The notes below the pieces were generated by a model. The model saw only the letters and a program-made list of their open reading frames with translations. It did not search any database and was not told the DNA's origin. A stretch of DNA of 62,540 nucleotides, counting the filler. It is 6 parts of 6 records of this genome, joined end to end, with 100 filler letters (N's around TTAATTAATTAA, not from the genome) between each part and the next. Parts side by side here need not be neighbours in the genome. Positions count along the whole stretch, not along the records: positions 45,306 to 55,788 come from SRR33789315_81; 5 more parts are not named here. The stretch is one strand, 5' to 3'. This document shows positions 1 through 62,540 of the stretch, piece after piece. Both the position numbers and the translations under genes were made by a program. How positions within the stretch are numbered: position 1 is the first letter of the stretch; every line of letters starts with the position of its first letter.

Positions 1-708
1 GATCATGGCATTTTTAAGCACGTGCTTAAACAAGATGACTCTCTCAGAAAGACCCTTGGCACGAGCAGTTCTAATATAATCTTGGTAAATTTCATCCAAC
101 ATAATTGTTCTATAAAAGCGAACATCCGGACCAACTGAGAGCATTACCCAAATGATTGCCGGCAAAAGTATGTACGGAATGAAATAAGGAAATCCATAGT
201 CGTAACCGGAGATTTCAAACCAGCCGAGCTTATAGGCAAAAAACCATTGTCCAAATAAAATGTAAGCAAGACTTGAAACAGACATTAAAGTCACGCATCC
301 AACTACTGTCACTTTATCGAAAACTGAGCCACGATAAAAAGCAACTAATAGAGAAATTGAAATGCCTAGAATGGTTGAGACAAAGAATGCTGGAAATGAA
401 AGTGTCGCAGAAGGGATTGCTCCTGCTTTAATCATCTCGCTGATTTCTTGTTTTGTTGACCATGATCTGCCGAAATCAAATGTAAAAGCACTACGAACAA
501 TATCGAAATACTGAGACAACATTGGCTTATTAAGACCTAGTTGCTGACGTATTTCGACCACTTGTTCAGCTGTAGCGTGTTTTCCCAAAATAATCAAAGC
601 TGGATCAGGGGCAACAACGTTAAAAATTAAAAAGATAATTGCACAGACTCCTAAAATCACCGGAATGACATAGAGAAGTCTGCGAAAGATATAAGCGTAA
701 ATATTCAC
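1..708 (-). CDS. oppB: Peptide ABC transporter permease (OppB/DppB), truncated at window edge
   Basis: Manual translation from GTG at 708: MNIYAYIFRRLLYVIPVILGV...DYIRTARAKGLSERVILFKHVLKNAMI (EAA-loop motif); follows oppA. Confidence 0.9.
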   Translation of the reverse strand, partial: MNIYAYIFRRLLYVIPVILGVCAIIFLIFNVVAPDPALIILGKHATAEQVVEIRQQLGLNKPMLSQYFDIVRSAFTFDFGRSWSTKQEISEMIKAGAIPSATLSFPAFFVSTILGISISLLVAFYRGSVFDKVTVVGCVTLMSVSSLAYILFGQWFFAYKLGWFEISGYDYGFPYFIPYILLPAIIWVMLSVGPDVRFYRTIMLDEIYQDYIRTARAKGLSERVILFKHVLKNAMI

Positions 709-717
709 GTTAACTCG

Positions 718-2490
718 TTATAGTTTTTCTAAAGCTACTTTTTTAGCTTCAACATCCACATCTAGATACTGTTCAGTACCTGCTTCAAAGTCAGTAATAA
801 TATAGTTTTTAAGCCATGAGTGCTTAAGAACATAGTTCTGACGGTGAACACCGAAAATCCATGGCATCTCTTCAGCTGCCATACGAGTCATCTTCTCATA
901 AAGAGCTGTTCTTTCTGGAGTGTCTTGCATTACAGAAGCAGACTCATAAAGACGATTGAATGCTGGATTATTGTAACCAGATCCGTTTGCACCTGGAACT
1001 TTATTTGGTCCATAAAGAAGTTGTAGGAAGTTTTCTGCATCTGGGTAATCTGCACCCCAAGCAATACTCCAAATTTCAACTTGTCTTGTATCAATTTTCT
1101 TTTGAAGTTCTGGCCAAGTATTTTGAACAACTCTGATCTTCACACCAATTTTTGCAAATTGTTGCTTTGTGTACTCACCAATTTGGCGAGAAACTGTTGA
1201 AGAAGGACAGTCATAAGTTAACTCTTTAAGTCCTTTGCCTTCTGGGTAACCAGCTTCTGCTAAAAGTTTTTTCGCTTGTGCGATTTCTTCATCTTTACCG
1301 TGTCCACGATAAGAATTTTTAAAATCTTTTTCGTAACCAGCGATTCCCGGAGGAACTAGTGATTGAGCAGGAAGAGCGCGGTTGTTGTAGAAAAGTTTGT
1401 TAGCAGTATCTACATCATAAGAAAGTGAAAGTGCCTGACGAAGCTTTTTGTTCTTTAAAAGCTCTAGGTCAAGATTGAAAGCAGTATAAGTTGTATCAAG
1501 TGAAGGTTGGATCAATAGATCGATACCTTTTGAAGACAAGTCTGTAGCAAGTTCATTTGAAGGAGTTACGGCCGCATCAAAGTTATCTTTTGGAATACCA
1601 ATGAAGTCGAGATTACCTTTTTGGAAGTTTAACCATCTTGGCTGATCTTCTTTAATGATGCTTACAACAACTTTCTCTACTAGTGGAAGTTTCTTTCCAC
1701 AGTATTCCTTAGCAAGTGCTTCGAATTCTTCAGTCGCATCACATGGGAAAGTCTTTTCACGGTATGTTGGGTTTTTAACATATTCAATTCTATTTGTTTG
1801 TTTAAACTCTGGAAGAATGAATGGACCAGTTCCAACAGGATGATTCAAAAATTCTTTGCCATAAAACTCAACAGCTTCTTTTGCTACAGCAGAAGTAAAC
1901 GTCATCGCTAAAGAATATAGGAACTGTGGAAAAGGCTTAACAAGTGTAAATTGAAGAGTGTGGCTATCTAGGGCTTTAACACCATCAATAACTTCATCAT
2001 AATTTACTGTTTCAGCTTTCGTATTTTTCTCTCTCCACTCATTGAGACCTTTAAGCTTACCATCGATTGTCCACCAACCAAGACCTTGAAGTTTTGGATC
2101 AGCTAGACGCTTAATTGAGTAAACAAAATCTTCTGCAACAAGTTCACGACCTTTTCCGCCTGGGAAAGCTTTATCGTCTTGGAACTTAACACCTTTTTTA
2201 ATTTTGAAAGTATAAGTTAAACCGTTGTTGCTAACTTCAGGCATCGCCTCAGCAAGGTTTGGAGACAATTGATAAGGACGTCTTAAATAATGATACTCGA
2301 GTAAACTTTCGTAAACGCGAGCTGTTTCATTTGAAGAGTAGCGATCGTTTGAATAGATAGGATCCATTCCTTTAACTTCACTTCCAACAACAAGGTTTAA
2401 AACCTTTTCATTTGAAACTTCTTTTTTTGTACATGAAATCATCGAAAACGAAGCAACGATGAGCACTGATAATAAAGCAAACTTATTCAT
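718..2490 (-). CDS. oppA: Peptide ABC transporter substrate-binding lipoprotein (OppA/DppA, SBP family 5)
   Basis: Lipobox MISC; LAEAMPEVS..GLTYTFKIKKGVKF and GTGPF motifs; start placed at MNKFALL. Confidence 0.9.
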   Translation of the reverse strand: MNKFALLSVLIVASFSMISCTKKEVSNEKVLNLVVGSEVKGMDPIYSNDRYSSNETARVYESLLEYHYLRRPYQLSPNLAEAMPEVSNNGLTYTFKIKKGVKFQDDKAFPGGKGRELVAEDFVYSIKRLADPKLQGLGWWTIDGKLKGLNEWREKNTKAETVNYDEVIDGVKALDSHTLQFTLVKPFPQFLYSLAMTFTSAVAKEAVEFYGKEFLNHPVGTGPFILPEFKQTNRIEYVKNPTYREKTFPCDATEEFEALAKEYCGKKLPLVEKVVVSIIKEDQPRWLNFQKGNLDFIGIPKDNFDAAVTPSNELATDLSSKGIDLLIQPSLDTTYTAFNLDLELLKNKKLRQALSLSYDVDTANKLFYNNRALPAQSLVPPGIAGYEKDFKNSYRGHGKDEEIAQAKKLLAEAGYPEGKGLKELTYDCPSSTVSRQIGEYTKQQFAKIGVKIRVVQNTWPELQKKIDTRQVEIWSIAWGADYPDAENFLQLLYGPNKVPGANGSGYNNPAFNRLYESASVMQDTPERTALYEKMTRMAAEEMPWIFGVHRQNYVLKHSWLKNYIITDFEAGTEQYLDVDVEAKKVALEKL

Positions 2491-2591
2491 ATGAACCGTC
2501 CTTAATAAATACACCAAAATACTTTTAAGCGATTGTAATGATGCTTTATATATAAATTTGTGCGTGATTTCTACTTCTTTAGAGATAAGTG

Positions 2592-3071
2592 CTAACGCTC
2601 AGCAAGATTCCGACATTCATTTGTGAAAAGTTCGAGCTTCGCTTCGAGATTTGTAACGCTATTTTTATAATTTAGAGTTTGTCTGGAAAAATAACTGTCA
2701 TTATTAAAAGCATGCAGTGTCAAAGTGACACTCTCATTTTCACCTAACGCAGTGGCCAAGATTAATTGATCATTATCATGACGAACTTCAGCATTTGGTA
2801 ATTTGTTTTGATTTCTCGCGATAATCCACTCACGCCAGCCTAATAAGAATTTTTTTACAGATTCAGAGTTTTTGATTCGGTTATAAAAATTCCCAGTAAT
2901 TTTTTTCTCTTTAAGCGAGATATTTAAAATCTCTTCTCCGTAAATAGGAAGATCGAGTGAGACGGTAAAGTTATTTTTTTCAAATTTCAGCGTTGAGTAA
3001 TAATCAAAGACATGTTTTTCACGTCCTATTTCAATTCTGCCTTTTCCTGAACTTTCAAGGCACCAACCCAT
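2592..3071 (-). CDS. Hypothetical protein, possibly a LolB-like lipoprotein; true start may lie upstream
   Basis: 159-aa ORF; frame stays open upstream through a lipobox-like VILFLGGC overlapping the TPR gene end. Confidence 0.55.
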   Translation of the reverse strand: MGWCLESSGKGRIEIGREKHVFDYYSTLKFEKNNFTVSLDLPIYGEEILNISLKEKKITGNFYNRIKNSESVKKFLLGWREWIIARNQNKLPNAEVRHDNDQLILATALGENESVTLTLHAFNNDSYFSRQTLNYKNSVTNLEAKLELFTNECRNLAER

Positions 3072-3139
3072 AAAGGCTTTTTCATTATTGGAGTTTATCG
3101 TGGCGGTGCTAAAGAGTGAGCAACCGCCGAGAAATAAAA

Positions 3140-4996
3140 TTACTGTTTGGAGGCAGGCAAGCGCACCGACTCTAAGTCTTGCAGTGCTTTGATCACTTCG
3201 TCTTTGTCTGTTTTGACTTTGCTTAATTTTAAAGCCTCCACATAATATTTTTTAGCCATATCAAAAGACTCTAGCTCTTTATAAACAATGGCTAAGTGTT
3301 TTGTAATGACTGGATCGTCAGAAACCAGTTTTACAGCTTTATGAAGTTCTGCCAAAGCTTTTTCAAGTTTTCCGGTTTTAAAATAATACCAACCTAACGA
3401 ATCACGAATATATCCGTCTTTTGGAGAAATTTCGATGGCTTTTTTAATCAAGCTATAAGCACGATCCATATCTTTACCTTGCTCAAGTAAAGTATAGCCA
3501 ATGAAGTTAAGCGCGTGAGGATCCTTTGGATCTTTAACTAGCATCTTTTCAACCAGGCTAATGGCTTCTTCGTGGCGCTTAGCGCGATCTAATAGTGAAG
3601 CTAGATACAACTCATGCGTTTTATCGAAACCAGTTCCATTTTGAACAGTAACTAAAGCATCAATAGCATTATCAACATTTCCTAGAGTTTCGTAAAAACT
3701 CGCTAAAACGAGATGCATACCGACAGTCACTTCGCTATGGCTTGCACTATATTCATTAATTTGTTTTTTTAAATCTTTTTCAGGCTCTGGCTTGCCTTGT
3801 GCTGCGTTTGTTAAGGCCACAACATTTAAGATTTGAGTAACCTGAAGAGCGCTTTCATGAAATAATGCTGAGTCAGATGGTATCTTTTGAAATGTTGCCA
3901 TCGCATCTTCAAGACGATCTGTGTCCTTATATAAAGACCCTAGATAAAAAAGGACTTTATCCGAATCAGGAATCGCTACCAAGATCTCTTTAAAAGCACC
4001 AATGGCTTCATCAAGCTTTCCAGCATCAGTATAAAGAATACCAAGTCTAACTTTTAAATTTAAGTTATCTGGGTCTAGACTTGAAAGGCGTTCAGCAAAC
4101 GGAAGAACATCTTTATATCTAGATGTTGCAAACATCACCTGAACAATTCTCGAGAGTACTTGATAGTTGGAAGGTTTCATTTTTAAAAAAGACTTATAAG
4201 TTGCTATCGCATCATCATACTTTTCAAGTTCTTCATAACGAACACCAACAGCGATCGCTGCTTGGTAAAAACTTGGCTGAATTTTCAAGGCTTTCTTGAA
4301 ATAAACCATCGCGTCTTTGTTCTTCTTTTCGTCTTGAGCAATTTTACCTAAATAAAAAGTGAACACTGCATTTTTTGGATTAGCTTTTTGACAGTTATTT
4401 AAAAGAGACTTGGCCTTAACAGGTTCTTTATCTACCGCATGAGCTTTGGCCAAGAACAAACAAGCTTCTTCACTTTTTTTGTTTGCAGCTAAAACATCGC
4501 GATAAGCTTTCTTAGCTAAATCTGGTTTTTCTAATGCAGTATAAATACCACCTAGAACTAAACCCAGTGCATCTTCTTTTCCTTTAGAGTTCTCAAAAAG
4601 GAATTTTAAATGCGGCTCTGCTTCTGCTAATTGACCAGAACGAATCAACTCAACAGCATAACGCTTTTGCACATAGAGATCTTTAGGATTCATAGCAAAG
4701 ACTTGCTTTAAAAGCATTGAAGCAGTGTGTGGATCATCTCTTAAGGCTGCATCATTCGCTTTTAAGAATAAGTCGCTCGACAGAAATTCTATCGCCTTGG
4801 GTCCTGCTTTAACTGCTTGGTCGGTCATATCACTTAGTTGCTTTTCAACTAAAGCCTTTAAAGCTTTTTCATCGACAGGCTTAACCTCTTTACTACTAAC
4901 TACACTTTGATTCTTTTCATTCGTATGTGAGCAACCAATTAATGCTGTACCCATCACGATCAAAGTTAAGATAGAATTGAGTTTTAAGTTTTTCAT
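3140..4996 (-). CDS. Tetratricopeptide-repeat lipoprotein
   Basis: Lipobox LIGC; many TPR helices; C-terminal ALNFIGYTLL...YIRDSLGWYYFK motif. Confidence 0.88.
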   Translation of the reverse strand: MKNLKLNSILTLIVMGTALIGCSHTNEKNQSVVSSKEVKPVDEKALKALVEKQLSDMTDQAVKAGPKAIEFLSSDLFLKANDAALRDDPHTASMLLKQVFAMNPKDLYVQKRYAVELIRSGQLAEAEPHLKFLFENSKGKEDALGLVLGGIYTALEKPDLAKKAYRDVLAANKKSEEACLFLAKAHAVDKEPVKAKSLLNNCQKANPKNAVFTFYLGKIAQDEKKNKDAMVYFKKALKIQPSFYQAAIAVGVRYEELEKYDDAIATYKSFLKMKPSNYQVLSRIVQVMFATSRYKDVLPFAERLSSLDPDNLNLKVRLGILYTDAGKLDEAIGAFKEILVAIPDSDKVLFYLGSLYKDTDRLEDAMATFQKIPSDSALFHESALQVTQILNVVALTNAAQGKPEPEKDLKKQINEYSASHSEVTVGMHLVLASFYETLGNVDNAIDALVTVQNGTGFDKTHELYLASLLDRAKRHEEAISLVEKMLVKDPKDPHALNFIGYTLLEQGKDMDRAYSLIKKAIEISPKDGYIRDSLGWYYFKTGKLEKALAELHKAVKLVSDDPVITKHLAIVYKELESFDMAKKYYVEALKLSKVKTDKDEVIKALQDLESVRLPASKQ

Positions 4997-5512
4997 CAGC
5001 GATCATCCTCAGGTTAGAGAGCTTGCGCTTCTCTCCTATCTCATCGACGCCAAAGGTCTAAAAATTAGAAAACCTAGGTTTCATCGCCTTTTTTATGAAA
5101 AGCGGCATCAATTTCCTTAAATTTATTATAACTTTGACGCCGTGCTCAGCTATTATTTCGACTTAAAAGTCTGACTTTTACGAGATATTAGCTATTTAAG
5201 AATGACTCTTATGGCCGATTTTCTTGACACAGGCCTAGCAAGCTTGCTACTTACGTTATCGACGAGGAGCAATGCAAATCAATCTGTTGATGCGCATCTC
5301 ATTATGTAGACGTAAGTCTTTGTTATTACATCGATAGCTGCTAGGGTTAAATAAAACTAACGCAAAGCAGGGAAAAAACTACACTAGATGTTAACAAAAC
5401 GACGGATTCTATGTATAACGCCCTCGGCTGCATTAAAAAGCTAATTAATTTGTTCTGAAACTGAAACAAGAAAGCTAAACGTTAGATAACTTTCTTCAAA
5501 TAGGGGAAAACG

Positions 5513-5899
5513 ATGACTGAAGTACGTATTATCAAGCGCTACCAAAACCGCAAGCTCTATGACACTCATCAGAGTTGCTACGTGACACTAGAGGAAATCG
5601 CTCAGATTATCCGCGAAGGTCATGAAATCCAAGTGATCGACAATAAGACGAAAAACGACATCACTTATCAAACTCAATTGCAACTTCTTGCAGACCAAGA
5701 GCGTAAAGCCCTTAATGCAAAAGACGTTGAGCTTCTTAAGCGTGTTATTCGTTCTGACGACGGCACTTTCACTGGCTACATTAAAGCCCTTGAAAACAAA
5801 GTTGGTGGAGAGCTTGCTACTCCTAAGACTGAAGAGTTCAAGCCATTTATGGCAACTGAATTGAACGCTTCTGTTGAAACACCTGCTACTTTGAACTAA
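5513..5899 (+). CDS. PhaR-like (PHA synthesis regulator) DNA-binding domain protein
   Basis: IIKRYQNRKLYDT..SCYVTLEEIAQIIREG..IQVIDNKT..DIT signature. Confidence 0.88.
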   Translation: MTEVRIIKRYQNRKLYDTHQSCYVTLEEIAQIIREGHEIQVIDNKTKNDITYQTQLQLLADQERKALNAKDVELLKRVIRSDDGTFTGYIKALENKVGGELATPKTEEFKPFMATELNASVETPATLN

Positions 5900-5905
5900 A
5901 ATCTA

Positions 5906-5928
5906 GGGGTTCTAAACAATTGAACCCC
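5906..5928 (+). terminator. Hairpin after PhaR-like gene
   Basis: GGGGTTC-taaacaatt-GAACCCC inverted repeat; T tract a few nt later. Confidence 0.5.
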
Positions 5929-5939
5929 AAGGTTTTATT

Positions 5940-6614
5940 TTGAAAATTGCAAATAAAAGTTTTTTACAAATCCCTTTAAAACTCTGTTTTTTAGGGATTT
6001 TTTTTATTGGATCAACTCAAGCTCAAACGAAAATTGAGAAATTAACTTCAACGGATAAACCTGTTGTCGACTCAACTTCTAAATCGAGCTCTTCTTCATC
6101 AACTCCGAGTGGGATGTTGCAAAGACATTCTGTTGGAATTGGTCTTGGTCAAACATTTCTTCTAGATGATCTTGAAGACAACGGTGAAAATAAAATCACA
6201 GTTGATGGATTTTATAATTACAGTGCTAGTCATTCATTTGATCTGCTAGTGAATATGCATATTTCAAAACATAAATTTCGTGGCAGAAGTGCAACCATAA
6301 GAGGTTTTGCTCCTGGGATTAAGGCCAAGCTTTATCAGTTTGATAATTTTTCTCCGTATGTCCTTGGCGGTCTTGGTCTTTATGCTCCAAAACTTCATCG
6401 TGTGATAAATTCAACTGGTGAGATTCAACAGACTGAGACTAAAGTTGCTTTCGGCTATCATTTCGGTGCGGGTGCAGACTTAACTCTTAATAATAATGTC
6501 TCTGTTGGTTTACTTTTTCACTTACATAATCCATTTGACCTTAAACAGGATGTTGGGCAAGAAGTTGAGGCAGCTTATTACAAGTTAATGATGCTCGCCT
6601 TTTACGTTTTCTAG
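5940..6614 (+). CDS. Outer-membrane beta-barrel protein
   Basis: Signal peptide, Ser-rich linker, amphipathic strands (FSPYVLGGLG, FGYHFGAGAD), terminal Phe. Confidence 0.75.
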   Translation: MKIANKSFLQIPLKLCFLGIFFIGSTQAQTKIEKLTSTDKPVVDSTSKSSSSSSTPSGMLQRHSVGIGLGQTFLLDDLEDNGENKITVDGFYNYSASHSFDLLVNMHISKHKFRGRSATIRGFAPGIKAKLYQFDNFSPYVLGGLGLYAPKLHRVINSTGEIQQTETKVAFGYHFGAGADLTLNNNVSVGLLFHLHNPFDLKQDVGQEVEAAYYKLMMLAFYVF

Positions 6615-6616
6615 AA

Positions 6617-7411
6617 ATGACAGCTCGACTCCTTGTCTTCACAGGCAAGGGCGGTGTGGGAAAGACCACTCTCGCCCTAGCAACCTGTGAAGCACTTCAA
6701 AAACAAGGTAAAAACGTTTTTTATAATTCGTTTCACGTCGATCATCCTAAAGAAGTTGAAAGTTTAAACCTAGATTACTTTGATCTTGATCTCGAAGTGA
6801 GTGCAACAGAATATATGGGGCGAAAGCTTCATTCAGAAACTGTCGCTCATTGGATAATGAAAACACCATTTTTTAAAGCCCTCTTTGGAATGATGCCTGG
6901 CCTGGGGCAAATGATTTTACTAGGCCATGTATTAGATCGTTTAGAAAAAGATCCTGATCTTTATATCGTTTTGGATTCACCTGCTTCAGGTCACACCCTT
7001 TCGATGTTTGAGTCGACTCATAACTTTCACGAGATGTTTCAAACAGGAATTTTAGCTGACGATATCAAAAAAATGCATCGTCTTTTATCTGATCCTACAT
7101 TTTTAGAGATTCAAGTTGTCTCACTACCTACTGAAATGGCAATTCAAGAAGCTAATGAACTTTCAGCTCAACTGGTTGAACTTGGCCTCAATAAACCAAA
7201 GCACTGGCTCAACTCCTCAATGCTTGAAAATGAGCAAATTAAAGAATCCACTCATGATCAACTTCCAGAGTTTCTAAGAATAAAAACTGAATTAGAGACT
7301 GAACTTAGAAAAGAGTACCAATTTCATTCCATTATTCCCTATATCGCTTCCTCTCAGTTTGAACAAATTGTTCAAATGATAACTCCTACAATGAGTGGGA
7401 GCTTAGAATGA
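6617..7411 (+). CDS. ArsA/GET3-family ATPase, first of a tandem pair
   Basis: Deviant Walker A GKGGVGKTT; VLDSPASGH switch II. Confidence 0.85.
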   Translation: MTARLLVFTGKGGVGKTTLALATCEALQKQGKNVFYNSFHVDHPKEVESLNLDYFDLDLEVSATEYMGRKLHSETVAHWIMKTPFFKALFGMMPGLGQMILLGHVLDRLEKDPDLYIVLDSPASGHTLSMFESTHNFHEMFQTGILADDIKKMHRLLSDPTFLEIQVVSLPTEMAIQEANELSAQLVELGLNKPKHWLNSSMLENEQIKESTHDQLPEFLRIKTELETELRKEYQFHSIIPYIASSQFEQIVQMITPTMSGSLE

Positions 7412-8445
7412 AGATTGACTACAAAAAGCTTGAAATTTTTTGTGGCACAGGTGGAGTTGGTAAAACAACATTAGCTGCAGCCAGGGCCATCCAGTTAGCC
7501 AATCAAGGAAGAAGTGTTCTTTTGATCACAATTGATCCGGCCAAAAGGCTGAAACAAGTCATGGGTATTGATAATCAAAAAGAAGGTGAGCTCTCTAAAG
7601 TTTCCTTAGAAAATTTTAATTTTTCTAAAGATAAATCGCTAGATGTAATTTTAATGAATCCTGCTGCCACCTTAAAAAGAGTTGCTATAAAAAAAGGGAA
7701 TCCAGAGTCATTAGATAATCCAATCGTAAAAATTTTAACCAGACCTTACGGTGGTATGAATGAAATTATGGCGATCATCGAATTACAATTTCAACTCGAA
7801 ACCAATCAATATGAACATATTATTTTAGACACACCTCCTGGTAAGCACTTTATTGATTTTCTTCAAGCAAGTTCAAAAATTAATGCCTTTTTTGATAATT
7901 CTTTTATTGAGCTCTTTAAATTGTTTGGTCCGAAAAAAGAAAAGAGCGCTGGCTTATTTAAGCGACTTATTTCTTCAGGCGTAAAAAAACTTTTATCCTA
8001 TCTTGAAAAGGTCACAGGACAAGGCTTTGTAGAAGACTTTATTGATGCTGTGGCAGGTATCTATCAAAACAAAGATGTATTTTTGTCGGCCCTCGCCTTT
8101 GAAAAAGATCTTAAACGAAAAGAGTTTTGTAATTGGTTCTTAATTACCTCCCAAGATCAGGTCAAAGAGCAGGACGCGCTTGATCTTAAAAATAGTGCCG
8201 GAAAGTTAATGCATGACGACAATTTTCTAATCATAAACCGCTCTTTGAGCCAAGCCCTTGAAGCGTGGCAGACAAAACCTAACGAGCCTTTAAACAAGCT
8301 AAAGCTCGCTATGCTCGAGAGGGAAAATAGGCTAAAAGGGATGGAAAATAAGCGCTTTAAGGATGTAATAGAATTCCCTGAAGTGACACCTACATTGCCA
8401 GCGATGCAAGTCGCTCACTTGGTAAATAATTGGGACGCTTTATGA
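7408..8445 (+). CDS. ArsA/GET3-family ATPase, second of a tandem pair
   Basis: GTGGVGKTT, TIDPAKRL, ILDTPP motifs; ATGA overlap with previous gene. Confidence 0.85.
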   Translation: MKIDYKKLEIFCGTGGVGKTTLAAARAIQLANQGRSVLLITIDPAKRLKQVMGIDNQKEGELSKVSLENFNFSKDKSLDVILMNPAATLKRVAIKKGNPESLDNPIVKILTRPYGGMNEIMAIIELQFQLETNQYEHIILDTPPGKHFIDFLQASSKINAFFDNSFIELFKLFGPKKEKSAGLFKRLISSGVKKLLSYLEKVTGQGFVEDFIDAVAGIYQNKDVFLSALAFEKDLKRKEFCNWFLITSQDQVKEQDALDLKNSAGKLMHDDNFLIINRSLSQALEAWQTKPNEPLNKLKLAMLERENRLKGMENKRFKDVIEFPEVTPTLPAMQVAHLVNNWDAL

Positions 8446-9650
8446 TTAACACAAAACAAGCCTTTGAAGAACTGATTACAACCCAATGGAATGCCGTTAA
8501 CGCTTGGATCGATGATCAAATGGCTCAATATCCAGTTCCAATTTATTCAAGTGTTGATATTAGGGAAAGCAAAGATAAATTTGCTCCAGTTGATCACAAT
8601 ATGTATCCGGCTGGTTTCAATAATGTTTGTGCCTTAGATCAAGACGCATGTTCTGTAGCGTTTGAAAAAACAATCAATCGTTTAGTTCCTGGAGCAAAGT
8701 CAATTGCGATTTTGCCTGAAAGCAATACAAAGAATTTATTCTATCTGGATCATTTGGCAATTCTTGGAAAAATCATTCGCGACAGCGGATTAGAAGTTAG
8801 CTTTATTTCTTTTGATGAAACCATTTTTAATGGTGAAGAAAAACTAAACCTTTTATCACATTCTAAATTCGATCTTCAAATTGAAAAAGCTCAGATTAGT
8901 GATGGTCTTATCAAAGTTAATGACAAAAACTTTGACATGGTCATCCTCAATAACGATCAATCAAAGCTCATTGAAATCGACTGGTCTTCAGTTAAGACAC
9001 CTGTTATGCCAACTCCAATGATTGGTTGGTTTAAAAGACAAAAAGTCAGACATTTTAGATTCTACAAAGAAGTTGTCGATAATTTCTCTAAACAATTTAA
9101 TGTAGATCCGAATCTACTTATGGCCGACTTTACCTGTGTTGATGGTGTTGATTTCGGTTCAAAAGAAGGTCTTGATAAGCTTGCGGCCGCTGTCGATAAA
9201 GTAAAAAGTCGAATTTCAAACAAAGACGCTAAAATTTTTGTTAAAGGAAGTCAGGGCACTTACGGTATGGGCATTATGGTTGTTGATTCTGGTGAAGAAG
9301 TTATCAACATGAATCGCAAAGCACGTAATAAAATGGACATTGGTAAAAATAGTATCAAGTTCACCACTCTTTTAGTGCAAGAAGGTGTTGAGACGATCAT
9401 TAAGTACGACGAGATGCCAGCCGAAGTTACAATCTACTTAGTAGACGGAAAAGGGCTTGGCGGATTCATGCGTGCCAATGGTGAAAAAGATTCGCAGGCT
9501 AATCTTAATAGTCGCGGTATGGTTTTTAAAAAATACTGCATAAGTGAAATTAGAGAGAATCAAGATCATAAATGTAAAGAAGCTGTTTATTCAGTTGTAG
9601 CTCGTCTTGCAACTCTGGCAGCTGGTTATGAAATTAAGGAAGTCTTATGA
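8442..9650 (+). CDS. gshA: Glutamate-cysteine ligase, ATP-grasp-type GshA
   Basis: PIYSSVDIRES..KFAPVDHNMYPAGFNN and KGSQGTYGMGIM motifs; ATG at 8442 overlaps upstream TGA. Confidence 0.82.
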   Translation: MINTKQAFEELITTQWNAVNAWIDDQMAQYPVPIYSSVDIRESKDKFAPVDHNMYPAGFNNVCALDQDACSVAFEKTINRLVPGAKSIAILPESNTKNLFYLDHLAILGKIIRDSGLEVSFISFDETIFNGEEKLNLLSHSKFDLQIEKAQISDGLIKVNDKNFDMVILNNDQSKLIEIDWSSVKTPVMPTPMIGWFKRQKVRHFRFYKEVVDNFSKQFNVDPNLLMADFTCVDGVDFGSKEGLDKLAAAVDKVKSRISNKDAKIFVKGSQGTYGMGIMVVDSGEEVINMNRKARNKMDIGKNSIKFTTLLVQEGVETIIKYDEMPAEVTIYLVDGKGLGGFMRANGEKDSQANLNSRGMVFKKYCISEIRENQDHKCKEAVYSVVARLATLAAGYEIKEVL

Positions 9651-10520
9651 TGAAAGGTACTAGACCAAATATTCTTGAAGCCATTGGTGGAACTCCAATT
9701 GTTAAGCTCAACAAAGTCGCTAGCGAAGTTGAAAGCGAAATTTACGTTAAGCTTGAGTATATGAATCCAGGCGGGTCAACCAAAGATCGCATTGGTGCTT
9801 ATATGCTTGATCAGGCGGTTAAAGAGGGAACTCTAAAGCCTGGTGGAACGATCATCGAAGGTACTTCTGGTAACACTGGTGTTGGCTTGGCAATGTGGGC
9901 AGCTGTTCACGGTTACAAGTGTATTTTTGTGATGGCGGACAAGCAGTCACAGGAGAAAATCAGCAATCTAAAAGCTTTTGGCGCTAAAGTCGTCGTATGT
10001 CCAACCAACGTAGAGCCAGATGACCCTAGAAGCTATTACAGCGTCTCTAAGCGCCTCTCGGCCACTATTCCTAACTCATTCTACGTCAATCAGTACGATA
10101 ACTTACATAACCGCGACACTCACTACACGTGGACTGCTCCAGAGATGTATGAACAAACTGGTGGTGAGTTTGACACTTTTATGGCGACTGTTGGGACTGG
10201 CGGAACTATTTCCGGTTGTGGTCGTTTCTTTAAAGAGAAAATGCCAAATGTAAAAATCATTGGCATCGACTGTGAAGGTTCAATCGTTGCTGAGTTTGCA
10301 AAGACAGGAAAGATGGGACAAGCCAGACCTTATGTTCTGGAAGGCGTTGGCGAAGACTTTATTCCTGAAAACTATGACTTTAAAAATATTGATGACTGGA
10401 TTGTTATTGGCGACAAAGAAAGCTTCTTGATGACAAGAAAGCTCTTAAAGCATGAAGGTATTTATGCTGGTGGTTCTGCAGGAGCGGCGATCGTCGGTGC
10501 AATTAAATATGCTAAGACTT
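9647..10520 (+). CDS. Cysteine synthase / cystathionine beta-synthase family PLP enzyme, truncated at contig end
   Basis: KLEYMNPGGSTKDR, EGTSGNTG and GTGGTISG motifs. Confidence 0.9.
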
Positions 10521-10620
10521 NNNNNNNNNNNNNNNNNNNNNNNNNNNNNNNNNNNNNNNNNNNNTTAATTAATTAANNNNNNNNNNNNNNNNNNNNNNNN
10601 NNNNNNNNNNNNNNNNNNNN
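10521..10620. other. Artificial contig spacer
   Basis: N44-TTAATTAATTAA-N44, stops in all six frames. Confidence 0.99.
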
Positions 10621-10621
10621 T

Positions 10622-10858
10622 CGAACTGTTGAGACTTATGCTGGTCTACAGTACGAATCTTGTTGTTGGGCCGTTAGAGTGGTTGCACAAAGATATTTGA
10701 GTAACCGCTATGACGACATCGGTTTGCAAAGTACCAATGAATTTGAATCAGGTATAAGCTTGCAGTTTATTTTAAAAGGATTGGGTAGCAAAACGGCTGG
10801 ACGAGATATGCTGACCGACGGATTATTTGGTTATCGCCGTCCATATCTGCTTAACTAG
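10622..10858 (+). CDS. lptD: LPS assembly protein LptD, C-terminal fragment
   Basis: Manual translation RTVETYAGLQYESCCWAVRVV...LQFILKGLG...GLFGYRRPYLLN*; precedes surA. Confidence 0.9.
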   Translation, partial: RTVETYAGLQYESCCWAVRVVAQRYLSNRYDDIGLQSTNEFESGISLQFILKGLGSKTAGRDMLTDGLFGYRRPYLLN

Positions 10859-10935
10859 CATTTTTTTGACCTTAATACCATTGTTCTAAACTAACCCGCC
10901 TTAGGCGTGTAATTAACTTAAAAGTAAAAGAAATC

Positions 10936-12228
10936 ATGAAAGTAATAGTAGTCAGTTTTTTAGTAGGAATACTTCTGTCAACAAGCGTTAAAAGTGCACC
11001 TGTGATGCTAGATAGTGTATCGGTTATTGTTGACCAAGGAGTGGTGTTAGAAAGTCAAATTGAAGAACTAGTGAATTCAGTTAAGCGCAATGCCATTGCC
11101 AACGACCAAACCCTACCTTCGGATAGGGCTTTACGTACTCAAGCCATTGAACGCTTGATTATCGACAGTTTGCAAATGCAAATGGCAGACCGCATGGGTA
11201 TACAGATTAGTGATCCGCAATTAGATCAAACCATTGCTAATATTGCTGAAGGTGACAATCAGTCCATAGCTCAACTTCGAGAAAAAATTGCCGCAGAAGG
11301 TATAAGCTATGAAGTATACCGTGAGGAGATCCGTAAAGAACTCATTATAGGGGAAGTGCGCCGTGCCAACGTTCGTCGTCGTATTTATATTACCCCACAA
11401 GAAATAGCTAACTTAGTTAAATTAATTGACGAGCAAGGCGGTCAACAGGCTGAATACCATCTAGGGCATATTCTTATTGCTTTCCCAAATGACCCAAGCG
11501 ATGAAGATATAGAAAAAGCCAAAGGTACTGCAGAGAAAGTTATCGAGTTACTTAATAGTGGTTCTGAATTCGCCAAAATTGCCACAGCCTCTTCATCAGG
11601 AGTCAATGCACTCGAAGGTGGTGACATGGGCTGGATGAATATTAACTCAATGCCAACATTATTTGCTGAAGCGGTCCAAAATAGAGCAAAAGATGATTTA
11701 ATTGGTCCTATCCGCAGTGGCGCAGGTTTTCACATCCTAAAAGTTATTGATACTCGCGGTATTGAAAAAGTAGAAGTGGTTGAATTAAGTGCCAGACATA
11801 TTTTGATTAAACCCTCAGTTATTCTGAGTGATGAAAAAGCCGTACAGATCTTAAAAGATTTCCGTACTAAAATTTTAGCCGGTGAAGCTGACTTTTCAGC
11901 ATTGGCCAAGGAACATTCTGCAGATCCTGGCTCCGCCCTAAAAGGGGGTGAACTAGGCTGGGCAGATCCAAACGTTTATGTGCCTGAATTTAGAGATACG
12001 TTAAACAAATTAGCACTCAATGAAATCAGTGAACCCGTACGTACTGTACATGGTTGGCACTTAATGCAATTACTCGACAAACGAGTGGGCGATGCCACTG
12101 AAAAACTAAAAGAGGATAAAGCGTCCCAACTATTGTTTCAACGTAAATTTTCAGAAGAAACGGATGCTTGGTTACGTGAAATTCGCGCCAGTGCCTATAT
12201 CGAAGTTTTAGCCAAAAAAGACGCCTAA
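10936..12228 (+). CDS. surA: Periplasmic chaperone/PPIase SurA
   Basis: Two parvulin domains (HILIA, ARHILIKP, GGELGW); canonical operon position. Confidence 0.97.
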   Translation: MKVIVVSFLVGILLSTSVKSAPVMLDSVSVIVDQGVVLESQIEELVNSVKRNAIANDQTLPSDRALRTQAIERLIIDSLQMQMADRMGIQISDPQLDQTIANIAEGDNQSIAQLREKIAAEGISYEVYREEIRKELIIGEVRRANVRRRIYITPQEIANLVKLIDEQGGQQAEYHLGHILIAFPNDPSDEDIEKAKGTAEKVIELLNSGSEFAKIATASSSGVNALEGGDMGWMNINSMPTLFAEAVQNRAKDDLIGPIRSGAGFHILKVIDTRGIEKVEVVELSARHILIKPSVILSDEKAVQILKDFRTKILAGEADFSALAKEHSADPGSALKGGELGWADPNVYVPEFRDTLNKLALNEISEPVRTVHGWHLMQLLDKRVGDATEKLKEDKASQLLFQRKFSEETDAWLREIRASAYIEVLAKKDA

Positions 12229-13212
12229 GTGTCAAACATTAAACTTGCAATCACACCCGGCGAACCCGCCGGGATTGGCCCTGACTTAATCATTCAACTT
12301 GCACAGCAGCAATGGTCAGTACAATTGACCGTTTTTGCTGATGCAAACATGTTAAAACAGCGTGCTGTACAGCTCGGTTTACCTATAGTTATCCATCCTT
12401 ATTCTGCGCAATCTGAGCATATTCAAGCAGCGGGCAGTTTATACTGTGTCAATGTTCCTTGTGCCGTGCCAGTCGTTGCCGGACAATTGAATACTGATAA
12501 TAGTCGCTATGTATTAAATACCCTCACCGAAGCCGGTGCACGTACCCTAAATGGAGAGTTTTCTGCAATTGTTACCGGCCCAGTCCATAAAGGTATCATC
12601 AACCAAGCTGGCGTGCCTTTCAGTGGCCATACAGAGTTTTTTGCCGAGCAATCACATACTAAAAAAGTAGTAATGATGCTGGCTACTGAGGGCCTCAGAG
12701 TTGTGCTGGCTACAACCCATATTCCTCTGATTGACGTAGCAAAATCTATCACCCAAGACGGTTTATCTGAGGTCATTCGTATCGTAAACCAAGAACTAAA
12801 AGATAAATTTGGCATACCCCAGCCTCATATTTATGTTTGCGGATTAAACCCTCATGCAGGTGAAGACGGCCACATAGGTAGAGAAGAGATTGATATCATC
12901 AATCCAACGTTGGACTTATTACGAGCCGAAGGTATTAAGTTAAGTGGCCCACTGCCCGCAGACACCATATTCAATCCCAAGTACTTAGCTCTGGCTGATG
13001 CCGTTCTTGCCATGTACCATGATCAAGGGCTACCCGTATTAAAATACAAGGGCTTTGGTGCATCGGTAAATATTACTTTAGGCTTACCTTATATTCGAAC
13101 ATCTGTAGACCATGGTACTGCCATAGATTTTGCAGGTTCCGGCAAGGCTGAAACAGGCAGTTTCGCACTGGCTATACATAATGCAATTTCACTGGTAAAT
13201 AAACATGAGTAA
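12229..13212 (+). CDS. pdxA: 4-hydroxythreonine-4-phosphate dehydrogenase
   Basis: [36 protein letters not shown]. Confidence 0.97.
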
Positions 13213-14023
13213 ACAACATTTAGGCCATACAGCCCGTAAACGATTTGGCCAGAACTTTTTACATGACCTTTTTGTTATTGATCAAATTATCAGTGCCATC
13301 AATCCTAAAAATGGCGAACATTTGGTGGAGATAGGCCCTGGTTTGGGCGCACTAACTGAACCGGTATGTGAGCAAGTTGATAATTTAACGGTTATCGAAT
13401 TAGATCGTGATTTAGCCGCAAGACTGCGCACCCATCCCAAGATAGCGAATAAATTAACGATCATTGAAAGTGATGCTTTAAAATTCGACTTTTCTAGCTT
13501 ATTACTTGACGATAAACCATTAAGAATATTCGGCAATTTACCTTACAACATCTCGACGCCCCTGATGTTTCACTTATTTTCATTTGCGACAAAAGTGCAA
13601 GACATGCATTTTATGTTGCAAAAAGAAGTAGTCAATCGCTTAGCTGCGGTACCGGGTAATAAAAACTATGGCCGCCTTTCAGTCATGGCACAATATCATT
13701 GTCAAATCATGCCTGTTTTACACGTGCCACCTGAGGCCTTTAATCCTCCACCTAAAGTTGATTCGGCTATTGTTCGCTTAATTCCACATCAAACTAAACC
13801 CGTGACAGTAGCAAGTGAAGCTAGCCTACATACCGTTTGTGCACAGGCATTTAATCAGCGCCGCAAAACAATTCGCAATAGCTTAAAAGACAGTTTAAAC
13901 GAACAGCAAATAATCGAGTTGGGTATTAACCCAGAGCTTCGCGCTGAAAACCTCAGTTTGCTGCAATTTGGCCAACTGGCGGACGCCGCTTATAAATTGG
14001 GACTAACACATGCCAGCGACTGA
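13205..14023 (+). CDS. rsmA: 16S rRNA dimethyladenosine transferase
   Basis: [27 protein letters not shown]. Confidence 0.97.
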
Positions 14024-14387
14024 AAATACGATAACGATCAAAGTACACACTCAATATTTGCCAAATCAAGCACCTGAAGAAAGTCAGTATGCTTTTGCTT
14101 ATCACATTAAAATTCAAAATCAGAGTGATCAAGAAGTACAATTACTCAATCGCTATTGGTTAATCACCGACGGGAATGGCAAAAAAACCGAAGTAAAGGG
14201 CCCTGGAGTGATAGGACAACAGCCAACAATATTGGCAGGTTCTCAGTTTGAGTATAGCAGTGGTGCTATATTAGAAACTCCAGTGGGCAGTATGCAGGGA
14301 TATTATGAGATGCGTAGCCAAGACGGAGTACTATTTCATGCTTCTATCGATGTATTTAGTTTACGTGTTCCCAACTTAGTTAATTAA
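14010..14387 (+). CDS. apaG: ApaG protein
   Basis: [23 protein letters not shown]; synteny. Confidence 0.95.
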
Positions 14388-14391
14388 GATC

Positions 14392-15204
14392 ATGGCTGAT
14401 TATGTTGTAGGTGACATTCAAGGCTGCTATCAAGGTTTACGACGTTTATTAAAACATGCCGAATTCAATCCCACTAACGATAAGCTAATTGCAGTTGGTG
14501 ATTTAATCGGTAGAGGCCCACAATCACTAGAAACCTTAGAATATCTCTACTCATTAGGGGATAATTTTACTACGGTATTAGGCAATCATGATTTACATTT
14601 TTTAGCCGTAAGCTGCGGCATAAGAAAAAACAAACCCAAGGATAAATTGGAAATATTGCTGTGCAGTCCAGATTTAGATAAGTATGTTAATTGGCTGCGT
14701 CACAAACCTTTGGCGCTAGCGCTGAATGATAATACAATTGTGACTCATGCAGGGCTTTACCCTCTCTGGTCAATCAAACAAGCCTTAACGCTGAGCCAAG
14801 AGGTAAGTGAAGGTTTACAAGGAAAAAACTGGCAAAATTTATTGAAAAACATGTACGGTGACATGCCAAACTCATGGGATAACACTTTAACAGGGAATAA
14901 GCGATGGCGTTTTATCATCAACGCTTTTACACGTATGCGCTTTATGCTGGATAGCAAAACACTCGAATTTGACTGCAAAGAATCCCCTGACTTAGCACCT
15001 AATATACTTAATCCGTGGTTTAATATTGAAAATATACATTTAACGCGCGAAGATAGGGTCTTATTTGGACACTGGGCTACATTAAAAGGTCAAACGTATC
15101 ATTCACAATTTATTGCCTTGGATACAGGTTACATTTGGCAGCAAGAATTGACCATGATTGAAGTGCAAAGTGGACAAAAATATTCGGTGTCATATAAAGA
15201 TTAA
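14392..15204 (+). CDS. apaH: Symmetrical bis(5'-nucleosyl)-tetraphosphatase
   Basis: GDIQGC, GDLIGRGP, LGNHDLH, FGHWA motifs. Confidence 0.96.
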   Translation: MADYVVGDIQGCYQGLRRLLKHAEFNPTNDKLIAVGDLIGRGPQSLETLEYLYSLGDNFTTVLGNHDLHFLAVSCGIRKNKPKDKLEILLCSPDLDKYVNWLRHKPLALALNDNTIVTHAGLYPLWSIKQALTLSQEVSEGLQGKNWQNLLKNMYGDMPNSWDNTLTGNKRWRFIINAFTRMRFMLDSKTLEFDCKESPDLAPNILNPWFNIENIHLTREDRVLFGHWATLKGQTYHSQFIALDTGYIWQQELTMIEVQSGQKYSVSYKD

Positions 15205-15373
15205 TTGTTGCAGGTCGATAGGGTAAAGTTAGATACTACTTTTAAAGAGCGGTAGGTTATTTTTTAGTTTTTTTAAACAAACAATTTACTGATAAAATTA
15301 CGGATAGATAGCTTCAGCCACAATAGGTAAACGGACTTAACCAAAGATAACGGTTAAATATAAGGGCAAAATA

Positions 15374-17398
15374 ATGAAAATAACAGTAGCCATGCGCGTA
15401 GTTGGCGGATTCTCAATAATAACAGCTTTACTGCTTGGTTTAGGCATAGTGGCAGTAAATAGTTTAATCAGTATTGAGGATGCAACAGATCAAGTGAATA
15501 ACTTGACTATTCCATCAGTCAGCGGCAGTAGTCAGCTTAAAGTTTCATTTTTAAACATGGGACGTTTAGCGACTGAATCTTATTATGAAACAGAGATAGC
15601 TGAACTTAAAAATAAAAAAGAAGCCTTCGAAACAAGTAAAAGTAATTTTGACAATGAAATACGTTCACTTACCGCTATTGTTAGTCAAGAGCCTAATTTA
15701 CGCCAATCACTCATCGAAACTGAAGAAATTTATAATACTTACCTTCTCAATGTAAACGCTATATTCGATAACAAACTAGCTAACCTAGAGTTCGGTAATA
15801 ACGTTGCTGATATGATGGGCACTATTGAAGATAATTCTGATGATACATCAACTTATATTCTCGACTTTGCTGATCTAGATATTGTTGCCAGTAACGGAAA
15901 ATTAGGTAAGGCCTCAGAGATTGCCAATACGTTAGAAACCAGTTTGTTATCTCTTCTAACTATTGGTGCCGAATACGTAAAAACCACCACTTTGGTACGA
16001 GCTGACACTATTGGTAATGAAGTTAATTTAGTTATTCATCAAATAAATGAAAAAGTTACAGAAATTCAAGCGGCCGCAGGCGGACAAGATTCAAGTGGCA
16101 CCTTAGCTGAAATATTTAAATTAATGGATTCTGTTGTTAACCAAGTCACATCATCAAATGGTTTATTACAAACTCAAGTCAAACGTCTAAATGCTAAAAA
16201 CCAAGCGGCCAAGTCATACCGAGCCTCAGAGGATAATATAAGCCAAGCAATTGACAAACTGAATGAGTTACTTAAACACGCTGATGTAAAAACAGTTGAG
16301 TCTAAAGAAGCCGTCGCATCTTCTGTTAGCTCTGGGCTATGGTGGACTATCGTTATAGGTTTGTTCTCAATGGCTGTTGCAGCGGGTATAGCGTTCAAAA
16401 CTGTCACAGCGATTATTAGACCACTACACAAAGTTAACGAAATGTTGAAAATTGTCTCTTCAGGTGATTTAACACGAAAACTTGATGATTCTAAAGATGA
16501 CGAATTTGGTGAATTAGCGAAAAACTGTAATAACCTTATCAATAGCCTTAAAGCGCTGATATCTGGTATTAGCTCGCGTGCTGCACAACTCGCAGCCGCT
16601 TCCGAAGAAACCTCCATGGTGACAGCGCAAACTACCGCGTCAATCCAAGAGCAGAAATCACAAGTAGCGCAAGTTGCTACAGCTACTTCAGAAATGCACA
16701 GTACATCACAAGTGGTATTACAAAGTGCTGAACACACTTTAAACCAAATCCGTCATGCTGATAACGAAGCTGAAAAAGTCAAAATTATCTCCGAAGAAAA
16801 CAAGAAAATCATCTTAGTTTTAGCTAAAGATGTTGAACAAGCCGCAGATGTTATTAACAAGCTACATCAAGATAGTGCCAGTATTGGTGGTATTTTAGAT
16901 GTTATCCGTGGTGTTGCTGATCAAACAAACTTGCTGGCGCTAAACGCTGCAATAGAAGCCGCGAGAGCCGGTGAACAAGGTAGAGGTTTTGCTGTAGTAG
17001 CTGATGAAGTTCGTACCCTTGCTAGCCGTACACAAAAGTCGACACAAGAAATCAATTCAATGATTGAAGTATTACAAGCAGGTGCTGAAAAAGCGGTTGC
17101 TGTAATGAATCAAGGTAAAGAGCAAACGACTTTATGTGTTGAACAAACAGAAAAAGCAACAGCAGCACTGCAGTTGATTACCGATGCAGTACACAAAGCT
17201 TATGACGTGAGTAGCCAAATTGAACAATCGGCGAAAGAACAAAATGTCGTGTCACTCGATATCAGTAAGACCTTAGAAAATATTGTTGGCATTGCTGAGC
17301 AAACAACTATTGGAGCTCACCAAACCTCTGAATCTAGTCAAGAAGTTGCAAGATTGGCAGAAGAATTACAAAATTCAATTCAGCAATTTAGAGTTTAG
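15374..17398 (+). CDS. Methyl-accepting chemotaxis protein
   Basis: Two TM segments, [35 protein letters not shown]. Confidence 0.96.
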
Positions 17399-17409
17399 TA
17401 TTGTAAGAC

Positions 17410-17440
17410 ATAAAAAACCGCCAATTGGCGGTTTTTTTAT
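17410..17440. terminator. Bidirectional rho-independent terminator
   Basis: AAAAAACCGCC-AATT-GGCGGTTTTTTT between convergent genes. Confidence 0.9.
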
Positions 17441-17502
17441 AAATGCTTGTTTCATGCCTATTAAATTCTCGCTGAGCACTGACTTATCAAGATGAATAAG
17501 CC

Positions 17503-17679
17503 TTACTCATCATCAGCCCTCAACCATTCCTTTATTAACATTGCGATACGTTGATGGTCTTGCTCTGCATAAGCAAGCAATAACGCTGCCATGCGCTTTT
17601 TAGCCCTGACTTTGGGCTGCTGACGAACAAACAGCTTTGCTAGAGGTGACTGATAAACGCCAGTGTTCGACTTTACCAT
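17503..17679 (-). CDS. Small 58-aa protein missing from the ORF track
   Basis: MVKSNTGVYQSPLAKLFVRQQPKVRAKKRMAALLLAYAEQDHQRIAMLIKEWLRADDE*; AAGGGGTGG SD-like motif; fills gap between lysC and terminator. Confidence 0.65.
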   Translation of the reverse strand: MVKSNTGVYQSPLAKLFVRQQPKVRAKKRMAALLLAYAEQDHQRIAMLIKEWLRADDE

Positions 17680-17699
17680 ATTGCCACCCCTTACTTAGA

Positions 17700-19040
17700 T
17701 TACTCGAACAACGCTTTATGTAGTACTTTGACGACATCGGTACTGTCATTATTTCCTACTAAAAACGACATATTGTGTGGATTAGCACCATAACAAATCA
17801 AGCGTAAATTATAATCACTGATAGCAGCAAATATCCTACTTGAGACGCCTGCAGCACTATGCATATTGTTACCAACTACCGTAACCAAGTCATAATTTTC
17901 TTCCACCAATACATTACAAAATTGACTCAACTCTTCAATAGTTTCACGGTTTAAACGCTGTAATACTGAATTAGGAGGATTATCTAAGGTAAATGAGACT
18001 GAAATTTCAGAGGTCGTAACCAAATCAACACTTAATTTATGCTGAGCAATAATAGTAAACACTTTTTGCAAGAAGCCCTGAGCAAACATCATCTTGGGTG
18101 TTTTAACCGTTACCATGACTTGATCTTTACGACGGGTAATTGCCCGGTAAGAAGGTTCGGTTTTACAATCGCGAACAATCCAAGTACCGCCCTTTTCGGG
18201 CTCTTTGCTTGAACCCACAAATACTTTAATATTTTTGCGTAATGCAGGTTCCATCGTTGCGGGATGCAATACTTTTGCACCAAAAGTGGCCATTTCGGCT
18301 GCTTCTTCAAAACTCAGTTCAGGTAAGGGTCGTGCAGCACTGGTTATTCTTGGATCAGTAGTATAAACACCAATAACGTCGGTCCAAATCTCACAAGTAT
18401 CAGCATCTAACGCTTCAGCCAAAAGGGCAGCGGTAAAATCTGAACCGCCACGTCCAAGTGTTGTCGTATTGCCTTCTATATCTGAACCAATAAAACCCTG
18501 AGTGACTAATACCTTAGATGCTAATTCAGGCAACAATAGGCTTTGTGCTGCTTGACGAATATCATCTAACTGCGGCACTGCTTGACCAAATTCACTATCC
18601 GTTCGCAATACTTTTCTGACATCGAAGTTTGCTGAGTTAAGTCCGTTTTGCTGTAATACCGCACTAAACAATAACGATGACAAACGCTCACCATGAGACA
18701 ATAAGGCGTCTTTTAGATCGGGGCGATGCAAAAGTTCCTCATGTAGCGCTAGCTCTTTCAAAGAGCCTAACAATTCAGCAAGCTTGTCGTCGACACCTTG
18801 GGGATTATCCAAAGCATTTAAAATAGCAAATTGTATAGCGCTGATTTGCGCTATTTTTTCCATAACTTGCTCTGTTGTCATAGCACTATGGGCAATATCA
18901 ACCAATAAATTAGTGACGCCAGCAGATGCACTGACAACAACAACTTTAGTGCTTGTATTACCTTTCACTATGTTTGCGCAATTTTGCATTGCAACAAAAT
19001 TAGCCACACTAGTACCACCAAACTTGGCTACATTTAACAC
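17700..19040 (-). CDS. lysC: Aspartokinase (lysine-sensitive type III-like)
   Basis: KFGGTSV, TTTLGRGGSD, EMATFGAKVLHP; C-terminal ACT domains. Confidence 0.93.
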   Translation of the reverse strand: MLNVAKFGGTSVANFVAMQNCANIVKGNTSTKVVVVSASAGVTNLLVDIAHSAMTTEQVMEKIAQISAIQFAILNALDNPQGVDDKLAELLGSLKELALHEELLHRPDLKDALLSHGERLSSLLFSAVLQQNGLNSANFDVRKVLRTDSEFGQAVPQLDDIRQAAQSLLLPELASKVLVTQGFIGSDIEGNTTTLGRGGSDFTAALLAEALDADTCEIWTDVIGVYTTDPRITSAARPLPELSFEEAAEMATFGAKVLHPATMEPALRKNIKVFVGSSKEPEKGGTWIVRDCKTEPSYRAITRRKDQVMVTVKTPKMMFAQGFLQKVFTIIAQHKLSVDLVTTSEISVSFTLDNPPNSVLQRLNRETIEELSQFCNVLVEENYDLVTVVGNNMHSAAGVSSRIFAAISDYNLRLICYGANPHNMSFLVGNNDSTDVVKVLHKALFE

Positions 19041-19249
19041 GTTCTAATCCTCACTTAAATTATTCAAACTGCCTCAAAAATGGTCAATAAAAATAGCAGT
19101 TTTATATGCCAAGAGAAAACAAAAGTTGTAACTACTGCTTCTTTTTTTATCTAGCTTAGTTTAAAAATGTTTAACTTGTGTTAGGTCACACCTCTATCTT
19201 CACTATGCGCGAAAAACTAGAAGGCTTGAACTAAGAGCAATGTTTTGAC

Positions 19250-19687
19250 TTATTGCTGAGGCTCTTGAATAAACACTTTATCACCTACAGAAATATTATT
19301 ATTTTTAAACCAACCTTGGTTCATTTCCCAGGCGTATAGGATTTTTTCAGAAGAGGAAGTGGTATTTTCATCATGCGGCTGCATTGCTTTAATGTCGGTG
19401 ATTGTGCCATCCTGTCGAATAAAAGCGACATCTAATGGAATAAACGTATTTTGCATCCACATACTGGCCATTTTAATCTGCTTAAAATTAAAAATCATAC
19501 CGCAGTCATTGCACATTGACTTTCGAAACATCAGGCCTTGGCTGCGTAACTCAAAGGTATTAGCATATTCCAATACTAAAACTTTCCCTTGGATCTGCAC
19601 ACTGATATCGGGAAAGCTTGAAGCCGGTTCCTTAGCGTTGAGTGACAAACAAAACAGTAAGGACAGAATAAAGAGATGGATTTTCAT
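19250..19687 (-). CDS. DUF192 family exported protein
   Basis: GLMFRKSM...GMIF...MWMQNTFIPLDVAFI. Confidence 0.88.
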   Translation of the reverse strand: MKIHLFILSLLFCLSLNAKEPASSFPDISVQIQGKVLVLEYANTFELRSQGLMFRKSMCNDCGMIFNFKQIKMASMWMQNTFIPLDVAFIRQDGTITDIKAMQPHDENTTSSSEKILYAWEMNQGWFKNNNISVGDKVFIQEPQQ

Positions 19688-19730
19688 GTTTATAAACTCA
19701 TTTTTAAAAGGTTAATCTATCAGCCTAAGC

Positions 19731-19964
19731 TTATAACTTTTTACAGGAACAACCCATTTGTTTATCACTCGTTTGCCATTCTTGATAATCGCCTTGTATA
19801 CATTGTGCCTGTAAGGTCTTACATTCCAACGGGGTGAATCTAACCTGAGTATCGGCTCCATTAGCAACTGCTGTACCCAAAAGCTGTCTGGTATTTTGGC
19901 TCGTACAGCTACTGAAACCAACAATGGTCAATGCCGCACAAAAACACGCTATTTTTCTAAACAT
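19731..19964 (-). CDS. Small Cys-rich hypothetical lipoprotein
   Basis: Lipobox FSSC; four further Cys; co-oriented with neighbours. Confidence 0.65.
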   Translation of the reverse strand: MFRKIACFCAALTIVGFSSCTSQNTRQLLGTAVANGADTQVRFTPLECKTLQAQCIQGDYQEWQTSDKQMGCSCKKL

Positions 19965-20031
19965 ATTTAATTCGTTATGGTGAGGGATAAACTATTAATG
20001 AGAGGGTAGATAAGCTCAAAAGGTTCCGAGC

Positions 20032-20066
20032 AAAAAAAAAGCCGGAAGGTTCCCCTTTCCGGCTTC
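20032..20066 (-). terminator. Rho-independent terminator of acnB
   Basis: Minus strand AAGCCGGAA...TTCCGGCTTTTTTTTT. Confidence 0.85.
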
Positions 20067-20093
20067 TTAATTAACTAACAACTCGTTGAGATA

Positions 20094-22565
20094 TTAGGCA
20101 ATTTTTAAGGTAGGTATGATATTTTTCTTCGCAGCATCTTCAGCAGCTTTGAAAGATGGCATACGATCAAAATTCAAATAGCGGAAAACCTCCCCCGACA
20201 TTGATTCAATCTTATTGGCATATTCCATATATTCTGCAGCACTTGGAATTTTACCAACAATAGCCCCTACAGCAGCCATTTCAGCTGAACATAAATACAC
20301 ATTCGCACCATCACCTAAACGATTAGGGAAGTTACGTGTAGAAGTAGACAATACTGTAGCGCCCGCTTCAACACGGGCTTGGTTACCCATACATAATGAA
20401 CAACCCGACATTTCAGTACGTACGCCCGATTTTTTATAAATGTCGTAATAACCTTCTTCAACTAATTGAGCTTGATCCATTTTAGTGGGTGGTGACATCC
20501 ACAAACGAGTGGGTAGTGTGCCGTCATACTGCTCAAGTAATTTACCTGCAGCACGGAAATGACCAATGTTAGTCATACATGAACCAATAAAGACCTCATC
20601 AACCTTATCTCCCGCTACTTCAGATAATGTTTTGGCATCATCTGGATCGTTAGGACAACATAGGATGGGCTCTTTGATTTCATTTAAATCAATTTCTAAA
20701 ACTTCAACATATTCAGCATCGGCATCAGCAACCATCAATTCTGGTTTAGCTAACCACTCTTCCATCTTACGTGCACGACGCTCTAAAGTACGTTGATCGC
20801 CATAACCTTCGTTAATCATCCAACGTAACATGGTGATGTTAGAGTTAAGATACTCAGCGATAGACTCTTCTGATAACTTAATAGTACAACCAGCCGCAGA
20901 ACGTTCAGCAGAAGCATCAGACAACTCAAATGCTTGTTCGATAGTCAGGCCATCTAAACCTTCAATCTCTAATATTCGACCAGAAAACGCATTGATTTTG
21001 CCTTTCTTGGCAACCGTTAATAACCCTGCCTTGATACCGTATAATGGAATCGCATGAACTAAATCACGTAAGGTAATACCTGGCTGCATTTTTCCTTTAA
21101 AACGTACCAATATAGATTCAGGCATGTCCAAAGGCATCACACCTGTCGCAGCAGCAAACGCCACTAAACCCGAACCTGCTGGAAAAGAAATACCCATAGG
21201 GAAGCGAGTATGGGAGTCACCACCAGTACCAACGGTATCTGGCAACAACATACGGTTTAACCATGAGTGAATAATACCGTCACCAGGACGTAAAGAGACA
21301 CCGCCACGATTCATGATAAAATCAGGCAAAGTATGCTGAGTTTCAATATCGATTGGTTTAGGGTATGCCGCCGTATGACAGAAAGACTGCATCGTTAAAT
21401 CAGCTGTAAAACCTAAGCAAGCTAGGTCTTTTAATTCGTCACGCGTCATAGGACCCGTGGTATCTTGTGAGCCAACCGTTGTCATCTTAGGTTCGCAATA
21501 TGTGCCTGGGCGAATCCCCTCAACACCACAAGCTTTACCTACCATTTTTTGTGCAAGGGTATAGCCCTTACCAGTATCAATGGGTTGCTCCGGTTTGCGG
21601 AACATGTCATTAACAGGTAGTCCTAAAGATTCGCGAGCTTTGTCAGTTAAACCACGACCAATAATCAAATTAATACGGCCACCAGCACGTACTTCATCTA
21701 ATAAAACTTTAGATTTGTATTCATAAGTGGCTAAAACTTCACCCGATTTATGATTAGTTATCTTACCTTCCAATGGGAAAATATCGATCACATCACCCAT
21801 ATTCATTTTTTCAACATCGGCTTCAAATACCAAAGCACCCGCATCTTCCATGGTGTTGTAAAAAATAGGCGCAACTTTACTACCAATACAAATACCGCCA
21901 CCGCGTTTATTTGGTACGCCTGGCATATCTTCACCAAAAAACCATAATACTGAGTTAGTGGCTGATTTACGTGAAGAGCCCGTACCGACTACGTCCCCCA
22001 CAAAAGCAACGGGATAACCTTGTGCTTTAATATCTTCAATTTGTTTTAATGGACCCACTTCACCGTGTTTTTCTGGTATTAAGCCATCCCGTGTCATTTT
22101 AAATGCGGCACGAGCATGCAAAGGAATATCAGGACGTGACCAAGCATCAGGTGCAGGTGACAAATCATCGGTATTGGTTTCACCAGTGACTTTGAATACA
22201 CTCACCGTAATTTTTTCGGCCAATTCAGGACGAGCGGTAAACCATTCAGCTTCTGCCCAAGACTCCAATACGTCTTGTGCGTATTGATTACCGGCTCTGG
22301 CTTTGTCTTCAACATCGTGAAAACGATCGAACATTAACAAAGTATGTTTCAATTCTTCAGCGGCTAACTCAGCTAGCTCATTGTCATCTAGGGCATCAAC
22401 TAAAGTGACAATGTTGTAGCCACCATGCATATTACCCAATAATTGAATTGCACCGTCTTTAGAGATCAAACCGCATTCAGTTTCGCCTCTTACAATAGCG
22501 CTTAAGAAGCCAGCTTTAACATAAGCGGCTTCATCTACACCGGGAGGAACTCGCTCAGAAAGTAA
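20094..22565 (-). CDS. acnB: Aconitate hydratase B, N-terminus cut by contig end
   Basis: [43 protein letters not shown]. Confidence 0.97.
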
Positions 22566-22566
22566 C

Positions 22567-22666
22567 NNNNNNNNNNNNNNNNNNNNNNNNNNNNNNNNNN
22601 NNNNNNNNNNTTAATTAATTAANNNNNNNNNNNNNNNNNNNNNNNNNNNNNNNNNNNNNNNNNNNN
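22567..22666. other. Artificial contig spacer
   Basis: N44-TTAATTAATTAA-N44. Confidence 0.99.
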
Positions 22667-22911
22667 TCACCACCAAAATCGGCGTGACCAGGAGTATCGA
22701 TAATATTGATTTTAGACCCTTTATAGGTTACCGAAACATTTTTTGAAGTAATTGTAATACCGCGTTCACGTTCCAAATCATTGTTATCCAGAATCAAATC
22801 GCCTGTATTTTCGTTATCACGAAAAAGATGACAATGGTACATAATCTTGTCTACCAAAGTTGTTTTACCGTGGTCAACGTGGGCGATAATCGCTATATTT
22901 CTGATATCCAT
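22667..22911 (-). CDS. typA: Translational GTPase TypA/BipA, N-terminal fragment
   Basis: [43 protein letters not shown]. Confidence 0.95.
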
Positions 22912-22980
22912 TACTTTGCTTGATTTTAAGGGCGCAAATATACATCTATTTATCTATCCTAAGCACTTAAATAAAAATGT

Positions 22981-23056
22981 TTTGGGCGATCCCCTGAAAT
23001 AACTTCAGGGTCGGGCTATCCGCGCTACATGGTAGCTTGCTTCTATCCCTATCGCA
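22981..23056 (+). repeat. REP-like composite palindromic element
   Basis: Internal CCCTGAA..TTCAGGG hairpin; related in inverted orientation to 30361-30443. Confidence 0.65.
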
Positions 23057-23058
23057 GC

Positions 23059-23541
23059 CTACTCATCTGCAGAAGGACCATATGTAGCGGGCACGGGTAT
23101 ATCCAGCAAACGTAAATACACGCCAAGTTGTGCACGATGATGCGGCAATTGGTTAATAACCGCACTGCGCAACACCTTATACTTAGGCATTTCCATGATC
23201 GCTACATCGCCTTTAATCATCTTCCATGTTTTCCAATAGTCTTCATCATCTACCTTTAATGCTTCAATTGCTATGGCTGCATTAGCCTTAAGCGTCTTCA
23301 CCATTCCCAATTTATCCTTAGCCTCGTGGGGTTTATAGTCATCTACTTCAAATTCATCACGCTTCATGGTCACGGTTATCCACATAGGGATGTCTGCCAG
23401 GTGATTTCCCAAAGCTCCTAAGGTCATCGATTTCTCATGAGGCGCCCAGTCCATCTTATCTTCGGGTATTCGATTTAAAAAGGTTTCGGTAAGTTTTACT
23501 TCATGCTCCAACTCAGGAACAAGGAGTTCTGAAATTTTCAT
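23059..23541 (-). CDS. DinB/YfiT family protein
   Basis: WAPHEKSMTLG..H and HHRAQLGVYLRLLDIPVPATYGPSADE. Confidence 0.9.
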   Translation of the reverse strand: MKISELLVPELEHEVKLTETFLNRIPEDKMDWAPHEKSMTLGALGNHLADIPMWITVTMKRDEFEVDDYKPHEAKDKLGMVKTLKANAAIAIEALKVDDEDYWKTWKMIKGDVAIMEMPKYKVLRSAVINQLPHHRAQLGVYLRLLDIPVPATYGPSADE

Positions 23542-23676
23542 TTTGATGCATTTTGTGTTTCCGTTCAATTTACGATTAAAAATCAGCTGTTTACCTGCTA
23601 TTTATTCTATTTAATTTAGATTTAACGTTCCCATGAACCTTATTCTTCAAGAATTTCAACACCCAAGATTATATAG

Positions 23677-23684
23677 TATCTTTG
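23677..23684 (+). promoter_or_regulatory. Bacteroidetes -7 promoter element of kdsA
   Basis: TATCTTTG matches TAnnTTTG, about 20 nt upstream of ATG. Confidence 0.6.
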
Positions 23685-23703
23685 CCGCAGCTTAAGAAAC
23701 CGT

Positions 23704-24519
23704 ATGCAACTAGATAAAATTCCGCAGTTAAAATATACTTCAGGTAACAACTTTTTCCTACTCGCTGGCCCGTGTGCCATCGAAGGTGAAGAAATGGCCA
23801 TGCGCATTGCCGAAAAGGTCGTGGCAATTACCGATAAACTCCAGATTCCCTATGTGTTTAAGGGAAGTTTTAAAAAGGCCAACCGCAGCCGTATCGATAG
23901 TTTTACGGGTATAGGTGATGAAAAAGCATTGAAAATTCTGGAAAAAGTTTCAACAACCTTTGGCGTTCCTACCGTGACAGATATTCATACAGAAGCAGAT
24001 GCCGCTATGGCTGCCGCCTATGTAGATGTTTTGCAAATACCGGCTTTTCTGGTGCGCCAGACAGATCTTGTTGTCGCTGCTGCAGAAACCGGTAAAGTGG
24101 TAAATCTTAAGAAAGGGCAATTTATGAGCCCAGAAAGTATGAAGCATGCCGTGACTAAGGTTACCGAAACCGGAAACCCACAGGTTATGGTTACAGATCG
24201 CGGAACGATGTTCGGCTATCAGGATCTTATTGTAGATTTTAGAGGCATTCCTACCATGCGCCAATTTGCTCCCACTGTGCTCGATGTAACGCATTCGCTA
24301 CAACAACCCAATCAATCTAGCGGAGTTACCGGCGGTCGTCCAGAGATGATAGGTACGATGGCTCAAGCAGGGATTGCTGCAGGCGTTGACGGACTTTTTA
24401 TCGAGACGCACTTTGATCCCAAAAATGCTAAAAGCGATGGCGCCAATATGCTCGATCTTGCTTTATTAGAAGGATTGATGACCAAACTGGTTGCTATTCG
24501 CGAAGTGATAGTCGGATAA
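23704..24519 (+). CDS. kdsA: KDO8P synthase
   Basis: AGPCAIE, KANRS, QIPAFL, KKGQF, DVTHSLQQP, SDGANML. Confidence 0.97.
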   Translation: MQLDKIPQLKYTSGNNFFLLAGPCAIEGEEMAMRIAEKVVAITDKLQIPYVFKGSFKKANRSRIDSFTGIGDEKALKILEKVSTTFGVPTVTDIHTEADAAMAAAYVDVLQIPAFLVRQTDLVVAAAETGKVVNLKKGQFMSPESMKHAVTKVTETGNPQVMVTDRGTMFGYQDLIVDFRGIPTMRQFAPTVLDVTHSLQQPNQSSGVTGGRPEMIGTMAQAGIAAGVDGLFIETHFDPKNAKSDGANMLDLALLEGLMTKLVAIREVIVG

Positions 24520-24570
24520 AATACATTTCATTTTTTTTTACAAATCATTTTGTTAGTTCGGTTATTTCAT

Positions 24571-24596
24571 TTTACTTTGCCATTCAAAGTACTTTA
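24571..24596. promoter_or_regulatory. Palindromic operator candidate, copy 1
   Basis: TTTACTTTGccattCAAAGTACTTTA, 24/26 identical to 25555-25580. Confidence 0.7.
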
Positions 24597-24598
24597 GT

Positions 24599-25243
24599 AT
24601 GGAAACAAAGGATTATTTAAAAGATATCTCAGACATTAAGTCTATGATGAGTCGCAGCAGTCGGTTTATCTCCTTAAGTGGCCTGTCTGGAATTATGGCA
24701 GGTATTTATGCCCTCATAGGTGCGTTTCTTGCTAAAACACGTTTAGACAGTATCCCACGGTATGAGGATGCTAATTTGCTGGATGCTGTACGAGCGTTTT
24801 TTATTTCGGCAGATGTAATCGGGGATCTTATTCTGATAGCTTTGGCGGTATTACTAGTCACTATCCTTACCGGAATCTGGCTCACCACTCGCAAAGCAAA
24901 GCAAAATGGTGATAAAATATGGAATTCAACCAGTAAACGCTTGCTATATAATTTTACAATTCCGTTAGTAACCGGCGGTATTTTTTGTGCGATCCTTATA
25001 CAGAACCATTTAATTGGATTAGTTGCTCCTGCCACGCTTATCTTTTATGGTTTAGCTTTGGTAAATGCCAGTAAGTATACCTACGGAGATGTAAAATATC
25101 TGGGCATTGCTAATATTACTATTGGTCTTGTTGCTACGCAATTTATAGGCTACGGACTCTATTTTTGGGCACTGGGTTTTGGTGTTCTCCATATTATATA
25201 TGGCAGTATTATGTACAACAAATACGACCGAAAAGAAGCATAG
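24599..25243 (+). CDS. Multi-pass membrane protein
   Basis: About six hydrophobic segments; RSSRFISLSGLSG motif. Confidence 0.75.
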   Translation: METKDYLKDISDIKSMMSRSSRFISLSGLSGIMAGIYALIGAFLAKTRLDSIPRYEDANLLDAVRAFFISADVIGDLILIALAVLLVTILTGIWLTTRKAKQNGDKIWNSTSKRLLYNFTIPLVTGGIFCAILIQNHLIGLVAPATLIFYGLALVNASKYTYGDVKYLGIANITIGLVATQFIGYGLYFWALGFGVLHIIYGSIMYNKYDRKEA

Positions 25244-25537
25244 GTGAAAAATATCATCAACAATATCAATAAGGCTTTTGACCACAGGATCAGGCTCGGG
25301 ATTATGAGCATCCTGATGGTTAATGAGTACGCAGATTTTAAGATGTTGAAAGAACTTTTAGGCGCCACAGACGGCAATATCGCCAGCCATACCAAAGCAT
25401 TAGAAAAAGAAGAATACATCAAAATTGAAAAATCATTTATCAACCGCAAACCCAACACCCGTTATATCGCAACAAAAAGCGGTAAAGCAGCTTTTCAAAA
25501 ACACATCGAAGCTTTAGAAAAATTAATCAATCCTTAA
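25244..25537 (+). CDS. Winged-helix transcriptional regulator (ArsR/MarR-like)
   Basis: RIRLGIMSIL...FKMLKELLGATDGNIASH..ALE..YI..KSF..RKPNTRY. Confidence 0.88.
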   Translation: MKNIINNINKAFDHRIRLGIMSILMVNEYADFKMLKELLGATDGNIASHTKALEKEEYIKIEKSFINRKPNTRYIATKSGKAAFQKHIEALEKLINP

Positions 25538-25554
25538 ACTATTTTTTTACTCTT

Positions 25555-25580
25555 TTTACTTTGAAATTCAAAGTACTTTA
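25555..25580. promoter_or_regulatory. Palindromic operator candidate, copy 2 (upstream of creD)
   Basis: TTTACTTTGaaattCAAAGTACTTTA. Confidence 0.7.
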
Positions 25581-25591
25581 TAACTACACTT

Positions 25592-26968
25592 ATGGAAAAT
25601 CAAAATGGCAACAGCAACAAATTTGGAAAATGGTTCAAAACCTCTATCACCGCAAGAATGTTTATCGTAGGCATCTTAACCCTTATTTTACTCATCCCGC
25701 TTTTCTTTGTGCAGGATCTCATACGGGAACGGGCACATCGTCAAGAAAGCGTCGTACAGGAAATTAATGACAAATGGGGCGCTGAAGTCCTGATTTATGG
25801 TCCCCTCTTAAAAGTTCCCTATCGCAGTTTTCAACAAAAATCAATTACAGACAGTAAAACAAAAACAGTAACAACAGAAAGTGTTGAAGTAATCAAATAT
25901 GCCTACTTTTTCCCAGAAGAGTTGGACATTAATACCACAGTAGACCCCGAAGTTAAAAGTCTGGGTATCTACAATACCGCTGTTTACAAAAGCCAAACAC
26001 ACCTTAAAGGAACCTTTAAAAAACCTGATTTTAGCGAAATAGATCTTGCAGAAAGCAATATCATATGGGAAAAAGCCCGCTTTTTGATACAAACTTCAAA
26101 TATTAAAGGGGTTTCAGAACAAATGCGTATCGCTCTAAATGGTAAACCGTACCCTTTCCAAGCAACTTTTTCTGATAACAATACAAAACGCTCACAACTC
26201 GTAAAAATGCACCACATGGAAAGTGCTCCTATTGGTAACATCAACTCCCTAGATACTAAGAACCTTGATTTTGCAATGGATATTTCGGTAAAAGGAAGTT
26301 CGCTGCTCCGCTTTATTCCCATCGGGAAAACCACTGCGGCACGAATGGTTTCTGCGTGGGAGACTAATAATTTCACCGGCATGTATCTTCCGTATAATGA
26401 AGATAAAAAACAAGAACACGGCTTTGATGCCCAATGGAAAATACTGGATATCAACCGACCGTTTAGCCAGCAATTTTTTGATCATTTACCTAATTTACAG
26501 GAATATGCCTTTGGTGTCAATTTTATGATTCCAGTAGATGAATATCAAAAAAGTGAGCGCACCGCCAAATATGGTTTTTTAGTCATCGGACTCACCTTCT
26601 TGATCTTCTTTTTGATCCAGACCCTCAGTAAAATCAATATTCACCCCTTTCAATACTTAATGATTGGGCTCTCGCTAGTCATGTTTTACACCTTATTGAT
26701 TTCTATTTCTGAACACAGTAGCTTTCTTAAAGCGTATCTCATTGCTTCGATTGCTGTAATTGCCCTCATCACATTATACTCGAAATCTATATTGAAAAAC
26801 ATCAAGTTTCCGTTATTTATTCTGGCTTCGTTGAGCGGATTATATGGATTTATCTACGTCATTATTCAGTTAGAAAATTATGCGCTGCTAGTAGGAAGTA
26901 TCGGTCTATTTGCCATTCTCGCCACGGTGATGTATGCTTCGCGAAAAATAGATTGGGAACAAGGATAA
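25592..26968 (+). CDS. creD: Inner-membrane protein CreD
   Basis: PVDEYQKSERTAKYGFL, IHPFQYLMIG, LLISISEH, ENYALLVGS. Confidence 0.93.
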   Translation: MENQNGNSNKFGKWFKTSITARMFIVGILTLILLIPLFFVQDLIRERAHRQESVVQEINDKWGAEVLIYGPLLKVPYRSFQQKSITDSKTKTVTTESVEVIKYAYFFPEELDINTTVDPEVKSLGIYNTAVYKSQTHLKGTFKKPDFSEIDLAESNIIWEKARFLIQTSNIKGVSEQMRIALNGKPYPFQATFSDNNTKRSQLVKMHHMESAPIGNINSLDTKNLDFAMDISVKGSSLLRFIPIGKTTAARMVSAWETNNFTGMYLPYNEDKKQEHGFDAQWKILDINRPFSQQFFDHLPNLQEYAFGVNFMIPVDEYQKSERTAKYGFLVIGLTFLIFFLIQTLSKINIHPFQYLMIGLSLVMFYTLLISISEHSSFLKAYLIASIAVIALITLYSKSILKNIKFPLFILASLSGLYGFIYVIIQLENYALLVGSIGLFAILATVMYASRKIDWEQG

Positions 26969-27038
26969 TACGTTAAAACAAAACTAATCTGGTGGGAAAG
27001 CAGGCTAATTAAGGCTTTCCCTCCTTAATAATTCACTT

Positions 27039-27692
27039 ATGAAAAATCTCATTTACACCCGATATAATTTCTTTCAGACCTTAGTACTGAGTTGCCTTTT
27101 TAGTCTTTTCATCTTAATGATGCGTATAAAAATTACCCACGAGTTTCACTACCTTTTTCTGGTTTGGAACTTATTTCTAGCCTTGCTTCCTTTAGGCATT
27201 GCATGGTTTATACGATTTAACCCTAAACTAGGAAAAATAGCAACCGCATTCGGGATTGGTCTTTGGCTCGCCTTTTTACCCAACGCGCCTTATATTCTTA
27301 CTGATGTGATTCACCTTAAAGATACCCCGCATGCCTTACTCTTGCTGGACAGCGTAATGTTGTTTTCTTTTGCCATTACAGGATTACTAGCATGTTTTCA
27401 ATCACTTACCGAAATACGTGGAGTATTATCTACTTGGCTTTCGCCTCAAAAACTAAATTATTTTACTGTAATTGTGCTTTTTCTTTGTGCTTTCGGAATC
27501 CACCTGGGTAGGTTTTTACGTTATAATACATGGGATGTCATAACAAATCCAAAAGACGTGTTTACAGATTGCTGGTCTTTAATAGCAAATCCGTCTCAAA
27601 ACCTTATGGAATGGTTGTTTATGATATGTCTAGGCCTCTTTTTAAACTTGGCTTATTTTTTAAATACCGAATTAAAAAAACAATTTGTCTAA
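27039..27692 (+). CDS. DUF1361 family membrane protein
   Basis: FLVWNLFLA, WLAFLPNAPYILTD, GIHLGRFLRYNTWD. Confidence 0.88.
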   Translation: MKNLIYTRYNFFQTLVLSCLFSLFILMMRIKITHEFHYLFLVWNLFLALLPLGIAWFIRFNPKLGKIATAFGIGLWLAFLPNAPYILTDVIHLKDTPHALLLLDSVMLFSFAITGLLACFQSLTEIRGVLSTWLSPQKLNYFTVIVLFLCAFGIHLGRFLRYNTWDVITNPKDVFTDCWSLIANPSQNLMEWLFMICLGLFLNLAYFLNTELKKQFV

Positions 27693-27711
27693 TTTTAAAA
27701 TAATTAAGAAG

Positions 27712-28113
27712 ATGATACATTTTAGAAACAAAAGGACTTATTATATACTTTTTGCCTTATTTTTCTTTTTAATAGAGATAGGAATAGCTCTATTTTTCCA
27801 TAGTGGCTTTATTCGATCCTATGTGGGCGATTTTATAGTCGTTATGCTCTTATACACAGGGTTAATGGCTATTACAAATTTAGAAATTCCTAATGGTATC
27901 GTGATTGTATTGGGTATCGCCATCGTGATTGAATTACTACAATTGACAGAATTTACACGCAGTATAGGACTTTCTGGAAAACTTATTAAACTCATATTAG
28001 GAACAACGTTTTCCTTTATGGATATCTTGATGTATGTCCTAGGCCTTACCATTATAGGTTTCACAGATTATCAACTCTATGTAAAAAATACACCGCTTCA
28101 AGATAACTTTTAG
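27712..28113 (+). CDS. DUF2809 family membrane protein
   Basis: FIRSYVGD, IELLQL, LILGTTFSFMDILMY. Confidence 0.8.
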   Translation: MIHFRNKRTYYILFALFFFLIEIGIALFFHSGFIRSYVGDFIVVMLLYTGLMAITNLEIPNGIVIVLGIAIVIELLQLTEFTRSIGLSGKLIKLILGTTFSFMDILMYVLGLTIIGFTDYQLYVKNTPLQDNF

Positions 28114-28120
28114 TTTCTCA

Positions 28121-29329
28121 CTATGCATCCACATAATCTTGCAGATAACTGAATCTTTCGGTTAATTGTCCGTTTTGGGTCATTCTAGCGCGTTCTAAGA
28201 TGCCGTCTTTATCCCCGTTAAAAAAGGCGGGTAATACATTTTCTAAAAACATATCGCCAAAACCTTCACTCGCATCTTTGGGCAGTTCGCAAGGCAGATT
28301 ATCTACCGCCATAACGGTGATAGCCCCTTCGGCATCAAAAGCGGTTTCGGTTTCGGTGATGGGGTCATAGCCATAAACAGGAGCTGCAATAGTAGATGGA
28401 CGAATGGTAGATGCTATGGGGCCATCGATATCACACGAGACATCGGCCACTAGTTTAATATTAAAATCGGCTTGCTTGGCATCCTCCCTTGTAAAAAGGT
28501 ATGGTGCTCCATCACCATAAAAATGTCCGGCTATGTAATAATCTGTTACGCTGGCAAAGCGAAAAAAATCAGATTCATAACCTGAAGGGTCATTATAAAA
28601 TTCAGATGCATCTCCTGCTGTACCATCGCTTCTTTTATTATAATCCATAACATCAATCATACAATAGACTGGGAATTCAAATTGCTCGTTTAGATAAGTG
28701 TCAACGCCAACTTGCTTGATTTGTAAATGATCTAGGATTTCTTTGGCACCATACGCCACCTTACCACTACCCGTAAGGCAAATTTTAAGAGCAGGAAGCT
28801 TAATGGTATCTAATGCAGCCAGTACTTCGTCTAGTCCAGCTAGGTCTTCTACTTTAGGTAATGTCCACGTTTTAAAACGCATTCCCCAAGCTCTAAAACC
28901 ATTATACGCACCTACCAGTCCTGCATACCGACCAAAACCGATGAGTCTTGCCCCATTTTCTTTGATTAACACTTCGTGGTCGTAGAATTCGATATTCTTT
29001 GCTAAAATAGCCCGGAGCAAGTTCCGGTTATAAGGTTGTTTTTTGATGGTATGACTAAAAAAGAAGTACTTTTTATCTGGAATTAATGCCGAAACAGGCA
29101 CTTCTTTAACTCCTAAAAGCACCGCTGCATCTGATACATCTTCGACTACTTCAAAACCCGCATCGCGATAGTCCTGATCTTTAAATACCCGAATAGGTGA
29201 ACTCTCTATGATGAAACCCACATCTGGAAATGTTGCAATGGCTTGACGCAATGAATCTGGAGCAAAAACCACCCGTCTATCGGGCGGGTTTTTTCTTTCT
29301 TTTATTAAAGCAAATTGAACTTTAGTCAT
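28121..29329 (-). CDS. AlaDH/PNT-family NAD(P) oxidoreductase (saccharopine dehydrogenase-like)
   Basis: GVKEVP, FFSHTIKKQPYN, DVSCD, MAVDNLPCELPKDAS. Confidence 0.85.
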   Translation of the reverse strand: MTKVQFALIKERKNPPDRRVVFAPDSLRQAIATFPDVGFIIESSPIRVFKDQDYRDAGFEVVEDVSDAAVLLGVKEVPVSALIPDKKYFFFSHTIKKQPYNRNLLRAILAKNIEFYDHEVLIKENGARLIGFGRYAGLVGAYNGFRAWGMRFKTWTLPKVEDLAGLDEVLAALDTIKLPALKICLTGSGKVAYGAKEILDHLQIKQVGVDTYLNEQFEFPVYCMIDVMDYNKRSDGTAGDASEFYNDPSGYESDFFRFASVTDYYIAGHFYGDGAPYLFTREDAKQADFNIKLVADVSCDIDGPIASTIRPSTIAAPVYGYDPITETETAFDAEGAITVMAVDNLPCELPKDASEGFGDMFLENVLPAFFNGDKDGILERARMTQNGQLTERFSYLQDYVDA

Positions 29330-29443
29330 AAAACAAATTTGACATAATTTAAGCGAAAAACAAATCGAATAAATAAAACTTTATACTTATCGTAAATGAG
29401 TAACTTACAAGCCTATAAAATGACTTTAAAAAAAGCTCTATAC

Positions 29444-30262
29444 ATGAAAAAATTATACCCACTAGTACTCCTTTTACTCATAGGTTGTAAATCAAAAGAA
29501 ATTCAAAATATTGTCAATAAAGAACTCGTTACCGTTGATGGTACTATCGAAAAAGGTTTTAATGGCTTGCGCATTTCTGATGGGATTGAAGTAGAGTTAA
29601 GACAAGCGATGACCAATGACTACAGTATTACTGCAGACGAAAGTATTGTAAATGACATTCGCTTTGAAGTAGTAGATAGCGTACTAAATATTTATGCTGT
29701 TCAGGAGATTAAGGGGCTTAAAAAAGTAGAAGTTTTTGTTAAAGCTTCGCAAGTAGATCATATCACTTTAACCCACAATAGTAAGCTACGTGTTGACGGA
29801 GAAATCACCTCTGAAGCATTCACTATAGAAGGACGTGACAATTCTAAATTTGAGATTGATCTGGATACCAAATCTCTTGTAATTAATCTCCTAGAAAATA
29901 GTGGTGGAAAGCTTAGCGCCAAAGGCGAAACCATGCAAGTTACCATGAATGGCAGAACAGATTTAAAAGGTGATTTTCAATTTGAAGAAGTTGAAGCTAC
30001 GTTACGTGACACTGCTGAGTTTACTTTAGACGGAAGCGCAGAAGATGTTTTGTTTAGTCTGGATGATGGTACTACTATAGATGCCCAGGACTACTCGGTA
30101 ACCCATGCAGAGGTTACCTTAGCCACGCGGGCTAAGGCTAAGGTTAATGTTTCTAAAAACTTAACTATTTATGCTAAAGACAGAAGTATTATTGAGGTTC
30201 ATGGCGGTGCTGCCATAAATGTCAAAAAGTTAGATGACAAAGCCAAGATTGTCAAAAAATAG
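29444..30262 (+). CDS. GIN-domain (DUF2807-like) beta-solenoid lipoprotein
   Basis: Lipobox LIGC; repetitive beta-strand pattern. Confidence 0.75.
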   Translation: MKKLYPLVLLLLIGCKSKEIQNIVNKELVTVDGTIEKGFNGLRISDGIEVELRQAMTNDYSITADESIVNDIRFEVVDSVLNIYAVQEIKGLKKVEVFVKASQVDHITLTHNSKLRVDGEITSEAFTIEGRDNSKFEIDLDTKSLVINLLENSGGKLSAKGETMQVTMNGRTDLKGDFQFEEVEATLRDTAEFTLDGSAEDVLFSLDDGTTIDAQDYSVTHAEVTLATRAKAKVNVSKNLTIYAKDRSIIEVHGGAAINVKKLDDKAKIVKK

Positions 30263-30360
30263 CCTTTAGCATTCTTTTTTCTTTTTCGGTATATTCTTTG
30301 TACTGTTCTTTTAGCGAAGAATTGTACTATCTTTGCACGCCTTTTTATAAGGCACTTTTT

Positions 30361-30443
30361 GCGCTAGGGATTGTAGCGGCATCCCCTGAACTTGTTCAGG
30401 GATATAGCGAAAAGCCCGGCACCTACAGGTGCAGCGCCCTAAA
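30361..30443 (-). repeat. REP-like composite palindromic element in the tmRNA leader
   Basis: GCGCTAGGGATTGTAGCGGCAT-[CCCTGAACTTGTTCAGGG]-ATATAGCGAAAAGCCCG...GCGCCCTAAA; related to 22981-23056. Confidence 0.65.
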
Positions 30444-30502
30444 AAAAGAGTTCCTTGAAAAGAGGGTTAGATAATGATCCTGAAATATATTCAGGATGAA
30501 CT

Positions 30503-30900
30503 GGGGTCGATTTGGTTTTGACAGCGGGTCTAGTTGGATTGTAAGCACGTCGAGCGCTGGGACATAAGCTCGTAAATCTCAGGTTTCATCTTTTTTAAAC
30601 GGCGAGAATAACTACGCCTTGGCTGCATAATCCGAATCACAGTAGGATTGCTTAATCCCTAACGAGGTTAGGGACCAAGATGCCTCCGGAAAGCCTTGGT
30701 TTGCGGCGGTCCACTAGGAGGCACCGTAAATGTAAACATAGCTATCGCAGGATCCTGATGCGGTAGTGAAACTTAATCGGGAATAAGGTATCGCTTGGTA
30801 GTTGCCGACCGGGTGTTGCACGAAAATCAATTGGCAAATAAGCGTGTAGAAAGCTTTTTAGCTGCTTGTTTGGACGGCGGTTCGAGTCCGCCCGACTCCA
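30503..30900 (+). ncRNA. ssrA: tmRNA; tag frame GENNYALAA* at 30601-30630
   Basis: 5' GGGGTCG pairs with 3' CGACTCC-A (G3-U wobble); T-arm GGCGG-TTCGAGT-CCGCC; tag ends YALAA; TATCTTTG promoter element at 30328. Confidence 0.97.
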
Positions 30901-30923
30901 CTTTTTAAGTTTCAAACTTCAAC

Positions 30924-30958
30924 AAAAACCCTGTAATCAATTGATTTACAGGGTTTTT
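30924..30958. terminator. Hairpin terminator after tmRNA
   Basis: AAAAACCCTGTAA-tcaattgat-TTACAGGGTTTTT. Confidence 0.8.
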
Positions 30959-31079
30959 TATTTTATTCCATATCAAATTATATTATTAAATATCAATTAA
31001 GAAAGAACCCCAATTACAAGCATCACTAGTATAAAGTGGGTAAACATGGTTTAAACCTACACCAGCTAATTGCGTCCAA

Positions 31080-32099
31080 TTAATCAGGTGTTTTATACAA
31101 TCCCGCAGCCTGTTCTAACTTGCGTTTTATATTGCGCCTTAACAATCGTGGAGAAAGCACCTCAAGACTTTCTCCAAAACCTAAGAGCAGGCGTTCCAAC
31201 TCATAGTTATGATGCACTATGATAGTAAAGGTTATACTACCATCAGGGTGTTTCTCAATAGTTTTTTGTGATTGGTGAAAAGGCTTAGTTACAATGTACG
31301 GAGCATTCTTTCGATCTACTTTAAACACCACTTTTTGTGGGTGCTCTTTTTCTAAAACGGTCACTCCAATACTGTTTTCGTAATAGCGATCTGCATCATA
31401 TCCTATGGGAATATACTCGGTTTTAAAATCATAATCAATACCTAAAATACGATCTAAGGCAAAGGTGAGTACCCGATCGGTTTCGGTTTTTCTTCCCACC
31501 AGAAACCAGCGGTTATTGAATTCTTTTAGCAAATGCGGATGAAAGATAATTTCGCTGGGGTACTGGGCTTTAAAAGACTGGTAGATCATCTTTAGGACAA
31601 CCTCCTTTAAAATAGCCTTATAAAGTTCATCCAGAAGCTCCAGCCCTTTAAGATCTGTGTTTTTATCCAAATGAATAATGGCTGGTTTATGTGTTTTTTC
31701 GGTATAGATTTTATCTTCTAGTTTATTGATGATCCCTTTAAACTCCTGAAACAAGGAGAAATCCTGAAACTGCTTGAGCATATTCATCGTTTCAGAAAGT
31801 ACATTCATATCATTTTCGGTTAACGGAATATCGGTTATCGTATAATTTGGATCGCTATAGCGATAATACTTTCTATCATACACCTCTATAGGTGCGTGAT
31901 ACCCTAATTTCTCGCTCCGCATCACCTGGATATCGAGCTGTAAAGTACGTTTGCTTATATTCATATCACGACCTTCAAACTCATAAAGTGTGTCATTGCA
32001 AGCTTCCATCAAATCCTGGAGGGTCCACATGCGATAGGGGTTCTGAAGACATTTATCTATCGTTTTATATCGAATCAACGCATTTTTAGTAATAGCCAT
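31080..32099 (-). CDS. WYL-domain transcriptional regulator (wHTH-WYL-WCX)
   Basis: HTH ISKRTLQLDIQVMR; PHLLKEFNNRWFLVG...FALDRI; C-terminal LLGFGESLEVLSP. Confidence 0.93.
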   Translation of the reverse strand: MAITKNALIRYKTIDKCLQNPYRMWTLQDLMEACNDTLYEFEGRDMNISKRTLQLDIQVMRSEKLGYHAPIEVYDRKYYRYSDPNYTITDIPLTENDMNVLSETMNMLKQFQDFSLFQEFKGIINKLEDKIYTEKTHKPAIIHLDKNTDLKGLELLDELYKAILKEVVLKMIYQSFKAQYPSEIIFHPHLLKEFNNRWFLVGRKTETDRVLTFALDRILGIDYDFKTEYIPIGYDADRYYENSIGVTVLEKEHPQKVVFKVDRKNAPYIVTKPFHQSQKTIEKHPDGSITFTIIVHHNYELERLLLGFGESLEVLSPRLLRRNIKRKLEQAAGLYKTPD

Positions 32100-32133
32100 T
32101 TCTGAAATATTTGAGGAAAAATAAGAGAAAAAA

Positions 32134-32162
32134 ACTACTACGCAAAAACATTGCGCAATAGT
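32134..32162. promoter_or_regulatory. Candidate WYL operator between divergent WYL and rtcB
   Basis: ACTACTACGCAA-aaaca-TTGCGCAATAGT, arms 10/12 complementary. Confidence 0.65.
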
Positions 32163-32239
32163 GTATGCATATTTGTAGTGTAGTTAAGCATGAGGCTGTA
32201 TTTGGAATCTGGCCTTTTCTTACATGTAGTGCCCCGTAG

Positions 32240-33670
<1,431 letters not shown>

Positions 33671-33750
33671 AATAGAAGGGTTTTAAAGCAAAAAAACCCT
33701 CCTCTTCTTATCTAACCTACAAGATATCTTATTTTATAGAATCTAACAAT

Positions 33751-33797
33751 AAATGGGTGAAGTGCAAGGCAAATAAGCCTTTGCTTTACCTATTTTT
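33751..33797 (+). terminator. Hairpin terminator downstream of rtcB
   Basis: AAATGGGTGAAGTGCAAGGC-aaataa-GCCTTTGCTTTACCTATTTTT imperfect stem plus T tract. Confidence 0.6.
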
Positions 33798-33836
33798 ATT
33801 TTGTAAGACTCACGCTGGTAAAAAGGGCTAGCACGG

Positions 33837-33879
33837 TAGTGAGCTCGCTGCATGGAGCCCGTCGAAGTGTGTCGAACTA
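33837..33879 (+). repeat. Nested REP-like elements
   Basis: TAGTGAGCT[CGCTGCATGGAGCCCGTCGAAGTG]TGTCGAACTA; outer core equals that at 40968-40990. Confidence 0.65.
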
Positions 33880-34033
33880 TCTAAAACCTTATAAAAAATA
33901 AGCATAACCCCACATCTTCACGCGCTTTGTGACAGATACAATATAAACCCCCTACCTGTTTTTTACTTATTTTAGTGCCCTAATAAACAACACGTGTGAC
34001 CAGCTCTGGCCATAAATAAATAAAGCTCCCCTC

Positions 34034-34558
34034 ATGCCGCATATAGATTTAAAAATCATCAACTTAAATATAAGTCATCTGGAAGAATTGCTCGCCATTA
34101 GCAGAAGCACCTATTCTCATACTTTTGCCAGCAGCAATACACCTGAAGATATGGAAGACTATCTGAATAAGGCTTTTAATACCCACCAACTCACTCAGGA
34201 ACTAATTGAAAAGGAGGCTGTTTTTTACTTTGCTAAATGGAATGAAAAAACCGTAGGCTACTTAAAGTTCAATTTTGGAAAAGCGCAAACAGAGCAGCTT
34301 CCCGGTAATGGCATGGAACTGGAACGCATTTATGTACTGCATGATTTTCAAGGGAATCGCATAGGCGAACAGTTACTAGCTTTTACCCTAAAAACTGCCC
34401 AAGAATACCAGCTGGACTATGTCTGGCTAGGGGTATGGGAGAAAAACCTAAAGGCGATTACCTTCTACCAAAGAAATGGATTTGAAATCATAGGAAGTCA
34501 TCCGTTTCAAATGGGAGATGATATGCAAACAGACTATCTTATGAAACGAGAGCTATAG
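34034..34558 (+). CDS. GNAT acetyltransferase (PaiA/SSAT-like)
   Basis: ELERIYV..FQGNRIG, VWLGVWEKN..AI.FY. Confidence 0.9.
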   Translation: MPHIDLKIINLNISHLEELLAISRSTYSHTFASSNTPEDMEDYLNKAFNTHQLTQELIEKEAVFYFAKWNEKTVGYLKFNFGKAQTEQLPGNGMELERIYVLHDFQGNRIGEQLLAFTLKTAQEYQLDYVWLGVWEKNLKAITFYQRNGFEIIGSHPFQMGDDMQTDYLMKREL

Positions 34559-34678
34559 TTTGTAGTAATCGGTTTTGTCTATCTAATCCTAGTTTTCCTC
34601 CTTGTGGGAGAAAGACCCTTATCCTTTAATATTGACAAGCAATGACAGTTTGAAGAACTAATCCTATCTTTAATAGGT

Positions 34679-35875
34679 ATGAAGCCTATAACTAAATATG
34701 CAAAAAACGGGGATATTAATATTGCCTATCAAGTGGTAGGACAAGGTGCTGTTGATCTCCTATTTGTTCCGGGTTGGGTTTCTAATATTGACATGATGTG
34801 GGTCGATTCTAAAATGGCGTCTTGTCTCACGCAACTCGCCAATTTTTCCAGATTAATCGTGTTCGATAAAAGAGGAACAGGTCTTTCAGACCGCGTAAAC
34901 CCCCTATGTACGCTTGAAGAAAGAATGGACGATATTTTAAGTGTAATGAATGCAGTAGGAAGTGAAAAAGCCATTCTTTTTGGTCATTCAGAAGGAGGAA
35001 CCATTGCATGTCTTTTTGCTGCTACTTACCCAGAGCGAACCATTTCTTTGATCACATTTGGGGTATTTGCAAAAAGAAAATATGCTATTGATTATCCCTG
35101 GGCACCTAAACCCGATGCACGTGAAATTTTCTATACTACCATTCAAAAAGAATGGGGAAATGGTCAGAAGATGGGTTTAGAATGGATTATGCCTTCTATG
35201 AAAAGTGATAAGGATTATTACAATTGGTTTGCCAGTTATTTACGTGCTGCGGCTAGCCCGGGAGCTGCACTTGCTCTCGCTAAAATGAATACGGAATCTG
35301 ACATCACAGCTATTGTAAATACCATTAAAGTTCCCACATTAATCCTTCACAGAAAAGATGATTTAGATGTTAATATCGAAGAAGCTATCTATTTAGCCAA
35401 AAGAATTCCCAATTCTAAAATGGTAGAATTAAAAGGGAATGACCATTGTTTTTGGGTAGGTGATTCTTTTTCTGTAATGGAAGAAATGGAAGAATTTGTA
35501 ACCGGAATAAGACCTAGTGGAGCTATTAATCTGCCCTTAAAGACCACCATTAATTATACGAAAATTGATATTGAAAGTACGATGCTGGACAATTTTCAAT
35601 ATGATTTAAAAATAGAGGCGTTCGCCAAGCTATGCGGTCGAAGCCTGTCTGTATTTAAATTAGATTTTGATAAACATTTTAACACCACACCTTTTAGATG
35701 GTTAAAAGCAAAACGCCTGGACTATGCAAAAACACTTTTGCTAGAATCCGATTTAACCATCAACCAGATTTGTTATGAATGTGGATTTAAAAACACGTCT
35801 CATTTTATAAAATCATTTAAGGCAAAATTCAAACTCCCTCCCCATCAGTTTAAGTTGAAGCATATAAACCGTTAA
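34679..35875 (+). CDS. Alpha/beta-hydrolase-fold domain fused to AraC HTH
   Basis: N-terminal FDKRGTGLSDR, GHSEGG; C-terminal CGRSLSVFK...ICYECGFKNTSHFIKSFK. Confidence 0.88.
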   Translation: MKPITKYAKNGDINIAYQVVGQGAVDLLFVPGWVSNIDMMWVDSKMASCLTQLANFSRLIVFDKRGTGLSDRVNPLCTLEERMDDILSVMNAVGSEKAILFGHSEGGTIACLFAATYPERTISLITFGVFAKRKYAIDYPWAPKPDAREIFYTTIQKEWGNGQKMGLEWIMPSMKSDKDYYNWFASYLRAAASPGAALALAKMNTESDITAIVNTIKVPTLILHRKDDLDVNIEEAIYLAKRIPNSKMVELKGNDHCFWVGDSFSVMEEMEEFVTGIRPSGAINLPLKTTINYTKIDIESTMLDNFQYDLKIEAFAKLCGRSLSVFKLDFDKHFNTTPFRWLKAKRLDYAKTLLLESDLTINQICYECGFKNTSHFIKSFKAKFKLPPHQFKLKHINR

Positions 35876-35998
35876 TAAATTACCCTTTTTATGCAGTATA
35901 AATTAAGACGTTAGAACACATTATTCAAACTTCTTAGCAAATCACATTCGTTTTATTTACCTGAAATTCACCACTGTATTAATCAAAAAATAAATAAA

Positions 35999-36730
35999 AT
36001 GAAAAAAGTCATTATTTTTATTTACGGCGTAGTGGCGTATGTAATCTTCCTGATTGCTTTTCTATATGCCATTGGGTTTGTGGGAAATATTTGGGTACCA
36101 AAAAGCATCGATTCTGGAGCAGAAATTGCTGTCTTAAAGGCAATATTAATAGATGCCCTACTCCTAAGCATATTTGCCTTGCAGCACAGTATTATGGCAA
36201 GACCGGTGTTTAAGAAGTGGTTTATCTCCGTTTTTAGTCGTGCTATAGAACGAAGTACCTATGTTCTTTTATCCAGTGTTGTTTTAGGCTTAATGTATTG
36301 GCAATGGCAACCCCTTACCACCCTTGTTTGGAAATCAGATAGTAAAATCATTACTACAATGCTACTAGGCCTATTTTTTTTAGGATGGTTTATTGTGCTT
36401 CTTTCAACGTTTATGATTAATCATTTTGAACTTTTTGGGTTAAAACAAATTTTTGATAATTTGAAGAATAAACAAACCCCAAACCCAAGATTTCAAACCA
36501 ATTACTTTTATAAAATGGTAAGACATCCTATTATGTTAGGTTTTATAATTGCGTTTTGGGCAACGCCTACCATGACCGTGGGACATCTCATGTTTGCGGT
36601 AGTAACTACCCTCTATATTCTTATTGCCATACACTACCTAGAAGAAAAAGACCTTCTCAAACACATTGGGGAAGAATATGCAGTGTATCAAAAACAGGTT
36701 CCTATGATTATACCGTTTACAAAAAAATAA
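35999..36730 (+). CDS. mddA: Methanethiol S-methyltransferase MddA-like membrane methyltransferase
   Basis: FLYAIGFV..VPKSID, FALQHSIMARP.FK, IERSTYVL, INHFELFGL, VRHPIMLGF..AFWATPTMT.GHL, EEKDL. Confidence 0.82.
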   Translation: MKKVIIFIYGVVAYVIFLIAFLYAIGFVGNIWVPKSIDSGAEIAVLKAILIDALLLSIFALQHSIMARPVFKKWFISVFSRAIERSTYVLLSSVVLGLMYWQWQPLTTLVWKSDSKIITTMLLGLFFLGWFIVLLSTFMINHFELFGLKQIFDNLKNKQTPNPRFQTNYFYKMVRHPIMLGFIIAFWATPTMTVGHLMFAVVTTLYILIAIHYLEEKDLLKHIGEEYAVYQKQVPMIIPFTKK

Positions 36731-36816
36731 TGCCTCTTTTTAGTTAATTTAGTATCAAACTCTTGCTACAGCGTCATTGGATTCTGTAGGGTAACACTTT
36801 TCTAAAAAATAACAGG

Positions 36817-38304
36817 ATGTCAAAAATCAGGGAATCAGCTATCGAAATGAGTAAAGAAGAATTTCGAAAAATTGGATATCAATTAATTGATGATATATCT
36901 GATTTTATGGATTCAATAGCGCAAAAACCGGTTACTACAACTAAAAGTCCGAGCCAATTACAACACCTATTGGGAAATGCTTCTTTACCCGAAAATGGAA
37001 CTCCTGCAACAGAGCTGATGGCTAAAACTACCGATTTATTATTCAACAATTCGTTATTTAATGGTCACCCAAAATTCATGGGGTATATTACTTCGTCTCC
37101 TACTCCCATGGGCGCCTTGGCAGATTTACTGGCGGCTTCTGTCAACCCTAATGTAGGGGCACATATTCTAAGTCCTATTGCTACCGAAATTGAAAAGCAA
37201 ACCATTAGATGGTTAGCTCAATTTATAGGCGTATCACCAGACTATGGCGGTATACTGGTTAGTGGTGGTAATATGGCAAATTTTACCGCATTCTTAGCTG
37301 CCAGAACAGAAAAAGCCCCTAAGCATATTAAAGAAGAAGGCATTTCAAACAACCAAGACAAACTCACCGTTTATTGCTCTAAAGCCACACATACGTGGAT
37401 TGAAAAAGCGGCCATTTTATTTGGTTTAGGCACTAAATCGGTACGGTGGATACCAACCGATGCATCTAATAAAATGGATACTGAAGTTTTAGAAACCACC
37501 CTGAAAAAAGATCTGGCAAATCACTGTAAACCCATTATGGTTATAGGCACAGCCGGTGATGTAAGTACGGGAGCTGTAGATGATTTGAGTGGTATAGCCG
37601 CTATTTGTAAGCACTATGACTTATGGTTCCACATTGACGGAGCCTATGGGGCTCCTGCTGCAGTTCTCCCGAAGTACAAGGCGTTGTTTGAAGGACTACA
37701 AGAGGCCGACTCTATTGCCCTAGATCCTCATAAATGGTTATATAGTCCGTTAGAAGCTGGCTGCACGCTAGTAAAAAACCCACAGCATTTAATGAACACC
37801 TATAGCTCACATCCTGAGTATTATAACTTCAGCACGAGTAAAGATGACATTGCGCTAAACTTTTACGAATACGGACTTCAAAACTCCCGTGGTTTTAGAG
37901 CTTTAAAAGTCTGGCTTAGCTTACAACAAGTAGGAAGAAGTGGCTATGAAAAACGCATTCGTGAAGATATTGAACGCTCAGAACTCTTGTATGATTTAGC
38001 TGCAAAGCATCAAGAACTAGAAGCCGTTTCGCAACATTTAAGTATTACTACTTTGAGGTATATCCCATTAGGAGAAACCCAAGACAACCCTTATCTCAAT
38101 CAATTAAATGAAGAAGTGTTAAATGTCTTACAAACCGGCGGAGAAATTTTTCTGTCAAACGCCATAGTTTTTGAAAAGTATTGTTTGAGAGCTTGTATTG
38201 TAAACTTTAGAACCTCCCAAAAAGATATTAAAGAGAGTATTGAAATTATAGTAAAAGCAGGAAGAAAAGTACATCTAAAACTCTCCCCAATAACCGAATC
38301 CTAA
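36817..38304 (+). CDS. Group II PLP-dependent amino-acid decarboxylase
   Basis: SGGNMAN, WFHIDGAYG, ADSIALDPHKWLY. Confidence 0.9.
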   Translation: MSKIRESAIEMSKEEFRKIGYQLIDDISDFMDSIAQKPVTTTKSPSQLQHLLGNASLPENGTPATELMAKTTDLLFNNSLFNGHPKFMGYITSSPTPMGALADLLAASVNPNVGAHILSPIATEIEKQTIRWLAQFIGVSPDYGGILVSGGNMANFTAFLAARTEKAPKHIKEEGISNNQDKLTVYCSKATHTWIEKAAILFGLGTKSVRWIPTDASNKMDTEVLETTLKKDLANHCKPIMVIGTAGDVSTGAVDDLSGIAAICKHYDLWFHIDGAYGAPAAVLPKYKALFEGLQEADSIALDPHKWLYSPLEAGCTLVKNPQHLMNTYSSHPEYYNFSTSKDDIALNFYEYGLQNSRGFRALKVWLSLQQVGRSGYEKRIREDIERSELLYDLAAKHQELEAVSQHLSITTLRYIPLGETQDNPYLNQLNEEVLNVLQTGGEIFLSNAIVFEKYCLRACIVNFRTSQKDIKESIEIIVKAGRKVHLKLSPITES

Positions 38305-38314
38305 GCCATAGCTC

Positions 38315-39220
38315 ATGTATGAAATCGTAGCCTTTACTTCAGAAAAAGCCACCTTAAAAGGGCGCTTATACCATCCCAAAAATACAGCTAAACCACCCAT
38401 TATAATTATGGCTCATGGGTATTCGTCCACTATAGAGGGTATGTGTGCCGACCGTTATGCTGAACAGTTCTTTCACGCGGGTTTTGCAGTACTCTTATAC
38501 GACCATCGTGGCTTTGGCATTAGTGGCGGAGAACCCCGCCAGCAAACAAACAAGTGGATTCAAGCACGGGGTTATCTGGATGCTATCCGGTATGTCACTA
38601 CGTTATCAACTGTTGATGCAGATAAAATTATTCTTTGGGGAGATAGTATGAGTGCTTGTGAGGTGGTCGTGGTCGCAGCCATTGATCATCGCGTAAAGGG
38701 CGTAATTGCGCAGGTACCTGCTTTTGGCGATGAGCTTCCTCCGCCAGACCTAGCTGGCAACCTTTTTAGTTCTATCAAAGCAACCTTGCTCACCGGGGAA
38801 GTTGCAGGAACTCCAGAAACCACAATAGGACCTATGCCTGTGGTTTCGTTTAACCAAGATGTTGTCCCATCTATGCTCGTAGAATTAACTGCATACAGAT
38901 GGTTTATAGAATATGGCGGAAGGTATAACACCAAATGGGAAAACACCGTAACCCACGTGGTGCCCCAGGTGCCCACTCCGTTTAATGCGGTAGTATGCAT
39001 CCCCTATATCAAGGCTGCTCTTCTTTTAGTGGTAGGTAATGAGGATGAAATGGAAGGTGCTAATGCTGATGTGGCCCGGCACGCTTATAACATTGCTCCT
39101 CAACCCAAGCAACTTGTTGAAGTGGATGGAGGTCATTTTGGAATAATCCATTATCCCAGTCCCCTATTTGACCAGTCAAGTAAGGCACAAGTTGATTTTC
39201 TGAATGCGCATTTTAAATAA
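38315..39220 (+). CDS. Alpha/beta hydrolase
   Basis: IIMAHG, YDHRGFGISGGEPRQ, WGDSMS elbow, GGHF. Confidence 0.87.
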   Translation: MYEIVAFTSEKATLKGRLYHPKNTAKPPIIIMAHGYSSTIEGMCADRYAEQFFHAGFAVLLYDHRGFGISGGEPRQQTNKWIQARGYLDAIRYVTTLSTVDADKIILWGDSMSACEVVVVAAIDHRVKGVIAQVPAFGDELPPPDLAGNLFSSIKATLLTGEVAGTPETTIGPMPVVSFNQDVVPSMLVELTAYRWFIEYGGRYNTKWENTVTHVVPQVPTPFNAVVCIPYIKAALLLVVGNEDEMEGANADVARHAYNIAPQPKQLVEVDGGHFGIIHYPSPLFDQSSKAQVDFLNAHFK

Positions 39221-39384
39221 GAATATAAAAGTACCCTTATGCCAGAAATCAAGAAATCAGTTATCAAAACAGGCATGAAGCATTTTAAAAAAATAAGTTT
39301 CAAAAAATCAAAATATCTGCAATTTAAATAAAGTTACATATTACCTATATCAAAGGCTTAAAAACATCTTAATACCAAACATCC

Positions 39385-39560
39385 ATGAGTAAAGCAATAA
39401 AGCTTGAAAAACCCTTCCGAATTGAATTCACGGAAGTAGAAAGATTTGCTAAGGGTAAAGGCGTTCTGATGCCGGCGACCCATAAAAATAGGGAATTCAT
39501 AGAATTGAGAAAAGTTATTTAGGGCAAGACCAACTTAATAAAAAACAAGAATTACCTAAT
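39385..39560 (+). pseudogene. Possible 2H-phosphoesterase (2'-5' RNA ligase family) remnant
   Basis: KPFRIEFTEVERFAKGKGVLMPA..EFIELRKV, then frameshifted LGQDQL..ELP; family assignment from memory only. Confidence 0.35.
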
Positions 39561-39788
39561 AAATTATTTTTCAATACAATCAGTCTAATAACGCAGCAAA
39601 ACAGAGGAAAATGGAATGTTATAAAAGAATTTGATATAAATAATAAAAACATTGTTCCATGCCAATAGTTCCCACTCCCTTCTTTCCTTTTATAAAAGTT
39701 AATCTTCCAGACACATCAATATCTTATATCGCTGTTTTTTACTTAATTTAGTGTCAAAATCAACGCTAAGGCATCTATATAGTGGGCT

Positions 39789-40478
39789 ATGAAGAATATT
39801 AAATTGAAGTTGAATATTGATTGGAAATCAAAAATTATTGATCTTTTAATTGTAATTGTGGGTATTACAATTGCTTTTAAATTAAACACGTGGAATGAGT
39901 CAATAAAAACTAATTTAGGAGCAAAAGATTATATAGAAAGTTTTCATGAAGAAAATAGTACTAATGAGGCTAATCTTGTTTCTGCTCTGGAATTTTCAAA
40001 ATCAAACAAAAAGGATATAGATACTTTAAAACAAATTCTTCTATCCAAAAAATATGCTGATAAAAGAATCAAATTACTCACCGCAAGTATGATAGGATTG
40101 GCTAATTATAGTCCTTCTATTACAACAATGGAAAACATTACTGCATCAGGAGAATTTAAATTAATAAAAGATGTTGAACTCAGAAAACGAATTATTAATA
40201 CCTACAATTCTAATAATACAACATTAAAATTAGAAAGCTTATTGTCAGAATACATTAACAAATATGTAACTCCTTTTTTCTTTGAAAATGTACGCTTTAG
40301 TGACTTTAGTTCTATTCATTCTGATTTTATAAGCGAGCCATTATTTGAAAATATTGTTTTTGGTTATGACGTTTTGTTGAATCAACAAATAGCTGGATAC
40401 CAAGATAATTTAGAAGAAATAAAATTGTTGAATGAAAAATTAACTACCACTAACAATACTTTCTATGAAAAGCACTAG
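39789..40478 (+). CDS. N-terminally anchored hypothetical protein (DUF6090-like)
   Basis: DLLIVIVGITIAFKLNTWNE anchor; SGEFKLIKDVELR; very AT-rich. Confidence 0.7.
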   Translation: MKNIKLKLNIDWKSKIIDLLIVIVGITIAFKLNTWNESIKTNLGAKDYIESFHEENSTNEANLVSALEFSKSNKKDIDTLKQILLSKKYADKRIKLLTASMIGLANYSPSITTMENITASGEFKLIKDVELRKRIINTYNSNNTTLKLESLLSEYINKYVTPFFFENVRFSDFSSIHSDFISEPLFENIVFGYDVLLNQQIAGYQDNLEEIKLLNEKLTTTNNTFYEKH

Positions 40479-40598
40479 TTCTATTTTCTGAAGCTACTAA
40501 GTAAATTTGTATTTATATGGCCGGATATAGAATATGAAACAGCTTGCTTGTATTCCCTGCCCTTTTCAGAAAAACAGGCTGCACTTCCCTAGAATCTT

Positions 40599-40825
40599 TT
40601 GATTAATGCAGATACTATTGCTGCGAGGGGTAACCTTCAAAAAGCGAAAGGAACATTAGAAATAGATGCTAAAGGATTAGTGGTTGCTCCGGGTTTTATC
40701 ATTATGCTAAGTTGGGCAGTAGGTTCTTTGATGGCAGAGGGGAAGTCTCAAAGTGATGTCAGGCAAGGTGTAACGTTAGAAGTTTTTGTAGAAGGATGAT
40801 CTATGGTACCCTTAAGTGAAAAAAA
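40599..40825 (+). pseudogene. N-acyl-D-amino-acid deacylase fragment
   Basis: IDAKGLVVAPGFIIMLSW...SQSDVRQGVTLEVFVEG*SMVPL; in-frame stop, no remainder. Confidence 0.75.
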
Positions 40826-40967
40826 GAACCCAAATAGGCTAATCTATTTCAGTCTAATACAAAAAAACTATCTGGAAATGCGGGGATAAAAAAGTGTGAC
40901 AAGTGCTATGTAATAAATACAATTTTCAGGCTCTAATGCGGAAGTGCTGATTGAATTACCAAATCCT

Positions 40968-40990
40968 GTCAGGCTGAGCTTGTCGAAGCC
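40968..40990 (+). repeat. REP-like element at contig end
   Basis: GTCA-GGC-TGAGCTTGTCGAA-GCC. Confidence 0.7.
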
Positions 40991-40995
40991 CTAAT

Positions 40996-41095
40996 NNNNN
41001 NNNNNNNNNNNNNNNNNNNNNNNNNNNNNNNNNNNNNNNTTAATTAATTAANNNNNNNNNNNNNNNNNNNNNNNNNNNNNNNNNNNNNNNNNNNN
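40996..41095. other. Artificial contig spacer
   Basis: N44-TTAATTAATTAA-N44. Confidence 0.99.
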
Positions 41096-41897
41096 AAACA
41101 TCACCTTGTCGGCCACCTTCGGTTGGGGCAGATGCAGCAGCTTGCTTTAAGTACTTTATAGACTCGCAATTGTTGTTGTAAGCCCTTAAAAAGCTAATAC
41201 CAAGCAAATAATTTAATGAGGCATTTTTAGCTTGACTGTCATAAAATGGTAAAAGAAGGGCTAGGGTAGAGCTGTAATATTCGTTTTCAAATAGTTCTAT
41301 GGCTTTATCAACTCTTACGTAACTTTCAAGTTCTCCACCAGCAAATTCTATAAGGTTAATAGGTACTTGCCCTTTTTTGATTTCTGAATAATATCGGTAA
41401 GCCAGTCTAATATCTTCCTCAGGATTAATCATTCCTTCATCAGGGTAGGGAATACCTTCAAAAAGCTCCATGTCTACTTTAAAAGCTTCTTCATTGCTTT
41501 TAAATCCATCTGGCACTTCGGTTGATATTTCGCTTTCTAGTAAATCATCATCGCTATTTAATTCCTGAATATCAAAAGCTACTGCTTCCTCTATATCATC
41601 GAATTTAGGTCTGTTTCTTCTTTTACTTTTCTTTTTTTCTTCTTGAGACTCTTCTTCTGCCTCTTCAAGTTTTTCTTTTCTGGCTTGTTCGGCCTTAATT
41701 ATTTGAATTTCTTCACGGCTTAAGCCTTTATAATCAGTTGTTTCTTCGTCGGATTTATTTTTGTTGCCTTTTTTACCCTTTTTTTCTTGCTTGGGTGCTG
41801 GGGCTTCCGGATCACGGGCATTGGGGCTAAAAAACTGTGCATTAACCCCTATGCTTAACGTGATAAAAAATATGAAACTGATTATTTTAGAATTCAT
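41096..41897 (-). CDS. Exported protein with charged low-complexity region and TPR-like helices, truncated
   Basis: Signal peptide ending VNA/Q; K/E-rich segment; LNYLLGISFL..SIKYLKQA. Confidence 0.65.
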
Positions 41898-41903
41898 TCA
41901 ATT

Positions 41904-43217
41904 TTAAATTTCTCTATTAGGATCGAAGCTCTCAAGAATTTCGGCTACTCTTTTTACGAAAGAACCTCCTAAGAAACCATCTACCACTCTATGATCGTAA
42001 GCGTGAGACAACATCATGAAGTGACGAATAGCAATCATATCACCTTCTGGAGTACTAATTACAGCTGGTTTCTTAACTATGGCACCAACTCCTAATATAG
42101 CAACTTGAGGTTGATTAATAATAGGTGTACCAAATACGTTTCCAAACGAACCTAGGTTGGTCATGGTATAAGTACCACCTTGAATTTCGTCTGGTAATAG
42201 TTTATTCTCTTTCGCTCTCTTACCTAAATCGTTTACTGCTTTGGTTAGCCCAACAAGGTTTAATTGATCGGCATTTTTAATAACAGGTACAATTAGGTTT
42301 CCTGAAGGTAAAGCAGCTGCCATACCAATATTTACATTGGCTTTCTTAACAATTTTATCTCCATCAGGATGAACAGATACATTAATATCTGGGAACTCTC
42401 TAATGGCTTTGGCAATGGCTTCAATGAAAATAGGGGTAAAGGTTATTTTCTCACCTTCTTGAGCCAGGAATTTGTTCTTAATTTTGTTTCTCCAGTTAAC
42501 AATGTTGGTAACATCGGCTTCAACAAAAGAGGTAACGTGCGGTGAAACAGATTTACTCATTACCATATGGTCGGCAATAAGTTTTCTCATTCTATCCATT
42601 TCAATAATGCTATCCTGACCACCAACTGAAACTGCAGGTGCTGGAGCAGGTGCGCTTGCCTTCTTAGCTGCTGCAGGAGCAGGTTTGCTAGCTGGAGCAC
42701 CATTTCCGCGGTTTTTAACGTAAGCTAAAATATCGTCTTTGGTAACTCTACCTTCTCGGCCACTGCCTGTAATACTGTCTAACTCTGACAAAGAAATGTT
42801 TTCTTCTTTGGCAATGCTTTTAACTAGCGGAGAATAGAAGTTATTACTTTCAGAAAAATCTGGAGCAGAACTGCTAGCGGCTATCGTTTCGTTTACTTGT
42901 GTTTCTATTTCTGCAACTGGTTCTGGAGCAGATTCTGTTTTAGGGGCTTCTGAACTTGCTGGAGCACTTCCTTCGCCTTCTATTTCTAGAATAGCAATGG
43001 CTTGACCAACTTGAGCAACTTCACCTTCTGGAACAAGTATTTTAACGATTTTTCCGTCTTCAGGAGCTGGAACCTCAGAGTCTACTTTATCTGTGGCAAT
43101 TTCCACTAAAGTATCATCTGCTTCAACGGTATCTCCCTCAGAAACCACCCAATTGTTAACGGTAGCTTCGGCAACACTTTCGCCCATTTTAGGCAATAAA
43201 ATCTCAATCTGTCCCAT
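41904..43217 (-). CDS. 2-oxoacid dehydrogenase E2 (dihydrolipoamide acyltransferase, probably branched-chain type)
   Basis: Lipoyl EIATDKVDSEV, E3-binding GSGREGRVTKDD, catalytic DHRVVDG. Confidence 0.93.
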   Translation of the reverse strand: MGQIEILLPKMGESVAEATVNNWVVSEGDTVEADDTLVEIATDKVDSEVPAPEDGKIVKILVPEGEVAQVGQAIAILEIEGEGSAPASSEAPKTESAPEPVAEIETQVNETIAASSSAPDFSESNNFYSPLVKSIAKEENISLSELDSITGSGREGRVTKDDILAYVKNRGNGAPASKPAPAAAKKASAPAPAPAVSVGGQDSIIEMDRMRKLIADHMVMSKSVSPHVTSFVEADVTNIVNWRNKIKNKFLAQEGEKITFTPIFIEAIAKAIREFPDINVSVHPDGDKIVKKANVNIGMAAALPSGNLIVPVIKNADQLNLVGLTKAVNDLGKRAKENKLLPDEIQGGTYTMTNLGSFGNVFGTPIINQPQVAILGVGAIVKKPAVISTPEGDMIAIRHFMMLSHAYDHRVVDGFLGGSFVKRVAEILESFDPNREI

Positions 43218-43268
43218 TTGTAAAGTATAAGTTTAAGGTTGACAAAATTAGCCGAATTCGTGTCTTAA

Positions 43269-45161
43269 TCAAATCTTTGTTGATGCAAACACAATTTTTA
43301 AGAAATAGTATACTTCTTTTTCGGTTTTATAATCTTTGATATACTGAAATTCTTCTTCTGTTTTTGATTCGGAATTGGCCAATAAATCTGCCAAAGTAAA
43401 AATGGCATGGCTAGGTATGTTTTCTTCTTGAATATTCTGACTAACACCTATCCAAGTATATTTTTTGAATAGAACATTAGATAAGTTTTTAAGCACTTTT
43501 CTACCGTTCGGAAATAAAAGAAGCAATGGAAATATAAATAAGCTAAGAATTGTGGCAGAAAGGTCAAATAAGCGTTTGTTGCGTCGGTTTTTTCTTAATC
43601 CGATGAAGTTTTGGCTGCTGATGTAAATCTGACCCCTAGAATGAATGGAACTGCTGCCAATGATAAAAGTGCTACCAGCTGGTGCAATTTTAATTTCGGG
43701 CTGTTGTTTTAGCGGTAAACTCATGCATTGCATAATGGTTTTTGCTGAGTAGCTTTCGCCAGAGAAGATGATTTCATCGGGCTTTTCACTTTCAATTATT
43801 TCTGCAAATCCGCTAAGCAACTGTTCTTCTTTAATGTGATTTATTTCAACCACTTTTAATTTTTTACCTAGTAAATCTTGCAATTTCGATTTTAATACAC
43901 TGGCTTGCTCGCCGTACCCAATACAGGCTACCTTTTTTACTTTTCTAGATAAAAAGAAAGAACTTTTAAATAAGGCATCTGATAACCTACGGCTTACCAA
44001 ACTAAAAATGGCCATAGACGGAATATACAGCAGCATAACCAACCTGCTAAAGCGAAGTGTTTCTGGAAGTAATGAATAACAAGAAAGGCTAATTAAACCT
44101 AATGGTAGAATCCATTTAAGCCAAGCTTTAAGAAAATCGGGTTTGTTATAAATGCCTAAAAAAACTGCCGCCAACACGCTAACGGTAGATTGCAAACTAC
44201 CCGTTATATATAGTACATTTTGTGGGGTGTATTTTCCAGAAAATTCGGAAAGAACAAGAAGTAGTAAGAAGGAGGCTAAACCATCTAATAATGGCCAAAA
44301 AAGGGTGCTTACTATTCTTTTGCCTATGCTTAAAAGCATTCTTAAGTAAACGGCCATAAGAATGATTAATCGAAATAGCGAAGAATAGGATTTGCTAAAA
44401 TGTTTTTCGGCAAAAATTATCATGGCCTGATAAAATACCTTGACGTAATTTAAGCTTCCTTTTTTGGTGCTTTCTCCCTTATAGTGGATTATTTTGGTAT
44501 CCGGATAATAGTAGTTTTTATATCCGGCAAGAATAAATCGGTAACTTAAATCAATGTCTTCACCATACATGAAAAAACTTTCATCGAGATAGCCAATTTG
44601 ATTTAAAACTTCACGAGACATCCACATATAGGCACCAGGTAAAATTTCAATTTCATGGGTTTCGTTTTCATCTAAATAGCTAAGGTGATATTTACCAAAA
44701 CGTTTAGAATTTTTGAAAAGAGACGATAAACCAAAGATTTTGTAAAAAGCAACGGCTGGGGTAGGTAAGCCCCTTTTAGACTCAGGTAGAAACCGACCTA
44801 AACCATCTATCATTTTTACGGTAAGTGATCCGAATTTTTCTTTTTTCTCAGCAAATTCAAAGCACAAGTCAAAACAGTTTTCTTCTACTACCGTATCGGG
44901 GTTTAAAAGTAAAACATATTTACCAGTGCTTTTAGCTATAGCTTGGTTATTGGCAATACTAAAACCAACATTATCTTTGTTACAGATTTGCTTAACCCAA
45001 GGAAACTTCTCCGTAACCATTTCCATGCTTCCATCTACTGAAGCATTATCAACTACAAATACCTCGGTATTTAGGTTTTTAGTTGCTTTAGCTACAGAAA
45101 GCAGGCACTGTTCTAAGAAGTGTTTTACGTTATAATTAACTATTACAATACTTAGATCCAT
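43269..45161 (-). CDS. GT2 glycosyltransferase with membrane and C-terminal accessory domains
   Basis: SIVIVNYN, VVDNASVDGS, LLLNPDT, FFMYGEDIDL. Confidence 0.9.
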   Translation of the reverse strand: MDLSIVIVNYNVKHFLEQCLLSVAKATKNLNTEVFVVDNASVDGSMEMVTEKFPWVKQICNKDNVGFSIANNQAIAKSTGKYVLLLNPDTVVEENCFDLCFEFAEKKEKFGSLTVKMIDGLGRFLPESKRGLPTPAVAFYKIFGLSSLFKNSKRFGKYHLSYLDENETHEIEILPGAYMWMSREVLNQIGYLDESFFMYGEDIDLSYRFILAGYKNYYYPDTKIIHYKGESTKKGSLNYVKVFYQAMIIFAEKHFSKSYSSLFRLIILMAVYLRMLLSIGKRIVSTLFWPLLDGLASFLLLLVLSEFSGKYTPQNVLYITGSLQSTVSVLAAVFLGIYNKPDFLKAWLKWILPLGLISLSCYSLLPETLRFSRLVMLLYIPSMAIFSLVSRRLSDALFKSSFFLSRKVKKVACIGYGEQASVLKSKLQDLLGKKLKVVEINHIKEEQLLSGFAEIIESEKPDEIIFSGESYSAKTIMQCMSLPLKQQPEIKIAPAGSTFIIGSSSIHSRGQIYISSQNFIGLRKNRRNKRLFDLSATILSLFIFPLLLLFPNGRKVLKNLSNVLFKKYTWIGVSQNIQEENIPSHAIFTLADLLANSESKTEEEFQYIKDYKTEKEVYYFLKIVFASTKI

Positions 45162-45205
45162 TAAGCAAAAGGTGTACGGTTTTCTATTGATTTTCCGAGC
45201 GTGAG
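45161..45205 (-). CDS. recR: RecR C-terminal fragment
   Basis: LTLGKSIENRTPFA* resembles RecR C-terminus; TAATG overlap with GT2; only 14 aa visible. Confidence 0.55.
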   Translation of the reverse strand, partial: LTLGKSIENRTPFA

Positions 45206-45305
45206 NNNNNNNNNNNNNNNNNNNNNNNNNNNNNNNNNNNNNNNNNNNNTTAATTAATTAANNNNNNNNNNNNNNNNNNNNNNNNNNNNNNNNNNNNNNN
45301 NNNNN
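45206..45305. other. Artificial contig spacer
   Basis: N44-TTAATTAATTAA-N44. Confidence 0.99.
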
Positions 45306-45360
45306 GACGAAAATCGACTTTTTTGACAGCCTCTTGAAAATAGACACTTAACTTAACCTA

Positions 45361-45990
45361 TTATGCATTTAAGATGGCATGTAATTCTTTAGCGGCTGCG
45401 GCAGGATCTGCTGCACCATAAATGGCTGCTCCGGCTACGGCTACGACTACGCCAGCCTCTTTAACGGCTTTAATACTATCCTTATTTACACCGCCTGCAA
45501 TAGATACCGGTACACCAGCTCGTGCTGCCTCGTCTATTAACACCTGAATAGAGTAACCCGCTTCTGCTTGCTCATCCAGACCAGCATGTAATTCTACAAA
45601 TTCAACGCCCAATGCGGTTACTTCCTGTGCCCGTTTTACACGGTCTTTTACTCCTATGGTATCTACGACTACCGCTCTACCATATTCTTTAGCAGCTTTT
45701 ACGGCACCCACGATAGTCGAGTCTCCTGTAGCTCCTAAAATGGTGATATAATCTGCTCCTGCTTTAAAAGCCATACCAGCCTCTAACTCGCCAGCATCTG
45801 CTGTTTTAAAATCAGCAAAAACCATTTTATCTGGAAATGCTTTTTTCATTGCGGTAATAGCCGATAAGCCTTCGCTTTTAATAAGCGGTGTTCCCAGTTC
45901 TATAATGTCGATATAAGGTGCCACTTTTGTTGCCAAGGCAATGGCGTCTTCTATGCTTAATAAATCGATTGCTACTTGTAATTTAGCCAT
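45361..45990 (-). CDS. hxlA: 3-hexulose-6-phosphate synthase
   Basis: LQVAIDL, IIELGTPLIKSEG, ADFKTADAG, HAGLDEQ; adjacent to SIS isomerase. Confidence 0.93.
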   Translation of the reverse strand: MAKLQVAIDLLSIEDAIALATKVAPYIDIIELGTPLIKSEGLSAITAMKKAFPDKMVFADFKTADAGELEAGMAFKAGADYITILGATGDSTIVGAVKAAKEYGRAVVVDTIGVKDRVKRAQEVTALGVEFVELHAGLDEQAEAGYSIQVLIDEAARAGVPVSIAGGVNKDSIKAVKEAGVVVAVAGAAIYGAADPAAAAKELHAILNA

Positions 45991-46033
45991 AATGTTATCT
46001 TTAAATAATTGTTATAAATGAGGTAAATGTGTT

Positions 46034-46618
46034 CTATTCTAAGTTGGCGTGTCGCTTCCATAATTCGGATGCAGTACTCCCGTCCAGATCCCATAGGGCT
46101 TGTATGAGGGCATCAAAAACCAATAAAAGGGCTTGCTCAAAGAGGCTTCCTGCATATTGCGTAGAAATCTCTGTATTCTGTTTCTGCTTCTCTGCTGCGG
46201 GGATGGTAACTGTAAAGTCAGCCAAGGAGGCTACTGGTGAATGGGCGTCTGTGGTAAAACATACGATGCTGGCTGCTACGGTTTGGGCTTTTTCGGCAGC
46301 GCGTACAATACTACTGGTGGTACCTGACCCAGAACCGGCAAGCAATACATCGCCTTTGGTAATTGCCGGAGTGGTCGTCTCGCCCACAACATAGGCTTTA
46401 AAACCCAAATGCATTAAACGCATTGCGGCTGCTTTCATCATGAGTCCGCTGCGCCCCATCCCCATTAAAAAAACAGCATTCGCTTGTTTTATAACCGGGA
46501 TGATGGCCGCAATTTCATCATATCGAATCTGATCACGAAGTTTGAGGTGTTCTTCTAAGATAGTGGTCATCGCGTTAGTCACGAGTTGTTCTAAATCTTT
46601 GTCAATTGTGTGTTCCAT
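46034..46618 (-). CDS. hxlB: 6-phospho-3-hexuloisomerase
   Basis: GMGRSG, AMRLMHLG, VGETTTP, SGSG, GSLFEQ, RHANLE. Confidence 0.93.
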   Translation of the reverse strand: MEHTIDKDLEQLVTNAMTTILEEHLKLRDQIRYDEIAAIIPVIKQANAVFLMGMGRSGLMMKAAAMRLMHLGFKAYVVGETTTPAITKGDVLLAGSGSGTTSSIVRAAEKAQTVAASIVCFTTDAHSPVASLADFTVTIPAAEKQKQNTEISTQYAGSLFEQALLLVFDALIQALWDLDGSTASELWKRHANLE

Positions 46619-46690
46619 AGCTTGTTAGATCAAAGGCAATACAGTACCAAAATGCCGATACAAAGCTACGGGTAGACGCAGGCGTACAGG

Positions 46691-46775
46691 TTATACTATT
46701 TGGTAGATAAGTGGTACAATTTGCCAATAACCCTTAAAGTGGTGTTAATATGCTCTACTTTTATGGTACATTTTG
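46691..46775. promoter_or_regulatory. Direct repeats, candidate AraC-family binding sites
   Basis: TTATACTATTTG (46691), TGGTACAATTTG (46712, 21-bp period), TGGTACATTTTG (46764). Confidence 0.5.
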
Positions 46776-46834
46776 GAAACAGCTGGTTTATCTTTAAAAA
46801 CCAAAACCTTAACTTCCATTAAAAAACGATTCGT

Positions 46835-47677
46835 ATGCTTAGTGATCAGGTGTTGTATATACGCGATTTAGCCAATTGTCCGCCTTCCTATCTGGATGAC
46901 CCGGGACGTAAAGAGTTTTTTGAAATCGTGTGGTTGCATGATGAAGAAGCGCTGCACAAACCGCAACACAACTTTCAAACCTTAGTAGGCGACTGGATGT
47001 ATTTGATTCCTCCCTATCGCGTACATCAATTGAATAAAGCTGGTAAAAAAGGCGTATTGATTTCCTTTAAACAAGAGTTGCTGGAAGGTGACCTGAAAGA
47101 GTTTTTACTGGATGTGTTTCGTATGTTCAATATACAAGGGGAGTTTTCATGCTTGCAAGTAAATGAAGAAAGCGCCAAAGGATTGGTCTCTGTTTTTACA
47201 CTTTTAGAAGAAGAATACAAGCAAGAAACCTTTAATATGATTATGATAAAGGCCTTGCTTAAAGTGTTTCTTTTAAAATTGATCCAGTTAAAAGAGCAGC
47301 ATTTTACCTTACAAGATCTTAATGAAAAACGCGTGTATGCGTTTATGATGTTACTGGAAAACAATTATCAAGACGAACGAAATGCAGATTTTTATGCAGG
47401 CGAATTAGGGATTAGTCCCAAGCGCTTAAATCAAATTCTCAAGGAGAAATTAGCTAAAACCAGTGTGCAACTTATACACGACCGATTAATTCTAGAGGCT
47501 AAACGCCAAATTATACACAGTGAAAATACCATCAAAGAAATTGCCTATAAGCTGCAGTTTAAAGATCACTCCTATTTCAGTCGGTTTTTTAAATTACATA
47601 CGCAGCAAACCCCTCAAGAGTTTCAAAATAATGTAAAAGCGCATGTGATCGCTCATGAAAACACCTTGTATGTTTAA
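46835..47677 (+). CDS. AraC-family regulator divergent from hxlBA
   Basis: YAGELGISPKRLN...RLILEAKR...IKEIAY.L.FKDHSYFSRFFK. Confidence 0.92.
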   Translation: MLSDQVLYIRDLANCPPSYLDDPGRKEFFEIVWLHDEEALHKPQHNFQTLVGDWMYLIPPYRVHQLNKAGKKGVLISFKQELLEGDLKEFLLDVFRMFNIQGEFSCLQVNEESAKGLVSVFTLLEEEYKQETFNMIMIKALLKVFLLKLIQLKEQHFTLQDLNEKRVYAFMMLLENNYQDERNADFYAGELGISPKRLNQILKEKLAKTSVQLIHDRLILEAKRQIIHSENTIKEIAYKLQFKDHSYFSRFFKLHTQQTPQEFQNNVKAHVIAHENTLYV

Positions 47678-47815
47678 TTTTATAGCGCTTACGGTCTAAA
47701 CACAAATTAAAAAGAATGAAAAATACAATAATCCTTATCATGCTGGTTTTATGCTACACCATCGGTTCTAGTCAAAATAACAATGAAAAGGTTCTATAAA
47801 CACGTTGTGCATACT

Positions 47816-48380
47816 ATGAGAAATGTCCTGCCTCTATTACTTCTTCTTAATTTTTTGAGTTGTTTTTCTCAAGAAATTATGGACGTGGCATTAGCTGACA
47901 AAACAAAACTGATTAGTGAGAATGTTTATCAATTTCACTTAAAAACCAACAAATGGGATATTAAAAATTATCTCTACACACTTGATGAACAGCAAGTAAA
48001 AATTGACTCGCTGACCTTTGTTGAGCTTATACATAAAACCATAGAACAAGACCCCGAAAAATGGAGAAAAAGGGATTTTAAAAACATTTATCTCATTAAA
48101 AAAGGAGAAAAACTTTCATCAAAAAAGGTTTTATCTGAATTAGGTATCTATGACAATAAACAAATAAAATTAATAAAACGACAAATAAAACAATATAACA
48201 ACCGCCCAAATGAATGGAAAGGTTGGCCTTTGTCAATTTCCAAACCTATTTTTTTCAAATGACAACCAATTTTGCATCATCGGATTTGAATTTGGAAACA
48301 ATGGAGGATACACAGAATTATATAAAAGGTCTGAATCTGAATGGAAACAGATGGGAATATTCAACCGATTTGCATATTAA
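47816..48380 (+). pseudogene. Exported hypothetical protein, frameshifted at a T7 run (cassette 1)
   Basis: Signal peptide ending CFS/Q; removing one T at 48249-48255 gives ...SKPIFSNDNQFCIIG...NRFAY* ending at 48380. Confidence 0.7.
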
Positions 48381-48389
48381 AAAGCCAGC

Positions 48390-48527
48390 ACACAACATTG
48401 ACTTTAAGCCATAACTCTTGCCCTAATTAATACCTGTAAACCAACAAATAAGAAAACAACAGGCTTTTCCTACACAAATTATTTCTCATAAAATAATTAC
48501 CTTGTTGGGCATATAAACAAGTTGTGC
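48390..48527. repeat. attC-like imperfect palindrome 1 (138 bp)
   Basis: Left CACAAC-ATTG-ACTTTAAGCC; right GGCATATAAA-CAA-GTTGTG; starts about 10 nt after a stop codon. Confidence 0.65.
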
Positions 48528-48736
48528 ATAATGCGGAAAATCGAGCAAAACAATAAAATGTCGTACCGCAAAGCCAACCGCACAGTCAAGCACATTTCAT
48601 TTTTTTCGTGCCTCAAAAAATAAAAAGAGCTTGCCTTTTCCCACCACTCACTTTTTAGTATGATGATTTTAATACTCATTTAGTGAGATATTTAAAATAG
48701 TTCTTTACATTAGCGGACTGAATAAAAAATTCAAAA

Positions 48737-48937
48737 ATGAACCGAATAAAAGAGGTTTTAGAAATAAAAGGAATTAAACAGATCTGGTTAGCTGAACAAT
48801 TAGGTAAAAGTTATAATATGGTTAATTCTTATGTGCAGAATAGAAGACAACCTAGTATAGAAGATTTATTTAAAATAGCTAAAATATTAGGTGTGGAAGC
48901 ATCAGAACTAATAAATAACTCAAAATCTAATGATTGA
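48737..48937 (+). CDS. XRE HTH protein, candidate R-M controller
   Basis: MNRIKEVL..KGIKQIWLAEQLGKSYNMVNSYVQNRRQPS; overlaps MTase start. Confidence 0.88.
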   Translation: MNRIKEVLEIKGIKQIWLAEQLGKSYNMVNSYVQNRRQPSIEDLFKIAKILGVEASELINNSKSND

Positions 48938-50123
48938 AACTAAAATAAAATTAAAAAGTTCTGTTCAGTTCATTAAATATATGGGGTCAAAAACAAAATT
49001 ACTCCCATTTGTAATAAATGGCATTGAAGAAGCTTATAATGGTGGCGTCATTTGTGACTTATTTGCTGGTTCTTGTTCTCTCTCAGGAGCAATAGGGGAA
49101 CAATTCCCTATTGTTTCTAATGATATTCAAGCATATTCTTCGGTCATTGCTAAAGCCTATTTAACAGATTGGAATGATTGTAAAGTTAATTCCAAAATGG
49201 TAATGGAAATAGCCAAAGAATATCATAAAAAACATTATTCAACTTTATTGAACGATTTAAGACATACGGAGAATAGTAGTCTAAAAGAATTTAACAGAAT
49301 TGAAAAATTAAACCAAAATTTAATAAATCAAGAGTTCGACAATACCTGGCATTTGTTTACTAAAAATTATTCAGGTACTTGGTGGAGTGCAGAACAATGT
49401 ACTTGGATCGACTCAATTCGGAAAGCCATTGAAGACCTAAAAGCAAACCCAGCATATAACACGATGCTTGGGGCGTTAATGTATGCGATGGCATATAATA
49501 GTCAGGGTACTGGACATTACGCACAATATAGAGACGCAAAAACTGATTCTTCTATGAAAGATATTTTAATCTATAGAAAGAAAAGTATAATTGATTATTT
49601 TGAGCGTAAACTTGATTCTGCACTAGAAGCACTCCCTTCAATTCAACCTAAACTAAAGCACGAGGTTTATACATTAGATTACTTGGATTGTCTTAAAAAT
49701 TTAAAAAGCGCTACAGTTTATGCTGATCCGCCCTATTGTTTTGTTCATTATAGCAGGTTTTATCACGCAATAGAAACTTTAGTTTTATATGATTATCCTG
49801 AAATACAACACAAAAATAAAAAAATGGTAAAAGGACGTTATCGAGAAGATAGACATCAATCTCCTTTTAGCATTAAGTCGAAAGTAAAAAATGCTTTTAT
49901 CGATATGTTTGAAATTATAGCAAAAAATAACTCTTCATTAGTTCTTAGCTATAGTGATACAGGAATGATTGAAATTGATGACTTACTAAAAATTACTAAA
50001 GAAGTATTTAAGAAACATACCGTTTCTGTCAAGACTCTTGATTATACCCATATGACTATGGGGCGTAAAGGTGATAGAGACCGAATGGTCAAAGAAAAAT
50101 TAATAATTGTAAAACCTATATAA
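48930..50123 (+). CDS. DNA amino-methyltransferase (D12/Dam-like, probably m6A)
   Basis: KYMGSK, motif I DLFAGSC, motif IV YADPPY (alpha order). Confidence 0.9.
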   Translation: MIETKIKLKSSVQFIKYMGSKTKLLPFVINGIEEAYNGGVICDLFAGSCSLSGAIGEQFPIVSNDIQAYSSVIAKAYLTDWNDCKVNSKMVMEIAKEYHKKHYSTLLNDLRHTENSSLKEFNRIEKLNQNLINQEFDNTWHLFTKNYSGTWWSAEQCTWIDSIRKAIEDLKANPAYNTMLGALMYAMAYNSQGTGHYAQYRDAKTDSSMKDILIYRKKSIIDYFERKLDSALEALPSIQPKLKHEVYTLDYLDCLKNLKSATVYADPPYCFVHYSRFYHAIETLVLYDYPEIQHKNKKMVKGRYREDRHQSPFSIKSKVKNAFIDMFEIIAKNNSSLVLSYSDTGMIEIDDLLKITKEVFKKHTVSVKTLDYTHMTMGRKGDRDRMVKEKLIIVKPI

Positions 50124-50124
50124 T

Positions 50125-51768
50125 ATGGCTATTGGACTTGATGGACACACAGTTTCATTAACAAAAAACGGATATTTTAAATTAGTCAGTTTAATTAAAA
50201 AATATCCTAGTACAGAGATACTTAATCATTTAGATGAGATAAAGCTAGACAGTACACAGGCTAGAAAAATGCTAGCAGGAGATAAAAATAATGTATTACC
50301 AAATGCTTGGGACTCAGTCAGAAAATTTGATAATGCGAGTCAGTACGCCTTACTACTTGTTTCAATTATTTATAGCCATAAAGATTTAATTGAACTTTTC
50401 AAAAACTCAACAAATTTGGAAATGCAAGGTGTAATTTACAGAAAAGACACTGATGGCAAAACATATACAAACTTAGCATATGCCTTAAATGAGGCAGGTG
50501 TCGCTACTGATTTCAGTGCAGGTAGTGATAAAACATCTTACGATTTTACACCAATTCTAGCTAAGAATGAGATTGGACCATTGGCAAAAGAAATATTGAG
50601 TGGACATCTTAAAAATATGGGATGGTTTGAACCTAGTTCAAATGAACCTTTTCAAAGAGATTTCTATGAACAACTGAATTCTTATGAATTGAATAAAGTC
50701 CTTGGTTTATCCTTTATACAATTTCAAGAATGGCTTGAAGGTAAGAATGTTGCTAAAACAATTAGTAATATATCATTATTTAATACTAGGAAAACAATCT
50801 ATTTTGGTGCACCTGGAACGGGTAAATCATATAAAGTAAAGGAAATTTTAAAAGAAAAAGGAGATAGAACAAAAAGAATAACATTTCATCCAGAATATGA
50901 TTACGCTTCTTTTATAGGAGGTTTCAAACCAATATCTGAAAAAGACCCAATTTCTGGGCTAGATGAAATCAAATACAAATTTGTTCCACAAATATTTACA
51001 AATATTTATATTGATGCTTGGCAAAATGAATTTCAAGATTATTTCTTAGTAATTGAAGAAATTAACAGAGGAAACTGTGCCGAAATCTTTGGAGATACAT
51101 TTCAATTATTAGATGAAGGTTATGAAATTACACCTTCAAACGAGTTAGCTAGTCATTTAGAAAAAGAGCTAACTGAAAAAGGTTATAATGGGTTTGTAAA
51201 TGGTAAAATGCAATTACCATCAAACCTAAGTTTATTAGCCACTATGAATACTTCTGACCAATCTTTATTTCCTATGGATAGTGCATTCAAAAGAAGATGG
51301 GATTGGGAATATATACCTATTTGTTATACACCAATTGACGATTTTAATAAGAAAAATGTTTCATTCGATTTCAAAATTGATATTGCAGATGGCAATGAAT
51401 ATAGCTGGATTAAATTTATTGAAAAAATAAACTTAAATCATATAAAAAACAATCAGTCATTAGGTATGGATAAATGTATTGGTAATTATTTTATGAAACC
51501 AGATACAGATAAAACAATATCATTAAATCCATTTATAAACAAAGTAATTTTCTATTTATGGAATGACGTTTTCAAAGATGAAGAAAATAAAGTGTTTGAA
51601 GAAAACACTTCATACGAAGATTTCTTTCCAATGGATATTAAAGGCAAAACAAAAATCAAAGAATTATTCGACAGAATAGAATTAAAACCTATCCAAAACT
51701 TAGAGATTAAAGAAGATGACGCTCAACTTAGGCAAGTGGCAGAAGATAAAGAAGGACTTGATTCTTAA
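50125..51768 (+). CDS. McrB-like AAA+ GTPase with unrecognised N-terminal domain
   Basis: GAPGTGKS, ITFHPEYDYASFIGGFKP, IEEINRG, ATMNTSD, MDSAFKRRW. Confidence 0.92.
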   Translation: MAIGLDGHTVSLTKNGYFKLVSLIKKYPSTEILNHLDEIKLDSTQARKMLAGDKNNVLPNAWDSVRKFDNASQYALLLVSIIYSHKDLIELFKNSTNLEMQGVIYRKDTDGKTYTNLAYALNEAGVATDFSAGSDKTSYDFTPILAKNEIGPLAKEILSGHLKNMGWFEPSSNEPFQRDFYEQLNSYELNKVLGLSFIQFQEWLEGKNVAKTISNISLFNTRKTIYFGAPGTGKSYKVKEILKEKGDRTKRITFHPEYDYASFIGGFKPISEKDPISGLDEIKYKFVPQIFTNIYIDAWQNEFQDYFLVIEEINRGNCAEIFGDTFQLLDEGYEITPSNELASHLEKELTEKGYNGFVNGKMQLPSNLSLLATMNTSDQSLFPMDSAFKRRWDWEYIPICYTPIDDFNKKNVSFDFKIDIADGNEYSWIKFIEKINLNHIKNNQSLGMDKCIGNYFMKPDTDKTISLNPFINKVIFYLWNDVFKDEENKVFEENTSYEDFFPMDIKGKTKIKELFDRIELKPIQNLEIKEDDAQLRQVAEDKEGLDS

Positions 51769-51770
51769 AA

Positions 51771-53459
51771 ATGAAAATACTAATTGAAAACGAAATATAT
51801 CCGATTGAATTACTTCAAGAAGTGTTCGCTGACCCAAAATTTTATAAACAAAACGGTTTAGATGGGACAATTACCTCTGTAGGATATTACCATTCTTTTG
51901 AGAAAAATAGTTTGGTGTTTATGTTACCAAAAGTTTTTATGAAGGAAGAAAATAAAACTGTTTTTGGTTGTTCAAAAAAAGAATTAGTAGATTTAATTTT
52001 AGATGAATCCATAAAACATAAAACACAATATAATTGGGTTCGCCAATTATCCGTACATTTTTATAAAAGTCTAATTGAGTTCAGAAAGAGATCCGATGAT
52101 ACATCTATAATTCATAATATCGAAACTTTTGAATTAAACACAAATTTAAACCTTAAAGAATATTCTTATCTAGATCTATTACTGTCTTTCGTAAATTTTT
52201 ACAAAAAGAATAAAAACCATATTTTATATAAACATATTGAGTACAATTCAAACCAAGCAATAAAACCAAAATGGGAAAAAACAATAAGAAAATCATTACC
52301 CATTCTAAATTCAAATAATATACCTATCTATGTTTCAATAAGAAATAAAATAAAAACTGTAAATACAGAAGAAGAATTATTGACATACTTTTTTTCTATT
52401 CTAAACAACTTCAACCACGTACATAAACTTAATTTAAGAATTGATAAATCATTTTCAATAATAAAGGGTAAGTCATTTAAAAATCTTCAATCAAATGGTC
52501 TTTCTAAACTACGAAAAATCAAGTATCGATATTTTAATGACACTTTAAAGAGAATGTACACCTTATGTGAAATATATTTTTCTCAAACAGATAAGAGTAG
52601 CTCAAAAAGAAAAAGGGAGGATTTTTTATCGGTAAATAATTATAATATCGTATTTGAAGATATGGTAGATAAATTATTCTCTGACGAGTTAAATGATACT
52701 GAAGTAAACAATGTATCTCTTAAAGATTTGAAAAAAAATGACGATGGGAAGATAATTGACCATATTTATGACTATCAGTCCATTATAGACACTAGCAATA
52801 TTTTTTATATTGGAGATTCAAAATATTACAAATCAAATAGTGAAGCAGGGAAATTATCTAAATATAAGCAATTCACGTATGCGAAAAATGTTATTCAGTT
52901 CAATATAGATTTATTGAATGAAGATAAGGATAAGCCTTATAAAAAGAGTATTAAATATAGAGACGAAATAACAGAAGGTTATAATATTACACCTAACTTT
53001 TTCATTTATGGTTATATAGAAGATGAAGATAATTTTGATGAACACTTGATTGAAAAAAAGACAGAATTACCAATCAAATCTTATCATTTTAAAGAACGGT
53101 TATTTGATAGAGACACGCTTTTTGTTCATCAGTATAAAATTAATTTTTTGTACGTTTTAAAAGCATACACTAGCTTTAATTCAACAAATACTCAAGAGTT
53201 CAGAAAGGAAGTAAAAAGAGGCTTTAGAAAACATTTTATTGACTTCTTTAATAATTCTAAAAGCTGTGAGTTTGAGTTCTATAAATGCAAATCTAAAACA
53301 GAAGAAAAATATAAATCTATTGTAACGGACAATTTTAAATCCTTAAATGGTAAATGTTATGTGAATATGGAAAATGAATTAATTTTAGCGAAACATATTG
53401 AAGACACTATAGTTAAATCTATTATGGACGAGTTTGAAGTAATGACTGAATTACTATAA
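51771..53459 (+). CDS. LlaJI-family / McrC-like restriction endonuclease subunit
   Basis: VFEDMVD, IIDHIY...IGDSKYYK...KQFTYA, a PD-(D/E)xK-type core; follows McrB-like gene. Confidence 0.82.
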   Translation: MKILIENEIYPIELLQEVFADPKFYKQNGLDGTITSVGYYHSFEKNSLVFMLPKVFMKEENKTVFGCSKKELVDLILDESIKHKTQYNWVRQLSVHFYKSLIEFRKRSDDTSIIHNIETFELNTNLNLKEYSYLDLLLSFVNFYKKNKNHILYKHIEYNSNQAIKPKWEKTIRKSLPILNSNNIPIYVSIRNKIKTVNTEEELLTYFFSILNNFNHVHKLNLRIDKSFSIIKGKSFKNLQSNGLSKLRKIKYRYFNDTLKRMYTLCEIYFSQTDKSSSKRKREDFLSVNNYNIVFEDMVDKLFSDELNDTEVNNVSLKDLKKNDDGKIIDHIYDYQSIIDTSNIFYIGDSKYYKSNSEAGKLSKYKQFTYAKNVIQFNIDLLNEDKDKPYKKSIKYRDEITEGYNITPNFFIYGYIEDEDNFDEHLIEKKTELPIKSYHFKERLFDRDTLFVHQYKINFLYVLKAYTSFNSTNTQEFRKEVKRGFRKHFIDFFNNSKSCEFEFYKCKSKTEEKYKSIVTDNFKSLNGKCYVNMENELILAKHIEDTIVKSIMDEFEVMTELL

Positions 53460-53606
53460 ATAAGCCAACACTCAAAGTCATACACATTCGCAATTCGCGT
53501 CAGCCAACGCTACACCAAAAATCGCAAAAGAGTATGTCTCGCCAACGCTCAATTCCGAACTAAACAAGAAACATCGGAAAACAAAGCTGTACGTGAAAAG
53601 CACTAT

Positions 53607-53798
53607 GCACAACAACGTGTATAAAACATAGCTATTATAGGCTTTTCGAGAGGTTATTGCTTATTTGAAGTACGCCAAATTTTTAATTTTATATATTTAG
53701 AAAAGAAAATTAAACATTAAAAAAAAAATCGGCTCGTTCTAAATCCGAAAAGTTAGCGTTTATTTATACGCTACGTTTCATACACAATACCGTTGACA
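53607..53798. repeat. attC-like imperfect palindrome 2 (192 bp)
   Basis: Left CAAC-AAC-GTGTATAAAACATAGC; right GCTACGTTTCATACAC-AATACC-GTTG; two A.C mismatches become T.G on bottom strand. Confidence 0.75.
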
Positions 53799-53845
53799 GT
53801 AATTATGACCCGTCCTGAAATATGTATACACTAAACAACAAGTAT

Positions 53846-54211
53846 ATGTATAAAAATGATGGATATGTAAGACGCTATAGCGAAAGCTTTAAACTCAAAG
53901 TCCTTGACGAACTTTCCAAGGGAAACCACTCTAAAAGACAAATAGGACTGCTCTATGGCATACAGCCAAGCACTATTAACGAATGGATTAAAAAGTACAA
54001 TCGTAAAGATTTAATGAACACCCGCGTACTCGTGCAAACAGACGATGAACTTACCCGAATAAAAGCCCTGCAAAAGGAGCTCAAACAGCTAAAGGAACTT
54101 CTCATAAAGAAAGACCTAGATAAACTTATTGATGATAGTTATCTCAAAGTAGCGGCTAATAAATTAGGCTATAAAGATGTTTTAGAACTTAAAAAAAAAC
54201 TAAACATCTAG
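53846..54211 (+). CDS. IS3 transposase OrfA (HTH)
   Basis: RRYSESFKLKVL..YGIQPSTINEWIKKY; A9 run at 54191-54199 gives an open -1 frame into OrfB. Confidence 0.9.
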   Translation: MYKNDGYVRRYSESFKLKVLDELSKGNHSKRQIGLLYGIQPSTINEWIKKYNRKDLMNTRVLVQTDDELTRIKALQKELKQLKELLIKKDLDKLIDDSYLKVAANKLGYKDVLELKKKLNI

Positions 54212-54216
54212 CACTA

Positions 54217-55074
54217 ATGGAAACTATAGACAATAACCCAAAAGAAATACCCTTTAGCATCTTCACTATTTGCAAGGGATATGACTTGACTCGTGATGCA
54301 TTTTATAAATACAAAAAACGATTTGTCAAGCGAATAAAAATTGAAAATCAGGTATTGGAAATCGTTCACAAAAGAAGAAGGACATTACCCAGAGAAGGCG
54401 CTCGAAAGTTGATGCACTCACTAAAAATGGACTTTGAGAAACACAATATCAAAATAGGTAGAGACCAGTTATTATGTATCCTTAGAGATAATGACCTATT
54501 AATACGGAGAAAGAAATATTCCTCCAGGACAACCAATTCACATCATAGGTTTTACAAATATAAAAACAGTATTAAAGAAGTAGAAATAAATAGACCAAAC
54601 CAAGTCTGGGCAGCAGACATAACATACATCAGAACCATAAAAGGATTTTGTTACTTAGCGCTATTAACCGATATGTACTCGCGTAAAATCGTAGGATATG
54701 ACCTAAGTGATAGCTTAGAACTAACAGGCTGTGTAAGGGCTCTTAAAAAGGCATTGTATCATAATACAGAACTGAGGAACCTGACGCACCACTCAGACAG
54801 AGGAATACAGTATTGCAGTAATGTATACACCAAAGAACTCAAGAGAAAGAAGATAGAAATCAGTATGACAGAGGAAAATCATTGTTATGAAAACGCTCTC
54901 GCAGAACGTGTAAATGGAATACTAAAAGATGAATTTTATCTCGACCAGACCTTTGCTAGTGTGGAAGAGGCAAAAAGAGCAACCAAAAATGCAATCAAAT
55001 TATACAACTCTAAAAGATTACATTTATCTTTAGACTATAAAATACCTAATAACGTGCACCAAAATGCAGCTTAA
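54217..55074 (+). CDS. IS3 transposase OrfB (DDE)
   Basis: PNQVWAADITYI, HHSDRGIQY, ENALAERVNGILKDE. Confidence 0.95.
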   Translation: METIDNNPKEIPFSIFTICKGYDLTRDAFYKYKKRFVKRIKIENQVLEIVHKRRRTLPREGARKLMHSLKMDFEKHNIKIGRDQLLCILRDNDLLIRRKKYSSRTTNSHHRFYKYKNSIKEVEINRPNQVWAADITYIRTIKGFCYLALLTDMYSRKIVGYDLSDSLELTGCVRALKKALYHNTELRNLTHHSDRGIQYCSNVYTKELKRKKIEISMTEENHCYENALAERVNGILKDEFYLDQTFASVEEAKRATKNAIKLYNSKRLHLSLDYKIPNNVHQNAA

Positions 55075-55150
55075 TTTTAATCAATAACCTGTAGACGTAT
55101 TTTAGGACGAGACATTATAATAAAATCGAAAATTTAACAAAATTGAATTT

Positions 55151-55717
55151 ATGTGTTTATCTACAATTTCCTTATTCGTATCAATTTTTGCTCTAGGTTT
55201 TTCAATTTATATATTTTGGGAAAATAATTTCCGTATAAAAAACACAGTTGCTTTAGGTAAAGATGCAAAATTAATAGTTGTTGAAAATCAACCTTCAATC
55301 TTATTAAATTTAGCTATAATCAACACTGGTGGGAAAACTAGTTTTATTGAAAATATAAAAATCATTTTGAAACTTACAAAAAAGGGAAACGTTTTTTTGA
55401 CAAACGAAATGTATTTAAAAAGAGAATTTACAGGCTCTTTTGATAATTTAGTAAATGATTATATTTTTAATGAAATATCACCAATAGTTATTATTGGAAA
55501 AACATTTATTACAAAAAAGTATTTATTCACACCTAATATAAAAATCCAACAAGACAATATAGAAAACCAATTTGATATTGAAATAATATTGTATTCAAAA
55601 GAGAACAATAAATGGAAAAAACAAAAAAGTTATGTTTCCAAAAATGTATCAGAAATTTGGCATGATTTAAATGCTGTAAGAAATAAAAATACCATAATAG
55701 AGTTGGACGAAAAATAA
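55151..55717 (+). CDS. AT-rich hypothetical protein with N-terminal TM helix (cassette 3)
   Basis: ISLFVSIFALGFSIYIFW anchor; AGCTAAC follows the stop. Confidence 0.7.
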   Translation: MCLSTISLFVSIFALGFSIYIFWENNFRIKNTVALGKDAKLIVVENQPSILLNLAIINTGGKTSFIENIKIILKLTKKGNVFLTNEMYLKREFTGSFDNLVNDYIFNEISPIVIIGKTFITKKYLFTPNIKIQQDNIENQFDIEIILYSKENNKWKKQKSYVSKNVSEIWHDLNAVRNKNTIIELDEK

Positions 55718-55721
55718 CAAA

Positions 55722-55777
55722 AGCTAACAAAGACGTATTTAATTTATGGCTAGTTCTAGCCTACTTACGAAAATCCT
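55722..55777. repeat. Probable left arm of attC-like site 3, cut by contig end
   Basis: AGCTAAC 5 nt after stop; contig then ends in CACTTCGACAA, the reverse complement of a REP core. Confidence 0.45.
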
Positions 55778-55788
55778 CACTTCGACAA

Positions 55789-55888
55789 NNNNNNNNNNNN
55801 NNNNNNNNNNNNNNNNNNNNNNNNNNNNNNNNTTAATTAATTAANNNNNNNNNNNNNNNNNNNNNNNNNNNNNNNNNNNNNNNNNNNN
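55789..55888. other. Artificial contig spacer
   Basis: N44-TTAATTAATTAA-N44. Confidence 0.99.
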
Positions 55889-56045
55889 TTGGCAAATTCG
55901 CAGCACTATACACGAATCACCTTAAGCGGTCTATTATCAATTCACAAAATTGTATAAATAAGCACTTTACCTATATTTTCGCGCCTAAGCCGTAAAAATG
56001 TTACTTATACTAATTAATGTTAAATTCTCACAGAGAGCTAATTTA

Positions 56046-56912
<867 letters not shown>

Positions 56913-57094
56913 TTAAAATCACCTAATTTGCAGCTTAGGATTAAGATTAACTTATGCAAAAAATTTCAAGGCTAGTCGATTAGTTTTGTCGTCTACCGTG
57001 AGCAATATGACTATGCAAGTAAATGGGAATTTTAACTGCGACTCCCTAAAACTTGCTATATATTAGGAGCTTCACTCAGCACACTAGGCTTAAC

Positions 57095-57646
57095 ATGGCG
57101 ACGTCGAAGCAAAGTCACTCCAATGAGACGATATTAATCGAAGAAGAATTACCACAAATCGAAAAACTCAATTGGCAAGAGCTATCAGCAGCTTATGCGC
57201 CGTTGAATTTGCTGATTAATATTATATTTTTTTTAACTGTATTAGTGCTAAGTATAGCAATTTATGCTCAGCCTTGGTTAAGGCTACCAGTGCCTATTGA
57301 ACACGCTCTACCCTATTTTATAAGTTTGATTATAATTATAGGAATACTCTCTAGTGTACTGGGTTTTAAAGGGGATAAGCGCAAAAAATATGCACTAAGA
57401 GAGTTAGATTTACATTTTTTTAGTGGCCTGATTTTCTGTAAAATTGTTAGTCAACCAATTACCCGAGTGCAGCATGTTGAATTGAAACGTGGGCCTTTTG
57501 AACGGCGTAAGGGCTTAGCTAGCCTACAAGTTTTTAGTGCCGGAGGCTCAAACCATACCTTCGAAATTCCTGGCTTAGCATTGGCAACTGCTCAAAAAAT
57601 TCGTCAATTTATCTTGCAACATAAAGATATCAATCACCATGGATAG
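57095..57646 (+). CDS. YdbS-like bacterial PH-domain membrane protein
   Basis: Two TM helices then PITRVQHVELKRGPFERRKGLASL. Confidence 0.85.
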   Translation: MATSKQSHSNETILIEEELPQIEKLNWQELSAAYAPLNLLINIIFFLTVLVLSIAIYAQPWLRLPVPIEHALPYFISLIIIIGILSSVLGFKGDKRKKYALRELDLHFFSGLIFCKIVSQPITRVQHVELKRGPFERRKGLASLQVFSAGGSNHTFEIPGLALATAQKIRQFILQHKDINHHG

Positions 57647-59207
57647 CGATATTCAAAGCATTAGTGACATCCAAACACAAGGGAAATGGCAACGATTATC
57701 TCCGATTGCGTTGTTGTATTTTGCCATCAGTTTTTTACGAGGTTTATTAGGGAACATCGTTTATTTAATCCCCGCTTTTGCCTTTGGTTATTCGAATATG
57801 CTTGCCCACCCCTTCATTTGGTTGCCGATGATTGCCATCGCTTTACTGTTACTTTTGGTTGTTTCATATTGGACTTTTAAGGTTTATCGTTTTCGCGTGA
57901 GCAAAGATAATCTTGAAATCCGCAGCGGTATATTCAGTAAAACTCACCTTAATCTACCTTTTAGTCGCATCCAAAATGTAAAATTAGAACAACCTATATA
58001 TTATCGTTTGGGCGGCTACGCCTGCCTACAGCTAGATACTGCAGGCTCAGCAAAACAAGAAGCCAAATTAATCGCCCTGCCCCTCACTCTTGCCCAACAA
58101 CTGAAACACCAAATACTGCAGCATACCCAAGAAATTTTGAGTGAAACACAAACCGAAAAAGAAGACTCAGCTTCGACTTTGTTGACTGGAGAAGATGAAG
58201 AGATACTTAATCAGCGCAGTGTAATGGATTTGGTCATACACGGCGTGACTAGCAATCGAATATGGATAATTATGGGAGGCCTTGCACCTTTTTATGACAA
58301 GCTCCTCGATAAAGTCAAAGAAATACTTCTGAGTCTCAATATTGATGTAAAAGCCCTACTAGATGTAAACCAGTATTCTATCGTGCAAGTCGGTTTGTAT
58401 GCCTTAAGTTTAGTATTTTTGCTGATGTTGGTGCTGGTCAGTTTTTCTGTTCTGGGTTCAATTATTAGTTTTTACGGTTACACCCTAAGCAAGATAAAAC
58501 AACGCTATATTCGTCGCAGTGGTTTATTCACTAAACATGAAGTCAGTATGCCCAAAGGCCGTTTACAACGCATAGTGCAAAATCAGGATTGGTTAGATGC
58601 GGTACTTAACCGATGTAATCTAAAGCTAGAGCAGGCCGCAGACAATGTAGTGCACGCCAACCAAAGCGCAAACCAATCTAGTCTTATCGTTCCTTCCATC
58701 ACACCTAAACAAAGTAAGGTACTCATTGATGAAATGTTTGTGGGAAATCAGTTGCTTTCACTGCCCTTCTCACGGATTAGTCGTTTTTTTATTTATCGAA
58801 ATCTGCTTTATATCATTACACCAATCATGATTTTTTTGCAGGGCTTTGCTTGGTATCACCACAATATTAAATTCAGCATGTTACTGGGGCTGTTATCGAT
58901 AGTTATGGTTGCTTTGACTTATCTTCGCTGGCGTCGTTGGGGTGTGGCTACGGACCAAAACTACATCTATGTCAGAAATGGATTGTTTGGCATCACTTAC
59001 TGTTGTTTTCCTGCTTTTAAAGTACAACAGTGCCAATTGAAACAGAGCGTTATGATGAAAAAACGTGAACTTGCTTCGGTAAAACTTATTTTGGCTTCAG
59101 GCTCAGTTACCTTACCTTTGATCCCTGAATATTTAGCCTATCAAATAATTAACCTCACTTTGTTAAAAGTAGAATCGAGCAAGCTATCGTGGATGGAGTT
59201 AAATTGA
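57639..59207 (+). CDS. YdbT-like multi-PH-domain membrane protein
   Basis: WQRLSP, LPFSRIQNV...DTAGS; three PH-like repeats; overlaps ydbS-like gene. Confidence 0.85.
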   Translation: MDSDIQSISDIQTQGKWQRLSPIALLYFAISFLRGLLGNIVYLIPAFAFGYSNMLAHPFIWLPMIAIALLLLLVVSYWTFKVYRFRVSKDNLEIRSGIFSKTHLNLPFSRIQNVKLEQPIYYRLGGYACLQLDTAGSAKQEAKLIALPLTLAQQLKHQILQHTQEILSETQTEKEDSASTLLTGEDEEILNQRSVMDLVIHGVTSNRIWIIMGGLAPFYDKLLDKVKEILLSLNIDVKALLDVNQYSIVQVGLYALSLVFLLMLVLVSFSVLGSIISFYGYTLSKIKQRYIRRSGLFTKHEVSMPKGRLQRIVQNQDWLDAVLNRCNLKLEQAADNVVHANQSANQSSLIVPSITPKQSKVLIDEMFVGNQLLSLPFSRISRFFIYRNLLYIITPIMIFLQGFAWYHHNIKFSMLLGLLSIVMVALTYLRWRRWGVATDQNYIYVRNGLFGITYCCFPAFKVQQCQLKQSVMMKKRELASVKLILASGSVTLPLIPEYLAYQIINLTLLKVESSKLSWMELN

Positions 59208-59284
59208 AAACCCTCATACCAGCGTTTTAAATTTGTAACATTGCTGCTCTATTCTGGCAGCACTTTCATTTTTGGAACCTTCAC

Positions 59285-60976
59285 ATGCCAACACTCTCTC
59301 GTCGCGCCTTTCTTATGTCTTCTGCCGCAGCGGCAAGCACCATTGCGATTTCTACGACCTTAAGTGGTTGCGTCGCTTCCAGCACACAGACCCCGTTAAC
59401 TCAAGTATCCTTTATACATGGCGTCGCCAGTGGCGATCCACGTCAAGATGCACTGATCATTTGGACGCGCGCAACACCACAAAACACGGTTGACCGCGTA
59501 GAAATAATGTGGGAAGTGGCAAGGGATATTAACTTTACCAAGATATTAAGAAGTGGCGTAGTTCAATCTAAACGCAACCAAGATTTTACCATTAAAGTGG
59601 ATGTACAAGACCTTGAATCAAGCACTGAGTATTTCTATCGCTTTAAGGGTGCGAGTGAAACCAGCCAAATCGGACGCAGTTTGACTCTGCCCAGCAACCA
59701 TGTCGAAAAAATAAAATTTGCGGTATTTTCTTGTTCGAATTATCCCGCAGGATACTTTAATGCCTACCATGATGCGGCTCAAATGACTGACGTCGATGCG
59801 GTACTGCACCTCGGTGACTATATCTATGAATATCCCATGGGAGGCTATGCTACCGATAAGGCTGTTGAAATTGGCCGTGCACTCGCAGCAGACAACGCAA
59901 ACGAAATCATTACCTTAGATGACTATCGTAAGCGCTATGCCCAATACCGGGCTGATAGAGGTCTACAAGCCATTCATGCAGCCGCACCTTTTATTGCAGT
60001 ATGGGACGATCATGAAGTTTGTAATGATACCTATAAGTCAGGGGCTGAAAATCACAATGAAGGTGAAGGTGATTTTTTTGAACGTCGCGCAGCGGCCATT
60101 CAAGCCTATTACGAGTGGTTGCCGATTCGACCTCCTTATGGTGAAGATAAACCTGAAATTTACCGTAGTTTTGATTTTGGTGAATTACTGAGCTTACATA
60201 TGCTGGATACTCGGCTAATTGGTCGTGATAAACAGTTGAACTATAAAGACTACCGAGACACTGAAACCAAACAAATGGATGTGGCGCGTTTCAAACAAGA
60301 TTTATATCAACCTGAGCGCACCTTACTGGGCAAACAGCAATTTAATTGGCTAAGTAAGGTAGCAAAGGAATCTAAAGGTAAGTGGCAAGTACTTGGGCAA
60401 CAAGTACTGATGGCTAAAATGCTTATGCCTACCGCGGTTTTCGCTGGGGGAGAAATCAAACAAGCACCCGCCAGGATTGCGGCTTTAAAAGAATTAAAAG
60501 ACCGCCTTGAGCAAGGACACTCCTTGAGCCAAGAGCAACAAAAAATGCTAAGCAGCATCATGCCATATAACTTAGATGCTTGGGACGGTTATCCGCTAGA
60601 ACGTGAAGCGGTTTACAACTTATTCAGTTCACAAAATAAACCCATCGTAGTACTTGCAGGTGACACACATAATGCTTGGCACAGTCTGTTAAAAGACAGT
60701 AATAATCAAGCTGTAGGTGTTGAATTTGGCACACCGGGCGTGACTTCACCGGGCTTGGAAAGCTATTTAGATCTTAGCGATAAAAACGCCAGTGAAGTAG
60801 CAACAGGACTCACTGCTCTGATCGCTGAATTAGAATATTGTAATTTGCATCAAAGAGGATATATGTTGCTGACATTCACTCCTCAAGAAGTCACCACAGA
60901 ATGGCGCTTTGTGGATAATATTTTAACTGAGCAATATACTATTAAGGATACCCATCAGACGACATTTAAAGTCTAA
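59285..60976 (+). CDS. phoD: Alkaline phosphatase D, Tat-exported
   Basis: SRRAFL Tat motif; HGVASGDP, HLGDYIYE, WDDHE, DAWDGY, GDTH. Confidence 0.95.
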   Translation: MPTLSRRAFLMSSAAAASTIAISTTLSGCVASSTQTPLTQVSFIHGVASGDPRQDALIIWTRATPQNTVDRVEIMWEVARDINFTKILRSGVVQSKRNQDFTIKVDVQDLESSTEYFYRFKGASETSQIGRSLTLPSNHVEKIKFAVFSCSNYPAGYFNAYHDAAQMTDVDAVLHLGDYIYEYPMGGYATDKAVEIGRALAADNANEIITLDDYRKRYAQYRADRGLQAIHAAAPFIAVWDDHEVCNDTYKSGAENHNEGEGDFFERRAAAIQAYYEWLPIRPPYGEDKPEIYRSFDFGELLSLHMLDTRLIGRDKQLNYKDYRDTETKQMDVARFKQDLYQPERTLLGKQQFNWLSKVAKESKGKWQVLGQQVLMAKMLMPTAVFAGGEIKQAPARIAALKELKDRLEQGHSLSQEQQKMLSSIMPYNLDAWDGYPLEREAVYNLFSSQNKPIVVLAGDTHNAWHSLLKDSNNQAVGVEFGTPGVTSPGLESYLDLSDKNASEVATGLTALIAELEYCNLHQRGYMLLTFTPQEVTTEWRFVDNILTEQYTIKDTHQTTFKV

Positions 60977-61100
60977 TCGGTTTCGCAGCAAAAAAAAGGG
61001 TAGTTCATCGGGCACCCAAGCTGAATGAGAGCCCGATATTCTCGTCCTTTCCATTAGTTCGCTTGACTTAAGGTCACCTTCAAATAAGCTAGTCTTATTG

Positions 61101-61157
61101 TATTTAACCTGAATTCTGGATATGCAAGGCTACTCATGCTCCAGAGTTCATCAGGTT
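61101..61157. repeat. Palindromic element; left arm repeated at 62462-62483
   Basis: TATTTAACCTGAATTCTGGATA...TCCAGAGTTCATCAGGTT; second copy 21/22 identical. Confidence 0.6.
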
Positions 61158-61171
61158 GGTTAGGAGTCCTT

Positions 61172-61804
61172 ATGCACGCAGAATTTTGGCATCAAAAGTG
61201 GGAAAGCAACGAAATAGGTTTTCATGAAAAAAACGTTAATCCGCTGCTCGAAGCTTATTTTAGTCACTTAAACCTAGTTAAAAGTAGTCGTATCTTTATT
61301 CCCTTGTGCGGCAAAACCCGTGATATTGCTTGGTTGTTAAATCAAGGCTTTGAAGTAGTTGGTGCAGAATTAAGTGAACTCGCAATCAAGCAGTTATTTA
61401 ATGAGTTAAACCTGATTCCTAAGGTCACCGTGTTTGACCATATTGTGCATTATCAGGGCCCGCATATTGATATTTTTGTGAGTGATATTTTCAAGCTTAC
61501 CCCAAAGGTCATCGGCCAGGTTGATGGTGTTTATGATAGGGCCGCTTTAGTGGCATTGCCCCTAGAATTAAGAGCCAAATACACCGCCCATGTAATGGCT
61601 CTTAGTCAACATTCACCACAATTGCTCATTTGTTTTGAATACGACCAAACCAGCATGCAAGGACCGCCATTTTGTGTCAGTCAACAAGAAGTAAAACAAC
61701 ACTACGCCTTAGATTATCAGCTTTCTTTGTTGCATGATGAGCCCTTGGCAGAGGGATTAAAAGGCAGAACCCCAGCCAATCAATTGGTTTGGTTGCTTAC
61801 CTAG
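61172..61804 (+). CDS. tpm: Thiopurine S-methyltransferase
   Basis: FWHQKW..NEIGFH, IPLCGKTRD, YDRAALVALP, GPPF; AGGAG RBS. Confidence 0.93.
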   Translation: MHAEFWHQKWESNEIGFHEKNVNPLLEAYFSHLNLVKSSRIFIPLCGKTRDIAWLLNQGFEVVGAELSELAIKQLFNELNLIPKVTVFDHIVHYQGPHIDIFVSDIFKLTPKVIGQVDGVYDRAALVALPLELRAKYTAHVMALSQHSPQLLICFEYDQTSMQGPPFCVSQQEVKQHYALDYQLSLLHDEPLAEGLKGRTPANQLVWLLT

Positions 61805-61864
61805 GATAACAAAGTGCTTAATTTTCGATGCATTTGAATCTGAACTTAATAAATGGAAAACTAA

Positions 61865-62473
61865 ATGCGCCACAAAGGTAAGATAACAGAGTGGAAAGAT
61901 CAGCAAGGCTTTGGTTTTATTCAGCCATCAATGGGCGCTGCCAAGGTTTTTGTGCATATTAAGTCGTTTAATAACAAAAACCGGCGTCCAAAGGAAAATG
62001 AAATCATTACCTATTCTCTCGTCAAAGATACCAGCGGTAAAACCCATGCCGAAGCGGTGTTATTTTCCGGCGAAAAACTTACTAAATCTAAAACTAAACA
62101 GATTAGAGTTTGGCCCTATATTTTGATTGCGGCATTTTTTGCCCTGTTAGGGCTACTTTGTTTAAGCGCTGCACTCCCTGTCACGGTATTGTGGCTATAC
62201 ACAATATTAAGTGTAATAAGCTTTTTTGCTTATATCATAGACAAATCTTCAGCTGAAAAAAATCGCTGGCGAACAAAAGAGCGTACCTTGCAAATACTGG
62301 CCCTTTTTGGGGGGTGGCCAGGAGCATTATTAGCCCAACGAATCATTAGACACAAATCGAGTAAAAAACCCTTTCTTGTGCTTTTCTGGCTAAGTGTGGT
62401 GGTTAACTGTATTTTACTAGCATGGTTTTACGTAGTTTTCAGTAGCAATGGATTACCCAATTATTTAACCTGA
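61865..62473 (+). CDS. Cold-shock domain + DUF1294 membrane protein
   Basis: WKDQQGFGFI..VFVHI; DKSSAEKNRWRTKERTL..GGWPGA..RHKSSK. Confidence 0.92.
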   Translation: MRHKGKITEWKDQQGFGFIQPSMGAAKVFVHIKSFNNKNRRPKENEIITYSLVKDTSGKTHAEAVLFSGEKLTKSKTKQIRVWPYILIAAFFALLGLLCLSAALPVTVLWLYTILSVISFFAYIIDKSSAEKNRWRTKERTLQILALFGGWPGALLAQRIIRHKSSKKPFLVLFWLSVVVNCILLAWFYVVFSSNGLPNYLT

Positions 62474-62540
62474 ACTCTGGATAATGAGTGTCGATAATTT
62501 TAAGGTTATTAAAATAAATCAATAGGTTATGTTGATTTCT

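Follow-up and report, generated by a model that had tools for sequence, protein, structure and literature searches.

The region from 47.8 to 55.8 kb of the DNA analyzed here, a stretch of 62,540 nucleotides which we call the window, is best explained as a fragment of an integron-like cassette array without a recombinase gene on its contig, the equivalent of a CALIN; we put the probability of this reading at about 0.85. Each unit would be a discrete mobile cassette made up of genes followed by a structured site which begins with ...AAC and ends with GTT..., and the first bases of a cassette, behind the preceding GTT, would be the reverse complement of the bases in front of the AAC of its own site. 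Because the ends are reverse complementary they can pair into a long imperfect hairpin in the excised circle. The candidate enzyme would be a Xer-like tyrosine recombinase seen only in relatives, at the heads of their arrays; in the organism of the window it would act in trans, or else the array would no longer be active. The original prediction of a Bacteroidota cassette-shuffling system with long noncanonical attC-like sites and a tyrosine recombinase acting in trans is thus supported in its main lines.

From our reading of the sequence the window consists of six contigs joined by N44-TTAATTAATTAA-N44 linkers. The array lies on a contig of 10,483 bp (45306–55788) whose neighbors on both sides are separate contigs behind such linkers. 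To the left of the array there is a conserved chromosomal block (45361–47677) with a hexulose-phosphate synthase-like gene (45361–45990, minus strand) and an isomerase-like gene (46034–46618, minus strand), both assigned by visual inspection, and with an AraC-type regulator (46835–47677, plus strand) with up to 86% identity to Zobellia, Maribacter, and Arenibacter. In all of the 80 loci compared the DNA homology to the window ends by 47625–47684, where the AraC gene ends or a little upstream of that, and the GC content is 0.42–0.46 in the left block versus 0.24–0.33 in the array. The host of the array is a Flavobacteriaceae chromosome, and the array is located beside this conserved block. As predicted, no integrase is adjacent: a recombinase of the array type was not found in the 62.5 kb (tblastn E>0.7). 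This carries little weight because the window is made up of six linker-joined contigs, and part of the reason why no integrase is seen is that the contig measures 10.5 kb and ends inside site 3.

The GTT cores at 47804–47806, 48521–48523, and 53792–53794 and the AAC cores at 48394–48396, 53611–53613, and 55726–55728 were found where the original prediction had placed them. The exact 10-mer GTTGTGCATA is present in three copies in the 62.5 kb, all of them inside 5.8 kb (47804 and 48521 on the plus strand, 53604 on the minus strand), and GTTGTGCATA at 48521 is the reverse complement of TATGCACAAC at 53604. With one mismatch allowed there are seven copies in the window, a count not above chance because 14 of 100 shuffles reach it.

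The leftmost GTT belongs to site A, a right-arm-like half-site (47795–47813, plus strand) whose left arm was not detected. Over 30 nt it directly repeats the right end of site 1 (24/30 positions alike), and it is preceded by what we read by eye as the 27-codon remnant of a signal-peptide-like ORF (47717–47800). Model R2 with filters off gives site A 7.9 bits (E 0.27), and the right-arm HMM does not match it. Cassette 1 (47807–48523, plus strand) carries a lipoprotein-like gene (47816–48262) without a family match, which judging from the ORF layout is probably frameshifted into 48210–48380; the stop codon of this second frame lies directly before the R'' context AAAGCCAGCACACAAC. Site 1 itself (AAC 48394 to GTT 48523, 130 nt) is divergent or decayed. 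It is not matched by model R1 and scores 10.2 bits with R2 (E 0.09, filters off, 1.2 kb searched). Neither site 1 nor site A is a member of the modelled site families (R1, R2, arm HMMs), and both are weakly supported as sites.

Cassette 2 (48524–53794, plus strand, 5.27 kb) contains a leader, a four-gene restriction–modification operon, a conserved noncoding stretch termed part 1 (53460–53600), and site 2. The operon, which is apparently intact, encodes on the plus strand a helix–turn–helix controller-like protein (48737–48937), a D12-class adenine methyltransferase (48930–50123), a McrB-like AAA+ subunit (50125–51768), and in the place of McrC a 562-aa protein without a family match (51771–53459). 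With four genes and its own regulator this unit differs from typical cassettes with their single ORF, which counts against the cassette reading. Site 2 (53600–53804, AAC 53611 to GTT 53794, 184 nt) is of the long type and has the bottom strand as its folding strand. When the region 53607–53798 is folded alone the result is marginal (z −1.31 for the top and −1.93 for the bottom strand). Model R1, however, assigns 179.8 bits to site 2 (E 5e-37) versus 27.2 bits on the opposite strand, R2 gives 69 bits, and site 2 is a full member of a structured repeat family of ~205 nt. Of the two complete spacers, both predicted to be imperfect inverted repeats, site 2 is therefore confirmed by its R1 score; site 1 (48390–48527) is not, as it folds no better than its shuffles (z −0.34 and −0.86) and an inverted repeat of 8 nt is the only one detected in it.

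The limits of cassette 2 could be read from metagenome contigs. Among 77 metagenome loci, 27 were given to R1, and in 8 of these 27 an R1 site follows 120–150 nt behind the homologous gene, the same as in the window. Homology to the window begins at the GTT behind unrelated upstream sites in L135/L137, L138, L139, L142, and L184, and it stops at the GTT of site 2 in L135/L137, L136, L138, and L142. Contigs from four studies which match site 2 diverge from the window at 53611–53615 and 53787–53794. The limits of the cassettes thus lie at the GTT cores, and breakpoints between related cassettes fall there as had been foreseen; each cassette behaves as a separate unit whose exchange takes place at G|TT, with the crossover resolved to within or just 5' of GTT. 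The start GTTGTGCATA goes with the R'' sequence TATGCACAAC in the window and in L135/L137, and the start GTTGTGTGTA goes with TACACACAAC in L138 and L142, so that in these marine metagenome contigs the two ends of cassette 2 co-vary over 5 kb. Neither an excised circle, of the kind to be looked for from the original prediction, nor an exact cassette deletion was present among the metagenome contigs compared.

One could also regard the locus as an ordinary defence island, in which the operon and an insertion sequence arrived independently beside the AraC gene and the GTTGTGCATA repeats are relics of insertion. The low GC relative to the flank and the IS3 element described below would fit, as would the finding that the operon is also present outside arrays in other contigs, where the homology begins at 48570 and stops at about 53460 and a 27-nt imperfect direct repeat (48570–48596 versus 53461–53488) bounds the operon. 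Such an island leaves unexplained why sites 2 and 3 belong to the site family, why homology starts at GTT in six loci behind unrelated sites, and why the ends of cassette 2 show compensatory change, and we consider it quite improbable. Because the operon also occurs outside arrays it may have entered the cassette by another route, and a nested mobile unit inside cassette 2 may be present as an added layer to the cassette array.

Cassette 3 (53795–55788, plus strand) comprises the gene of a membrane-anchored protein of 188 aa without a family match (55151–55717, plus strand) and the left arm of site 3. It is interrupted by an IS3-family element (53806–55114, plus strand; transpos_IS3 230 bits, cut-off 160) with orfA (53822–54211) and orfB (54217–55074), both on the plus strand. 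The element has imperfect terminal inverted repeats and, as read from the sequence, TTA/TTA flanks (53803–53805 and 55115–55117); it is inserted in the leader of the cassette, 9 bp (53795–53803) past the GTT of site 2. Site 3 is of the short type and extends as a 63-nt stub from AAC 55726 to the contig end. The stub (55710–55778) equals a short-type site of Zobellia (L112:15216–15359) at 57 of 66 aligned positions and is the second-best match of the left-arm HMM in the window (E 0.099). Contigs from four runs match 55734–55778 and beyond it supply the missing half of the central hairpin. Site 3 is a member of the short-type site family. The three predicted units are hence co-oriented and bounded by cores, but the third is interrupted by IS3 and its site is cut by the contig end. 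The weak site 1, the probable frameshift in cassette 1, and the IS in cassette 3 give the array a partly decayed appearance.

Sites of this kind form a family in relatives, as the original prediction presupposed. Site 2 matches dispersed copies in all five Zobellia genomes, R1 matches number 52, 42, 14, 33, and 24 per genome, and at a threshold of E<=1e-6 R1 detects the family in 120 of the 151 Flavobacteriaceae genomes that were sampled. The long type measures 184–194 nt and the short type 120–130 nt from AAC to GTT, with sequence shared over the full length. Covariance models built from the family find co-oriented arrays, again as anticipated. In the complete genome of Z. laminariae the co-oriented sites form two runs, one of 21 and one of 24 sites, 36 kb each, with one co-oriented ORF per interval whose stop codon abuts the site; these arrays also hold shorter variants of about 79–89 nt from AAC to GTT (R1 hits of 100 and 111 nt). 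In 10/17 and 7/22 cases the 7 nt in front of a site's AAC are reverse complementary to the 7 nt that follow the preceding site's GTT, versus 1/17 and 0/23 for the site's own GTT and 2/306 and 0/507 for other sites. One cassette of 1,183 nt is 99.7% identical between both arrays and has its limits at GTT cores. The Zobellia cassettes encode a caspase-domain protein, a KAP NTPase, a DUF4261 protein, a GNAT acetyltransferase, and an AAA_15 fragment, and 5 of 10 products are without a match. This gene-capture system is common in marine Flavobacteriaceae.

The fold of the site family is located on the bottom strand (−13.9 kcal/mol and 27 pairs versus −3.1 kcal/mol and 9 pairs on the top strand). 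In a MAFFT alignment 90.8% of the cells pair and 8 pairs show compensatory change, which is reached by 0/500 shuffles. In an alignment of 43 sequences fitted to the model 19 of 27 pairs are compensatory and 90.9% pair, versus 73% when shuffled and 34–53% when slid; in this model-fitted alignment two pairs of the bottom-strand fold have G.U in 43/43 and 41/43 sequences. The strand asymmetry noticed in site 2, where A.C mismatches become G.T pairs, is consequently a trait of the family. The strand under selection is the antisense one with respect to the genes, which suggests that the folded bottom strand is the recombination substrate, as in attC sites of integrons.

Could the repeats be REP- or MITE-like selfish elements, terminators, or small-RNA genes between genes, the cassette appearance being a coincidence? 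Members of the family are numerous and dispersed, and many of the sampled genomes contain a single one; terminal inverted repeats are present in each copy, as is an internal hairpin with T-rich sequence behind it. The repeats are not mRNA terminators because, as the G.U pairs show, it is in the antisense strand of the genes that the fold is selected. In addition no Rfam family matches them, the copies are co-oriented in arrays and abut the stop codons of co-oriented ORFs, their flanks follow the complementarity to the preceding site, and units of gene plus site travel together bounded at GTT. We regard such an origin as extremely unlikely.

The co-occurring tyrosine recombinase that the cassette reading called for is present at the array head in eight genomes. 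In three Zobellia genomes (G001, G004, G005) the best match to the integron-integrase model is divergent and lies 0.9–2.5 kb from the array; in G003 only a recombinase fragment with an in-frame stop is left about 7.5 kb from the site, and in G002 there is no listed R1 site on the recombinase contig. The six best homologues of the array-side recombinase P0001 in five other genomes are found 0.8–6.3 kb upstream of co-oriented sites, and in G009, G099, G115, G119, and G121 the recombinase is co-directional with the array. Integrons have attI and a promoter beside their integrase gene, an arrangement not present in the window; in Z. laminariae a first GTT junction is located roughly 150 nt ahead of the start codon of the recombinase. 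The array-head recombinase would accordingly be placed to act as the enzyme of the system.

P0001 aligns to residues 12–214 and 247–319 of IntI4 (PDB 2a3v) and has no counterpart of IntI4 residues about 215–246, the IntI-specific insertion (I2 helix); the co-directional type, read by eye, is also without it. By its sequence the array recombinase is predicted to be a Xer-like tyrosine recombinase without the IntI-specific insertion, the domain by which integron integrases are usually defined. The gain of the I2 helix, according to the account in PMC7790495, took IntI from double-strand to single-strand recombination. The absence of the insertion counts against a single-strand recombination reading of the array sites.

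These data also bear on a classical integron, or a CALIN derived from it, with canonical attC sites and a true IntI beyond the contig end. AAC/GTT cores, bottom-strand fold, co-oriented cassettes, and crossover footprint all agree with an integron, and the integron-integrase model is among the top two NCBIfam matches of P0001. The score on TIGR02249 is, however, 192 bits with a cut-off of 265, that on NF011946 is 127 bits with a cut-off of 435, and none of the five Zobellia genomes has an integron-integrase match above the cut-off. An IntI with I2 helix is found neither in the window, which has no recombinase, nor in the P0001 of the relatives. The sites share their sequence throughout, and earlier work, according to the IntegronFinder 2.0 preprint (10.1101/2022.02.28.482270), had detected in Bacteroidetes only In0 elements and one complete Salinibacter integron. 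A classical integron is therefore very improbable.

The closest described relatives of the array are integrons, including CALINs, and the rAID-1 clusters of Bacteroidales. In integrons the attC sites are imperfect palindromes (R''-L''...L'-R') with AAC/GTT cores and a bottom-strand fold, usually of 57–141 nt, and site families such as the Vibrio repeats are homogeneous at the species level. The array sites show the cores, the bottom-strand fold with covariation, and the bulges. Shared with integrons are further the mostly single ORF per cassette, the pairing of the cassette 5' end with its own R'', the homogeneity of the sites, the accessory and defence cargo, and in Zobellia the divergent recombinase close to the first site. 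Unlike in integrons the recombinase lacks the IntI-specific insertion and stays below the cut-offs, the sites measure 184–194 or 120–130 nt (apart from the shorter variants) and are conserved throughout, their R''/R' pairing reaches 9–10 nt or more, the recombinase is co-directional in five other genomes, and the host phylum is one in which integrons are reported to be nearly absent. Taking the definitions of the IntegronFinder papers as given there (bioRxiv 10.1101/030866; 10.1101/2022.02.28.482270), a CALIN has at least two attC sites and no integrase nearby; the window has two well-supported sites (2 and 3) and two weak ones with no recombinase on the 10.5-kb contig, but these sites are noncanonical as attC, and the contig ends inside site 3.

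The rAID-1 clusters (recombinase-associated acquired interbacterial defence) are described as having at the 5' side a XerD-like recombinase that shares 44% or more identity with BF9343_RS08045, at least two co-directional downstream genes, a GC content of 41% or less, and repetitive intergenic motifs "reminiscent of integrons" (bioRxiv 10.1101/471110). By this description they agree with our arrays in phylum, in the XerD-family tyrosine recombinase at the 5' end, and in co-oriented short low-GC genes separated by conserved repetitive motifs, and their co-directional layout matches the five genomes named above. In the window all cassette genes are on the plus strand with a GC of 0.24–0.33 and sites of the repeat family between them. 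The clusters were, however, described from the gut, in Bacteroidales, and their cargo consists of orphan immunity genes; in our case the hosts are marine Flavobacteriaceae, and the window carries a restriction–modification operon, a lipoprotein, and a membrane protein. Three proteins of this cargo are without a family match, and it does not consist of orphan immunity genes. A folded-site model, a crossover point, or cassette limits are not part of the rAID-1 descriptions as far as these sources present them (10.1101/471110, PMC12247911), and a 2025 preprint calls the mechanism by which rAIDs arise an open question (PMC12247911). A further parallel exists to Xer/dif modules, where the recombinase is likewise of the Xer family and short recombination sites delimit the gene modules. 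The pdif modules of Acinetobacter plasmids have 28-bp double-strand sites in alternating orientation, unlike the hairpin-forming array sites of 120–194 nt in direct orientation.

Taken together we lean slightly towards the view that in Flavobacteriaceae, and with rAID-1 perhaps in Bacteroidota at large, genes are captured family-wide via folded single-stranded hairpins with an AAC/GTT core by a Xer-type recombinase without the I2 helix. If this is true, either attC-type chemistry would work without the I2 domain, or the system would be a solution that is ancestral or arose independently, and a large reservoir of mobile cassettes, including defence systems, would have been missed by standard integron finders.

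The 62,540-base window consists of six contigs joined by five N44-TTAATTAATTAA-N44 linkers (10521–10620, 22567–22666, 40996–41095, 45206–45305 and 55789–55888), so that adjacency across the linkers is artificial. The array lies entirely inside the fifth contig (45306–55788; 10,483 bp, GC 0.32), the left 2.4 kb of which carry hexulose-phosphate synthase and isomerase genes, named by eye, and an AraC-type regulator with up to 86% identity to proteins of Zobellia, Maribacter, Arenibacter and other Flavobacteriaceae. Because of this regulator and of the flank shared with the AraC loci the contig can be assigned to the Flavobacteriaceae, as had been presumed in the original prediction. In all 80 AraC loci the DNA homology to the window ends by 47625–47684, at or just before the end of the AraC gene. 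The GC content is 0.42–0.46 in the flank and 0.24–0.33 right of 47.7 kb, and the DNA right of 47.7 kb is accessory. The dapB gene of the last contig (56046–56861) looks gammaproteobacterial by eye, unlike the flavobacterial array contig, and the window record may be a mixed bin. Another contig than that of the array carries a tmRNA gene (30503–30903, + strand) with the tag peptide GENNYALAA (Rfam 117 bits; ARAGORN).

The original prediction had described three co-oriented units delimited by GTT (47804, 48521 and 53792) and AAC (48394, 53611 and 55726) cores, and all of these cores are found where it had placed them; the corresponding cassettes span 47807–48523, 48524–53794 and 53795–55788. The exact 10-mer GTTGTGCATA is present at 47804 (+) and 48521 (+) and reversed at 53604; with one mismatch permitted its count is not above chance. 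The spacers between the cassettes fold unimpressively in isolation (z scores of −0.34 and −0.86 for site 1, 48390–48527, and of −1.31 and −1.93 for site 2, 53600–53804) and therefore the case from the window alone is weak. A sensitive BLAST comparison of the spacers with the AraC loci gave two unexpected matches in Zobellia, each 3′ of an unrelated gene, and copies of the region were found in five Zobellia genomes, with one to eight copies per genome. Fifteen copies can be aligned over about 205 nt with sharp limits at a left-hand AAC and a right-hand GTT.

In an RNAalifold analysis of the fifteen copies the bottom strand forms 27 pairs at −13.9 kcal/mol and the top strand 9 pairs at −3.1 kcal/mol. 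In a structure-blind MAFFT alignment 90.8% of the cells are paired and compensatory change is seen at 8 pairs; this pairing was matched by none of 500 shuffles and compares with 35–53% in slid controls. Among 43 sequences, in an alignment fitted to the model, 19 of the 27 pairs show compensatory changes, and two pairs are G·U in 43 and 41 of the 43 sequences, respectively. These G·U pairs read A·C on the gene strand, which locates the fold under selection on the strand opposite the genes, and the strand asymmetry of A·C mismatches that had been noted for site 2 is the same feature, present throughout the family. A covariance model of the repeat family (R1) finds 52, 42, 14, 33 and 24 matches in the five Zobellia genomes and has matches in 120 of 151 sampled Flavobacteriaceae genomes (E ≤ 1e-6), so that a family of such sites exists. 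Both spacers had been put forward as complete sites; site 2 is a member of the repeat family, whereas site 1 folds weakly and is not scored by the models. No Rfam family matches the repeat, either in the window at gathering scores or in four loci at E ≤ 1, the matches obtained being the tmRNA alone in the window and two chance-level matches in the four loci. A plain defence and insertion sequence island containing a chance repeat had also been considered; this explanation was dropped after the Zobellia copies, the bottom-strand fold and the R1 matches had been obtained.

The remaining sites were compared individually with the family. The last 79 bases of the contig match a Zobellia site of the short type at 57 of 66 aligned positions, and the match spans the stop-codon context, R″ (the outer arm beside the AAC core) and the left arm and reaches into the central hairpin. 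Metagenome contigs extend this sequence with the second half of the central hairpin. Judged by the Zobellia match and by this continuation, site 3 (AAC at 55726) is real, the assembler having broken within the repeat. The second covariance model, R2, missed the incomplete site at the contig end, which was recovered by plain alignment. In site 1 and in site A (around 47804) the likeness to the family is confined to the ends, namely the R″ context and the right arm with its GTT, and neither R1, R2 nor half-site HMMs recognize these two sites. They have, however, a 30-nt direct repeat in common (24 of 30 positions alike). Because of their position, of this joint repeat and of the GTT of site 1 being the proven start of cassette 2, we take site 1 for a site that has diverged or decayed and site A for a half-site on the edge of the array.

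The first unit contains a lipoprotein-like gene (47816–48262) with no family match and a second frame (48210–48380) which terminates exactly at the next site; from this frame layout the gene is probably frameshifted. The second unit is a restriction–modification operon of four genes, encoding an HTH controller-like protein, a D12-class adenine methyltransferase, a McrB-like AAA+ protein (146 bits to a PADLOC type II restriction enzyme model) and, at the McrC position, a 562-aa protein with no family match. The third unit carries an IS3-family insertion sequence (53806–55114; transposase 230 bits, cut-off 160) with imperfect terminal inverted repeats and a TTA duplication at its ends, followed by the gene of a 188-aa membrane-anchored protein, after which the contig ends. 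With the exception of a short HTH match, no homologue of the cassette proteins was detected in the first 133 loci, and the 562-aa protein as query gave no match in 401 sampled Flavobacteriaceae genomes (E ≤ 1e-10).

A metagenome search with the 562-aa protein gave 77 loci, of which 27 were given to R1. In 8 of these 27 an R1 site lies 120–150 nt 3′ of the gene, as in the window, and in one more the distance is 1.2 kb. In the metagenome loci L135/L137, L138, L139, L142 and L184 the homology to the window starts at the GTT and the upstream site is different each time; in L135/L137, L136, L138 and L142 it stops at the GTT of site 2 and is followed by unrelated DNA. L184 is 97.8% identical to the window across 4 kb, and yet its upstream neighbour and the extension of R′ (the outer arm beside the GTT core) differ. 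Thus the breakpoints expected at the GTT cores are indeed seen in metagenome homologues of cassette 2. In the window the start of this cassette, GTTGTGCATA (48521), pairs with the R″ of its own site, TATGCACAAC (53604), 5.1 kb downstream, the complementarity being exact over 10 nt and extending to 13 of 14. The same pair of sequences is found in L135/L137, and in L138 and L142 the start GTTGTGTGTA is paired with TACACACAAC. Judged from these loci, the two ends of cassette 2 co-vary.

Among assembled contigs from four marine studies the operon (about 48570–53530) is covered at about 98% identity, and contigs matching site 2 depart from the window at 53611–53615 and 53787–53794, that is, at both cores. 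Cassette 1, most of the insertion sequence and the 188-aa gene have little or no cover, which has no bearing either way. Neither an exact cassette-removal joint nor a circle junction was among the joints listed, which connect parts of different repeat copies and have short sides. The restriction–modification operon occurs also outside arrays with homology limited to about 48570–53460, and for this reason it may be a nested mobile unit within cassette 2. A 27-nt imperfect direct repeat flanks the operon (48570–48596 and 53461–53488), and the homology of the array-less contigs starts and ends there. Between the stop codon and the site there is a conserved non-coding block of about 140 nt with three GCCAACRCT motifs (53460–53600). 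This block recurs with about 84% identity 3′ of unrelated genes in Zobellia and in metagenomes (L001:4008–4103, L088 on the reverse strand, L145, L149 and L156); in L001 a second hexulose-phosphate synthase gene, present as a fragment, lies beside it and no full site follows. Homologous cassettes in L135–L147 share about 80% identity with the window in the 562-aa protein, but the region 48930–50796, which encodes the methyltransferase and the N-terminal portion of the McrB-like product, cannot be aligned with theirs as DNA, and these parts differ in length. This suggests that specificity modules are swapped among homologous restriction–modification cassettes.

The complete genome of Z. laminariae contains two 36-kb stretches with 21 and 24 co-oriented sites of about 209, 144 and 100 nt. 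The intervals usually hold one ORF on the same strand, its stop codon abutting the site. Ten of these cassette ORFs were scanned; we find a caspase-domain protein, a KAP NTPase, DUF4261, a GNAT acetyltransferase and an AAA_15 fragment, and the other five have no match. In integrons the first bases of a cassette, following the preceding G|TT, are part of its own attC and are complementary to its R″. We therefore compared the 7 nt before the AAC of each site with exact reverse complements after the GTT cores. Agreement with the GTT of the preceding site was seen in 10 of 17 cases in array 2 and 7 of 22 in array 1, as against 1/17 and 0/23 for the site's own GTT and 2/306 and 0/507 for all other sites. 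The exceptions lie mostly 3′ of a recurrent cassette of about 265 nt which has no ORF and itself abides by the rule. This ORF-less cassette (e.g., L112:15347–15610) is present in 12 copies across both arrays and is also the first unit adjoining the recombinase gene; its ends have a 14-nt complementarity of their own and its site is of a GC-richer type. A cassette of 1,183 nt common to both arrays is 99.7% identical and bounded at GTT cores. Array 1 (L114 and L115) has no intact recombinase gene. Its reverse-strand positions 5128–5540 are 89% identical to the stretch from the recombinase start to the first cassettes of array 2, and we consider this region to be an attI-like remnant.

The integron-integrase model has as its best match in each of the five Zobellia genomes a gene, or gene fragment, for a recombinase of the array-side type. 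In three of them (G001, G004 and G005) it lies 0.9–2.5 kb from the first site of the array and is divergent from it. On the recombinase contig of G002 there is no R1 site among the matches listed, and G003 contains no more than a fragment, which has an in-frame stop and lies about 7.5 kb from a site. The six best homologues in five other family genomes (38–45% identical) are located 0.8–6.3 kb upstream of co-oriented sites. Hence a co-occurring tyrosine recombinase, as postulated, is found beside arrays in three Zobellia and five other genomes of the family. Its gene is divergent in Zobellia and co-directional with the cassettes in the five others (G009, G099, G115, G119 and G121). The Z. laminariae protein P0001 (355 aa) falls below the cut-off of every model scored: 195 bits to the XerA/integron-integrase model (cut-off 220), 192 bits to TIGR02249 (cut-off 265), 175 bits to the XerC and 170 bits to the XerD model. 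Its alignment to Vibrio IntI4 (2a3v) covers residues 12–214 and 247–319 and skips the IntI-specific insertion. By these comparisons P0001 is a Xer-like recombinase and not an IntI. No array-type recombinase gene is present in the 62.5 kb of the window.

The site family, the arrays, the cassette rule and the GTT breakpoints support the cassette-shuffling interpretation of the original prediction. An excised cassette would fold its bottom strand into a hairpin, which a tyrosine recombinase would cleave at the AAC/GTT box, as in integrons. We infer this folded bottom-strand reading from the complementarity across 120–190 nt that is compensated over 5 kb, the strand-asymmetric wobble pairs and the exchange at a fixed GTT. 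The enzyme would be the array-head recombinase of the relatives, absent from the window, and the system may be active in the window's organism. Signs of decay in the window array are site 1, the probable frameshift of unit 1 and the IS3 element.

At the DNA level the system works like an integron or CALIN of the sedentary chromosomal type. Its sites, however, exceed canonical attC sites in length and show sequence conservation, and the array recombinase, being without the IntI domain, fails the defining protein test. The IntI-specific helix has been regarded as the innovation allowing folded single-strand recombination (PMC7790495). Before IntegronFinder 2.0 Bacteroidetes were described as having In0 only, and one complete integron was then found in Salinibacter (10.1101/2022.02.28.482270); a review (PMC8618304) and a research article (PMC9668308) name Bacteroidota among the integron-bearing phyla, without detail in the passages concerned. 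Of the systems described, rAID-1 of gut Bacteroidales is the nearest; it combines a recombinase of the XerD family with low-GC genes in a common direction and with repeated intergenic motifs "reminiscent of integrons" (10.1101/471110). rAID biogenesis is termed an open question in a 2025 preprint (PMC12247911). In the literature searched we found no account of such arrays in Flavobacteriaceae, and for this family the system is apparently unpublished.

Although integrons are considered to be almost missing from Bacteroidota, a system with their DNA hallmarks, headed by a recombinase lacking the helix, was found in 120 of the 151 sampled Flavobacteriaceae genomes. Its cores, fold and crossover footprint offer a concrete and testable model of the sites for rAID clusters, whose biogenesis is unexplained, and a complete restriction–modification system is seen to travel between marine bacteria as a cassette. 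To sum up, these arrays probably represent a class of mobile elements overlooked by current integron annotation.

Follow-up and report, generated by a model that had tools for sequence, protein, structure and literature searches.

Does a four-gene operon bounded by complementary ends constitute a single unit that is moved by site-specific recombination? This question was raised by a locus in a DNA window of 62,540 nt (the whole stretch analyzed, to which all coordinates refer), which is made up of several contigs chained by N linkers. The operon lies on a 10.5-kb contig (45306-55788) that is directly followed by an N linker from 55789 on. A sequence-only reading had proposed a ~5.3-kb unit with ends complementary at 13 of 14 nt, and both the positions and the pairing were confirmed: the start arm GTTGTGCATAATGC lies at 48521-48534 and the distal arm GCACTATGCACAAC at 53600-53613, with the reverse complement of GCACTATGCACAAC differing from GTTGTGCATAATGC at 1 of 14 positions. 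At zero or one mismatch, the 14-mer was found at these two places only in the 62.5 kb searched. At up to three mismatches it was no rarer than expected by chance (12 matches versus 6.9 ± 2.6 in shuffles), and a motif search of the window located the start motif once more, as GTTGTGCATACTAT, at 47804, making three copies in all. The proposed extent stood as one four-gene unit of ~5.3 kb with its first base moved: the unit begins at 48522, and the G at 48521 is part of the R′ box of the upstream site.

The features of the contig are collected in Table 1. Very probably, nt 48522-53792 (5,271 nt) represent a mobile gene cassette from an integron-like, recombinase-associated array of marine Flavobacteriaceae, with a LlaJI-type restriction-modification (R-M) system as its cargo. 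Its four genes encode a likely C-protein, a D12 adenine methylase, the McrB-like GTPase R1, and a putative LlaJI.R2-like nuclease; an attC-like hairpin site of 192 nt forms the distal end. The cassettes of related arrays have a median length near 950 nt, in line with the earlier statement that typical cassettes are under about 1 kb, and the R-M cassette is therefore unusually large; in Cellulophaga, the operon measures 6.2 kb.

Table 1. Features of the R-M cassette and its neighbors in window coordinates
Feature	Coordinates	Strand	Evidence
First detectable array junction: L′-like box, spacer AAACAC, GTT and start arm GTTGTGCATACTAT	47795-47817	+	Motif match
Small decayed cassette	47805-48521	+	ORF 47816-48262, out-of-frame continuation to 48414
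R-M cassette start arm	48521-48534	+	L001 and L002 homology starts here
Conserved leader with candidate operator palindrome	48535-48736	+	Alignment of 6 orthologous leaders
HTH protein, 66 aa, likely controller (C) protein	48737-48937	+	Pfam HTH_3 E 3e-11; PADLOC Control_protein E 4.1e-5
D12-class N6-adenine DNA methyltransferase, 397 aa	48930-50123	+	Pfam PF02086 E 4.4e-17; PADLOC MTase_II E 9.9e-33
R1, McrB-like AAA+ GTPase subunit, 547 aa	50125-51768	+	Pfam AAA_5, residues 227-391
R2, LlaJI.R2-like nuclease subunit, 562 aa	51771-53459	+	UniRef names of homologues
Conserved non-coding trailer, three GCCAAC(G) repeats	53460-53599	+	After R2 in L001, L002, L014, L026, L030
attC-like site	53600-53798	+	Box layout; L001 homology ends at 53795; stops or branch points of metagenome contigs at 53787-53795
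Start arm of next cassette, GTTGACAGTAATTA, present partner of R-M site	53792-53805	+	7/14 pairing
IS3-family insertion sequence, 1,309 nt	53806-55114	+	Pfam HTH_Tnp_1, rve; NCBIfam transpos_IS3
Remainder of interrupted unit	55115-55788	+	ORF 55151-55717 (188 aa, no family) and half attC-like site

If the unit is exchanged as a whole, homologous operons elsewhere might share its ends beside different neighbors, a check that the sequence-only reading had put forward, and such copies were found both in genomes (three or more) and in contigs from metagenomes. In Mariniflexile sp. AS56 (L001), a cultured strain whose complete genome contains two arrays, 5,290 nt are 97.2% identical to window positions 48513-53795; homology stops within a few bases of GTT at either end, and both flanks are unrelated. 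This copy occupies the second cassette position behind the head recombinase, in an array of at least 27 sites. A relative of 95% identity in a MAG (L002) starts 33 nt past a recombinase gene. Marine metagenome contigs from four runs of four studies cover 48521-53795 without the flanks; at the right end, they continue from 53787-53794 into three other sequences. Between the cultured Mariniflexile, the window contig, and these metagenomes, the cassette shows 97-98% identity, and the host backbones differ. The backbone beside the window array has no counterpart in AS56; of 301 family genomes, 5 contain a match to it, with identity not exceeding 76%; the cassette has therefore moved horizontally. 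As a cassette, the operon is the exception: no attC-like site follows the gene at 46 of 53 loci encoding R2 homologues, and the R-M operon is therefore usually not a cassette.

Traces of excision and of an empty site were sought in the same material. The contigs of the four metagenome runs, which would not reveal rare forms, contained neither the 53792/48522 joint of a circle nor the 48521/53793 joint of an empty site. Eight other joints, with sides of 20-45 nt located in repeats or the site loop, were read as shorter sites of other cassettes, and none of 24 Logan contig runs contained half of the query words. Homology of the HPS-PHI-AraC region to related chromosomes ends at the AraC stop codon (47677). 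In the five genomes with matching backbone (71-76% identity), which are too distant to reveal an empty site, the sequence after AraC is different in each. A candidate attC motif at the end of AraC (AAAAC ACC TTGTAT) was discarded, as relatives that have no arrays share these codons.

Cassette-closing sites in these arrays are imperfect palindromes with conserved AAC/GTT cores in the order R″/L″...L′/R′, the box names and consensus being those of the integron literature. In the R-M site, the R″ arm is followed by the spacer AAC, the L″ box GTGTAT (53617-53622), and an AT-rich loop; the right half comprises the L′ box ATACAC (53780-53785), the spacer AATACC, and the R′ GTT from 53792. Because GTT is invariant, we infer the exact crossover bond, which would be G|TT. 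In the integrated state, the stem of the R-M site is split, with its distal arm matching the present partner GTTGACAGTAATTA at 7 of 14 positions, the poor pairing that had been noted from the sequence. In all 16 hand-defined cassettes, the start of the cassette pairs with its own R″ arm at 11-13 of 14 positions (mean 12.5), as compared with averages of 7.3 for present partners and 7.0 for 234 non-own combinations. A score of at least 11/14 was likewise obtained for 28 of 32 further consecutive pairs from two arrays, giving 44 of 48 pooled pairs (35 distinct pairs, 32 distinct cores); these 48 are not all independent because 9 repeat the same cassette across two arrays or genomes. The four pairs that break the own-start rule may reflect missed sites or rearrangements.

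The pairing is maintained by covariation. At stem positions 4-9, two to four bases are used at each position, and these are matched in 35 of 35 distinct cassettes; compensatory changes are also present in the stems of orthologous R-M cassettes (L014, L030, and L028). Across 12 sites, 17 pairs make up the inner stem, and double changes have occurred at 12 of these pairs. A stem that is split on integration and restored by the start of its own cassette, as originally envisaged, is thus borne out by 44 of 48 cassettes with full covariation. At stem position 11, A lies opposite C in 32 of 35 cassettes, forming a T·G pair on the bottom strand only, which favors the bottom strand as the one probably used. 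Consistent with this arrangement, the predicted folding energy of the rejoined R-M site was lower than that of the integrated site on both strands: −31.3 versus −22.2 kcal/mol for the bottom strand and −26.1 versus −19.9 kcal/mol for the top strand, with z = −5.9 for the rejoined bottom strand relative to mononucleotide shuffles only. The folds of integrated sites did not exceed those of dinucleotide shuffles (z = −0.57 and −0.36), and an Rfam scan of 47600-55788 returned one chance-level match (E 0.37). Taken together, the shared ends, split-stem covariation, and better rejoined fold largely support the proposal of a site-specifically exchanged cassette.

The recombinase at the head of related arrays is a Xer-like tyrosine recombinase, co-oriented with the cassettes and carrying an extra N-terminal part of ~110 residues. 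Full-length matches to this family were present in 172 of 301 family genomes, many of them at contig ends, and the best 120 homologues listed are all from Flavobacteriaceae with at least 54% identity. From 20 recombinase loci picked by hand from long contigs, 14 of 18 downstream regions of at least 6 kb contained at least five direct-repeat places by self-BLAST. The detector with which sites were counted is itself derived from their motif. No recombinase gene was found on the 10.5-kb R-M contig or anywhere in the window, and the copy described here may be stranded.

Both units that flank the R-M cassette break the own-start rule. On the left, the junction at 47795 is a direct repeat of that at 48512-48541 (80%), and the decayed cassette (GC 0.308) carries a degenerate attC-like site at 48383-48527 that folds no better than shuffles. 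Its start matches its own R″ arm AGCCAGCACACAAC at 7 of 14 positions only, and its ORFs matched no Pfam, PADLOC, or NCBIfam family. The right-hand partner is the next cassette, with a start arm that resembles those of L001 such as GTTGGCAGTAATAA and GTTGCCAGTAATAT, interrupted 14 nt in by the IS3 element. The latter encodes orfA (53822-54211) and orfB (54217-55074), scores 230 bits against transpos_IS3 (cut-off 160), has terminal inverted repeats that agree at 20 of the first 25 positions, and is bordered by a 3-bp target duplication, TTA, at 53803-53805 and 55115-55117. An IS3 composite transposon was discarded, the single copy lying outside the R-M unit. Beyond it, the R″ arm of the interrupted unit pairs with the start at 53792 at 8 of 14 positions only, and 55734-55778, within the half site at the contig end, matches L001 attC-like sites at three places.

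The cargo is predicted to be a complete LlaJI-type R-M system with restriction activity, a reading that we hold to be probable jointly with that of the cassette. The methylase gene, the only one in the operon, overlaps the HTH gene and abuts R1. For R1, further matches included PADLOC REase_II (E 2.8e-43), NCBIfam McrB (partial), and the McrB GTPases 6ut3 and 6hz4 in the PDB. Residues 225-520 are 66% identical to R1 of L014 and residues 1-224 show no similarity, a layout of C-terminal McrB-like GTPase and unrelated N-terminal half as in LlaJI-type systems; the N-terminal 224 residues are likely the specificity domain. R2 matched no Pfam or PADLOC family. Its UniRef homologues are named LlaJI (family) restriction endonuclease, and an alignment of 12 sequences, with identity down to 38%, shows D330, D349, and K351 unchanged in every one. 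LlaJI of Lactococcus lactis, which restricts unmethylated DNA, similarly comprises co-oriented genes for methylase, R1 (C-terminal half a McrB-like GTPase, N-terminal half unique), and R2; R2 of LlaJI carries a PD...(D/E)xK nuclease motif (O'Driscoll et al. 2006, PMC1459862), of which the unchanged residues here may be the counterpart. LlaJI differs in encoding two 5mC methylases and in lacking a separate HTH gene, whereas a single D12 adenine methylase and a likely C-protein are encoded by the window operon; in L002 and L014, the relatives encode two methylases each, of other classes.

The cassette also carries conserved non-coding sequence at either end. Mean column identity across the six orthologous leaders is 77%. 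The halves of the candidate palindrome are ACTCACT (48647-48653) and AGTGAGA (48682-48688); the right half, TACTCATTTAGTGAG, is invariant in all six and the left half is kept in the three closest only. The HTH gene and this conserved palindrome are what suggests self-regulation of the cassette, which had been proposed from the sequence. The leader module at 48565-48640 was dismissed as a general cassette element, being found in orthologous R-M leaders only, and a σ70 promoter scan, the wrong promoter type for this phylum, gave fewer matches than shuffles.

Other explanations of these data were considered. Ordinary homologous recombination between repeats, the hairpin symmetry being that of a terminator, protein-binding site, or similar, is very unlikely. 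The repeats are 130-200 nt long and so alike that assemblies break at them (55788, the end of the contig, falls within one), metagenome contigs show a several-fold rise in depth over the trailer and attC-like site, and in L014 the same trailer and site (4692-5025) follow another cargo. However, exchange at any point in a repeat would not preserve the match of the first 14 nt to the cassette's own distal arm. Stem positions 4-9 match within every distinct cassette yet vary between cassettes, and homology between the window and L001 breaks at GTT at both ends. A fixed defense island or IS3-borne cargo, with the 13/14 inverted repeat a coincidence, is hardly credible. The IS3 element does lie 14 nt from the right end, the GC content of the region is low (0.289, versus 0.409 for the backbone), and the motif is no rarer than chance at three mismatches. 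Against this, the single IS copy has its own 3-bp duplication outside the unit, L001 shares the ends without any IS, and the inverted repeat recurs in other genera with compensatory changes.

It is very unlikely that the unit is a canonical integron cassette or CALIN acted on by an IntI-type integrase elsewhere in the genome, with the Xer-like recombinases as bystanders, despite extensive resemblance. As in integrons, arrays consist of dozens of co-oriented cassettes, each ending in an imperfect palindrome that has R/L boxes, unequal spacers, and AAC...GTT cores, and a tyrosine recombinase lies at the head. Each cassette begins with bases of its own site, as a G|TT crossover predicts, and there are signs of bottom-strand use in the form of G·T pairs on that strand only. 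The integron-integrase model TIGR02249 is the second-best NCBIfam match of the recombinase. That match is of 196 bits, against a cut-off of 265, and in two pieces; in AS56, none of 29 matches reached the cut-off, and the two best were the array-head recombinases themselves. Aligned with IntI4 (2a3v), the recombinase forms two blocks separated by 23 residues facing 66 in IntI4, the place of what we take to be the IntI-specific helix, and it is collinear with XerA and a XerC-like protein. Because the head recombinase lacks this insertion, the array system is not a canonical integron. Recombinase and repeat arrays also occur together in 14 of the 18 sampled genomes. The split stem is 14 nt here versus 7 in integrons, with sites of about 132 or about 195 nt. 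Defense genes, among them type II and IV restriction systems, are described as integron cargo as well (PMC9024848; 10.1101/2024.07.02.601686), but 5.3 kb, four genes, and a regulator of its own differ from the compaction of defense cassettes described by Darracq et al. (10.1101/2024.07.02.601686). Flavobacteriaceae are a family without integrons reported in these sources, and the IntegronFinder 2.0 survey mentions a single complete Bacteroidetes integron, in Salinibacter (PMC9024848).

None of the literature that we surveyed describes attC-like arrays in Flavobacteriaceae. Among described systems, rAID-1 of Bacteroidales comes closest, likened here by its published description: a 5′ XerD-like recombinase >44% identical to BF9343_RS08045, at least two co-directional downstream genes, GC of at most 41%, and repetitive intergenic sequences (Ross et al., 10.1101/471110). 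The L001 array shows these gene, GC (0.294), and repeat properties and holds PoNi and SUFU immunity-type genes; in the window, the GC of the cassettes is similarly low (0.289-0.308), on a contig without a recombinase. Differences are the setting, gut Bacteroidales with immunity genes there and marine Flavobacteriaceae with an R-M operon here, and the recombination site, crossover, and cassette boundaries, none of which is given in that description (10.1101/471110); the boundaries are defined to the base here.

For the cassette reading, the following mechanism can be envisaged. The Xer-like recombinase at array heads would cut G|TT of R′ in folded, probably bottom-strand, hairpins. The cassette would leave as a circle, its first ~14 nt re-pairing with its own R″ arm, and would re-enter beside the recombinase or at another hairpin site. 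Once expressed, the D12 methylase would mark host adenines; R1 would read unmethylated sites through its N-terminal domain and translocate DNA by its McrB-like GTPase; and R2 would cut through a PD-(D/E)xK-type center. The small HTH protein would time expression from an operator within the leader that the cassette carries. On this scheme, the cassette would still be mobile today and the operon active against phages.

Integron-type capture has been thought to need the IntI-specific domain and to favor small, compact cassettes. Here, integron-like site logic is paired with a plain Xer-like enzyme and a 5.3-kb four-gene operon, such that whole self-contained defense operons could be moved by such arrays. 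The base-exact boundaries provide a testable site model for rAID-type arrays of Bacteroidota, and the array model is directly testable because AS56 is cultured and has a complete genome with two arrays. In its widest form, the proposal is of a second, independent kind of integron in more than half of the sampled Flavobacteriaceae species, with Xer-like enzymes that lack the IntI domain, bottom-strand hairpins, a 14-bp split stem, cargo that extends beyond small promoterless genes to self-regulated operons of 4-6 kb, LlaJI-type R-M systems among them, and a methylase-plus-reader block of these exchanged within a constant frame; taken jointly, these elements have about an even chance of being correct. 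If true, the arrays would amount to a marine marketplace for restriction specificities, and the present cassette suggests a route by which such specificities spread among marine flavobacteria.

Both 14-mers of the split stem described in the sequence-only reading, the start arm of the restriction-modification (R-M) cassette and the R'' arm of its attC-like site, were found at the positions reported and are complementary at 13/14. The frequency of the 14-mer at 3 mismatches is that of chance (12 matches in the window versus 6.9 expected); with no more than 1 mismatch allowed, the pair is the only one in the window. The first ten bases of the start motif recur as a third, direct copy at 47804, 717 nt upstream. 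The same reading had claimed that the full stem forms with the cassette's own start and not with its present partner, and pairing counts in related arrays identify this asymmetry as a rule of the whole cassette system. Here, 16 hand-defined cassettes were compared: 11 in L001 (the locus of Mariniflexile sp. AS56, a cultured strain whose genome is complete), 4 in L014 (Cellulophaga) and the R-M cassette of the window. In all 16, 11-13 of the 14 positions pair between own start and own R'' arm (mean 12.5), versus a mean of 7.3 and a maximum of 10 with the present partner; 234 mismatched start/arm combinations gave a mean of 7.0, with 9 reaching 11. In two extended arrays, 28/32 consecutive start/arm pairs reach 11. 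Pooled, 44/48 own-start pairs are good; 39 of the pairs are distinct, and of these 35 are good, with 32 different cores.

At each of stem positions 4-9, between two and four different bases occur, yet these positions are matched in 35/35 distinct good pairs. At position 11, the start arm always carries A, opposite C in 32/35, which is a mismatch on the top strand and a T.G pair on the bottom strand. Orthologous R-M cassettes carry compensatory changes, with Cellulophaga GTTGTGTGTAATGC paired with ACACTACACACAAC, and in those of Wocania and Mesonia the arms differ greatly in sequence but still pair at 12/14. For the window's cassette, folding of the rejoined site yields -31.3 kcal/mol for the bottom strand (z -5.9, mononucleotide shuffles) and -26.1 for the top strand, compared with -22.2 and -19.9 kcal/mol, respectively, in the integrated state. 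Taken alone, integrated sites show no folding advantage over dinucleotide shuffles. The crossover cannot lie beyond the fourth base of GTTR; a position between G and TT, as in integrons, fits and, because GTT never varies, can only be inferred.

The proposed comparison with homologous operons, for shared ends beside different neighbours, returned such ends in L001, at the left end of L002 (a Flavobacteriaceae metagenome-assembled genome) and in metagenome contigs. The AS56 sequence is 97.2% identical to window 48513-53795 over 5,290 nt; the similarity begins at the left GTTG and ends at the right GTTG, and both flanks are unrelated. In L002, the same left end (start arm GTTGTGCACAATGC) lies 33 nt past the stop of a tyrosine recombinase gene, and the cassette is therefore first in line; its right end is replaced from the equivalent of 53582 on. 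In four marine metagenome runs (four studies), contigs match 48521-53795 at about 98% with hardly any coverage beyond it, and at 53787-53794 they continue into three different sequences, one of which starts with another GTTG start arm. The cassette has moved between hosts, given that it is near-identical whereas the backbone next to the array in the window matches nothing in the AS56 genome and is present in only 5/301 family genomes, at no more than 76% identity.

In L001, the R-M operon comes second in a series of ORFs that share one orientation and have repeats of about 132 or about 195 nt between them. In order, each repeat has an arm with AAC at its end, 3 nt of spacer, a first box (e.g. 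GTGTAT), a central part that varies, the complementary box ATACAC, a 5-7-nt spacer and GTT. The array extends at least 18 kb further, with at least 27 sites in all, and a second, identical recombinase copy in AS56 heads another array with at least 18 sites. Some cassettes are common to both, e.g. a 954-nt one and the GTTGCCAACCATTT unit. On the bottom strand, 17 pairs of the inner stem are conserved across 12 sites, and twelve of these pairs have changes on both sides; three columns are G.U on the bottom strand and would be A.C on the top. A set of 48 cassettes ranges from 361 to 6,167 nt (median near 950), the largest being the three R-M cassettes of 5,271, 5,278 and 6,167 nt, with units of 4,175 nt (Cellulophaga) and 4,045 nt coming next. 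In the 4.2-kb unit of Cellulophaga omnivescoria, the start arm, 330-nt trailer and site are those of the window's R-M cassette, but the four genes carried encode DUF6660, a TonB-dependent receptor, a Fur-family regulator and a PEMT/ICMT-like methyltransferase; this is one cassette frame with two operons. The non-coding trailer between R2 and the site, which has three GCCAAC(G) repeats and no Rfam match, is conserved across genera and common to the TonB cassette.

No recombinase is encoded in the window. The 379-aa protein heading the L001 arrays is its genome's best match to the integron-integrase model, in two pieces scoring 196 bits versus a cut-off of 265. Residues 110-283 and 307-376 align with 7-181 and 248-317 of IntI4 (2a3v), leaving 23 residues facing 66; the stretch missing is the location of the IntI-specific helix. 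The protein is collinear with XerA (5hxy) and a XerC-like protein (4a8e), and about 110 further N-terminal residues lie outside the IntI4 and Xer alignments. Full-length relatives (E 1e-60 or better) occur in 172/301 sampled Flavobacteriaceae genomes. Twenty downstream regions were hand-chosen from long contigs at 74-41% recombinase identity, 18 of them at least 6 kb; in 14/18, direct repeats occur at five or more places, with hardly any inverted repeats. A stricter motif detector failed on most of the 20.

The cargo of the R-M cassette comprises four overlapping or abutting genes, and by its predicted products the operon has the LlaJI layout. R2 matched no Pfam family; its residues D330, D349 and K351 are invariant in 12/12 aligned sequences at identities down to 38%. 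According to the LlaJI study, R1 is a McrB-like, specificity-determining subunit and R2 bears a PD...(D/E)xK motif; restriction is directed at unmethylated DNA (PMC1459862). As described there, LlaJI has two 5mC methylases, whereas the window operon has one adenine methylase and an extra controller gene. Of the self-regulated module that had been proposed, the HTH gene and a leader palindrome are present; the right half of the palindrome is invariant in six orthologous leaders, and just the three closest retain the left half. Self-regulation is therefore likely but can be put forward as a prediction only.

Comparison of the R-M cassettes revealed a block replaced from the end of the HTH gene to R1 residue 224. 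It holds one D12 methylase in the window, two D12 in L002, and one N6/N4 and one C5 methylase in L014. R1 residues 225-520 are 66% identical; the N-terminal parts (~224 residues) have no similarity. This swap of methylase(s) and R1 N terminus looks like an exchange of restriction specificity. An R2 scan with one genome per species gave 53 loci. Since the left half of the site follows the R2 gene within 400 nt at only 7/53 of them (chance about 0.005 per 400 nt, control strand), the R2-type operon is mostly found outside arrays, and one lineage became a cassette. Another LlaJI-type operon lies inside an array in Mesohalobacter halotolerans.

The array piece in the window is partly decayed. Both neighbours of the R-M cassette break the own-start rule (right 8/14, left 7/14). 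The right partner's start arm, GTTGACAGTAATTA, resembles an ordinary one; 14 bases into this unit, a 1,309-nt IS3-family element is inserted (terminal inverted repeats 20/25, TTA duplication); beyond it lie an ORF of 188 aa that belongs to no known family and, up to the contig end, the first half of a further site. The left neighbour, 717 nt long, has an ORF with a frameshift, and its site is degenerate. Homology to related chromosomes ends at the AraC stop codon. A short ORF with only a signal-peptide-like start (MKNTIILIMLVL...) stops at the first array junction and may be a gene truncated by the array.

Given that the 62.5-kb window is a chain of contigs and no single molecule, genes across a linker need not be neighbours. 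Protein homologues of the R-M cassette region come from Flavobacteriaceae. Several other contigs carry SurA-PdxA-KsgA-ApaG-ApaH, an MCP, AcnB and CreD, which we take to be gene sets familiar from Gammaproteobacteria, and the assembly therefore looks taxonomically mixed. On another contig, a tmRNA gene (tag GENNYALAA) lies beside a WYL/WCX regulator and an RtcB ligase. A 98-aa elongation factor Tu fragment starts within a linker and runs across its TTAATTAATTAA core and second N run (22623-22666) into the next contig; the probable explanation is either an artefact of ORF calling across N or a gene interrupted by an assembly break.

Features of the window and of related loci (window positions unless a locus is named)
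Feature	Coordinates	Strand	Details
Linkers	10521-10620, 22567-22666, 40996-41095, 45206-45305, 55789-55888		N44-TTAATTAATTAA-N44
Contig with R-M cassette	45306-55788		10,483 nt; hexulose-phosphate synthase, SIS-domain protein, AraC regulator (GC 0.409), then low-GC stretch (0.24-0.35) up to contig end
Start arm	48521-48534		
R'' arm	53600-53613		
HTH protein		+	66 aa; Pfam HTH_3; PADLOC Control_protein, E 4.1e-5
D12-class adenine methylase		+	PADLOC MTase_II, E 9.9e-33
R1		+	547 aa; McrB-type AAA+ domain at residues 227-391; PADLOC REase_II, E 2.8e-43; PDB matches are McrB GTPases
R2		+	562 aa; UniRef homologues named LlaJI (family) restriction endonuclease
Leader palindrome	48647-48690		
Non-coding trailer	53460-53599		
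Replaced block	about 48916-50792; L002:3953-7375; L014:6272-9097		
Short ORF	47717-47797		
EF-Tu fragment	22615-22911		
tmRNA gene, WYL/WCX regulator, RtcB ligase	30503-30901, 31080-33670		
Mesonia mobilis LlaJI-type operon within array	L028:2749-7612		4.9-kb cassette; start arm GTTACCTGCAAGCT, R'' arm AGCCAGCAGGTAAC, 12/14 paired
TonB cassette, C. omnivescoria	L014:847-5022		
4,045-nt cassette, AS56 array 1	L059:4451-8251	-	single 1,266-aa ORF, no Pfam family
Identical recombinase genes, each heading a long array (AS56; L001, L060)	G001:C1:2019444-2020580, 3273688-3274824		

The array of the R-M cassette works by integron logic. The defining integrase feature was absent from the related arrays in which it was sought, and for this reason the system is not classed as an integron. 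For Bacteroidetes, the accessible text of the IntegronFinder 2.0 paper lists only In0 elements besides a single complete integron, that of Salinibacter (PMC9024848). The nearest described system is rAID-1, the recombinase-associated interbacterial defence clusters of Bacteroidales, for which the source, as far as its excerpt goes, lists a XerD-like recombinase at the 5' end, co-directional genes of low GC and repeats between genes that are “reminiscent of integrons” (10.1101/471110). The L001 array shares the architecture in that excerpt and contains PoNi and SUFU immunity-type genes. A literature search for such arrays in Flavobacteriaceae found no paper. Defence cassettes of integrons are known and compact; in the portion of the report available, systems of types II and IV prevail and there are no long loci (10.1101/2024.07.02.601686); by the figure legend of a review, integron cassettes generally hold a single ORF, sometimes two or none. 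In summary, the shared ends, the array context and the own-start pairing bear out the proposal that the unit moved as a site-specific cassette: it is truly a cassette, and the recombinase system to which it belongs is integron-like and of Xer type. We infer mobility at the present day, the enzyme responsible, the strand it uses and the restriction activity. Within this system, the R-M cassette stands out for its size, its completeness and the clarity of its split 14-bp stem.
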